A DNA stretch of 64,000 bases, taken from Eledone cirrhosa. Taxonomy: Eukaryota. Position numbers and translations under genes: made by a program. Location of the stretch: positions 168,268,001 to 168,332,000 of the forward strand of contig OZ024742.1 of the NCBI GenBank assembly GCA_964016885.1. The letters are read 5' to 3'. The notes below the pieces were generated by a model. The model did no database searches and had not been told where the DNA came from. It saw nothing but the letters and a program-made list of their open reading frames with translations. Shown in pieces: positions 1 to 64,000 of this stretch (position 1 is the stretch's first letter; every line of letters begins with the position of its first letter).

Positions 1-1175
1 AAATCCATTAAAAAAAATCCATTTAAAAAAAATTCATTAAAAAATCCATTAAAAATCCATTAAAAATCCATTAAAAATCCATTAAAAATCCATTAAAAAT
101 CCATTAAAAAATCCATTTAAAAAACCCATTAAAAAAAGCATTAAAAAATCCATTTAAAAAATCCATTAAAAAAAATCCATTTAAAACAACCCATTAAAAA
201 AAATCCATTAAAAAAAACCCATTAAAAAAATCCATTAAAAAAATCCATTTAAAAAATCCATTAAAAAAAATCCATTAAAAAAAATCCATAAAAAAATCCA
301 TTAAAAAAATCCATTAAAAATCCATTAAAAAAAATCCATTAAAAATCCATTAAAAAAAATCCATTTAAAAAAGCCATTAAAAAATCCATTAAAAATCCAT
401 TAAAAATCCATTAAAAAACCCATTAAAAAATCCATTTAAAAAATCCATTAAAAAAATCCATTAAAAAAAATCCATTTAAAAAAACCCATTAAAAAAAATC
501 CATTAAAAAAATCCATTAGAAAATCCATTAAAAAAATCCATTAAAAAAAATCGATAAAAAAAATCCATTAAAAAAAATCCATTAAAAAAAAATCCGTTAA
601 AAAAAATCCATTAAAAAAAAATCCGTTAAAAAAAATCCATTAAAAGCTCAATCAAAAACCCATTAAAAACGCCATAAAAAATCATTAAAATCCCATTAAA
701 GATACATTAAAGGCCCATTAAAAACGCCATAAAAAATCCATTAAAAAAATCCATTAAAAAAAACTCAATCAAAAACCCATAAAAGAAACATTAAAACAGC
801 ATTTAAAAAATCCATTAAAAATCCATTAAAAAAATCCATTTAAAAAACCCATTAAAAAAAATCCATAAAAAAAAACTCAATCAAAAACCCATAAAAGAAA
901 CATTAAAACAGCATTTAAAAAATCCATTAAAAAAATCCATTAAAAAAAATCCATTAAAAAAAATCCATTAAAAAAAACCCATTAAAAAAAATCCATTTAA
1001 AAAATCCATTTAAAAAATCCATTAAAAAAAATCCATTAAAAAAAATCCATAAAAAAATGCATTAAAAAAATCCATTAAAAAAATCCATTAAAAAAAATCC
1101 ATTAAAAATCCATTAAAAAAATCCATTTAAAAAAATCCATTAAAAAAAAATCCGTTAAAAAAAATCCATTAAAAA

Positions 1176-1305
1176 CTCAATCAAAAACCCAATTAAAAGG
1201 CCATAAAAGAAACATTAAAACAGCATTTAAAATACCATTAAAAACGCCATAAAAAATCATTAAAATCCCATTAAAAATACATTAAAGGCCCATTAAAAAC
1301 GCCAT
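1176..1305 (+). repeat. Diverged cassette, un-inserted (empty-site) form, copy 1
   Basis: Reads ctcaatcaaaaacccaattaaaaggccataaaagaaacattaaaacagcatttaaaataccattaaaaacgccataaaaaatcattaaaatcccattaaaaatacattaaaggcccattaaaaacgccat, with a single aatcattaaaat at 1255-1266. Confidence 0.93.
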
Positions 1306-1379
1306 AAAAAATCCATTAAAAAAAATCCATTAAAAAAAATCCATTAAAAAAAAATCCGTTAAAAAAAATCGATTAAAAA

Positions 1380-1509
1380 CTCAATCAAAAACCCAATTAA
1401 AAGGCCATAAAAGAAACATTAAAACAGCATTTAAAATACCATTAAAAACGCCATAAAAAATCATTAAAATCCCATTAAAAATACATTAAAGGCCCATTAA
1501 AAACGCCAT
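1380..1509 (+). repeat. Diverged cassette, un-inserted form, copy 2 (204 bp after copy 1)
   Basis: Same sequence as 1176-1305, again with no T-rich insertion. Confidence 0.93.
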
Positions 1510-2015
1510 AAAAAATCCATTAAAAAAAACTCAATCAAAAACCCATAAAAGAAACATTAAAACAGCATTTAAAAAACCCATTAAAAATTCATTAAAAAAA
1601 TCCATTTAAAAAATCCATTAAAAATCCATTAAAAATCCATTAAAAATCCATTAAAAATCCAATAAAAATTCATTAAAAAATCCATTTAAAAAAATCCATT
1701 AAAAAAATCCATTAAAAAATCCATTTAAAAAATCCATTTAAAAAATCCATAAAAAAATCCATTAAAAAAATCCATTAAAAATCCATTAAAAATCCATTAA
1801 AAAATCCATTAAAAAAACCCATTTAAAAAATCCAAAAAAATCCATTTAAAAAATCCATTAAAAAAAATCCATTTAAAAAAACCCATTAAAAAAAATCCAT
1901 TAAAAAAATCCATTTAAAAAATCCATTTAAAAAAATCCATTAAAAAAATCCATAAAAAAAATCCATTAAAAAAAATCCATTAAAAAAAAATCCGTTAAAG
2001 AAAATCCATTAAAAA

Positions 2016-2213
2016 CTCAATCAAAAACCCAATTAAAAGGCCATAAAAGAAACATTAAAACAGCATTTAAAATACCATTAAAAACGCCATAAAAAATCAT
2101 TAAAATTGTTTTTTATGAAATTTATAATATGGCTTTTAATGAACTTTTTAATGGGCTTTTAGAATCATTAAAATCCCATTAAAAATACATTAAAGGCCCA
2201 TTAAAAACGCCAT
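2016..2213 (+). repeat. Full ~198-bp diverged cassette carrying the inverted insertion (representative of 33 copies)
   Basis: Identical to 1176-1305 plus 68 extra bp (56-bp insert and a duplicated 12-mer). Preceded by a TCCGTT variant monomer. Confidence 0.95.
2107..2162 (-). repeat. 56-bp inverted satellite-derived insertion flanked by the direct repeat aatcattaaaat (2095-2106 and 2163-2174)
   Basis: Sequence is tgttttttatgaaatttataatatggcttttaatgaa(c/t)tttttaatgggcttttag; its reverse complement reads as degenerate monomers. Copy starts: 2107, 2853, 4597, 7509, 8946, 12118, 13627, 15146, 16217, 17818, 19751, 21362, 22870, 23952, 28090, 29377, 33087, 34169, 35769, 38604, 40099, 42185, 43680, 45771, 47279, 48926, 50433, 52342, 54005, 55459, 57140, 59910, 63011. 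Confidence 0.95.
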
Positions 2214-5200
2214 AAAAAATCCATTAAAAAAAATCCATTAAAAAAAAATTCAATCAAAAACCCATAAAAGAAACATTAAAACAGCATTAAAAAAACCCAT
2301 AAAAAATTCATTAAAAAAATCCATTTAAAAAATCCATTAAAAATCCATTAAAAATCCATTAAAAATCCATTAAAAATATATTAAAAACCCATTAAAAAAA
2401 ATCCATTAAAAAAATCCATTTAAAAAATCCATTAAAAAAAATCCATTAAAAAAATCCATAAAAAAATCCATTAAAAAAATCCATTAAAAATCCATTAAAA
2501 AAAATCCATTTAAAAAAGCCATTAAAAAATCCATTAAAAATCCATTAAAAATCCATTTAAAAAACCCATTAAAAAATCCATTAAAAAAATCCATTTAAAA
2601 AATCCATTAAAAAAAATCCATTAAAAAAAACCCATTAAAAAAATCCATTAAAAAAATCCATTTAAAAAATCCATTAAAAAAAATCCATTAAAAAAATCCA
2701 TAAAAAAATCCATTAAAAAAAATCCATTAAAAAAAAATCCGTTAAAAAAATCCATTAAAAACTCAATCAAAAACCCAATTAAAAGGCCATAAGAGAAACA
2801 TTAAAACAGCATTTAAAATACCATTAAAAACGCCATAAAAAATCATTAAAATTGTTTTTTATGAAATTTATAATATGGCTTTTAATGAATTTTTTAATGG
2901 GCTTTTAGAATCATTAAAATCCCATTAAAAATACATTAAAGGCCCATTAAAAACGCCATAAAAAATCCATTAAAAAAAAATTCAATCAAAAACCCATAAA
3001 AGAAACATTAAAACAGCATTTAAAAAACCCATTAAAAATTCATTAAAAAAATCCATTAAAAAAATCCATTTAAAAAAATCCATTAAAAAATCCATTAAAA
3101 ACCCATTAAAAATCCATTAAAAATCCATTAAAAATCCATTAAAAAATCCATTTAAAAAACCCATTAAAAAAATCCATTAAAAAATCCATTTAAAAATCCA
3201 TTAAAAAAAATCCATTTAAAAAACCCATTAAAAAAAATCCATTAAAAAAATCCATTTAAAAAATCCATAAAAAAAAATCCATAAAAAAAATCCATTAAAA
3301 AAAATCCATTAAAAAAAAAATCCGTTAAAAAAAATCCATTAAAAATCCATTAAAAATCCATTAAAAATCCATTAAAAATCCATTAAAAATCCATTTAAAA
3401 AAATCCATTAAAAAAATCCATTAAAAAAATCCATTTAAAAAATCCATTAAAAAAAATCCATTAAAAAAAATCCATTAAAAAAAATCCATTAAAAAAAAAT
3501 CAATTTAAAAAAATCCATTAAAAATCCATTAAAAAAATCCATTTAAAAAAATCCATTAAAAACCCATTAAAAATCCATTAAAAATCCATTAAAAAATCCA
3601 TTTAAAAAATCCATTAAAAAAAAATCCATTAAAAAAAACCCATTAAAAAAAATCCATTAAAAAAATCCATTTAAAAAATCCATTAAAAAAAATCCATTAA
3701 AAAAATCCATTAAAAAATCCATTAAAAATCCATTAAAAATCCATTAAAAAATCCATTTAAAAAAATCCATTAAAAAAATCCATTTAAAAAATCCATTAAA
3801 AAATCCATTTAAAAAATCCATTAAAAAATCCATTTAAAAAAATCCATTAAAAAAATCCATTTAAAAAATCCATTAAAAAATCCATTTAAAAAATCCATTA
3901 AAAATCCATTAAAAAAATCCATTTAAAAAATCCATTAAAAAATCCATTAAAAATCCATTAAAAATCCATTAAAAAATCCATTTAAAAAAATCCATTAAAA
4001 AAATCCATTTAAAAAATCCATTAAAAAATCCATTTAAAAAATCCATTAAAAAAAATGCATTAAAAAAAACCATTAAAAAATCCATTAAAAAAAATCCCAT
4101 TAAAAATACATTAAAGGCCCATTAAAAACGCCATAAAAAATCCATTAAAAAAATCCATTAAAAAAAAACTCAATCAAAAACCCATAAAAGAAACATTAAA
4201 ACAGCATTTAAAAAATCCATTAAAAAAATCCATTTAAAAAAATCCATTAAAAAATCCATTAAAAATCCATTAAAAATCCATTAAAAATCCATTAAAAATC
4301 CATTAAAAAATCCATTAAAAATCCATTAAAAATCCATTAAAAATCCATTAAAAAATCCATTTAAAAAAATCCATTAAAAAAATCCATTAAAAAATCCATT
4401 TAAAAAATCCATTTAAAAAAATCCATTAAAAAAAATCCATAAAAAAAAAATCCATTAAAAAAAATCCATTAAAAAAAAAATCCGTTAAAAAAAATCCATT
4501 AAAAACTCAATCAAACACCCAATTAAAAGGCCATAAAAGAAACATTAAAACAGCATTTAAAATACCATTAAAAACGCCATAAAAAATCATTAAAATTGTT
4601 TTTTATGAAATTTATAATATGGCTTTTAATGAACTTTTTAATGGGCTTTTAGAATCATTAAAATCCCATTAAAAATACATTAAAGGCCCATTAAAAACGC
4701 CATAAAAAATCCATTAAAAAAAATCCATTAAAAAAAAATTCAATCAAAAACCCATAAAAGAAACATTAAAACAGCATTTAAAAAACCCATTAAAAATTCA
4801 TTAAAAAAATCCATTTAAAAAATCCATTAAAAATCCATTAAAAATCCATTAAAAATCCATTAAAAATCCATTAAAAATAATCCATTAAAAAAAAATTCAA
4901 TCAAAAACCCATAAAAGAAACATTAAAACAGCATTTAAAAAATCCATTAAAAAAAATCCATTTAAAAAAATCCATTAAAAAAGCCATTAAAAATCCATTA
5001 AAAATCCATTTAAAAAATCCATTAAAAAAAAATCCATTAAAAAAAATCCATTAAAAATCCATTAAAAAAATCCATTTAAAAAAATCCATTAAAAAATCCA
5101 TTAAAAATCCATTAAAAATCCATTAAAAAATCCATTTAAAAAACCCATTAAAAAAATCCATTTAAAAAATCCATTAAAAAAAATCCATTTAAAAAAACCC

Positions 5201-5361
5201 ATTAAAAAAAATCCATTAAGAAAATCCATTTAAAAAATCCATTAAAAAAAATATATTAAAAAAAATCCATAAAAAAAAATCCATTAAAAAAAAATCCATT
5301 AAAAAAAAATCCGTTAAAAAAAATCCATTAAAAAAAAATCCGTTAAAAAAATCCATTAAAA

Positions 5362-8300
5362 GCTCAATCCCATTAAAAACGCCATAAAAATCATAAAAAT
5401 CCAATTAAAGATACATTAAAGGCCCATTAAAAACGCCATAAAAAATCCATTAAAAAAAACTCAATCAAAAACCCATAAAAGAAACATTAAAACAGCATTT
5501 AAAAAATCCATTAAAAATCCATTAAAAAAATCCATTTAATAAAATCCATTAAAAAATCCATTAAAAATCCATTAAAAATCCATTAAAAATCCATTAAAAG
5601 TCCATTAAAAATCCATTAAAATACCCATTTAAAAAAATCCATTAAAAAAATCCATTAAAAAAATCCATTAAAAAAGGCCATTAAAAAAATCCATTAAAAA
5701 AAGCCATTAAAAAAATCCATTAAAAAAAAATCCATTAAAAATCCATTAAAAAAATCCATTAAAAAAAATCCATTAAAAACCCATTAAAAATCCATTAAAA
5801 AATCCATTAAAAAACCCATTAAAAAAATCCATTAAAAAAATCCATTTAAAAAATCCATAAAAAAAAAATCCATTTAAAAAACCCATTAAAAAAAATCCAT
5901 TAAAAAAATCCATTTAAAAAAATCCATTAAAAAAATCCATTAAAAAAATCCATTTAAAAAATCCATAAAAAAAACCCATTAAAAAAAATCCATTAAAAAA
6001 AAAATCCATTAAAAAAAATCCATTAAAAAAAATCCATTAAAAATCCATTAAAAAAAATCCATTAAAAAAAAATTCATTAAAAAATCCATTAAAAATCCAT
6101 TAAAAATCCACTTAAAAAAATCCATTTAAAAAATCCATTTAAAAAACCCATTACAAAAAATACATTAAAAAAAATCCATAAAAAAAAAAGCCATTAAAAA
6201 AAATCCATTAAAAAAAATCTATTAAAAATCCATTAAAAATCCATTAAAAATCCATTAAAAATCCATTAAAAATCCATTAAAAATCCATTAAAAATCCATT
6301 AAAAATCCATTAAAATCCATTAAAAATCCATTAAAAATCCATTAAAAATCCATTAAAAATCCATTAAAAATCCATTAAAAATCCATTAAAAAATCCATTT
6401 AAGAAAATCCATTAAAAAATCCATTAAAAAATCCATTTAAAAAATCCATTAAAAAATCCATTAAAAAAAAATTCATTAAAAAAAAAATCCATTAAAAAAA
6501 ATCAATTTAAAAAAATCCATTAAAAATCCATTAAAAAAATCCATTTAAAAAAATCCATTAAAAACCCATTAAAAACCCATTAAAAATCCATTAAAAATCC
6601 ATTTAAAAAACCCATTAAAAAAAATCCATTAAAAAAAATCCATTTAAAAAATCCATTAAAAAAAATCCATTAAAAAAACCCATTAAAAAAATCCATTAAA
6701 AAAATCCATTTAAAAAATCCATTAAAAAAAATTCATTAAAAAAAAATCCATAAAAAAATCCATTAAAAAAATCCATTAAAAAAAATCCATTAAAAAAAAT
6801 CCATTAAAAATCCATTAAAAAAATCCATTTAAAAAAATCCATTAAAAAATCCATTAAAAAACCCATTAAAAATCCATTAAAAATCCATTAAAAATCCATT
6901 AAAAATCCATTTAAAAAACCCATTAAAAAAATCCATTTAAAAAACCCATTAAAAAAAGCCATTAAAAAATCCATTTAAAAAATCCATTAAAAAAAATCCA
7001 TTTAAAACAACCCATTAAAAAAAATCCATTAAAAAAAAACCCATTAAAAAAAATCCATTAAAAAAATCCATTTAAAAAATCCATTAAAAAAAATCCATTA
7101 AAAAAAATCCATAAAAAAATCCATTAAAAAAATCCATTAAAAATCCATTAAAAAAAATCCATTTAAAAAAGCCATTAAAAAATCCATTAAAAATCCATTA
7201 AAAATCCATTTAAAAAACCCATTAAAAAATCCATTAAAAAAATCCATTTAAAAAATCCATTAAAAAAAATCCATTTAAAAAAACCCATTAAAAAAAATCC
7301 ATTAAAAAAATCCATTTAAAAAATCCATTAAAAAAAATCCATTAAAAAAATCCATAAAAAAAATCCATTAAAAAAAATCCATTAAAAAAAAATCCGTTAA
7401 AAAAAATCCATTAAAAACTCAATCAAAAACCCAATTAAAAGGCCATAAAAGAAACATTAAAACAGCATTTAAAATACCATTAAAAACGCCATAAAAAATC
7501 ATTAAAATTGTTTTTTATGAAATTTATAATATGGCTTTTAATGAATTTTTTAATGGGCTTTTAGAATCATTAAAATCCCATTAAAAATACATTAAAGGCC
7601 CATTAAAAACGCCATAAAAAATCCATTAAAAAAATCCATTAAAAAAAACTCAATCAAAAACCCATAAAAGAAACATTAAAACAGCATTTAAAAAATCCAT
7701 TAAAAATCCATTAAAAAAAAATCCATTAAAAAAATCCATTAAAAATCCATTAAAAAAATCCATTTAAAAAAATCCATTAAAAAATCCATTAAAAACCCAT
7801 TAAAAATCCATTAAAAATCCATTAAAAATCCATTAAAAAATCCATTTAAAAAACCCATTAAAAAAATCCATTAAAAAATCCATTTAAAAATCCATTAAAA
7901 AAAATCCATTTAAAAAAACCCATTAAAAAAAATCCATTAAAAAAATCCATTTAAAAAATCCATAAAAAAAAATCCATAAAAAAAATCCATTAAAAAAAAT
8001 CCATTAAAAAAAAAATCCGTTAAAAAAAATCCATTAAAAATCCATTAAAAATCCATTAAAAATCCATTAAAAATCCATTAAAAAAATCCATTTAAAAAAA
8101 TCCATTAAAAACCCATTAAAAATCCATTAAAAAATCCATTAAAAAACCCATTAAAAAAAATCCATTAAAAAAATCCATTAAAAAAATCCATTAAAAAAAA
8201 TCCATTAAAAAAATCCATTTAAAAAATCCATTAAAAAAATCCATTAAAAAAAACTCAATCAAAAACCCATAAAAGAAACATTAAAACAGCATTTAAAAAA

Positions 8301-11300
8301 TCCATTAAAAATCCATTAAAAAAATCCATTTAAAAAATCCATTAAAAAATCCATTAAAAATCCATTAAAAATCCATTAAAAAATCCATTTAAAAAAATCC
8401 ATTAAAAAAATCCATTTAAAAAATCCATTAAAAAATCCATTTAAAAAATCCATTAAAAAAAATCCATTAAAAAAAACCATTAAAAAATCCATTAAAAAAA
8501 ATCCCATTAAAAATACATTAAAGGCCCATTAAAAACGCCATAAAAAATCCATTAAAAAAAAACTCAATCAAAAACCCATAAAAGAAACATTAAAACAGCA
8601 TTTAAAAAACCCATTAAAAATTCATTAAAAAAAATCCATTTAAAAAATCCATTAAAAAATACATTAAAAATCCATTAAAAATCCATTAAAAATCCATTAA
8701 AAAATCCAATTAAAAAAATCCATTAAAAAAATCCATTAAAAAATCCATTTAAAAAATCCATTAAAAAAAATCCATTAAAAAAAATCCATTAAAAAAAAAT
8801 CCATTAAAAAAAATCCATTAAAAAAAAAATCCGTTAAAAAAAATCCATTAAAAACTCAATCAAAAACCCAATTAAAAGGCCATAAAAGAAACATTAAAAC
8901 AGCATTTAAAATACCATTAAAAACGCCATAAAAAATCATTAAAATTGTTTTTTATGAAATTTATAATATGGCTTTTAATGAACTTTTTAATGGGCTTTTA
9001 GAATCATTAAAATCCCATTAAAAATACATTAAAGGCCCATTAAAAACGCCATAAAAAATCCATTAAAAAAAATCCATTAAAAAAAATTCAATCAAAAACC
9101 CATAAAAGAAACATTAAAACAGCATTTAAAAAACCCATTAAAAATTCATTAAAAAAATCCATTTAAAAAATCCATTAAAAATCCATTAAAAATCCATTAA
9201 AAATCCATTAAAAATATATTAAAAATCCATTAAAAAAAATCCATTAAAAAAATCCATTTAAAAAAATCCATTAAAAACCCATTAAAAATTCATTAAAAAA
9301 TCCATTTAAAAACCCATTAAAAAAAATCCATTAAAAAAATACATTTAAAAAATCCATTAAAAAAAAATCCATTAAAAAAACCCATTAAAAAAAATCCATT
9401 AAAAAAATCCATTTAAAAAATCCATTAAAAAAAATCCATTAAAAAAAATCCATTAAAAGCTCAATCAAAAACCCATTAAAAACGCCATAAAAAATCATTA
9501 AAATCCCATTAAAAATACATTAAAGGCCCATTAAAAACGCCATAAAAAATCAATTGAAAAAATCCATTAAAAAAAAACTCAATCAAAAACCCATAAAAGA
9601 AACATTAAAACAGCATTTAAAAATCCATTAAAAATCCATTAAAAATCCATTAAAAATCCATTAAAAATTCATTAAAAAATCCATTTAAAAAACCCATTTA
9701 AAAAACCATTTAAAAAATCCATTAAAAAAAATCCATTTAAAAAAACCCATTAAGAAAAATCCATTAAAAATCCATTAAAAAAAATCCATTTAAAAAAATT
9801 CATTAAAAAATCCATTAAAAATCCATTAAAAATCCATTAAAAATCCATTAAAAATCCATTAAAAAATCCATTTAAAAAACCCATTAAAAAAAGCCATTAA
9901 AAAATCCATTTAAAAAATCCATTAAAAAAAATCCAGTTAAAACAACCCATTAAAAAAAATCCATTAAAAGCTCAATCCCATTAAAAACGCCATAAAAATC
10001 ATAAAAATCCAATTAAAGATACATTAAAGGCCCATTAAAAACGCCATAAAAAATCCATTAAAAAAAACTCAATCAAAAACCCATAAAAGAAACATTAAAA
10101 CAGCATTTAAAAAATCCATTAAAAATCCATTAAAAAAATCCATTTAATAAAATCCATTAAAAAATCCATTAAAAATCCATTAAAAATCCATTAAAAATCC
10201 ATTAAAAGTCCATTAAAAATCCATTAAAATACCCATTTAAAAAAATCCATTAAAAAAATCCATTAAAAAAATCCATTAAAAAAGGCCATTAAAAAAATCC
10301 ATTAAAAAAAGCCATTAAAAAAATCCATTAAAAAAAAATCCATTAAAAATCCATTAAAAAAATCCATTAAAAAAAATCCATTAAAAACCCATTAAAAATC
10401 CATTAAAAAATCCATTAAAAAACCCATTAAAAAAAATCCATTAAAAAAATCCATTTAAAAAATCCATAAAAAAAAAATCCATTTAAAAAACCCATTAAAA
10501 AAAATCCATTAAAAAAATCCATTTAAAAAAATCCATTAAAAAAATCCATTAAAAAAATCCATTTAAAAAATCCATAAAAAAAACCCATTAAAAAAAATCC
10601 ATTAAAAAAAAAATCCATTAAAAAAAATCCATTAAAAAAAATCCATTAAAAATCCATTAAAAAAAATCCATTAAAAAAAAATTCATTAAAAAATCCATTA
10701 AAAATCCATTAAAAATCCACTTAAAAAAATCCATTTAAAAAATCCATTTAAAAAACCCATTACAAAAAATACATTAAAAAAAATCCATAAAAAAAAAAGC
10801 CATTAAAAAAAATCCATTAAAAAAAATCTATTAAAAATCCATTAAAAATCCATTAAAAATCCATTAAAAATCCATTAAAAATCCATTAAAAATCCATTAA
10901 AAATCCATTAAAAATCCATTAAAATCCATTAAAAATCCATTAAAAATCCATTAAAAATCCATTAAAAATCCATTAAAAATCCATTAAAAATCCATTAAAA
11001 AATCCATTTAAGAAAATCCATTAAAAAATCCATTAAAAAATCCATTTAAAAAATCCATTAAAAAATCCATTAAAAAAAAATTCATTAAAAAAAAAATCCA
11101 TTAAAAAAAATCAATTTAAAAAAATCCATTAAAAATCCATTAAAAAAATCCATTTAAAAAAATCCATTAAAAACCCATTAAAAACCCATTAAAAATCCAT
11201 TAAAAATCCATTTAAAAAACCCATTAAAAAAAATCCATTAAAAAAAATCCATTTAAAAAATCCATTAAAAAAAATCCATTAAAAAAACCCATTAAAAAAA

Positions 11301-14300
11301 TCCATTAAAAAAATCCATTTAAAAAATCCATTAAAAAAAATTCATTAAAAAAAAATCCATAAAAAAATCCATTAAAAAAATCCATTAAAAAAAATCCATT
11401 AAAAAAAATCCATTAAAAATCCATTAAAAAAATCCATTTAAAAAAATCCATTAAAAAATCCATTAAAAAACCCATTAAAAATCCATTAAAAATCCATTAA
11501 AAATCCATTAAAAATCCATTTAAAAAACCCATTAAAAAAATCCATTTAAAAAACCCATTAAAAAAAGCCATTAAAAAATCCATTTAAAAAATCCATTAAA
11601 AAAAATCCATTTAAAACAACCCATTAAAAAAAATCCATTAAAAAAAAACCCATTAAAAAAAATCCATTAAAAAAATCCATTTAAAAAATCCATTAAAAAA
11701 AATCCATTAAAAAAAATCCATAAAAAAATCCATTAAAAAAATCCATTAAAAATCCATTAAAAAAAATCCATTTAAAAAAGCCATTAAAAAATCCATTAAA
11801 AATCCATTAAAAATCCATTTAAAAAACCCATTAAAAAATCCATTAAAAAAATCCATTTAAAAAATCCATTAAAAAAAATCCATTTAAAAAAACCCATTAA
11901 AAAAAATCCATTAAAAAAATCCATTTAAAAAATCCATTAAAAAAAATCCATTAAAAAAATCCATAAAAAAAATCCATTAAAAAAAATCCATTAAAAAAAA
12001 ATCCGTTAAAAAAAATCCATTAAAAACTCAATCAAAAACCCAATTAAAAGGCCATAAAAGAAACATTAAAACAGCATTTAAAATACCATTAAAAACGCCA
12101 TAAAAAATCATTAAAATTGTTTTTTATGAAATTTATAATATGGCTTTTAATGAATTTTTTAATGGGCTTTTAGAATCATTAAAATCCCATTAAAAATACA
12201 TTAAAGGCCCATTAAAAACGCCATAAAAAATCCATTAAAAAAATCCATTAAAAAAAACTCAATCAAAAACCCATAAAAGAAACATTAAAACAGCATTTAA
12301 AAAATCCATTAAAAATCCATTAAAAAAAAATCCATTAAAAAAATCCATTAAAAATCCATTAAAAAAATCCATTTAAAAAAATCCATTAAAAAATCCATTA
12401 AAAACCCATTAAAAATCCATTAAAAATCCATTAAAAATCCATTAAAAAATCCATTTAAAAAACCCATTAAAAAAATCCATTAAAAAATCCATTTAAAAAT
12501 CCATTAAAAAAAATCCATTTAAAAAAACCCATTAAAAAAAATCCATTAAAAAAATCCATTTAAAAAATCCATAAAAAAAAATCCATAAAAAAAATCCATT
12601 AAAAAAAATCCATTAAAAAAAAAATCCGTTAAAAAAAATCCATTAAAAATCCATTAAAAATCCATTAAAAATCCATTAAAAATCCATTAAAAAAATCCAT
12701 TTAAAAAAATCCATTAAAAACCCATTAAAAATCCATTAAAAAATCCATTAAAAAACCCATTAAAAAAAATCCATTAAAAAAAATCCATTAAAAAAATCCA
12801 TTAAAAAAAATCCATTTAAAAAACCCATTAAAAAAAATTCATTAAAAAAAAACCCATTAAAAAAAAACCCATTAAAAAAAATCCATTAAAAAAATCCATT
12901 TAAAAAATCCATTAAAAAAATCCATTAAAAAAAACTCAATCAAAAACCCATAAAAGAAACATTAAAACAGCATTTAAAAAATCCATTAAAAATCCATTAA
13001 AAAAATCCATTTAAAAAATCCATTAAAAAATCCATTAAAAATCCATTAAAAATCCATTAAAAAATCCATTTAAAAAAATCCATTAAAAAAATCCATTTAA
13101 AAAATCCATTAAAAAATCCATTTAAAAAATCCATTAAAAAAAATCCATTAAAAAAAACCATTAAAAAATCCATTAAAAAAAATCCCATTAAAAATACATT
13201 AAAGGCCCATTAAAAACGCCATAAAAAATCCATTAAAAAAAAACTCAATCAAAAACCCATAAAAGAAACATTAAAACAGCATTTAAAAAACCCATTAAAA
13301 ATTCATTAAAAAAAATCCATTTAAAAAATCCATTAAAAAATACATTAAAAATCCATTAAAAATCCATTAAAAATCCATTAAAAAATCCAATTAAAAAAAT
13401 CCATTAAAAAAATCCATTAAAAAATCCATTTAAAAAATCCATTAAAAAAAATCCATTAAAAAAAATCCATTAAAAAAAAATCCATTAAAAAAAATCCATT
13501 AAAAAAAAAATCCGTTAAAAAAAATCCATTAAAAACTCAATCAAAAACCCAATTAAAAGGCCATAAAAGAAACATTAAAACAGCATTTAAAATACCATTA
13601 AAAACGCCATAAAAAATCATTAAAATTGTTTTTTATGAAATTTATAATATGGCTTTTAATGAACTTTTTAATGGGCTTTTAGAATCATTAAAATCCCATT
13701 AAAAATACATTAAAGGCCCATTAAAAATACATTAAAGGCCCATTAAAAACGCCATAAAAAATCCATTAAAAAAAATCCATTAAAAAAAATTCAATCAAAA
13801 ACCCATAAAAGAAACATTAAAACAGCATTTAAAAAACCCATTAAAAATTCATTAAAAAAATCCATTTAAAAAATCCATTAAAAATCCATTAAAAATCCAT
13901 TAAAAATCCATTAAAAATATATTAAAAATCCATTAAAAAAAATCCATTAAAAAAATCCATTTAAAAAAATCCATTAAAAACCCATTAAAAATCCATTAAA
14001 AAATCCATTTAAAAACCCATTAAAAAAAATCCATTAAAAAAATACATTTAAAAAATCCATTAAAAAAAAATCCATTAAAAAAACCCATTAAAAAAAATCC
14101 ATTAAAAAAATCCATTTAAAAAATCCATTAAAAAAAATCCATTAAAAAAAATCCATTAAAAGCTCAATCAAAAACCCATTAAAAACGCCATAAAAAATCA
14201 TTAAAATCCCATTAAAAATACATTAAAGGCCCATTAAAAACGCCATAAAAAATCCATTGAAAAAATCCATTAAAAAAAAACTCAATCAAAAACCCATAAA

Positions 14301-14670
14301 AGAAACATTAAAACAGCATTTAAAAATCCATTAAAAATCCATTAAAAATCCATTAAAAATCCATTAAAAATTCATTAAAAAATCCATTTAAAAAACCCAT
14401 TTAAAAAACCATTTAAAAAATCCATTAAAAAAAATCCATTTAAAAAAACCCATTAAGAAAAATCCATTAAAAATCCATTAAAAAAAATCCATTTAAAAAA
14501 ATTCATTAAAAAATCCATTAAAAATCCATTAAAAATCCATTAAAAATCCATTAAAAATCCATTAAAAAATCCATTTAAAAAACCCATTAAAAAAAGCCAT
14601 TAAAAAATCCATTTAAAAAATCCATTAAAAAAAATCCAGTTAAAACAACCCATTAAAAAAAATCCATAAA
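5362..14670 (+). repeat. Higher-order tandem duplication, unit ~4.6-4.7 kb (about 5362-9969 and 9970-14670)
   Basis: Shared rare markers at offset 4608-4609: gctcaatccc 5362/9970, ccactt 6111/10720, aagaaaa 6403/11012, insertion 7509/12118. The offset rises to 4681 and then 4703 after small indels. Confidence 0.88.
6218..6387 (+). repeat. Pure 11-bp (TCCATTAAAAA)n phased A-tract block (representative of 9 copies)
   Basis: A TCTATT head at 6218, then TCCATT at 6229, 6240, 6251, 6262, 6273, 6284, 6295, 6306, 6316, 6327, 6338, 6349, 6360, 6371, 6382. Other copies start at 10827, 18459, 25993, 30982, 37336, 40917, 58643, 61743. Confidence 0.92.
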
Positions 14671-17600
14671 AAAAAACCCATTAAAAAAAATCCATTAAAA
14701 AAATCCATTTAAAAAATCCATTAAAAAAAATCCATTAAAAAAAATCCATAAAAAAATCCATTAAAAAAATCCATTAAAAATCCATTAAAAAAAATCCATT
14801 TAAAAAAGCCATTAAAAAATCCATTAAAAATCCATTAAAAATCCATTTAAAAAACCCATTAAAAAATCCATTAAAAAAATCCATTTAAAAAATCCATTAA
14901 AAAAAATCCATTTAAAAAAACCCATTAAAAAAAATCCATTAAAAAAATCCATTTAAAAAATCCATTAAAAGAAATCCATTAAAAAAATCCATTAAAAAAA
15001 TCCATTAAAAAAAATCCATTAAAAAAAAATCCGTTAAAAAAAATCCATTAAAAACTCAATCAAAAACCCAATTAAAAGGCCATAAAAGAAACATTAAAAC
15101 AGCATTTAAAATACCATTAAAAACGCCATAAAAAATCATTAAAATTGTTTTTTATGAAATTTATAATATGGCTTTTAATGAATTTTTTAATGGGCTTTTA
15201 GAATCATTAAAATCCCATTAAAAATACATTAAAGGCCCATTAAAAACGCCATAAAAAATCCATTAAAAAAATCCATTAAAAAAAAACTCAATCAAAAACC
15301 CATAAAAGAAACATTAAAACAGCATTTAAAAAATCCATTAAAAATCCATTAAAAAAAAATCCATTAAAAAAATCCATTAAAAATCCATTAAAAAAATCCA
15401 TGTAAAAAAATCCATTAAAAAATCCATTAAAAACCCATTAAAAATCCATTAAAAATCCATTAAAAATCCATTAAAAAATCCATTTAAAAAACCCATTAAA
15501 AAAATCCATTAAAAAATCCATTTAAAAATCCATTAAAAAAAATCCATTTAAAAAAACCCATTAAAAAAAATCCATTAAAAAAATCCATTTAAAAAATCCA
15601 TAAAAAAAAATCCATAAAAAAAATCCATTAAAAAAAATCCATTAAAAAAAAAATCCGTTAAAAAAAATCCATTAAAAATCCATTAAAAATCCATTAAAAA
15701 TCCATTAAAAATCCATTAAAAATCCATTAAAAAACCCATTTAAAAAAATCCATTAAAAAAATCCATTAAAAAAATACATTAAAAAAATCCATTAAAAAAA
15801 TCCATTAAAAAAAATCCATTAAAAAAATCCATTAAAAAAAATCCATTAAAAATCCATTAAAAAAATCCATTTAAAAAAATCGATTAAAAACCCATTAAAA
15901 ATCCATTAAAAATCCATTTAAAAAACCCATAAAAAAATCCATTAAAAAAATCCATTTAAAAAATCCATTAAAAAAAATCCATTTAAAAAAACCCATTAAA
16001 AAAAATCCATTAAAAAAATCCATTTAAAAAATCCATTAAAAAAAATCCATTAAAAAAATCCATAAAAAAAATCCATTAAAAAAAATCCATTAAAAAAAAA
16101 TCCGTTAAAAAAAATCCATTAAAAACTCAATCAAAAACCCAATTAAAAGGCCATAAAAGAAACATTAAAACAGCATTTAAAATACCATTAAAAACGCCAT
16201 AAAAAATCATTAAAATTGTTTTTTATGAAATTTATAATATGGCTTTTAATGAATTTTTTAATGGGCTTTTAGAATCATTAAAATCCCATTAAAAATACAT
16301 TAAAGGCCCATTAAAAACGCCATAAAAAATCCATTAAAAAAATCCATTAAAAAAAAACTCAATCAAAAACCCATAAAAGAAACATTAAAACAGCATTTAA
16401 AAAATCCATTAAAAATCCATTAAAAAAAAATCCATTAAAAAAATCCATTAAAAATCCATTAAAAAAATCCATTTAAAAAAATCCATTAAAAATCCATTAA
16501 AAACCCATTAAAAATCCATTAAAAATCCATTAAAAATCCATTAAAAAATCCATTTAAAAAACCCATTAAAAAAATCCATTAAAAAATCCATTTAAAAATC
16601 CAGTAAAAAAAATCCATTTAAAAAAACCCATTAAAAAAATCCATTAAAAAAATCCATTTAAAAAATCAATAAAAAAAAATCCATAAAAAAATCCATTAAA
16701 AAAAATCCATTAAAAAAAAAATCCGTTAAAAAAAATCCATTAAAAATCCATTAAAAATCCATTAAAAATCCATTAAAAATCCATTTAAAAAAATCCATTA
16801 AAAAAATCCATTAAAAAAATCCATTTAAAAAATCCATTAAAAAAAATCCATTAAAAAAAAATCCATTAAAAAAAATCCATTAAAAAAAATCAATTTAAAA
16901 AAATCCATTAAAAATCCATTAAAAAAATCCATTCAAAAAAATCCATTAAAAACCCATTAAAAATCCATTAAAAATCCATTAAAAAATCCATTTAAAAAAA
17001 CCATTAAAAAAAATCCATTAAAAAAATCCATTTAAAAAATCCATTAAAAAAAATCCATTAAAAAAAACTCAATCAAAAACCCATAAAAGAAACATTAAAA
17101 CAGCATTTAAAAAATCCATTAAAAATCCATTAAAAAAATCCATTTAAAAAATCCATTAAAAAATCCATTAAAAATCCATTAAAAATCCATTAAAAAATCC
17201 ATTTAAAAAAATCCATTAAAAAAATCCATTTAAAAAATCCATTAAAAAATCCATTTAAAAAATCCATTAAAAAAAATCCATTAAAAAAAACCATTAAAAA
17301 ATCCATTAAAAAAAATCCCATTAAAAATACATTAAAGGCCCATTAAAAACGCCATAAAAAATCCATTAAAAAAATCCATTAAAAAAAAACTCAATCAAAA
17401 ACCCATAAAAGAAACATTAAAACAGCATTTAAAAAATCCATTAAAAAAATCCATTTAAAAAAATCCATTAAAAAATCCATTAAAAATCCATTAAAAATCC
17501 ATTAAAAATCCATTAAAAATCCATTAAAAAATCCATTAAAAATCCATTAAAAATCCATTAAAAATCCATTAAAAAATCCATTTAAAAAAATCCATTAAAA

Positions 17601-20600
17601 AAATCCATTAAAAAATCCATTTAAAAAATCCATTTAAAAAAATCCATTAAAAAAAATCCATTAAAAAAAAATCCATTAAAAAAAATCCATTAAAAAAAAA
17701 ATCCGTTAAAAAAAATCCATTAAAAACTCAATCAAACACCCAATTAAAAGGCCATAAAAGAAACATTAAAACAGCATTTAAAATACCATTAAAAACGCCA
17801 TAAAAAATCATTAAAATTGTTTTTTATGAAATTTATAATATGGCTTTTAATGAACTTTTTAATGGGCTTTTAGAATCATTAAAATCCCATTAAAAATACA
17901 TTAAAGGCCATAAAAAATCCATTAAAAAAAATCCATTAAAAAAAAATTCAATCAAAAACCCATAAAAGAAACATTAAAACAGCATTTAAAAAACCCATTA
18001 AAAATTCATTAAAAAAATCCATTTAAAAAATCCATTAAAAATCCATTAAAAATCCATTAAAAATCCATTAAAAATCCATTAAAAATAATCCATTAAAAAA
18101 AAATTCAATCAAAAACCCATAAAAGAAACATTAAAACAGCATTTAAAAAATCCATTTAAAAAAATCCATTAAAAAAGCCATTAAAAATCCATTAAAAATC
18201 CATTAAAAAAAAATCCATTAAAAAAAATCCATTAAAAATCCATTAAAAAAATCCATTTAAAAAAATCCATTAAAAAATCCATTAAAAATCCATTAAAAAT
18301 CCATTAAAAAATCCATTTAAAAAAATCCATTAAAAATCCATTAAAAATCCACTTAAAAAAATCCATTTAAAAAATCCATTTAAAAAACCCATTACAAAAA
18401 ATACATTAAAAAAAATCCATAAAAAAAAAAGCCATTAAAAAAAATCCATTAAAAAAAATCTATTAAAAATCCATTAAAAATCCATTAAAAATCCATTAAA
18501 AATCCATTAAAAATCCATTAAAAATCCATTAAAAATCCATTAAAAATCCATTAAAATCCATTAAAAATCCATTAAAAATCCATTAAAAATCCATTAAAAA
18601 TCCATTAAAAATCCATTAAAAATCCATTAAAAAATCCATTTAAGAAAATCCATTAAAAAATCCATTAAAAAATCCATTTAAAAAATCCATTAAAAAATCC
18701 ATTAAAAAAAAATTCATTAAAAAAAAAATCCATTAAAAAAAATCAATTTAAAAAAATCCATTAAAAATCCATTAAAAAAATCCATTTAAAAAAATCCATT
18801 AAAAACCCATTAAAAACCCATTAAAAATCCATTAAAAATCCATTTAAAAAACCCATTAAAAAAAATCCATTAAAAAAAATCCATTTAAAAAATCCATTAA
18901 AAAAAATCCATTAAAAAAACCCATTAAAAAAATCCATTAAAAAAATCCATTTAAAAAATCCATTAAAAAAAATTCATTAAAAAAAAATCCATAAAAAAAT
19001 CCATTAAAAAAATCCATTAAAAAAAATCCATTAAAAAAAATCCATTAAAAATCCATTAAAAAAATCCATTTAAAAAAATCCATTAAAAAATCCATTAAAA
19101 AACCCATTAAAAATCCATTAAAAATCCATTAAAAATCCATTAAAAATCCATTTAAAAAACCCATTAAAAAAATCCATTTAAAAAACCCATTAAAAAAAGC
19201 CATTAAAAAATCCATTTAAAAAATCCATTAAAAAAAATCCATTTAAAACAACCCATTAAAAAAAATCCATTAAAAAAAAACCCATTAAAAAAAATCCATT
19301 AAAAAAATCCATTTAAAAAATCCATTAAAAAAAATCCATTAAAAAAAATCCATAAAAAAATCCATTAAAAAAATCCATTAAAAATCCATTAAAAAAAATC
19401 CATTTAAAAAAGCCATTAAAAAATCCATTAAAAATCCATTAAAAATCCATTTAAAAAACCCATTAAAAAATCCATTAAAAAAATCCATTTAAAAAATCCA
19501 TTAAAAAAAATCCATTTAAAAAAACCCATTAAAAAAAATCCATTAAAAAAATCCATTTAAAAAATCCATTAAAAAAAATCCATTAAAAAAATCCATAAAA
19601 AAAATCCATTAAAAAAAATCCATTAAAAAAAAATCCGTTAAAAAAAAATCCATTAAAAACTCAATCAAAAACCCAATTAAAAGGCCATAAAAGAAACATT
19701 AAAACAGCATTTAAAATACCATTAAAAACGCCATAAAAAATCATTAAAATTGTTTTTTATGAAATTTATAATATGGCTTTTAATGAATTTTTTAATGGGC
19801 TTTTAGAATCATTAAAATCCCATTAAAAATACATTAAAGGCCCATTAAAAACGCCATAAAAAATCCATTAAAAAAATCCATTAAAAAAAACTCAATCAAA
19901 AACCCATAAAAGAAACATTAAAACAGCATTTAATAAATCCATTAAAAATCCATTAAAAAAAAATCCATTAAAAAAATCCATTAAAAATCCATTAAAAAAA
20001 TCCATTTAAAAAAATCCATTAAAAAATCCATTAAAAACCCATTAAAAATCCATTAAAAATCCATTAAAAATCCATTAAAAAATCCATTTAAAAAACCCAT
20101 TAAAAAAATCCATTAAAAAATCCATTTAAAAATCCATTAAAAAAAATCCATTTAAAAAAACCCATTAAAAAAAATCCATTAAAAAAATCCATTTAAAAAA
20201 TCCATAAAAAAAAATCCATAAAAAAAATCCATTAAAAAAAATCCATTAAAAAAAAAATCCGTTAAAAAAAATCCATTAAAAATCCATTAAAAATCCATTA
20301 AAAATCCATTAAAAATCCATTAAAAATCCATTAAAAAACCCATTTAAAAAAATCCATTAAAAAAATCCATTAAAAAAATCCATTAAAAAAATCCATTAAA
20401 AAAATCCATTAAAAAAAATCCATTAAAAAAATCCATTAAAAAAAATCCATTAAAAATCCATTAAAAAAATCCATTTAAAAAAATCCATTAAAAACCCATT
20501 AAAAATCCATTAAAAAATCCATTAAAAAACCCATTAAAAAAAATCGATTAAAAAAATCCATTAAAACAATCCATTAAAAAAAATCCATTTAAAAAACCCA

Positions 20601-23600
20601 TTAAAAAAAATCCATTAAAAAAAACCCATTAAAAAAAACCCATTAAAAAAAATCCATTAAAAAAATCCATTTAAAAAATCCATTAAAAAAATCCATTAAA
20701 AAAAACTCAATCAAAAACCCATAAAAGAAACATTAAAACAGCATTTAAAAAATCCATTAAAAATCCATTAAAAAAATCCATTAAAAATCCATTAAAAAAT
20801 CCATTTAAAAAAATCCATTAAAAAAATCCATTTAAAAAATCCATTAAAAAATCCATTTAAAAAATCCATTAAAAAAAATCCATTAAAAAAAACCATTAAA
20901 AAATCCATTAAAAAAAATCCCATTAAAAATACATTAAAGGCCCATTAAAAACGCCATAAAAAATCCATTAAAAAAAAACTCAATCAAAAACCCATAAAAG
21001 AAACATTAAAACAGCATTTAAAAAACCCATTAAAAATTCATTAAAAAAAATCCATTTAAAAAATCCATTAAAAAATACATTAAAAATCCATTAAAAATCC
21101 ATTAAAAATCCATTAAAAAATCCAATTAAAAAAATCCATTAAAAAAATCCATTAAAAAATCCATTTAAAAAATCCATTAAAAAAAATCCATTAAAAAAAA
21201 TCCATTAAAAAAAAATCCATTAAAAAAAATCCATTAAAAAAAAAATCCGTTAAAAAAAATCCATTAAAAACTCATTCAAAAACCTAATTAAAAGGCCATA
21301 AAAGAAACATTAAAACAGCATTTAAAATACCATTAAAAACGCCATAAAAAATCATTAAAATTGTTTTTTATGAAATTTATAATATGGCTTTTAATGAACT
21401 TTTTAATGGGCTTTTAGAATCATTAAAATCCCATTAAAAATACATTAAAGGCCCATTAAAAACGCCATAAAAAATCCATTAAAAAAAATCCATTAAAAAA
21501 AATTCAATCAAAAACCCATAAAAGAAACATTAAAACAGCATTTAAAAAACCCATTAAAAATTCATTAAAAAAATCCATTTAAAAAATCCATTAAAAATCC
21601 ATTAAAAATCCATTAAAAATCCATTAAAAATATATTAAAAATCCATTAAAAAAAATCCATTAAAAAAATCCATTTAAAAAAATCCATTAAAAACCCATTA
21701 AAAATCCATTAAAAAATCCATTTAAAAACCCATTAAAAAAAATCCATTAAAAAAATACATTTAAAAAATCCATTAAAAAAAAATCCATTTAAAAAACCCA
21801 TTAAAAAAAATCCATTAAAAAAATCCATTTAAAAAATCCATTAAAAAAAATCCATTAAAAAAAATCCATTAAAAGCTCAATCAAAAACCCATTAAAAACG
21901 CCATAAAAAATCATTAAAATCCCATTAAAAATACATTAAAGGCCCATTAAAAACGCCATAAAAAATCCATTGAAAAAATCCATTAAAAAAAAACTCAATC
22001 AAAAACCCATAAAAGAAACATTAAAACAGCATTTAAAAATCCATTAAAAATCCATTAAAAATCCATTAAAAATCCATTAAAAATTCATTAAAAAATCCAT
22101 TTAAAAAACCCATTTAAAAAACCATTTAAAAAATCCATTAAAAAAAATCCATTTAAAAAAACCCATTAAGAAAAATCCATTAAAAATCCATTAAAAAAAA
22201 TCCATTTAAAAAAATTCATTAAAAAATCCATTAAAAATCCATTAAAAATCCATTAAAAATCCATTAAAAATCCATTAAAAATCCATTAAAAAATCCATTT
22301 AAAAAACCCATTAAAAAAAGCCATTAAAAAATCCATTTAAAAAATCCATTAAAAAAAATCCAGTTAAAACAACCCATTAAAAAAAATCCATTAAAAAAAA
22401 CCCATTAAAAAAAATCCATTAAAAAAATCCATTTAAAAAATCCATTGAAAAAAATCCATTAAAAAAAATCCATAAAAAAATCCATTAAAAAAATCCATTA
22501 AAAATCCATTAAAAAAAATCCATTTAAAAAAGCCATTAAAAAATCCATTAAAAATCCATTAAAAATCCATTTAAAAAACCCATTAAAAAATCCATTAAAA
22601 AAATCCATTTAAAAAATCCATTAAAAAAAATCCATTTAAAAAAACCCATTAAAAAAAATCCATTAAAAAAATCCATTTAAAAAATCCATTAAAAAAAATC
22701 CATTAAAAAAATCCATTAAAAAAATCCATTAAAAAAAATCCATTAAAAAAAAATCCGTTAAAAAAAATCCATTAAAAACTCAATCAAAAACCCAATTAAA
22801 AGGCCATAAAAGAAACATTAAAACAGCATTTAAAATACCATTAAAAACGCCATAAAAAATCATTAAAATTGTTTTTTATGAAATTTATAATATGGCTTTT
22901 AATGAATTTTTTAATGGGCTTTTAGAATCATTAAAATCCCATTAAAAATACATTAAAGGCCCATTAAAAACGCCATAAAAAATCCATTAAAAAAATCCAT
23001 TAAAAAAAAACTCAATCAAAAACCCATAAAAGAAACATTAAAACAGCATTTAAAAAATCCATTAAAAATCCATTAAAAAAAAATCCATTAAAAAAATCCA
23101 TTAAAAATCCATTAAAAAAATCCATTTAAAAAAATCCATTAAAAAATCCATTAAAAACCCATTAAAAATCCATTAAAAATCCATTAAAAATCCATTAAAA
23201 AATCCATTTAAAAAACCCATTAAAAAAATCCATTAAAAAATCCATTTAAAAATCCATTAAAAAAAATCCATTTAAAAAAACCCATTAAAAAAAATCCATT
23301 AAAAAAATCCATTTAAAAAATCCATAAAAAAAAATCCATAAAAAAAATCCATTAAAAAAAATCCATTAAAAAAAAAATCCGTTAAAAAAAATCCATTAAA
23401 AATCCATTAAAAATCCATTAAAAATCCATTAAAAATCCATTAAAAATCCATTAAAAATCCATTAAAAAACCCATTTAAAAAAATCCATTAAAAAAATCCA
23501 TTAAAAAAATCCATTAAAAAAATCCATTAAAAAAATCCATTAAAAAAAATCCATTAAAAAAATCCATTAAAAAAAATCCATTAAAAATCCATTAAAAAAA

Positions 23601-24748
23601 TCCATTTAAAAAAATCCATTAAAAACCCATTAAAAATCCATTAAAAATCCATTTAAAAAACCCATAAAAAAATCCATTAAAAAAATCCATTTAAAAAATC
23701 CATTAAAAAAAATCCATTTAAAAAAACCCATTAAAAAAAATCCATTAAAAAAATCCATTTAAAAAATCCATTAAAAAAAATCCATTAAAAAAATCCATAA
23801 AAAAAATCCATTAAAAAAAATCCATTAAAAAAAAATCCGTTAAAAAAAATCCATTAAAAACTCAATCAAAAACCCAATTAAAAGGCCATAAAAGAAACAT
23901 TAAAACAGCATTTAAAATACCATTAAAAACGCCATAAAAAATCATTAAAATTGTTTTTTATGAAATTTATAATATGGCTTTTAATGAATTTTTTAATGGG
24001 CTTTTAGAATCATTAAAATCCCATTAAAAATACATTAAAGGCCCATTAAAAACGCCATAAAAAATCCATTAAAAAAATCCATTAAAAAAAAACTCAATCA
24101 AAAACCCATAAAAGAAACATTAAAACAGCATTTAAAAAATCCATTAAAAATCCATTAAAAAAAAATCCATTAAAAAAATCCATTAAAAATCCATTAAAAA
24201 AATCCATTTAAAAAAATCCATTAAAAATCCATTAAAAACCCATTAAAAATCCATTAAAAATCCATTAAAAATCCATTAAAAAATCCATTTAAAAAACCCA
24301 TTAAAAAAATCCATTAAAAAATCCATTTAAAAATCCAGTAAAAAAAATCCATTTAAAAAAACCCATTAAAAAAATCCATTAAAAAAATCCATTTAAAAAA
24401 TCCATAAAAAAAAATCCATAAAAAAATCCATTAAAAAAAATCCATTAAAAAAAAAATCCGTTAAAAAAAATCCATTAAAAATCCATTAAAAATCCATTAA
24501 AAATCCATTAAAAATCCATTTAAAAAAATCCATTAAAAAAATCCATTAAAAAAATCCATTTAAAAAATCCATTAAAAAAAATCCATTAAAAAAAAATCCA
24601 TTAAAAAAAATCCATTAAAAAAAATCAATTTAAAAAAATCCATTAAAAATCCATTAAAAAAATCCATTCAAAAAAATCCATTAAAAACCCATTAAAAATC
24701 CATTAAAAATCCATTAAAAAATCCATTTAAAAAAACCATTAAAAAAAA

Positions 24749-27700
24749 TCCATTAAAAAAGCCATTAAAAATCCATTAAAAATCCATTAAAAAAAAATCC
24801 ATTAAAAAAAATCCATTAAAAATCCATTAAAAAAATCCATTTAAAAAAATCCATTAAAAAATCCATTAAAAATCCATTAAAAATCCATTAAAAAATCCAT
24901 TTAAAAAACCCATTAAAAAAATCCATTTAAAAAATCCATTTAAAAAATCCATTAAAAAAAATCCATTTAAAAAAACCCATTAAAAAAAATCCATTAAGAA
25001 AATCCATTTAAAAAATCCATTAAAAAAAATCCATTAAAAAAAATCCATAAAAAAAAATCCATTAAAAAAAATCCATTAAAAAAAAATCCGTTAAAAAAAA
25101 TCGATTAAAAAAAAATCCGTTAAAAAAATCCATTAAAAGCTCAATCCCATTAAAAACGCCATAAAAATCATTAAAATCCAATTAAAGATACATTAAAGGC
25201 CCATTAAAAACGCCATAAAAAATCCATTAAAAAAATCCATTAAAAAAACTCAATCAAAAACCCATAAAAGAAACATTAAAACAGCATTTAAAAAATCCAT
25301 TAAAAATCCATTAAAAAAATCCATTTAATAAAATCCATTAAAAAATCCATTAAAAATCCATTAAAAATCCATTAAAAATCCATTAAAAATCCATTAAAAA
25401 TCCATTAAAAAACCCATTTAAAAAAATCCATTAAAAAAATCCATTAAAAAAAGCCATTAAAAAATCCATTTAAAAAAAGCCATTAAAAAAATCCATTAAA
25501 AAAAAATCCATTAAAAATCCATTAAAAAAATCCATTTAAAAAAATCCATTAAAAACCCATTAAAAATCCATTAAAAAATCCATTAAAAAACCCATTAAAA
25601 AAAATCCATTAGAAAAATCCATTTAAAAAATCCATTAAAAAAAAATCCATTTAAAAAACCCATTAAAAAAAATCCATTGAAAAAATCCATTTAAAAAATC
25701 CATTTAAAAAATCCATTAAAAAAATCCATTTAAAAAATCCATAAAAAAAAACCATTAAAAAAAATCCATTAAAAAAAAATCCATTAAAAAAAATCCATTA
25801 AAAAAAATCCATTAAAAATCCATTAAAAAAAATCCATTTAAAAAAAATTCATTAAAAAATCCATTAAAAATCCATTAAAAATCCATTTAAAAAAATCCAT
25901 TTAAAAAATCCATTTAAAAAACCCATTACAAAAAATACATTAAAAAAAATCCATAAAAAAAAAAGCCATTAAAAAAAATCCATTAAAAAAAATCTATTAA
26001 AAATCCATTAAAAATCCATTAAAAATCCATTAAAAATCCATTAAAAATCCATTAAAAATCCATTAAAAAGCCATTAAAAATCCATTAAAATCCATTAAAA
26101 ATCCATTAAAAATCCATTAAAAATCCATTAAAAATCCATTAAAAAATCCATTTAAAAAAATCCATTAAAAAATCCATTAAAAAATCCATTTAAAAAATCC
26201 ATTAAAAAAATCCATTAAAAAAAAATCCATTAAAAAAAAAATCCATTAAAAAAAATCAATTTAAAAAAATCCATTAAAAATCCATTAAAAAAATCCATTT
26301 AAAAAAATCCATTAAAAACCCATTAAAAACCCATTAAAAATCCATTAAAAATCCATTTAAAAAACCCATTAAAAAAAATCCATTAAAAAAAATCCATTTA
26401 AAAAATCCATTTAAAAAAATCCATTAAAAAAACGCATTAAAAAAATCCATTAAAAAAAATCCATTTAAAAAATCCATTAAAAAAAATTCATTAAAAAAAA
26501 ATCCATAAAAAAATCCATTAAAAAAATCCATTTAAAAAAATCCATTAAAAAAAATCCATTAAAAATCCATTAAAAAAATCCATTAAAAAAAATCCATTAA
26601 AAAATTCATTAAAAAACCCATTAAAAATCCATTAAAAATCCATTAAAAATCCATTAAAAATCCATTTAAAAAACCCATTAAAAAAATCCATTTAAAAAAC
26701 CCATTAAAAAAAGCCATTAAAAAATCCATTTAAAAAATCCATTAAAAAAAATCCATTTAAAACAACCCATTAAAAAAATCCATTAAAAAAAACCCATTAA
26801 AAAAAATCCATTAAAAAAATCCATTTAAAAAATCCATTAAAAAAAATCCATTAAAAAAAATCCATAAAAAAATCCATTAAAAAAATCCATTAAAAATCCA
26901 TTAAAAAAAATCCATTTAAAAAAGCCATTAAAAAATCCATTAAAAATCCATTAAAAATCCATTTAAAAAACCCATTAAAAAATCCATTAAAAAAATCCAT
27001 TTAAAAAATCCATTAAAAAAAATCCATTTAAAAAAACTCATTTAAAAAAATCCATTAAAAAAATCCATTTAAAAAATCCATTAAAAAAAATCCATTAAAA
27101 AAAATCCATTAAAAGCTCAATCAAAAACCCATTAAAAACGCCATTTAAAATCCCATTAAAAATACATTAAAGGCCCATTAAAAACGCCATAAAAAATCCA
27201 TTGAAAAAATCCATTAAAAAAAAACTCAATCAAAAACCCATAAAAGAAACATTAAAACAGCATTTAAAAATCCATTAAAAATCCATTAAAAATCCATTAA
27301 AAATCCATTAAAAATTCATTAAAAAATCCATTTAAAAAACCCATTTAAAAAACCATTTAAAAAATCCATTAAAAAAAATCCATTTAAAAAAACCCATTAA
27401 GAAAAATCCATTAAAAATCCATTAAAAAAAATCCATTTAAAAAAATTCATTAAAAAATCCATTAAAAATCCATTAAAAATCCATTAAAAATCCATTAAAA
27501 ATCCATTAAAAATCCATTAAAAAATCCATTTAAAAAACCCATTAAAAAAAGCCATTAAAAAATCCATTTAAAAAATCCATTAAAAAAAATCCAGTTAAAA
27601 CAACCCATTAAAAAAAATCCATTAAAAAAAACCCATTAAAAAAAATCCATTAAAAAAATCCATTTAAAAAATCCATTAAAAAAAATCCATTAAAAAAAAT

Positions 27701-30700
27701 CCATAAAAAAATCCATTAAAAAAATCCATTAAAAATCCATTAAAAAAAATCCATTTAAAAAAGCCATTAAAAAATCCATTAAAAATCCATTTAAAAAACC
27801 CATTAAAAAATCCATTAAAAAAATCCATTTAAAAAATCCATTAAAAAAAATCCATTTAAAAAAACCCATTAAAAAAAATCCATTAAAAAAATCCATTTAA
27901 AAAATCCATTAAAAAAAATCCATTAAAAAAATCCATTAAAAAAATCCATTAAAAAAAATCCATTAAAAAAAAATCCGTTAAAAAAAATCCATTAAAAACT
28001 CAATCAAAAACCCAATTAAAAGGCCATAAAAGAAACATTAAAACAGCATTTAAAATACCATTAAAAACGCCATAAAAAATCATTAAAATTGTTTTTTATG
28101 AAATTTATAATATGGCTTTTAATGAATTTTTTAATGGGCTTTTAGAATCATTAAAATCCCATTAAAAATACATTAAAGGCCCATTAAAAACGCCATAAAA
28201 AATCCATTAAAAAAATCCATTAAAAAAAAACTCAATCAAAAACCCATAAAAGAAACATTAAAACAGCATTTAAAAAATCCATTAAAAATCCATTAAAAAA
28301 AAATCCATTAAAAAAATCCATTAAAAATCCATTAAAAAAATCCATTTAAAAAAATCCATTAAAAAATCCATTAAAAACCCATTAAAAATCCATTAAAAAT
28401 CCATTAAAAATCCATTAAAAAATCCATTTAAAAAACCCATTAAAAAAATCCATTAAAAAATCCATTTAAAAATCCATTAAAAAAAATCCATTTAAAAAAA
28501 CCCATTAAAAAAAATCCATTAAAAAAATCCATTTAAAAAATCCATAAAAAAAAATCCATAAAAAAAATCCATTAAAAAAAATCCATTAAAAAAAAAATCC
28601 GTTAAAAAAAATCCATTAAAAATCCATTAAAAATCCATTAAAAATCCATTAAAAATCCATTAAAAATCCATTAAAAAACCCATTTAAAAAAATCCATTAA
28701 AAAAATCCATTAAAAAAATCCATTAAAAAAATCCATTAAAAAAATCCATTAAAAAAAATCCATTAAAAAAATCCATTAAAAAAAATCCATTAAAAATCCA
28801 TTAAAAAAATCCATTTAAAAAATCCATTAAAAAAAATCCATTAAAAAAACCATTAAAAAATCCATTAAAAAAAATCCCATTAAAAATACATTAAAGGCCC
28901 ATTAAAAACGCCATAAAAAATCCATTAAAAAAATCCATTAAAAAAAATCTCAATCAAAAACCCATAAAAGAAACATTAAAACAGCATTTAAAAAATCCAT
29001 TAAAAAAATCCATTTAAAAAAATCCATTAAAAAATCCATTAAAAATCCATTAAAAATCCATTAAAAATCCATTAAAAATCCATTAAAAAATCCATTAAAA
29101 ATCCATTAAAAATCCATTAAAAATCCATTAAAAAATCCATTTAAAAAAATCCATTAAAAAAATCCATTAAAAAATCCATTTAAAAAATCCATTTAAAAAA
29201 ATCCATTAAAAAAAATCCATTAAAAAAAAATCCATTAAAAAAAATCCATTAAAAAAAAAATCCGTTAAAAAAAATCCATTAAAAACTCAATCAAACACCC
29301 AATTAAAAGGCCATAAAAGAAACATTAAAACAGCATTTAAAATACCATTAAAAACGCCATAAAAAATCATTAAAATTGTTTTTTATGAAATTTATAATAT
29401 GGCTTTTAATGAACTTTTTAATGGGCTTTTAGAATCATTAAAATCCCATTAAAAATACATTAAAGGCCATAAAAAATCCATTAAAAAAAATCCATTAAAA
29501 AAAAATTCAATCAAAAACCCATAAAAGAAACATTAAAACAGCATTTAAAAAACCCATTAAAAATTCATTAAAAAAATCCATTTAAAAAATCCATTAAAAA
29601 TCCATTAAAAATCCATTAAGAATCCATTAAAAATCCATTAAAAATAATCCATTAAAAAAAAATTCAATCAAAAACCCATAAAAGAAACATTAAAACAGCA
29701 TTTAAAAAATCCATTAAAAAAAATCCATTTAAAAAAATCCATTAAAAAAGCCATTAAAAATCCATTAAAAATCCATTAAAAAAAAATCCATTAAAAAAAA
29801 TCCATTAAAAATCCATTAAAAAAATCCATTTAAAAAAATCCATTAAAAAATCCATTAAAAATCCATTAAAAATCCATTAAAAAATCCATTTAAAAAACCC
29901 ATTAAAAAAATCCATTTAAAAAATCCATTTAAAAAATCCATTAAAAAAAATCCATTTAAAAAAACCCATTAAAAAAAATCCATTAAGAAAATCCATTTAA
30001 AAAATCCATTAAAAAAAATCCATTAAAAAAAATCCATAAAAAAAAATCCATTAAAAAAAATCCATTAAAAAAAAATCCGTTAAAAAAAATCGATTAAAAA
30101 AAAATCCGTTAAAAAAATCCATTAAAAGCTCAATCCCATTAAAAACGCCATAAAAATCATTAAAATCCAATTAAAGATACATTAAAGGCCCATTAAAAAC
30201 GCCATAAAAAATCCATTAAAAAAATCCATTAAAAAAACTCAATCAAAAACCCATAAAAGAAACATTAAAACAGCATTTAAAAAATCCATTAAAAATCCAT
30301 TAAAAAAATCCATTTAATAAAATCCATTAAAAAATCCATTAAAAATCCATTAAAAATCCATTAAAAATCCATTAAAAATCCATTAAAAATCCATTAAAAA
30401 ACCCATTTAAAAAAATCCATTAAAAAAATCCATTAAAAAAAGCCATTAAAAAATCCATTTAAAAAAAGCCATTAAAAAAATCCATAAAAAAAAAATCCAT
30501 TAAAAATCCATTAAAAAAATCCATTTAAAAAAATCCATTAAAAACCCATTAAAAATCCATTAAAAAATCCATTAAAAAACCCATTAAAAAAAATCCATTA
30601 GAAAAATCCATTTAAAAAATCCATTAAAAAAAAATCCATTTAAAAAACCCATTAAAAAAAATCCATTGAAAAAATCCATTTAAAAAATCCATTTAAAAAA

Positions 30701-33700
30701 TCCATTAAAAAAATCCATTTAAAAAATCCATAAAAAAAAACCATTAAAAAAAATCCATTAAAAAAAAATCCATTAAAAAAAATCCATTAAAAAAAATCCA
30801 TTAAAAATCCATTAAAAAAAATCCATTTAAAAAAAATTCATTAAAAAATCCATTAAAAATCCATTAAAAATCCATTTAAAAAAATCCATTTAAAAAATCC
30901 ATTTAAAAAACCCATTACAAAAAATACATTAAAAAAAATCCATAAAAAAAAAAGCCATTAAAAAAAATCCATTAAAAAAAATCTATTAAAAATCCATTAA
31001 AAATCCATTAAAAATCCATTAAAAATCCATTAAAAATCCATTAAAAATCCATTAAAAAGCCATTAAAAATCCATTAAAATCCATTAAAAATCCATTAAAA
31101 ATCCATTAAAAATCCATTAAAAATCCATTAAAAAATCCATTTAAAAAAATCCATTAAAAAATCCATTAAAAAATCCATTTAAAAAATCCATTAAAAAAAT
31201 CCATTAAAAAAAAATCCATTAAAAAAAAAATCCATTAAAAAAAATCAATTTAAAAAAATCCATTAAAAATCCATTAAAAAAATCCATTTAAAAAAATCCA
31301 TTAAAAACCCATTAAAAACCCATTAAAAATCCATTAAAAATCCATTTAAAAAACCCATTAAAAAAAATCCATTAAAAAAAATCCATTTAAAAAATCCATT
31401 TAAAAAAATCCATTAAAAAAACGCATTAAAAAAATCCATTAAAAAAAATCCATTTAAAAAATCCATTAAAAAAAATTCATTAAAAAAAAATCCATAAAAA
31501 AATCCATTAAAAAAATCCATTTAAAAAAATCCATTAAAAAAAATCCATTAAAAATCCATTAAAAAAATCCATTAAAAAAAATCCATTAAAAAATTCATTA
31601 AAAAACCCATTAAAAATCCATTAAAAATCCATTAAAAATCCATTAAAAATCCATTTAAAAAACCCATTAAAAAAATCCATTTAAAAAACCCATTAAAAAA
31701 AGCCATTAAAAAATCCATTTAAAAAATCCATTAAAAAAAATCCATTTAAAACAACCCATTAATATAATCCATTAAAAAAAACCCATTAAAAAAAATCCAT
31801 TAAAAAAATCCATTTAAAAAATCCATTAAAAAAAATCCATTAAAAAAAATCCATAAAAAAATCCATTAAAAAAATCCATTAAAAATCCATTAAAAAAAAT
31901 CCATTTAAAAAAGCCATTAAAAAATCCATTAAAAATCCATTAAAAATCCATTTAAAAAACCCATTAAAAAATCCATTAAAAAAATCCATTTAAAAAATCC
32001 ATTAAAAAAAATCCATTTAAAAAAACTCATTTAAAAAAATCCATTAAAAAAATCCATTTAAAAAATCCATTAAAAAAAATCCATTAAAAAAAATCCATTA
32101 AAAGCTCAATCAAAAACCCATTAAAAACGCCATAAAAAATCATTAAAATCCCATTAAAAATACATTAAAGGCCCATTAAAAACGCCATAAAAAATCCATT
32201 GAAAAAATCCATTAAAAAAAAACTCAATCAAAAACCCATAAAAGAAACATTAAAACAGCATTTAAAAATCCATTAAAAATCCATTAAAAATCCATTAAAA
32301 ATCCATTAAAAATTCATTAAAAAATCCATTTAAAAAACCCATTTAAAAAACCATTTAAAAAATCCATTAAAAAAAATCCATTTAAAAAAACCCATTAAGA
32401 AAAATCCATTAAAAATCCATTAAAAAAAATCCATTTAAAAAAATTCATTAAAAAATCCATTAAAAATCCATTAAAAATCCATTAAAAATCCATTAAAAAT
32501 CCATTAAAAATCCATTAAAAAATCCATTTAAAAAACCCATTAAAAAAAGCCATTAAAAAATCCAATTAAAAAATCCATTAAAAAAAATCCAGTTAAAACA
32601 ACCCATTAAAAAAAATCCATTAAAAAAAACCCATTAAAAAAAATCCATTAAAAAAATCCATTTAAAAAATCCATTAAAAAAAATCCATTAAAAAAAATCC
32701 ATAAAAAAATCCATTAAAAAAATCCATTAAAAATCCATTAAAAAAAATCCATTTAAAAAAGCCATTAAAAAATCCATTAAAAATCCATTTAAAAAACCCA
32801 TTAAAAAATCCATTAAAAAAATCCATTTAAAAAATCCATTAAAAAAAATCCATTTAAAAAAACCCATTAAAAAAAATCCATTAAAAAAATCCATTTAAAA
32901 AATCCATTAAAAAAAATCCATTAAAAAAATCCATTAAAAAAATCCATTAAAAAAAATCCATTAAAAAAAAATCCGTTAAAAAAAATCCATTAAAAACTCA
33001 ATCAAAAACCCAATTAAAAGGCCATAAAAGAAACATTAAAACAGCATTTAAAATACCATTAAAAACGCCATAAAAATCATTAAAATTGTTTTTTATGAAA
33101 TTTATAATATGGCTTTTAATGAATTTTTTAATGGGCTTTTAGAATCATTAAAATCCCATTAAAAATACATTAAAGGCCCATTAAAAACGCCATAAAAAAT
33201 CCATTAAAAAAATCCATTAAAAAAAAACTCAATCAAAAACCCATAAAAGAAACATTAAAACAGCATTTAAAAAATCCATTAAAAATCCATTAAAAAAAAA
33301 TCCATTAAAAAAATCCATTAAAAATCCATTAAAAAAATCCATTTAAAAAAATCCATTAAAAAATCCATTAAAAACCCATTAAAAATCCATTAAAAATCCA
33401 TTAAAAATCCATTAAAAAATCCATTTAAAAAACCCATTAAAAAAATCCATTAAAAAATCCATTTAAAAATCCATTAAAAAAAATCCATTTAAAAAAACCC
33501 ATTAAAAAAAATCCATTAAAAAAATCCATTTAAAAAATCCATAAAAAAAAATCCATAAAAAAAATCCATTAAAAAAAATCCATTAAAAAAAAAATCCGTT
33601 AAAAAAAATCCATTAAAAATCCATTAAAAATCCATTAAAAATCCATTAAAAATCCATTAAAAATCCATTAAAAATCCATTAAAAAACCCATTTAAAAAAA

Positions 33701-33828
33701 TCCATTAAAAAAATCCATTAAAAAAATCCATTAAAAAAATCCATTAAAAAAATCCATTAAAAAAAATCCATTAAAAAAATCCATTAAAAAAAATCCATTA
33801 AAAATCCATTAAAAAAATCCATTTAAAA
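24749..33828 (+). repeat. Higher-order duplication at offset ~4989 (about 24749-28820 and 29738-33828)
   Basis: tcgatt 25101/30090, ttagaaaa 25612/30601, acgcatt 26433/31422, actcattt 27037/32026; insertion 28090/33087 (offset 4997). Confidence 0.87.
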
Positions 33829-36800
33829 AAATCCATTAAAAACCCATTAAAAATCCATTAAAAATCCATTTAAAAAACCCATAAAAAAATCCATTATAAA
33901 AATCCATTTAAAAAATCCATTAAAAAAAATCCATTTAAAAAAACCCATTAAAAAAAATCCATTAAAAAAATCCATTTAAAAAATCCATTAAAAAAAATCC
34001 ATTAAAAAAATCCATAAAAAAAATCCATTAAAAAAAATCCATTAAAAAAAAATCCGTTAAAAAAAATCCATTAAAAACTCAATCAAAAACCCAATTAAAA
34101 GGCCATAAAAGAAACATTAAAACAGCATTTAAAATACCATTAAAAACGCCATAAAAAATCATTAAAATTGTTTTTTATGAAATTTATAATATGGCTTTTA
34201 ATGAATTTTTTAATGGGCTTTTAGAATCATTAAAATCCCATTAAAAATACATTAAAGGCCCATTAAAAACGCCATAAAAAATCCATTAAAAAAATCCATT
34301 AAAAAAAAACTCAATCAAAAACCCATAAAAGAAACATTAAAACAGCATTTAAAAAATCCATTAAAAATCCATTAAAAAAAAATCCATTAAAAAAATCCAT
34401 TAAAAATCCATTAAAAAAATCCATTTAAAAAAATCCATTAAAAATCCATTAAAAACCCATTAAAAATCCATTAAAAATCCATTAAAAATCCATTAAAAAA
34501 TCCATTTAAAAAACCCATTAAAAAAATCCATTAAAAAATCCATTTAAAAATCCAGTAAAAAAAATCCATTTAAAAAAACCCATTAAAAAAATCCATTAAA
34601 AAAATCCATTTAAAAAATCCATAAAAAAAAATCCATAAAAAAATCCATTAAAAAAAATCCATTAAAAAAAAAATCCGTTAAAAAAAATCCATTAAAAATC
34701 CATTAAAAATCCATTAAAAATCCATTAAAAATCCATTTAAAAAAATCCATTAAAAAAATCCATTAAAAAAATCCATTTAAAAAATCCATTAAAAAAAATC
34801 CCTTAAAAAAAAATCCATTAAAAAAAATCCATTAAAAAAAATCAATTTAAAAAAATCCATTAAAAATCCATTAAAAAAATCCATTCAAAAAAATCCATTA
34901 AAAACCCATTAAAAATCCATTAAAAATCCATTAAAAAATCCATTTAAAAAAACCATTAAAAAAAATCCATTAAAAAAATCCATTTAAAAAATCCATTAAA
35001 AAAAATCCATTAAAAAAAACTCAATCAAAAACCCATAAAAGAAACATTAAAACAGCATTTAAAAAATCCATTAAAAATCCATTAAAAAAATCCATTTAAA
35101 AAATCCATTAAAAAATCCATTAAAAATCCATTAAAAATCCATTAAAAAATCCATTTAAAAAAATCCATTAAAAAAATCCATTTAAAAAATCCATTAAAAA
35201 ATCCATTTAAAAAATCCATTAAAAAAAATCCATTAAAAAAACCATTAAAAAATCCATTAAAAAAAATCCCATTAAAAATACATTAAAGGCCCATTAAAAA
35301 CGCCATAAAAAATCCATTAAAAAAATCCATTAAAAAAAAACTCAATCAAAAACCCATAAAAGAAACATTAAAACAGCATTTAAAAAATCCATTAAAAAAA
35401 TCCATTTAAAAAAATCCATTAAAAAATCCATTAAAAATCCATTAAAAATCCATTAAAAATCCATTAAAAATCCATTAAAAAATCCATTAAAAATCCATTA
35501 AAAATCCATTAAAAATCCATTAAAAAATCCATTTAAAAAAATCCATTAAAAAAATCCATTAAAAAATCCATTTAAAAAATCCATTTAAAAAAATCCATTA
35601 AAAAAAATCCATTAAAAAAAAATCCATTAAAAAAAATCCATTAAAAAAAAAATCCGTTAAAAAAAATCCATTAAAAACTCAATCAAACACCCAATTAAAA
35701 GGCCATAAAAGAAACATTAAAACAGCATTTAAAATACCATTAAAAACGCCATAAAAAATCATTAAAATTGTTTTTTATGAAATATATAATATGGCTTTTA
35801 ATGAACTTTTTAATGGGCTTTTAGAATCATTAAAATCCCATTAAAAATACATTAAAGGCCATAAAAAATCCATTAAAAAAAATCCATTAAAAAAAAATTC
35901 AATCAAAAACCCATAAAAGAAACATTAAAACAGCATTTAAAAAACCCATTAAAAATTCATTAAAAAAATCCATTTAAAAAATCCATTAAAAATCCATTAA
36001 AAATCCATTAAGAATCCATTAAAAATCCATTAAAAATAATCCATTAAAAAAAAATTCAATCAAAAACCCATAAAAGAAACATTAAAACAGCATTTAAAAA
36101 ATCCATTAAAAAAAATCCATTTAAAAAAATCCATTAAAAAAGCCATTAAAAATCCATTAAAAATCCATTAAAAAAAAATCCATTAAAAAAAATCCATTAA
36201 AAATCCATTAAAAAAATCCATTTAAAAAAATCCATTAAAAAATCCATTAAAAATCCATTAAAAATCCATTAAAAAATCCATTTAAAAAACCCATTAAAAA
36301 AATCCATTTAAAAAATCCATTTAAAAAATCCATTAAAAAAAATCCATTTAAAAAAACCCATTAAAAAAAATCCATTAAGAAAATCCATTTAAAAAATCCA
36401 TTAAAAAAAATCCATTAAAAAAAATCCATAAAAAAAAATCCATTAAAAAAAATCCATTAAAAAAAAATCCGTTAAAAAAAATCGATTAAAAAAAAATCCG
36501 TTAAAAAAATCCATTAAAAGCTCAATCCCATTAAAAACGCCATAAAAATCATTAAAATCCAATTAAAGATACATTAAAGGCCCATTAAAAACGCCATAAA
36601 AAATCCATTAAAAAAATCCATTAAAAAAACTCAATCAAAAACCCATAAAAGAAACATTAAAACAGCATTTAAAAAATCCATTAAAAATCCATTAAAAAAA
36701 TCCATTTAATAAAATCCATTAAAAAATCCATTAAAAATCCATTAAAAATCCATTAAAAATCCATTAAAAATCCATTAAAAATCCATTAAAAAACCCATTT

Positions 36801-38365
36801 AAAAAAATCCATTAAAAAAATCCATTAAAAAAAGCCATTAAAAAAATCCATTTAAAAAAAGCCATTAAAAAAATCCATTAAAAAAAAATCCATTAAAAAT
36901 CCATTAAAAAAATCCATTTAAAAAAATCCATTAAAAACCCATTAAAAATCCATTAAAAAATCCATTAAAAAACCCATTAAAAAAAATCCATTAGAAAAAT
37001 CCATTTAAAAAATCCATTAAAAAAAAATCCATTTAAAAAACCCATTAAAAAAAATCCATTGAAAAAATCCATTTAAAAAATCCATTTAAAAAATCCATTA
37101 AAAAAAATCCATTAAAAAAAAATCCATTAAAAAAAATCCATTAAAAAAAATCCATTAAAAATCCATTAAAAAAAATCCATTTAAAAAAAATTCATTAAAA
37201 AATCCATTAAAAATCCATTAAAAATCCATTTAAAAAAATCCATTTAAAAAATCCATTTAAAAAACCCATTACAAAAAATACATTAAAAAAAATCCATAAA
37301 AAAAAAAGCCATTAAAAAAAATCCATTAAAAAAAATCTATTAAAAATCCATTAAAAATCCATTAAAAATCCATTAAAAATCCATTAAAAATCCATTAAAA
37401 ATCCATTAAAAAGCCATTAAAAATCCATTAAAATCCATTAAAAATCCATTAAAAATCCATTAAAAATCCATTAAAAATCCATTAAAAAATCCATTTAAAA
37501 AAATCCATTAAAAAATCCATTAAAAAAACCATTTAAAAAATCCATTAAAAAAATCCATTAAAAAAAAATCCATTAAAAAAAAATCCATTAAAAAAAATCA
37601 ATTTAAAAAAATCCATTAAAAATCCATTAAAAAAATCCATTTAAAAAAATCCATTAAAAACCCATTAAAAACCCATTAAAAATCCATTAAAAATCCATTT
37701 AAAAAACCCATTAAAAAAAATCCATTAAAAAAAATCCATTTAAAAAATCCATTTAAAAAAATCCATTAAAAAAACGCATTAAAAAAATCCATTAAAAAAA
37801 ATCCATTTAAAAAATCCATTAAAAAAAATTCATTAAAAAAAAATCCATAAAAAAATCCATTAAAAAAATCCATTTAAAAAAATCCATTAAAAAAAATCCA
37901 TTAAAAATCCATTAAAAAAATCCATTAAAAAAAATCCATTAAAAAATTCATTAAAAAACCCATTAAAAATCCATTAAAAATCCATTAAAAATCCATTAAA
38001 AATCCATTTAAAAAACCCATTAAAAAAATCCATTTAAAAAACCCATTAAAAAAAGCCATTAAAAAATCCATTTAAAAAATCCATTAAAAAAAATCCATTT
38101 AAAACAACCCATTAAAAAAATCCATTAAAAAAAACCCATTAAAAAAAATCCATTAAAAAAATCCATTTAAAAAATCCATTAAAAAAAATCCATTAAAAAA
38201 AATCCATAAAAAAATCCATTAAAAAAATCCATTAAAAATCCATTAAAAAAAATCCATTTAAAAAAGCCATTAAAAAATCCATTAAAAATCCATTAAAAAT
38301 CCATTTAAAAAACCCATTAAAAAATCCATTAAAAAAATCCATTTAAAAAATCCATTAAAAAAAAT
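28800..38365 (+). repeat. Higher-order duplication at offset ~6392 (about 28800-32020 and 35190-38365)
   Basis: Insertion 29377/35769, aagaatcc 29620/36012, tcgatt 30090/36482. The offset becomes 6353 at acgcatt 31422/37775 after a deletion. Confidence 0.82.
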
Positions 38366-41300
38366 CCATATATAAAAACACATTTAAAAAAATCCATTAA
38401 AAAAATCCATTTAAAAAATCCATTAAAAAAAATCCATTAAAAAAATCCATAAAAAAAATCCATTAAAAAAAATCCATTAAAAAAAAATCCGTTAAAAAAA
38501 ATCCATTAAAAACTCAATCAAAAACCCAATTAAAAGGCCATAAAAGAAACATTAAAACAGCATTTAAAATACCATTAAAAACGCCATAAAAAATCATTAA
38601 AATTGTTTTTTATGAAATTTATAATATGGCTTTTAATGAATTTTTTAATGGGCTTTTAGAATCATTAAAATCCCATTAAAAATACATTAAAGGCCCATTA
38701 AAAACGCCATAAAAAATCCATTAAAAAAATCCATTAAAAAAAAACTCAATCAAAAACACATAAAAGAAACATTAAAACAGCATTTAAAAAATCCATTAAA
38801 AATCCATTAAAAAAAAATCCATTAAAAAAATCCATTAAAAATCCATTAAAAAAATCCATTTAAAAAAATCCATTAAAAAATCCATTAAAAACCCATTAAA
38901 AATCCATTAAAAATCCATTAAAAATCCATTAAAAAATCCATTTAAAAAACCCATTAAAAAAATCCATTAAAAAATCCATTTAAAAATCCATTAAAAAAAA
39001 TCCATTTAAAAAAACCCATTAAAAAAAATCCATTAAAAAAATCCATTTAAAAAATCCATAAAAAAAAATCCATAAAAAAAATCCATTAAAAAAAATCCAT
39101 TAAAAAAAAAATCCGTTAAAAAAAATCCATTAAAAATCCATTAAAAATCCATTAAAAATCCATTAAAAATCCATTAAAAATCCAGTAAAAATCCATTTAA
39201 AAAAATCCATTAAAAAAATCCATTAAAAAAATCCATTTAAAAAATCCATTAAAAAAAATCCATTAAAAAAAAATCCATTAAAAAAAATCCATTAAAAAAA
39301 ATCAATTTAAAAAAATCCATTAAAAATCCATTAAAAAAATCCATTTAAAAAAATCCATTAAAAACCCATTAAAAATCCATTAAAAATCCATTAAAAAATC
39401 CATTTAAAAAAACCATTAAAAAAAATCCATTAAAAAAATCCATTTAAAAAATCCATTAAAAAAAAATCCATTAAAAAAATCCATTTAAAAAATCCATTAA
39501 AAAAAATCCATTAAAAAAAACTCAATCAAAAACCCATAAAAGAAACATTAAAACAGCATTTAAAAAATCCATTAAAAATCCATTAAAAGAATCCATTTAA
39601 AAAATCCATTAAAAAATCCATTAAAAATCCATTAAAAATCCATTAAAAAATCCATTTAAAAAAATCCATTAAAAAAATCCTTTAAAAAATCCATTAAAAA
39701 ATCCATTTAAAAAATCCATTAAAAAAAATCCATTAAAAAAAACCATTAAAAAATCCATTAAAAAAAATCCCATTAAAAATACATTAAAAATCCATTAAAA
39801 ATCCATTAAAAAATCCATTAAAAATCCATTAAAAATCCATTAAAAATCCATTAAAAAATCCATTAAAAAAAATCCATTAAAAAAATCCATTAAAAAATCC
39901 ATTTAAAAAATCCATTTAAAAAAATCCATTAAAAAAAATCCATTAAAAAAAATCCATTAAAAAAAATCCATTAAAAAAAAAATCCGTTAAAAAAAATCCA
40001 TTAAAAACTCAATCAAACACCCAATTAAAAGGCCATAAAAGAAACATTAAAACAGCATTTAAAATACCATTAAAAACGCCATAAAAAATCATTAAAATTG
40101 TTTTTTATGAAATTTATAATATGGCTTTTAATGAACTTTTTAATGGGCTTTTAGAATCATTAAAATCCCATTAAAAATACATTAAAGGCCCATTAAAAAC
40201 GCCATAAAAAATCCATTAAAAAAAATCCATTAAAAAAAAATTCAATCAAAAACCCATAAAAGAAACATTAAAACAGCATTTAAAAAACCCATTAAAAATT
40301 CATTAAAAAAATCCATTTAAAAAATCCATTAAAAATCCATTAAAAATCCATTAAAAATCCATTAAAAATTCATTAAAAATCCATTAAAAATAATCCATTA
40401 AAAAAAAATTCAATCAAAAACCCATAAAAGAAACATTAAAACAGCATTTAAAAAATCCATTAAAAAAATCCATTTAAAAAAATCCATTAAAAAAGCCATT
40501 AAAAATCCATTAAAAATCCATTAAAAAAATCCATTAAAAAAAAATCCATTAAAAAAAATCCATTAAAAATCCATTTAAAAAACCCATTAAAAAAAATCCA
40601 TTGAAAAAATCCATTTAAAAAATCCATTTAAAAAATCCATTAAAAAAATCCATTTAAAAAATCCATAAAAAAAAACCATTAAAAAAAATCCATTAAAAAA
40701 AAATCCATTAAAAAAAATCCATTAAAAAAAATCCATTAAAAATCCATTAAAAAAAATCCATTTAAAAAAAATTCATTAAAAAATCCATTAAAAATCCATT
40801 AAAAATCCATTTAAAAAAATCCATTTAAAAAATCCATTTAAAAAACCCATTACAAAAAATACATTAAAAAAAATCCATAAAAAAAAAAGCCATTAAAAAA
40901 AATCCATTAAAAAAAATCTATTAAAAATCCATTAAAAATCCATTAAAAATCCATTAAAAATCCATTAAAAATCCATTAAAAATCCATTAAAAAGCCATTA
41001 AAAATCCATTAAAATCCATTAAAAATCCATTAAAAATCCATTAAAAATCCATTAAAAATCCATTAAAAAATCCATTTAAAAAAATCCATTAAAAAATCCA
41101 TTAAAAAATCCATTTAAAAAATCCATTAAAAAAATCCATTAAAAAAAAATCCATTAAAAAAAAATCCATTAAAAAAAATCAATTTAAAAAAATCCATTAA
41201 AAATCCATTAAAAAAATCCATTTAAAAAAATCCATTAAAAACCCATTAAAAACCCATTAAAAATCCATTAAAAATCCATTTAAAAAACCCATTAAAAAAA

Positions 41301-44126
41301 ATCCATTAAAAAAAATCCATTTAAAAAATCCATTTAAAAAAATCCATTAAAAAAACGCATTAAAAAAATCCATTAAAAAAAATCCATTTAAAAAATCCAT
41401 TAAAAAAAATTCATTAAAAAAAAATCCATAAAAAAATCCATTAAAAAAATCCATTTAAAAAAATCCATTAAAAAAAATCCATTAAAAATCCATTAAAAAA
41501 ATCCATTAAAAAAAATCCATTAAAAAATTCATTAAAAAACCCATTAAAAATCCATTAAAAATCCATTAAAAATCCATTAAAAATCCATTTAAAAAACCCA
41601 TTAAAAAAATCCATTTAAAAAACCCATTAAAAAAAGCCATTAAAAAATCCATTTAAAAAATCCATTAAAAAAAATCCATTTAAAACAACCCATTAAAAAA
41701 ATCCATTAAAAAAAACCCATTAAAAAAAATCCATTAAAAAAATCCATTTAAAAAATCCATTAAAAAAAATCCATTAAAAAAAATCCATAAAAAAATCCAT
41801 TAAAAAAATCCATTAAAAATCCATTAAAAAAAATCCATTTAAAAAAGCCATTAAAAAATCCATTAAAAATCCATTAAAAATCCATTTAAAAAACCCATTA
41901 AAAAATCCATTAAAAAAATCCATTTAAAAAATCCATTAAAAAAAATCCATATATAAAAACACATTTAAAAAAATCCATTAAAAAAATCCATTTAAAAAAT
42001 CCATTAAAAAAAATCCATTAAAAAAATCCATAAAAAAAATCCATTAAAAAAAATCCATTAAAAAAAAATCCGTTAAAAAAAATCCATTAAAAACTCAATC
42101 AAAAACCCAATTAAAAGGCCATAAAAGAAACATTAAAACAGCATTTAAAATACCATTAAAAACGCCATAAAAAATCATTAAAATTGTTTTTTATGAAATT
42201 TATAATATGGCTTTTAATGAATTTTTTAATGGGCTTTTAGAATCATTAAAATCCCATTAAAAATACATTAAAGGCCCATTAAAAACGCCATAAAAAATCC
42301 ATTAAAAAAATCCATTAAAAAAAAACTCAATCAAAAACACATAAAAGAAACATTAAAACAGCATTTAAAAAATCCATTAAAAATCCATTAAAAAAAAATC
42401 CATTAAAAAAATCCATTAAAAATCCATTAAAAAAATCCATTTAAAAAAATCCATTAAAAAATCCATTAAAAACCCATTAAAAATCCATTAAAAATCCATT
42501 AAAAATCCATTAAAAAATCCATTTAAAAAACCCATTAAAAAAATCCATTAAAAAATCCATTTAAAAATCCATTAAAAAAAATCCATTTAAAAAAACCCAT
42601 TAAAAAAAATCCATTAAAAAAATCCATTTAAAAAATCCATAAAAAAAAATCCATAAAAAAAATCCATTAAAAAAAATCCATTAAAAAAAAAATCCGTTAA
42701 AAAAAATCCATTAAAAATCCATTAAAAATCCATTAAAAATCCATTAAAAATCCATTAAAAATCCAGTAAAAATCCATTTAAAAAAATCCATTAAAAAAAT
42801 CCATTAAAAAAATCCATTTAAAAAATCCATTAAAAAAAATCCATTAAAAAAAAATCCATTAAAAAAAATCCATTAAAAAAAATCAATTTAAAAAAATCCA
42901 TTAAAAATCCATTAAAAAAATCCATTTAAAAAAATCCATTAAAAACCCATTAAAAATCCATTAAAAATCCATTAAAAAATCCATTTAAAAAAACCATTAA
43001 AAAAAATCCATTAAAAAAATCCATTTAAAAAATCCATTAAAAAAAAATCCATTAAAAAAATCCATTTAAAAAATCCATTAAAAAAAATCCATTAAAAAAA
43101 ACTCAATCAAAAACCCATAAAAGAAACATTAAAACAGCATTTAAAAAATCCATTAAAAATCCATTAAAAGAATCCATTTAAAAAATCCATTAAAAAATCC
43201 ATTAAAAATCCATTAAAAATCCATTAAAAAATCCATTTAAAAAAATCCATTAAAAAAATCCTTTAAAAAATCCATTAAAAAATCCATTTAAAAAATCCAT
43301 TAAAAAAAATCCATTAAAAAAAACCATTAAAAAATCCATTAAAAAAAATCCCATTAAAAATACATTAAAAATCCATTAAAAATCCATTAAAAAATCCATT
43401 AAAAATCCATTAAAAATCCATTAAAAATCCATTAAAAAATCCATTAAAAAAAATCCATTAAAAAAATCCATTAAAAAATCCATTTAAAAAATCCATTTAA
43501 AAAAATCCATTAAAAAAAATCCATTAAAAAAAATCCATTAAAAAAAATCCATTAAAAAAAAAATCCGTTAAAAAAAATCCATTAAAAACTCAATCAAACA
43601 CCCAATTAAAAGGCCATAAAAGAAACATTAAAACAGCATTTAAAATACCATTAAAAACGCCATAAAAAATCATTAAAATTGTTTTTTATGAAATTTATAA
43701 TATGGCTTTTAATGAACTTTTTAATGGGCTTTTAGAATCATTAAAATCCCATTAAAAATACATTAAAGGCCCATTAAAAACGCCATAAAAAATCCATTAA
43801 AAAAAATCCATTAAAAAAAAATTCAATCAAAAACCCATAAAAGAAACATTAAAACAGCATTTAAAAAACCCATTAAAAATTCATTAAAAAAATCCATTTA
43901 AAAAATCCATTAAAAATCCATTAAAAATCCATTAAAAATCCATTAAAAATTCATTAAAAATCCATTAAAAATAATCCATTAAAAAAAAATTCAATCAAAA
44001 ACCCATAAAAGAAACATTAAAACAGCATTTAAAAAATCCATTAAAAAAATCCATTTAAAAAAATCCATTAAAAAAGCCATTAAAAATCCATTAAAAATCC
44101 ATTAAAAAAATCCATTAAAAAAAAAA
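37095..44126 (+). repeat. Near-perfect tandem duplication at constant offset 3581 (about 37095-40545 and 40676-44126)
   Basis: ttacaaa 37272/40853, acgcatt 37775/41356, tccatatata 38365/41946, insertions 38604/42185 and 40099/43680, tccttt 39678/43259, gccatt 40495/44076. Confidence 0.92.
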
Positions 44127-44746
44127 TCCATTAAAAAAAATCCATTAAAAATCCATTAAAAAAATCCATTTAAAAAAATCCATTAAAAATCCATTAAAAA
44201 CCCATTAAAAATCCATTAAAAATCCATTAAAAATCCATTAAAAAATCCATTTAAAAAACCCATTAAAAAAATCCATTAAAAAATCCATTTAAAAATCCAG
44301 TAAAAAAAATCCATTTAAAAAAACCCATTAAAAAAAATCCATTAAAAAAATCCATTTAAAAAATCCATAAAAAAAAATCCATAAAAAAAATCCATTAAAA
44401 AAAATCCATTAAAAAAAAAATCCGTTAAAAAAAATCCATTAAAAATCCATTAAAAATCCATTAAAAATCCATTAAAAATCCATTAAAAATCCATTTAAAA
44501 AAATCCATTAAAAAAATCCATTAAAAAAATCCATTTAAAAAATCCATTAAAAAAAATCCATTAAAAAAAAATCCATTAAAAAAAATCCATTAAAAAAAAT
44601 CAATTTAAAAAAATCCATTAAAAATCCATTAAAAAAATCCATTTAAAAATCCATTAAAAAAAAATCCATTAAAAAAAACCCATTAAAAAAAATCCATTAA
44701 AAAAATCCATTTAAAAAATCCATTAAAAAAAATCCATTAAAAAAAA

Positions 44747-45390
44747 CTCAATCAAAAACCCATAAAAGAAACATTAAAACAGCATTTAAAAAATCCATTA
44801 AAAATCCATTAAAAAAATCCATTTAAAAAATCCATTAAAAAATCCATTAAAAATCCATTAAAAATCCATTAAAAAATCCATTTAAAAAAATCCATTAAAA
44901 AAATCCATTTAAAAAATCCATTAAAAAATCCATTTAAAAAATCCATTAAAAAAAATCCATTAAAAAAAACCATTAAAAAATCCATTAAAAAAAATCCCAT
45001 TAAAAATACATTAAAGGCCCATTAAAAACGCCATAAAAAATCCATTAAAAAAATCCATTAAAAAAAAACTCAATCAAAAACCCATAAAAGAAACATTAAA
45101 ACAGCATTTAAAAAATCCATTAAAAATCCATTAAAAAAATCCATTTAAAAAATCCATTAAAAAATCCATTAAAAATCCATTAAAAATCCATTAAAAAATC
45201 CATTTAAAAAAATCCATTAAAAAAATCCATTTAAAAAATCCATTAAAAAATCCATTTAAAAAATCCATTAAAAAAAATCCATTAAAAAAAACCATTAAAA
45301 AATCCATTAAAAAAAATCCCATTAAAAATACATTAAAGGCCCATTAAAAACGCCATAAAAAATCCATTAAAAAAATCCATTAAAAAAAAA
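44747..45390 (+). repeat. 322-bp local tandem duplication
   Basis: ctcaatc at 44747, 45069 and 45391; tcccatt at 44995 and 45317. Confidence 0.85.
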
Positions 45391-46639
45391 CTCAATCAAA
45401 AACCCATAAAAGAAACATTAAAACAGCATTTAAAAAACCCATTAAAAATTCATTAAAAAAAATCCATTTAAAAAATCCATTAAAAAATACATTAAAAATC
45501 CATTAAAAATCCATTAAAAATCCATTAAAAAATCCAATTAAAAAAATCCATTAAAAAAATCCATTAAAAAATCCATTTAAAAAATCCATTAAAAAAAATC
45601 CATTAAAAAAAATCCATTAAAAAAAAATCCATTAAAAAAAATCCAAAAAAAAAATCCGTTAAAAAAAATCCATTAAAAACTCAATCAAAAACCCAATTAA
45701 AAGGCCATAAAAGAAACATTAAAACAGCATTTAAAATACCATTAAAAACGCCATAAAAAATCATTAAAATTGTTTTTTATGAAATTTATAATATGGCTTT
45801 TAATGAACTTTTTAATGGGCTTTTAGAATCATTAAAATCCCATTAAAAATACATTAAAGGCCCATTAAAAACGCCATAAAAAATCCATTAAAAAAAATCC
45901 ATTAAAAAAAATTCAATCAAAAACCCATAAAAGAAACATTAAAACAGCATTTAAAAAACCCATTAAAAATTCATTAAAAAAATCCATTTAAAAAATCCAT
46001 TAAAAATCCATTAAAAATCAATTAAAAATCCATTAAAAATATATTAAAAATCCATTAAAAAAAATCCATTAAAAAAATCCATTTAAAAAAATCCATTAAA
46101 AACCCATTAAAAATCCATTAAAAAATCCATTTAAAAACCCATTAAAAAAAATCCATTAAAAAAATACATTTAAAAAATCCATTAAAAAAAATCCATTTAA
46201 AAAACCCATTAAAAAAAATCCATTAAAAAAATCCATTTAAAAAATCCATTAAAAAAAATCCATTAAAAAAAATCCATTAAAAGCTCAATCAAAAACCCAT
46301 TAAAAACGCCATAAAAAATCATTAAAATCCCATTAAAAATACATTAAAGGCCCATTAAAAACGCCATAAAAAATCCATTGAAAAAATCCATTAAAAAAAA
46401 ACTCAATCAAAAACCCATAGTAGAAACATTAAAACAGCATTTAAAAATCCATTAAAAATCCATTAAAAATCCATTAAAAATCCATTAAAAATTCATTAAA
46501 AAATCCATTTAAAAAACCCATTTAAAAAACCATTTAAAAAATCCATTAAAAAAAATCCATTTAAAAAAACCCATTAAAAAAAATCCATTAAAAATCCATT
46601 AAAAAAAATCCATTTAAAAAAATTCATTAAAAAATCCAT

Positions 46640-49600
46640 TAAAAATCCATTAAAAATCCATTAAAAATCCATTAAAAATCCATTAAAAATCCATTAAAAA
46701 ATCCATTTAAAAAACCCATTAAAAAAAGCCATTAAAAAATCCATTTAAAAAATCCATTAAAAAAAATCCAGTTAAAACAACCCATTAAAAAAAATCCATT
46801 AAAAAAAAACCCATTAAAAAAAATCCATTAAAAAAATCCATTTAAAAAATCCATTAAAAAAAATCCATTTAAAAAAATCCATAAAAAAATCCATTAAAAA
46901 AATCCATTAAAAATCCATTAAAAAAAATCCATTTAAAAAAGCCATTAAAAAATCCATTAAAAATCCATTAAAAATCCATTTAAAAAACCCATTAAAAAAC
47001 CCATTAAAAAAATCCATTTAAAAAATCCATTAAAAAAAATCCATTTAAAAAAACACATTAAAAAAAATCCATTAAAAAAATCCATTTAAAAAATCCATTA
47101 AAAAAAATCCATTAAAAAAATCCATAAAAAAAATCCATTAAAAAAAATCCATTAAAAAAAAATCCGTTAAAAAAAATCCATTAAAAACTCAATCAAAAAC
47201 CCAATTAAAAGGCCATAAAAGAAACATTAAAACAGCATTTAAAATACCATTAAAAACGCCATAAAAAATCATTAAAAGTGTTTTTTATGAAATTTATAAT
47301 ATGGCTTTTAATGAATTTTTTAATGGGCTTTTAGAATCATTAAAATCCCATTAAAAATACATTAAAGGCCCATTAAAAACGCCATAAAAAATCCATTAAA
47401 AAAATCCATTAAAAAAAAACTCAATCAAAAACCCATAAAAGAAACATTAAAACAGCATTTAAAAAATCCATTAAAAATCCATTAAAAAAATCCATTAAAA
47501 ATCCATTAAAAAAATACATTTAAAAAAATCCATTAAAAAATCCATTAAAAACCCATTAAAAATCCATTAAAAACCCATTAAAAATCCATTAAAAAATCCA
47601 TTTAAAAAACCCATTAAAAAAATCCATTAAAAAATCCATTTAAAAATCCATTAAAAAAAATCCATTTTAAAAAACCCATTAAAAAAAATCCATTAAAAAA
47701 ATCCATTTAAAAAATCCATAAAAAAAAATCCATAAAAAAAATCCATTAAAAAAAATCCATAAAAAAAAAAATCCGTTAAAAAAAATCCATTAAAAATCCA
47801 TTAAAAATCCATTAAAAATCCATTAAAAATCCATTAAAAATCCATTAAAAAACCCATTTAAAAAAATCCATTAAAAAAATCCATTAAAAAAATCCATTAA
47901 AAAAATCCATTAAAAAAATCCATTAAAAAAAATCCATTAAAAAAATCCATTAAAAAAAATCCATTAAAAATCCATTAAAAAAATCCATTTAAAAAAATCC
48001 ATTAAAAACCCATTAAAAATCCATTAAAAAATCCATTAAAAAACCCATTAAAAAAAATCCATTAAAAAAATCCATTAAAAAAATCCATTAAAAAAAATCA
48101 ATTTAAAAAACCCATTAAAAAAAATCCATTAAAAAAAAACCCATTAAAAAAAAACCCATTAAAAAAAATCCATTAAAAAAATCCATTTAAAAAATCCATT
48201 AAAAAAATCCATTAAAAAAAACTCAATCAAAAACCCATAAAAGAAACATTAAAACAGCATTTAAAAAATCCATTAAAAATCCATTAAAAAAATCCATTTA
48301 AAAAATCCATTAAAAAATCCATTAAAAATCCATTAAAAATCCATTAAAAAATCCATTTAAAAAAATCCATTAAAAAAATCCATTTAAAAAATCCATTAAA
48401 AAATCCATTTAAAAAATCCATTAAAAAAAATCCATTAAAAAAAACCATTAAAAAATCCATTAAAAAAAATCCCATTAAAAATACATTAAAGGCCCATTAA
48501 AAACGCCATAAAAAATCCATTAAAAAAATCCATTAAAAAAAAACTCAATCAAAAACCCATAAAAGAAACATTAAAACAGCATTTAAAAAACCCATTAAAA
48601 ATTCATTAAAAAAAATCCATTTAAAAAATCCATTAAAAAATACATTAAAAATCCATTAAAAATCCATTAAAAATCCATTAAAAAATCCAATTAAAAAAAT
48701 CCATTAAAAAAATCCATTAAAAAATCCATTTAAAAAATCCATTAAAAAAAATCCATTAAAAAAAATCCATTAAAAAAAAATCCATTAAAAAAATCCATTA
48801 AAAAAAAAATCCGTTAAAAAAAATCCATTAAAAACTCAATCAAAAACCCAATTAAAAGGCCATAAAAGAAACATTAAAACAGCATTTAAAATACCATTAA
48901 AAACGCCATAAAAAATCATTAAAATTGTTTTTTATGAAATTTATAATATGGCTTTTAATGAACTTTTTAATGGGCTTTTAGAATCATTAAAATCCCATTA
49001 AAAATACATTAAAGGCCCATTAAAAACGCCATAAAAAATCCATTAAAAAAAATCCATTAAAAAAAATTCAATCAAAAACCCATAAAAGAAACATTAAAAC
49101 AGCATTTAAAAAACCCATTAAAAATTCATTAAAAAAATCCATTTAAAAAATCCATTAAAAATCCATTAAAAATCCATTAAAAATCCATTAAAAATATATT
49201 AAAAATCCATTAAAAAAAATCCATTAAAAAAATCCATTTAAAAAAATCCATTAAAAACCCATTAAAAATCCATTAAAAAATCCATTTAAAAACCCATTAA
49301 AAAAAATCCATTAAAAAAATACATTTAAAAAATCCATTAAAAAAAAATCCATTTAAAAAACCCATTAAAAAAAATCCATTAAAAAAATCCATTTAAAAAA
49401 TCCATTAAAAAAAATCCATTAAAAAAAATCCATTAAAAGCTCAATCAAAAACCCATTAAAAACGCCATAAAAAATCATTAAAATCCCATTAAAAATACAT
49501 TAAAGGCCCATTAAAAACGCCATAAAAAATCCATTGAAAAAATCCATTAAAAAAAAACTCAATCAAAAACCCATAAAAGAAACATTAAAACAGCATTTAA

Positions 49601-52600
49601 AAATCCATTAAAAATCCATTAAAAATCCATTAAAAATCCATTAAAAATTCATTAAAAAATCCATTTAAAAAACCCATTAAAAAAACCATTTAAAAAATCC
49701 ATTAAAAAAAATCCATTTAAAAAAACCCATTAAAAAAAATCCATTAAAAATCCATTAAAAAAAATCCATTTAAAAAAATTCATTAAAAAATCCATTAAAA
49801 ATCCATTAAAAATCCATTAAAAATCCATTAAAAATCCATTAAAAATCCATTAAAAAATCCATTTAAAAAACCCATTAAAAAAAGCCATTAAAAAATCCAT
49901 TTAAAAAATCAATTAAAAAAAATCCATTTAAAACAACCCATTAAAAAAAATCCATTAAAAAAAACCCATTAAAAAAAATCCATTAAAAAAATCCATTTAA
50001 AAAATCCATTAAAAAAAATCCATTAAAAAAAAATCCATAAAAAAATCCATTAAAAAAATCCATTAAAAATCCATTAAAAAAATCCATTTAAAAAAGCCAT
50101 TAAAAAATCCATTAAAAATCCATTAAAAATCCATTTAAAAAACCCATAAAAAAATCCATTAAAAAAATCCATTTAAAAAATCCATTAAAAAAAATCCATT
50201 TAAAAAAACCCATTAAAAAAAATCCATTAAAAAAATCCATTTAAAAAATCCATTAAAAAAAATCCATTAAAAAAATCCATAAAAAAATCCATTAAAAAAA
50301 ATCCATTAAAAAAAAATCCGTTAAAAAAAATCCATTAAAAACTCAATCAAAAACCCAATTAAAAGGCCATAAAAGAAACATTAAAACAGCATTTAAAATA
50401 CCATTAAAAACGCCATAAAAAATCATTAAAATTGTTTTTTATGAAATTTATAATATGGCTTTTAATGAATTTTTTAATGGGCTTTTAGAATCATTAAAAT
50501 CCCATTAAAAATACATTAAAGGCCCATTAAAAACGCCATAAAAAATCCATTAAAAAAATCCATTAAAAAAAAACTCAATCAAAAACCCATAAAAGAAACA
50601 TTAAAACAGCATTTAAAAAATCCATTAAAAATCCATTAAAAAAAATCCATTAAAAAAATCCATTAAAAATCCATTAAAAAAATCCATTTAAAAAAATCCA
50701 TTAAAAATCCATTAAAAACCCATTAAAAATCCATTAAAAATCCATTAAAAATCCATTAAAAAATCCATTTAAAAAACCCATTAAAAAAATCCATTAAAAA
50801 ATCCATTTAAAAATCCAGTAAAAAAAATCCATTTAAAAAAACCCATTAAAAAAAATCCATTAAAAAAATCCATTTAAAAAATCCATAAAAAAAAATCCAT
50901 AAAAAAATCCATTAAAAAAATCCATTAAAAAAAAAATCCGTTAAAAAAAATCCATTAAAAATCCATTAAAAATCCATTAAAAATCCATTAAAAATCCATT
51001 TAAAAAAATCCATTAAAAAAATCCATTAAAAAAATCCATTTAAAAAATCCATTAAAAAAAATCCATTAAAAAAAAATCCATTAAAAAAAATCCATTAAAA
51101 AAAATCAATTTAAAAAAATCCATTAAAAATCCATTAAAAAAATCCATTCAAAAAAATCCATTAAAAACCCATTAAAAATCCATTAAAAATCCATTAAAAA
51201 ATCCATTTAAAAAAACCATAAAAAAAAATCCATTAAAAAAATCCATTTAAAAAATCCATTAAAAAAAAATCCATTAAAAAAAACCCATTAAAAAAAATCC
51301 ATTAAAAAAATCCATTTAAAAAATCCATTAAAAAAAATCCATTAAAAAAAACTCAATCAAAAACCCATAAAAGAAACATTAAAACAGCATTTAAAAAATC
51401 CATTAAAAATCCATTAAAAAAATCCATTTAAAAAATCCATTAAAAAATCCATTAAAAATCCATTAAAAATCCATTAAAAAATCCATTTAAAAAAATCCAT
51501 TAAAAAAATCCATTTAAAAAATCCATTAAAAAATCCATTTAAAAAATCCATTAAAAAAAATCCATTAAAAAAAACCATTAAAAAATCCATTAAAAAAAAT
51601 CCCATTAAAAATACATTAAAGGCCCATTAAAAACGCCATAAAAAATCCATTAAAAAAATCCATTAAAAAAAAACTCAATCAAAAACCCATAAAAGAAACA
51701 TTAAAACAGCATTTAAAAATCCATTAAAAATCCATTAAAAATCCATTAAAAATCCATTAAAAAATCCATTTAAAAAACCCATTAAAAAAAGCCATTAAAA
51801 AATCCATTTAAAAAATCCATTAAAAAAAAATCCAGTTAAAACAACCCATTAAAAAAAATCCATTAAAAAAAAACCCATTAAAAAAAATCCATTAAAAAAA
51901 TCCATTTAAAAAATCCATTAAAAAAAATCCATTAAAAAAAATCCATAAAAAAATCCATTAAAAAAATCCATTAAAAATCCATTAAAAAAAATCCATTTAA
52001 AAAAGCCATTAAAAAATCCATTAAAAATCCATTAAAAATCCATTTAAAAAACCCATTAAAAAATCCATTAAAAAAATCCATTTAAAAAATCCATTAAAAA
52101 AAATCCATTTAAAAAAACCCATTAAAAAAATCCATTAAAAAAATCCATTTAAAAAATCCATTAAAAAAAATCCATTAAAAAAATCCATAAAAAAAATCCA
52201 TTAAAAAAAATCCATTAAAAAAAAATCCGTTAAAAAAAATCCATTAAAAACTCAATCAAAAACCCAATTAAAAGGCCATAAAAGAAACATTAAAACAGCA
52301 TTTAAAATACCATTAAAAACGCCATAAAAAATCATTAAAATTGTTTTTTATGAAATTTATAATATGGCTTTTAATGAATTTTTTAATGGGCTTTTAGAAT
52401 CATTAAAATCCCATTAAAAATACATTAAAGGCCCATTAAAAACGCCATAAAAAATCCATTAAAAAAATCCATTAAAAAAAAACTCAATCAAAAACACATA
52501 AAAGAAACATTAAAACAGCATTTAAAAAATCCATTAAAAATCCATTAAAAAAAAATCCATTAAAAAAATCCATTAAAAATCCATTAAAAAAATCCATTTA

Positions 52601-55600
52601 AAAAAATCCATTAAAAAATCCATTAAAAACCCATTAAAAATCCATTAAAAATCCATTAAAAATCCATTAAAAAATCCATTTAAAAAACCCATTAAAAAAA
52701 TCCATTAAAAAACCCATTTAAAAATCCATTAAAAAAAATCCATTTAAAAAAACCCATTAAAAAAAATCCATTAAAAAAATCCATTTAAAAAATCCATAAA
52801 AAAAAATCCATAAAAAAAATCCATTAAAAAAAATCCATTAAAAAAAAAATCCGTTAAAAAAAATCCATTAAAAATCCATTAAAAATCCATTAAAAATCCA
52901 TTAAAAATCCATTAAAAATCCATTAAAAAACCCATTTAAAAAAATCCATTAAAAAAATCCATTAAAAAAATCCATTAAAAAAATCCATTAAAAAAATCCA
53001 TTAAAAAAAATCCATTAAAAAAATCCATTAAAAAAAATCCATTAAAAATCCATTAAAAAAATCCATTTAAAAAAATCCATTAAAAACCCATTAAAAATCC
53101 ATTAAAAAATCCATTAAAAAACCCATTAAAAAAAATCCATTAAAAAAATCCATTAAAAAAATCCATTAAAAAAAATCAATTTAAAAAACCCATTAAAAAA
53201 AATCCATTAAAAAAAAACCCATTAAAAAAAAACCCATTAAAAAAAATCCATTAAAAAAATCCATTTAAAAAATCCATTAAAAAAATCCATTAAAAAAAAC
53301 TCAATCAAAAACCCATAAAAGAAACATTAAAACAGCATTTAAAAAATCCATTAAAAATCCATTAAAAAATTCCATTTAAAAAATCCATTAAAAAATCCAT
53401 TAAAAATCCATTAAAAATCCATTAAAAAATCCATTTAAAAAAATCCATTAAAAAAATCCATTTAAAAAATCCATTAAAAAATCCATTTAAAAAATCCATT
53501 AAAAAAAATCCATTAAAAAAAACCATTAAAAAATCCATTAAAAAAAATCCCATTAAAAATACATTAAAGGCCCATTAAAAACGCCATAAAAAATCCATTA
53601 AAAAAATCCATTAAAAAAAAACTCAATCAAAAACCCATAAAAGAAACATTAAAACAGCATTTAAAAAACCCATTAAAAATTCATTAAAAAAAATCCATTT
53701 AAAAAATCCATTAAAAAATACATTAAAAATCCATTAAAAATCCATTAAAAATCCATTAAAAAATCCAATTAAAAAAATCCATTAAAAAAATCCATTAAAA
53801 AATCCATTTAAAAAATCCATTAAAAAAAATCCATTAAAAAAAATCCATTAAAAAAAAATCCATTAAAAAAAATCCATTAAAAAAAAAATCCGTTAAAAAA
53901 AATCCATTAAAAACTCAATCAAAAACCCAATTAAAAGGCCATAAAAGAAACATTAAAACAGCATTTAAAATACCATTAAAAACGCCATAAAAAATCATTA
54001 AAATTGTTTTTTATGAAATTTATAATATGGCTTTTAATGAACTTTTTAATGGGCTTTTAGAATCATTAAAATCCCATTAAAAATACATTAAAGGCCCATT
54101 AAAAACGCCATAAAAAATCCATTAAAAAAAATCCATTAAAAAAAATTCAATCAAAAACCCATAAAAGAAACATTAAAACAGCATTTAAAAAACCCATTAA
54201 AAATTCATTAAAAAAATCCATTTAAAAAATCCATTAAAAATCCATTAAAAATCCATTAAAAATCCATTAAAAATATATTAAAAATCCATTAAAAAAAATC
54301 CATTAAAAAAATCCATTTAAAAAAATCCATTAAAAACCCATTAAAAATCCATTAAAAAATCCATTTAAAAACCCATTAAAAAAAATCCATTAAAAAAATA
54401 CATTTAAAAAATCCATTAAAAAAAAATCCATTTAAAAAACCCATTAAAAAAAATCCATTAAAAAAATCCATTTAAAAAATCCATTAAAAAAAATCCATTA
54501 AAAGCTCAATCAAAAACCCATTAAAAACGCCATAAAAAATCATTAAAATCCCATTAAAAATACATTAAAGGCCCATTAAAAACGCCATAAAAAATCCATT
54601 GAAAAAATCCATTAAAAAAAACTCAATCAAAAACCCATAAAAGAAACATTAAAACAGCATTTAAAAATCCATTAAAAATCCATTAAAAATCCATTAAAAA
54701 TCCATTAAAAATTCATTAAAAAATCCATTTAAAAAACCCATTAAAAAAACCATTTAAAAAATCCATTAAAAAAAATCCATTTAAAAAAACCCATTAAAAA
54801 AAATCCATTAAAAATCCATTAAAAAAAATCCATTTAAAAATCCATTAAAAATCCATTAAAAATCCATTAAAAATCCATTAAAAATCCATTAAAAAATCCA
54901 TTTAAAAAACCCATTAAAAAAAGCCATTAAAAAATCCATTTAAAAAATCAATTAAAAAAAATCCATTTAAAACAACCCATTAAAAAAAATCCATCAAAAA
55001 AAACCCATTAAAAAAAATCCATTAAAAAAATCCATTTAAAAAATCCATTAAAAAAAATCCATTAAAAAAATCCATTAAAAAAATCCATTAAAAATCCATT
55101 AAAAAAATCCATTTAAAAAAGCCATTAAAAAATCCATTAAAAATCCATTAAAAATCCATTTAAAAAACCCATAAAAAAATCCATTAAAAAAATCCATTTA
55201 AAAAATCCATTAAAAAAAATCCATTTAAAAAAACCCATTAAAAAAAATCCATTAAAAAAATCCATTTAAAAAATCCATTAAAAAAAATCCATTAAAAAAA
55301 TCCATAAAAAAAATCCATTAAAAAAAATCCATTAAAAAAAAATCCGTTAAAAAAAATCCATTAAAAACTCAATCAAAAACCCAATAAAAAGGCCATAAAA
55401 GAAACATTAAAACAGCATTTAAAATACCATTAAAAACGCCATAAAAAATCATTAAAATTGTTTTTTATGAAATTTATAATATGGCTTTTAATGAATTTTT
55501 TAATGGGCTTTTAGAATCATTAAAATCCCATTAAAAATACATTAAAGGCCCATTAAAAACGCCATAAAAAATCCATTAAAAAAATCCATTAAAAAAAAAC

Positions 55601-56745
55601 TCAATCAAAAACCCATAAAAGAAACATTAAAACAGCATTTAAAAAATCCATTAAAAATCCATTAAAAAAAAATCCATTAAAAAAATCCATTAAAAATCCA
55701 TTAAAAAAATCCATTTAAAAAAATCCATTAAAAATCCATTAAAAACCCATTAAAAATCCATTAAAAATCCATTAAAAATCCATTAAAAAATCCATTTAAA
55801 AAACCCATTAAAAAAATCCATTAAAAAATCCATTTAAAAATCCAGTAAAAAAAATCCATTTAAAAAAACCCATTTAAAAAAATCCATTAAAAAAATCCAT
55901 TTAAAAAATCCATAAAAAAAAATCCATAAAAAAATCCATTAAAAAAAATCCATTAAAAAAAAAATCCGTTAAAAAAAATCCATTAAAAATCCATTAAAAA
56001 TCCATTAAAAATCCATTAAAAATCCATTTAAAAAAATCCATTAAAAAAATCCATTAAAAAAATCCATTTAAAAAATCCATTAAAAAAAATCCATTAAAAA
56101 AAAATCCATTAAAAAAAATCCATTAAAAAAAATCAATTTAAAAAATCCATTAAAAATCCATTAAAAAAATCCATTCAAAAAAATCCATTAAAAACACATT
56201 AAAAATCCATTAAAAATCCATTAAAAAATCCATTTAAAAAAACCATAAAAAAAAATCCATTAAAAAAATCCATTTAAAAAATCCATTAAAAAAAAATCCA
56301 TTAAAAAAAACCCATTAAAAAAAATCCATTAAAAAAATCCATTTAAAAAATCCATTAAAAAAAATCCATTAAAAAAAACTCAATCAAAAACCCATAAAAG
56401 AAACATTAAAACAACATTTAAAAAATCCATTAAAAATCCATTAAAAAAATCCATTTAAAAAATCCATTAAAAAATCCATTAAAAATCCATTAAAAATCCA
56501 TTAAAAAATCCATTTAAAAAAATACATTAAAAAAATCCATTTAAAAAATCCATTAAAAAATCCATTTAAAAAATCCATTAAAAAAAATCCATTAAAAAAA
56601 ACCATTAAAAAATCCATTAAAAAAAATCCCATTAAAAATACATTAAAGGCCCATTAAAAACGCCATAAAAAATCCATTAAAAAAATCCATTAAAAAAAAA
56701 CTCAATCAAAAACCCATAAAAGAAACATTAAAACAGCATTTAAAA
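46640..56745 (+). repeat. Higher-order tandem duplication, unit ~5.05 kb (about 46640-51716 and 51717-56745), more diverged
   Basis: ccagtt 46771/51835; insertions 47279/52342, 48926/54005, 50433/55459; ccattc 51149/56176. The offset drifts between 5026 and 5079. Confidence 0.82.
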
Positions 56746-57839
56746 AATCCATTAAAAAAATCCATTTAAAAAAATCCATTAAAAAATCCATTAAAAATCC
56801 ATTAAAAATCCATTAAAAATCCATTAAAAATCCATTAAAAAATCCATTAAAAATCCATTAAAAATCCATTAAAAATCCATTAAAAATCCATTAAAAAATC
56901 CATTTAAAAAAATCCATTAAAAAAATCCATTAAAAAATCCATTTAAAAAATCCATTTAAAAAAATCCATTAAAAAAAATCCATTAAAAAAAAATCCATTA
57001 AAAAAAATCCATTAAAAAAAAAATCCGTTAAAAAAAATCCATTAAAAACTCAATCAAACACCCAATTAAAAGGCCATAAAAGAAACATTAAAACAGCATT
57101 TAAAATACCATTAAAAACGCCATAAAAAATCATTAAAATTGTTTTTTATGAAATTTATAATATGGCTTTTAATGAACTTTTTAATGGGCTTTTAGAATCA
57201 TTAAAATCCCATTAAAAATACATTAAAGGCCCATTAAAAACGCCATAAAAAATCCATTAAAAAAAATCCATTAAAAAAAAATTCAATCAAAAACCCATAA
57301 AAGAAACATTAAAACAGCATTTAAAAAACCCATTAAAAATTCATTAAAAAAATCCATTTAAAAAATCCATTAAAAATCCATTAAAAATCCATTAAAAATC
57401 CATTAAAAATCCATTAAAAATAATCCATTAAAAAAAATTCAATCAAAAACCCATAAAAGAAACATTAAAACAGCATTTAAAAAATCCATTAAAAAAAATC
57501 CATTTAAAAAAATCCATTAAAAAAGCCATTAAAAATCCATTAAAAATCCATTAAAAAAAAATCCATTAAAAAAAATCCATTAAAAATCCATTAAAAAAAT
57601 CCATTTAAAAAAATCCATTAAAAAATCCATTAAAAATCCATTAAAAATCAATTAAAAAATCCATTTAAAAAACCCATTAAAAAAATCCATTTAAAAAATC
57701 CATTTAAAAAATCCATTAAAAAAAATCCATTTAAAAAAACCCATTAAAAAAAATCCATTAAGAAAATCCATTTAAAAAATCCATTAAAAAAAATCCATTA
57801 AAAAAAATCCATAAAAAAAAATCCATTAAAAAAAATCCA

Positions 57840-60800
57840 TTAAAAAAAAATCCGTTAAAAAAAATCCATTAAAAAAAAATCCGTTAAAAAAATCCATTAA
57901 AAGCTCAATCCCATTAAAAACGCCATAAAAATCATTAAAATCCAATTAAAGATACATTAAAGGCCCATTAAAAACGCCATAAAAAATCCATTAAAAAAAT
58001 CCATTAAAAAAACTCAATCAAAAACCCATAAAAGAAACATTAAAACAGCATTTAAAAAATCCATTAAAAATCCATTAAAAAAATCCATTTAATAAAATCC
58101 ATTAAAAAATCCATTAAAAATCCATTAAAAATCCATTAAAAATCCATTAAAAATCCATTAAAAATCCATTAAAAAACCCATTTAAAAAAATCCATTAAAA
58201 AAATCCATTAAAAAAATCCATTAAAAAAAGCCATTAAAAAAATCCATTTAAAAAAAGCCATTAAAAAAATCCATTAAAAAAAAATCCATTAAAAATCCAT
58301 TAAAAAAATCCATTTAAAAAAATCCATTAAAAAAATCCATTTAAAAAATCCATTTAAAAAATCCATTAAAAAAATCCATTTAAAAAATCCATAAAAAAAA
58401 ACCATTAAAAAAAATCCATTAAAAAAAAATCCATTAAAAAAAATCCATTAAAAAAAATCCATTAAAAATCCATTAAAAAAAATCCATTTAAAAAAAATTC
58501 ATTAAAAAATCCATTAAAAATCCATTAAAAATCCATTTAAAAAAATCCATTTAAAAAATCCATTTAAAAAACCCATTACAAAAAATACATTAAAAAAAAT
58601 CCATAAAAAAAAAAGCCATTAAAAAAAATCCATTAAAAAAAATCTATTAAAAATCCATTAAAAATCCATTAAAAATCCATTAAAAATCCATTAAAAATCC
58701 ATTAAAAATCCATTAAAAAGCCATTAAAAATCCATTAAAATCCATTAAAAATCCATTAAAAATCCATTAAAAATCCATTAAAAATCCATTAAAAAATCCA
58801 TTTAAAAAAATCCATTAAAAAATCCATTAAAAAATCCATTTAAAAAATCCATTAAAAAAATCCATTAAAAAAAAATCCATTAAAAAAAAAATCCATTAAA
58901 AAAAATCAATTTAAAAAAATCCATTAAAAATCCATTAAAAAAATCCATTTAAAAAAATCCATTAAAAACCCATTAAAAACCCATTAAAAATCCATTAAAA
59001 ATCCATTTAAAAACCCATTAAAAAAAATCCATTAAAAAAAATCCATTTAAAAAATCCATTTAAAAAAATCCATTAAAAAAACCCATTAAAAAAATCCATT
59101 AAAAAAATCCATTTAAAAAATCCATTAAAAAAAATTCATTAAAAAAAAATCCATAAAAAAATCCATTAAAAAAATCCATTTAAAAAAATCCATTAAAAAA
59201 AATCCATTAAAAATCCATTAAAAAAATCCATTAAAAAAAATCCATTAAAAAATCCATTAAAAAACCCATTAAAAATCCATTAAAAATCCATTAAAAATCC
59301 ATTAAAAATCCATTTAAAAAACCCATTAAAAAAATCCATTTAAAAAACCCATTAAAAAAAGCCATTAAAAAATCCATTTAAAAAATCCATTAAAAAAAAT
59401 CCATTTAAAACAACCCATTAAAAAAATCCATTAAAAAAAACCCATTAAAAAAAATCCATTAAAAAAATCCATTTAAAAAATCCATTAAAAAAAATCCATT
59501 TAAAAAAATCCATAAAAAAATCCATTAAAAAAATCCATTAAAAATCCATTAAAAAAAATCCATTTAAAAAAGCCATTAAAAAATCCATTAAAAATCCATT
59601 AAAAATCCATTTAAAAAACCCATTAAAAAATCCATTAAAAAAATCCATTTAAAAAATCCATTAAAAAAAATCCATTTAAAAAAACTCATTTAAAAAAATC
59701 CATTAAAAAAATCCATTTAAAAAATCCATTAAAAAAAATCCATTAAAAAAATCCATTAAAAAAATCCATTAAAAAAAATCCATTAAAAAAAAATCCGTTA
59801 AAAAAAATCCATTAAAAACTCAATCAAAAACCCAATTAAAAGGCCATAAAAGAAACATTAAAACAGCATTTAAAATACCATTAAAAACGCCATAAAAAAT
59901 CATTAAAATTGTTTTTTATGAAATTTATAATATGGCTTTTAATGAATTTTTTAATGGGCTTTTAGAATCATTAAAATCCCATTAAAAATACATTAAAGGC
60001 CCATTAAAAACGCCATAAAAAATCCATTAAAAAAATCCATTAAAAAAAAACTCAATCAAAAACACATAAAAGAAACATTAAAACAGCATTTAAAAAATCC
60101 ATTAAAAATCCATTAAAAAAAAATCCATTAAAAAAATCCATTAAAAATCCATTAAAAAAATCCATTTAAAAAAATCCATTAAAAAATCCATTAAAAACCC
60201 ATTAAAAATCCATTAAAAATCCATTAAAAATCCATTAAAAAATCCATTTAAAAAACCCATTAAAAAAATCCATTAAAAAATCCATTTAAAAATCCATTAA
60301 AAAAAATCCATTTAAAAAAACCCATTAAAAAAAATCCATTAAAAAAATCCATTTAAAAAATCCATAAAAAAAAATCCATAAAAAAAATCCATTAAAAAAA
60401 ATCCATTAAAAAAAAAATCCGTTAAAAAAATCCATTAAAAATCCATTAAAAATCCATTAAAAATCCATTAAAAATCCATTAAAAATCCATTAAAAATCCA
60501 TTTAAAAAAATCCATTAAAAAAAAATCCATTAAAAAAAATCCATTAAAAAAAATCAATTTAAAAAAATCCATTAAAAATCCATTAAAAAAATCCATTAAA
60601 AAAAATCCATTAAAAACCCATTAAAAATCCATTAAAAATCCATTTAAAAATCCAGTAAAAAAAATCCATTTAAAAAACCCATTAAAAAAATCCATTAAAA
60701 AATCCATTTAAAAATCCAGTAAAAAAAATCCATTTAAAAAAACCCATTAAAAAAAATCCATTAAAAAAATCCATTTAAAAAATCCATAAAAAAAAATCCA

Positions 60801-63600
60801 TAAAAAAAAATCCATTAAAAAAAAATCCGTTAAAAAAAATCCATTAAAAAAAAATCCGTTAAAAAAATCCATTAAAAGCTCAATCCCATTAAAAACGCCA
60901 TAAAAATCATTAAAATCCAATTAAAGATACATTAAAGGCCCATTAAAAACGCCATAAAAATCCATTAAAAAAATCCATTAAAAAAACTCAATCAAAAACC
61001 CATAAAAGAAACATTAAAACAGCATTTAAAAAATCCATTAAAAATCCATTAAAAAAATCCATTTAATAAAATCCATTAAAAAATCCATTAAAAATCCATT
61101 AAAAATCCATTAAAAATCCATTAAAAATCCATTAAAAATCCATTAAAAACCCATTTAAAAAAATCCATTAAAAAAATCCATTAAAAAAATCCATTAAAAA
61201 AAGCCATTAAAAAAATCCATTTAAAAAAAGCCATTAAAAAAATCCATTAAAAAAAAATCCATTAAAAATCCATTAAAAAAATCCATTTAAAAAAATCCAT
61301 TAAAAACCCATTAAAAATCCATTAAAAAAACCATTAAAAAACCCATTAAAAAAAATCCATTAGAAAAATCCATTTAAAAAATCCATTAAAAAAAAATCCA
61401 TTTAAAAAACCCATTAAAAAAAATCCATTATAAAAATCCATTTAAAAAATCCATTTAAAAAATCCATTAAAAAAATCCATTTAAAAAATCCATAAAAAAA
61501 AACCATTAAAAAAAATCCATTAAAAAAAAATCCATTAAAAAAAATCCATTAAAAAAAATCCATTAAAAATCCATTAAAAAAAATCCATTTAAAAAAAATT
61601 CATTAAAAAATCCATTAAAAATCCATTAAAAATCCATTTAAAAAAATCCATTTAAAAAATCCATTTAAAAAACCCATTACAAAAAATACATTAAAAAAAA
61701 TCCATAAAAAAAAAAGCCATTAAAAAAAATCCATTAAAAAAATCTATTAAAAATCCATTAAAAATCCATTAAAAATCCATTAAAAATCCATTAAAAATCC
61801 ATTAAAAATCCATTAAAAAGCCATTAAAAATCCATTAAAATCCATTAAAAATCCATTAAAAATCCATTAAAAATCCATTAAAAATCCATTAAAAAATCCA
61901 TTTAAAAAAATGCATTAAAAAATCCATTAAAAAATCCATTTAAAAAATCCATTAAAAAAATCCATTAAAAAAAAATCCATTAAAAAAAAAATCCATTAAA
62001 AAAAATCAATTTAAAAAAATCCATTAAAAATCCATTAAAAAAATCCATTTAAAAAAATCCTTTAAAAACCCATTAAAAACCCATTAAAAATCCATTAAAA
62101 ATCCATTTAAAAAACCCATTAAAAAAAATCCATTAAAAAAAATCCATTTAAAAAATCCATTTAAAAAAATCCATTAAAAAAACCCATTAAAAAAATCCAT
62201 TAAAAAAATCCATTTAAAAAATCCATTAAAAAAAATTCATTAAAAAAAAATCCATAAAAAAATCCATTAAAAAAATCCATTTAAAAAAATCCATTAAAAA
62301 AAATCCATTAAAAATCCATTAAAAAAATCCATTAAAAAAAATCCATTAAAAAATCCATTAAAAAACCCATTAAAAATCCATTAAAAATCCATTAAAAATC
62401 CATTAAAAATCCATTTAAAAAACCCATTAAAAAAATCCATTTAAAAAACCCATTAAAAAAAGCCATTAAAAAATCCATTTAAAAAATCCATTAAAAAAAA
62501 TCCATTTAAAACAACCCATTAAAAAAATCCATTAAAAAAAACCCATTAAAAAAAATCCATTAAAAAAATCCATTTAAAAAATCCATTAAAAAAAATCCAT
62601 TAAAAAAAATCCATAAAAAAATCCATTAAAAAAATCCATTAAAAATCCATTAAAAAAAATCCATTTAAAAAAGCCATTAAAAAATCCATTAAAAATCCAT
62701 TAAAAATCCATTTAAAAAACCCATTAAAAAATCCATTAAAAAAATCCATTTAAAAAATCCATTAAAAAAAATCCATTTAAAAAAACTCATTTAAAAAAAT
62801 CCATTAAAAAAATCCATTTAAAAAATCCATTAAAAAAAATCCATTAAAAAAATCCATTAAAAAAATCCATTAAAAAAAATCCATTAAAAAAAAATCCGTT
62901 AAAAAAAATCCATTAAAAACTCAATCAAAAACCCAATTAAAAGGCCATAAAAGAAACATTAAAACAGCATTTAAAATACCATTAAAAACGCCATAAAAAA
63001 TCATTAAAATTGTTTTTTATGAAATTTATAATATGGCTTTTAATGAATTTTTTAATGGGCTTTTAGAATCATTAAAATCCCATTAAAAATACATTAAAGG
63101 CCCATTAAAAACGCCATAAAAAATCCATTAAAAAAATCCATTAAAAAAAAACTCAATCAAAAACACATAAAAGAAACATTAAAACAGCATTTAAAAATCC
63201 ATTAAAAATCCATTAAAAAAAAATCCATTAAAAAAATCCATTAAAAATCCATTAAAAAAATCCATTTAAAAAAATCCATTAAAAAATCCATTAAAAACCC
63301 ATTAAAAATCCATTAAAAATCCATTAAAAATCCATTAAAAAATCCATTTAAAAAACCCATTAAAAAAATCCATTAAAAAATCCATTTAAAAATCCATTAA
63401 AAAAAATCCATTTAAAAAAACCCATTAAAAAAAATCCATTAAAAAAATCCATTTAAAAAATCCATAAAAAAAAATCCATAAAAAAAATCCATTAAAAAAA
63501 ATCCATTAAAAAAAAAATCCGTTAAAAAAAATCCATTAAAAATCCATTAAAAATCCATTAAAAATCCATTAAAAATCCATTAAAAATCCATTAAAAATCC
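57840..63600 (+). repeat. Higher-order tandem duplication at offset ~3101
   Basis: ttacaaa 58579/61680, actcattt 59685/62786, insertion 59910/63011. The offset is 2975 at gctcaatccc 57903/60878, upstream of an indel. Confidence 0.85.
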
Positions 63601-64000
63601 ATTTAAAAAAATCCATTAAAAAAATCCATTAAAAAAATCCATTTAAAAAATCCATTAAAAAAAATCCATTAAAAAAAAATCCATTAAAAAAAATCCATAA
63701 AAAAAAATCAATTTAAAAAAATCCATTAAAAATCCATTAAAAAAATCCATTAAAAAAAATCCATTAAAAACCCATTAAAAATCCATTAAAAATCCATTAA
63801 AAAATCCATTTAAAAAAACCATTAAAAAAAATCCATTAAAAAAATCCATTTAAAAAATCCATTAAAAAAAATCCATTAAAAAAATCCATTTAAAAAATCC
63901 ATTAAAAAAAATCCATTAAAAAAAACTCAATCAAAAACCCATAAAAGAAACATTAAAACAGCATTTAAAAAATCCATTAAAAATCCATTAAAAGAATCCA

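What the first reader, a model, noticed from the sequence alone, without database searches (positions are those of the whole stretch)
2095..2174. Single inverted 56-bp insertion with a 12-bp target-site-like duplication, amplified to 33 copies
Seen: the empty site (1255-1266) has one aatcattaaaat; the filled site has aatcattaaaat + 56 bp + aatcattaaaat. The insert's reverse complement is ctaaaa-gcccattaaaaa-gttcattaaaa-gccatattataaa-tttcataaaaaa-ca, i.e. diverged monomers of the same family on the opposite strand. I did not find this exact string in forward orientation in the window. It is the only strand switch in 64 kb. Established: short templated insertions flanked by duplications are produced by template switching/MMBIR, by polymerase theta-mediated end joining, and by target-primed reverse transcription (7-20 bp TSDs). 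Inference: one event captured a fragment of a related satellite locus or transcript, and array duplication then spread it. Less likely, the empty form arose by deletion between the 12-mers.
Basis: partly seen in the sequence, partly recalled or inferred. Interest (0 to 1): 0.72.

Follow-up and report, generated by a model that had tools for sequence, protein, structure and literature searches.

The report
Copied-in repair patch amplified by satellite
A 56-base piece identical to part of a larger repeat on other chromosomes sits at the same spot in 293 units of a 758-kb satellite array; it was likely copied in once by a DNA replication or repair slip and then multiplied with the array, so it is an ordinary kind of mutation that serves as a traceable marker of how this satellite likely arose.

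Summary
In detail: 33 filled and 15 empty sites in the window. The whole assembled array (C3, 757.8 kb) has 293 filled sites, all with the same two junctions, and neither junction occurs elsewhere in the assembly.

The donor is a ~6.2-kb non-coding macrosatellite (129 exact junction matches; the 100 listed lie on C2 and C4). Its unit holds the 56-mer in an already inverted arm, 2.8 kb from the empty target on the same strand. The inversion is therefore inherited from the donor, not made at insertion.

Empty is ancestral. Parent units are empty, the array's exact empty cassette lies on C2 416 nt from a donor, and a marker on 186 of 284 filled cassettes is on 0 of 78 empty ones.

The junctions have 3-nt and 0-nt microhomology, with no poly(A) and no L1-type cut site. 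Best reading: one DNA-templated template switch that left a 12-nt duplication (0.6). Main rival: duplication then deletion (0.3). It is not a mobile element.

The mechanism is known. The added value is a staged series from parent unit to large satellite within one genome.

The parts
1..64000 (+). 11-13-bp satellite (main monomer AAAATCCATT with variable A-run); a slice of the array at C3:167,989,125-168,746,924, which ends at a 200-N assembly gap
1991..2207 (+). Cassette derived from positions ~370-516 of the 6,171-bp parent unit, here carrying the insert; has one extra T that 29 of 31 matches in the parent arrays lack
2095..2106 (+). Left copy of the duplicated 12-mer; its last three bases (AAT, 2104-2106) also precede the donor, giving 3-nt microhomology
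2107..2162 (+). 56-nt insert, 56/56 identical to parent unit 3288-3343 on the same strand as the target; its monomers read on the minus strand. The 33 copies start at 2107, 2853, 4597, 7509, 8946, 12118, 13627, 15146, 16217, 17818, 19751, 21362, 22870, 23952, 28090, 29377, 33087, 34169, 35769, 38604, 40099, 42185, 43680, 45771, 47279, 48926, 50433, 52342, 54005, 55459, 57140, 59910, 63011
2163..2174 (+). Right copy of the 12-mer; this junction has no microhomology and no added bases
2075..2221 (+). 24-bp direct repeat (2075-2098 and 2198-2221) around the filled site; two array copies have lost the whole block between these repeats
2249..2288 (+). Shortened cassette ('stub') found only in this array (850 exact) and at the C2 sister locus (3); here with the derived TT allele linked to filled sites
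1255..1266 (+). Empty site with full left context (also 1459-1470). The other empties, at 680, 9493, 14196, 21909, 25166, 30155, 32138, 36547, 46317, 49473, 54538, 57930 and 60905, have shortened left contexts

Best explanation
The 56-mer is an exact copy of a segment of a 6.2-kb parent macrosatellite, likely placed once into an empty cassette by a DNA-templated template switch during replication or break repair, and then likely multiplied passively to 293 copies as the satellite array grew. Shown: donor identity, same-strand layout of donor and target in the parent, identical junctions in all copies, and no junction outside the array. Strongly inferred: empty came first. Inferred mechanism: a strand ending in the 12-mer re-primed on the donor through AAT, copied 56 nt, and rejoined 12 nt behind the point where it left. 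The most likely setting is a locus like C2:245,158,000-245,159,250, where the donor lies 416 nt upstream of the array's exact empty cassette. There the event would be a 484-nt backward slip followed by a forward skip over a 416-nt imperfect inverted repeat. A copy from any other parent unit into a staggered break would give the same product. No function is indicated.
For: Donor with its own flanks in C2 and C4 units; 20 of 21 donor sites read are identical to the insert. Target cassette in the same unit and strand, empty in all 31 matches read (one place fetched twice). 293 of 294 reverse tracts in the whole array are this insert. Genome-wide junction counts at up to 2 mismatches (293 left, 292 right, none reverse) equal the counts inside the array. 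The commonest allele is the donor allele (174 of 292 gap-free copies). The array-type empty site occurs outside C3 only twice, both at C2:245.158 Mb beside a donor. 95% of that segment's 25-mers are in the C3 array, against 43% in 100 kb of other C2 samples, 40 kb of which are an unrelated satellite. Linked marker: 186 of 284 filled against 0 of 78 empty cassettes (Fisher p 4e-30, copies not independent). Alleles shortA, shortB and G occur in 0 of 293 filled sites. Left and right junction contigs have about equal depth in run X1, 872 and 920. Microhomology at one end only fits the hybrid synthesis and end-joining mechanism in PMC11724301 (abstract).
Against: One step and two steps give the same final sequence. 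Microhomology of 3 nt or more arises by chance at 4-7% of entry points. The symmetric geometry at C2 (donor end 212 nt before the strand switch, 12-mer 204-216 nt after it) has a chance of 1.5-20% depending on the null. The predicted fold puts the donor end within about 10 nt of the 12-mer only in tightly cropped windows, and the register moved in the wider ones. No filled site exists on C2, and the C2 segment could be a piece copied back from C3. One contig of depth 4.6 in run X4 shows the left junction followed by the donor's own downstream flank, which is the intermediate that the two-step rival predicts.
Confidence: 0.6

Rival explanations
1. Two ordinary rearrangements at different times. 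One is a tandem duplication (or a 2.8-3.2-kb deletion between neighbouring units) that joined the 12-mer to the donor start through AAT. The other is a deletion that joined the donor end to the 12-mer, possibly across the 416-nt inverted repeat. The 'target-site duplication' is then a leftover.
For: The final sequence is the same. Slippage-type duplications and deletions are common around this cassette. X4 contig 9 (374 nt, depth 4.56, no differences) runs 12-mer, donor, donor downstream flank; the right junction was not seen in X4 although scaling from X1 would predict a depth of about 8 (the scaling is my estimate).
Against: No half-junction molecule in the assembly at up to 2 mismatches. 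Equal junction depths in X1. In X4 the donor's upstream flank is also present (contig 10), depth is 3-6 with many holes, the sequence is 99-100% like organism A, and the tool drops some records, so contig 9 may be an assembly path or trace DNA.
Confidence: 0.3
2. An RNA from the parent repeat was reverse-transcribed into the target by a LINE enzyme (target-primed reverse transcription, or an RNA patch).
For: A 12-bp duplication is within the class 1 TSIP definition of at least 5 bp (PMC5110952, passages). A 3-nt primer match exists.
Against: No non-templated poly(A), no AATAAA in either orientation of the insert, and neither possible nick reads TTTT/A (read). The insert ends inside degenerate monomers, at no evident transcript end.
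Confidence: 0.05
3. The filled form is ancestral in the array, and the empty sites arose by deletion between the 12-mers.
For: A 68-nt deletion between 12-nt direct repeats is mechanistically easy (general knowledge). Two copies did lose the insert, though through the longer 24-bp repeat.
Against: Parent units and the C2 sister locus are empty. 0 of 78 full-context empties carry the marker found on 186 of 284 filled ones. Empties carry further alleles never seen with the insert.
Confidence: 0.03
4. The 56-mer is a tiny mobile element.
For: Insert flanked by a direct repeat, many copies.
Against: One target site only. Of 408 genome hits for the 33-nt core, 283 are in the array, and the other 125 (75 reverse, 50 forward) are covered by 129 parent-context hits (76 and 53 on the matching strands); this match is by count, since 29 places were not listed. 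No terminal inverted repeat and no tail.
Confidence: 0.01

Closest known systems
Tandem duplication compound (TD+) with templated insertion, as defined in SIQ (PMC9442499, passages) and seen at staggered breaks (Schimmel et al. 2021, PMC8355091, passages)
   Same: An insertion of which one part repeats the flank exactly (12 nt) and the rest is copied from other genomic DNA; short or no microhomology.
   Different: Here it is a natural, inherited event inside a satellite, amplified 293-fold. No genetic evidence names a pathway, and SIQ itself declines to assign one from junctions alone.
Templated insertions at yeast breaks, local foldback and distant (Yu et al., PMC11724301, abstract and outline)
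   Same: One end primed by microhomology, the other joined without it; short templated insert.
   Different: Not a local foldback of about 5-34 bp: the insert matches the parent donor 56/56 and has no local inverted source.
Human templated sequence insertion polymorphisms, classes 1 and 2 (Onozawa and Aplan 2016, PMC5110952, first quarter of the text and passages)
   Same: A short copy of another locus with the donor left intact; filled and empty alleles coexist.
   Different: Has the duplication of class 1 but not its poly(A), signal or TTTT/A site; has the microhomology of class 2, which lacks duplications.
Satellites grown from short tandem arrays inside larger repeats (Vondrak et al., PMC7004042, abstract and outline)
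   Same: A short internal repeat of a larger unit expands now and then into long arrays.
   Different: The host here is a tandem, non-coding 6.2-kb macrosatellite with inverted arms, not a dispersed LTR retrotransposon, and several intermediate sizes are present in one assembly.

Membership tests
TD+ / templated insertion (SIQ definitions) | Part of the insertion exactly repeats a junction flank (6 nt or more) | tested here: met
   Both 12-mers identical in 286 of 292 gap-free copies
TD+ / templated insertion (SIQ definitions) | The rest of the insertion matches nearby DNA | tested here: inconclusive
   Donor 416 nt from the target at the C2 sister locus and 2.8 kb away in parent units, but none on C3; where the event took place is inferred
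Polymerase theta-mediated end joining | Dependence on Pol theta | not testable with these tools
   Needs genetics; the junctions (3 and 0 nt) do not name an enzyme
Class 1 TSIP / LINE-mediated TPRT | Target duplication of at least 5 bp | tested here: met
   12 bp
Class 1 TSIP / LINE-mediated TPRT | Non-templated poly(A) of 10-40 nt with an upstream AATAAA | tested here: not met
   All 56 nt are templated; no tail and no AATAAA on either strand
Class 1 TSIP / LINE-mediated TPRT | Insertion at 5'-TTTT/A-3' | tested here: not met
   The possible nicks read AAAT/C (top) and GATT/T (bottom) (read)
Class 2 TSIP | No target duplication | tested here: not met
   12-nt duplication present
Class 2 TSIP | Microhomology, microdeletion or added bases at the junctions | tested here: inconclusive
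   3 nt at the left junction (4-7% by chance), none at the right, no added bases
Local foldback inversion at a break | Insert is the inverted copy of sequence beside the break | tested here: not met
   No reverse match in the window with up to 10 substitutions; exact same-strand donor elsewhere
Non-autonomous transposon (MITE or SINE) | Independent insertions at different targets | tested here: not met
Non-autonomous transposon (MITE or SINE) | Terminal inverted repeats or a 3' tail | tested here: not met
   None in the 56-mer
Satellite derived from an internal repeat of a larger element | Seed repeat present, short, inside a larger repeated unit, and expanded elsewhere | tested here: met
   One monomer in most parent units; 0.3-0.4-kb expansions in L002, L040, L042, L043; ~20-kb blocks and a longer array on C2; 758 kb on C3
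Satellite derived from an internal repeat of a larger element | Host is an LTR retrotransposon or other transposon | tested here: inconclusive
   Longest stop-free frame 110 codons, in microsatellite; array ends fall at different unit positions; no repeat library was on hand to compare
Satellite derived from an internal repeat of a larger element | Expansion in (peri)centromeric regions | not tested
   All arrays sit among other satellites; centromere positions are unknown

The most novel reading that the evidence does not exclude
One assembly holds the whole birth series of a satellite: a single monomer in a 6.2-kb macrosatellite, sub-kilobase expansions, 20-kb blocks, and a 758-kb array on another chromosome seeded by a 1.3-kb segment that still stands on C2. 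The insert would record a slip back and a skip across an inherited inverted repeat, that is, a target-site-like duplication made with no staggered cut, and its half-finished form would survive in the DNA of run X4.
Probability: 0.25. Interest if true: 0.55.

Novelty: new member of a known kind. Interest (0 to 1): 0.36.

Why it matters
The event type is known, and no function is indicated. Its use is as a lineage mark. It ties a 758-kb satellite on C3 to one 1.3-kb segment on C2 and to a parent macrosatellite, and it orders later variants along the array. Filled-versus-empty counts in other individuals would measure turnover. It also shows that an insert between two direct repeats, and an apparent inversion in a satellite, need imply neither transposition nor a strand switch at the site.

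Tried and rejected
Local fold-back origin. The insert pairs well with the forward monomers beside it (-23.9 against -1.0 kcal/mol for the empty site, over 140 and 72 nt), but any reversed monomer would, and the exact donor is elsewhere.

Special inverted similarity between target and donor ends. The registers over the donor ends tie with others, or rank below them, among 120-125 registers. Rejected.

Hairpin register at C2. It was seen in tight windows and lost in six wider ones, so it is not evidence.

Parent as a transposon with fixed ends. The array ends differ (unit positions about 6108, 4140 twice, 2796, 3193, 5765, 935, and two complex ends), and there is no ORF. Not supported.

Outgroup from public runs. 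No RNA holder was listed. X6 and X7 (organisms C, D) gave only short chance pieces. X8 (RAD reads, organism A) shows the empty allele and the donor flank but samples too narrowly to judge filled sites. X5 has no cover over insert or donor, and the tool warns that holes prove nothing. X4 is unresolved. X1 may be the assembly's own sample.

The DNA search with a unique parent piece scored only 40 of 500 candidates and did not show the 29 unlisted parent places. One search was a script error, redone. The last lines (insert diversity) were wrong through a regex flag and were redone.

Paper searches. Searches found no paper. One search found one unrelated listing. One search found four listings; one was checked by passage and was not relevant. 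I found no report of such an insertion traced within a satellite, but only open-licence papers were searched and no supplements were read. Earlier-finding look-ups near the window and by donor sequence were empty.

Full report
Observation. The window is one satellite of 11-13-bp monomers. At 2095-2174 a 12-mer is followed by 56 nt and the same 12-mer; at 1255-1266 the 12-mer stands once. There are 33 filled sites (13 exact, 19 with C>T at insert position 38, 1 other) and 15 empty ones. The insert's reverse complement is not in the window at up to 10 substitutions. No reverse match to the three longer monomer motifs tested lies outside the inserts.

The array. The window is C3:168,268,001-168,332,000 of a 3.0-Gb assembly. 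I fetched the whole array, C3:167,989,125-168,746,924 (757,800 bp). It starts abruptly after a different 10-bp satellite and ends at a 200-N gap, so it may be longer. Of 294 reverse-oriented tracts, 293 are this insert with the same two junctions; the other is a point change in a monomer. 174 of 292 gap-free copies have no change in the 56-mer, and the mean difference is 0.75% per base, mostly two shared variants (83 and 26 copies). Genome-wide counts of the left and right junction at up to 2 mismatches are 293 and 292, none reverse, and they equal the counts inside the array. So there is one target site, and the assembly holds no molecule with only one junction. The last ~40 kb has empty sites only.

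The donor. A 33-nt part of the insert has 408 exact hits, 283 of them in the array. The others that I read lie in a ~6.2-kb tandem unit. The donor's own left flank has 129 exact hits: 56 listed on C2 in three clusters, 44 on C4 in three clusters, 29 not listed, none on C3. One unit (6,171 bp) consists of a 3.27-kb arm of degenerate forward monomers, a ~470-bp reverse arm, a TTTTA tract, a CT-rich piece, a second reverse arm and TA/CA microsatellite. It has no stop-free frame over 110 codons, and its arrays end at different unit positions. The donor is at 3288-3343, about 20 nt inside the first reverse arm; 20 of 21 donor sites read are identical to the insert, and one has an internal deletion. 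The target cassette is at ~370-516 of the same unit, on the same strand, and is empty in all 31 matches read, one place being fetched twice. Apart from single short matches to monomer-like sequence, these two pieces are the only parent sequence in the C3 array. The opposite orientation of the insert's monomers is thus a property of the donor, and no strand change is needed at the event.

Which came first. The array's cassette differs from the parent by an extra T inside the 12-mer and by a different right end. This exact empty form has 87 hits in the array and two outside it, at C2:245,158,043 and 245,158,738. There a donor is followed by 212 nt of its reverse arm, a switch to satellite monomers, and 204 nt later the empty 12-mer. 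The array's shortened 'stub' cassette occurs 850 times in the array and three times at this locus, nowhere else. 95% of the segment's 25-mers are in the C3 array. It has the ancestral state at each marker scored. Within the array, a derived stub allele follows 186 of 284 filled cassettes and 0 of 78 empty ones with full left context. Nine cassettes had no stub nearby and were left out. The allele also occurs 139 times with no insert in the 210 nt before it, so it is not exclusive to filled sites. Three other alleles occur only without the insert (0 of 293 filled). Copies are not independent, but precise loss of the insert is clearly rare; the two losses seen removed the whole block between 24-bp repeats. 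Empty is ancestral (inference, strong). That the C2 segment is the source rather than a piece copied back is likely but not shown.

Junctions and mechanism. The left junction has 3 nt of microhomology, which 4-7% of random entry points would give; the right has none, and no base is added. The class 1 TSIP features other than the duplication are absent (PMC5110952), so reverse transcription is unlikely (0.05). The product fits the TD+ class with a templated part (PMC9442499; PMC8355091). Microhomology at one end only is like the hybrid route in yeast (PMC11724301, abstract). I commit to one DNA-templated template switch (0.6). At a C2-like locus it would be a 484-nt slip back through AAT, 56 nt of copying, and a skip over the 416-nt imperfect inverted repeat. 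Serial replication slippage, MMBIR and palindrome-promoted deletion are recalled names for such routes and come from no call. The symmetry of 212 against 204-216 nt is suggestive only: chance 1.5-20% depending on the null, and the folding register did not hold in wider windows. A staggered break patched from any parent unit is also possible. Two separate rearrangements give the same letters (0.3).

Public runs. In X1 (organism A, perhaps the assembly's own sample), contigs over the left and right junction have depths 872 and 920, and those over the donor's flanks 465 and 495. The ratio of 1.9 is close to the 2.3 in the assembly, so the filled sites are not an assembly artefact. In X4 (labelled organism B), one contig of depth 4.56 runs from the 12-mer through the donor into the donor's downstream flank, and the right junction was not seen. 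This is what the two-step rival predicts. But the donor's upstream flank is there too, depth is 3-6 with holes, the sequence is 99-100% like organism A, and the tool drops records, so a graph path or trace DNA explains it as well. It stays open.

Wider picture. The satellite's monomer stands once in most parent units, just before the cassette. In L002, L040, L042 and L043 it has grown to 0.3-0.4 kb with a partly repeated cassette. At C2:245.16-245.20 Mb, ~20-kb blocks separate truncated units. Samples at 245.21-245.50 Mb are pure monomer without cassette, and another satellite has taken over by 245.6 Mb. This resembles satellites grown from repeats inside retrotransposons (PMC7004042, abstract), though the host here is a tandem non-coding unit. 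How the seed reached C3 is not shown; excision and rolling-circle amplification is a recalled possibility. Earlier notes on this genome describe similar patches in other macrosatellites and call the animal a likely octopus relative; I tested neither claim.

Verdict. A real, single, templated insertion with a 12-nt duplication, carried to 293 copies by satellite growth; not a mobile element and not an inversion made on the spot. New member of a known kind; interest 0.36, mostly for the traceable history.

Noticed in passing
L001 1-7711 and the other C2/C4 parent arrays: A 6.2-kb non-coding macrosatellite built of degenerate 10-13-bp monomers in one forward and two reverse arms plus microsatellites; at least six tandem arrays with different end points, set among other satellites.
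   Followed up: partly
L002, L040, L042, L043, L010, L035-L037, L057-L061: One monomer of the parent unit expands at the same spot to 0.3-0.4 kb, ~20 kb and probably over 300 kb: staged birth of the window's satellite.
   Followed up: partly
L120 8957-7600, minus strand (C2:245.1576-245.1590 Mb): A 1.3-kb segment with two empty cassettes and three stubs is the only relative of the C3 array's landmarks outside C3; a third cassette there has its own small insertion beside the 12-mer site.
   Followed up: yes
C3:168,529,993 and 168,553,072: Two cassettes lost the insert together with the whole block between the 24-bp direct repeats.
   Followed up: yes
C3 array: Insert variants are layered along the array: G>C at position 2 is confined to the left ~120 kb, C>T at 38 makes up 19 of 33 copies in the window against 83 of 292 overall, and the right end has empty sites only.
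   Followed up: partly
L006, L008, L025 (C3, from at least 167.90 Mb to 167,989,124): A different 10-bp A-rich satellite with the same strand bias abuts the array's left end with a sharp junction.
   Followed up: no
L026, L028-L032, L045, L046, L110-L117: A ~26-bp satellite of 38% GC flanks the C3 array on both sides, in opposite orientation left and right, and also borders C2 parent arrays.
   Followed up: no
L001 1-2035 and L009: A 220-bp CpG-rich satellite abuts the C2 parent array at 245.057 Mb.
   Followed up: no
L039 2380 and L041 2759: Two C4 arrays 2.4 Mb apart begin at the same unit position (4140) after the same kind of short-repeat satellite, which suggests a shared origin or a segmental duplication.
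   Followed up: no
Run X8 on window 2030-2260: RAD reads carry cassette pieces that run on into unrelated sequence, so short dispersed relatives may exist.
   Followed up: no
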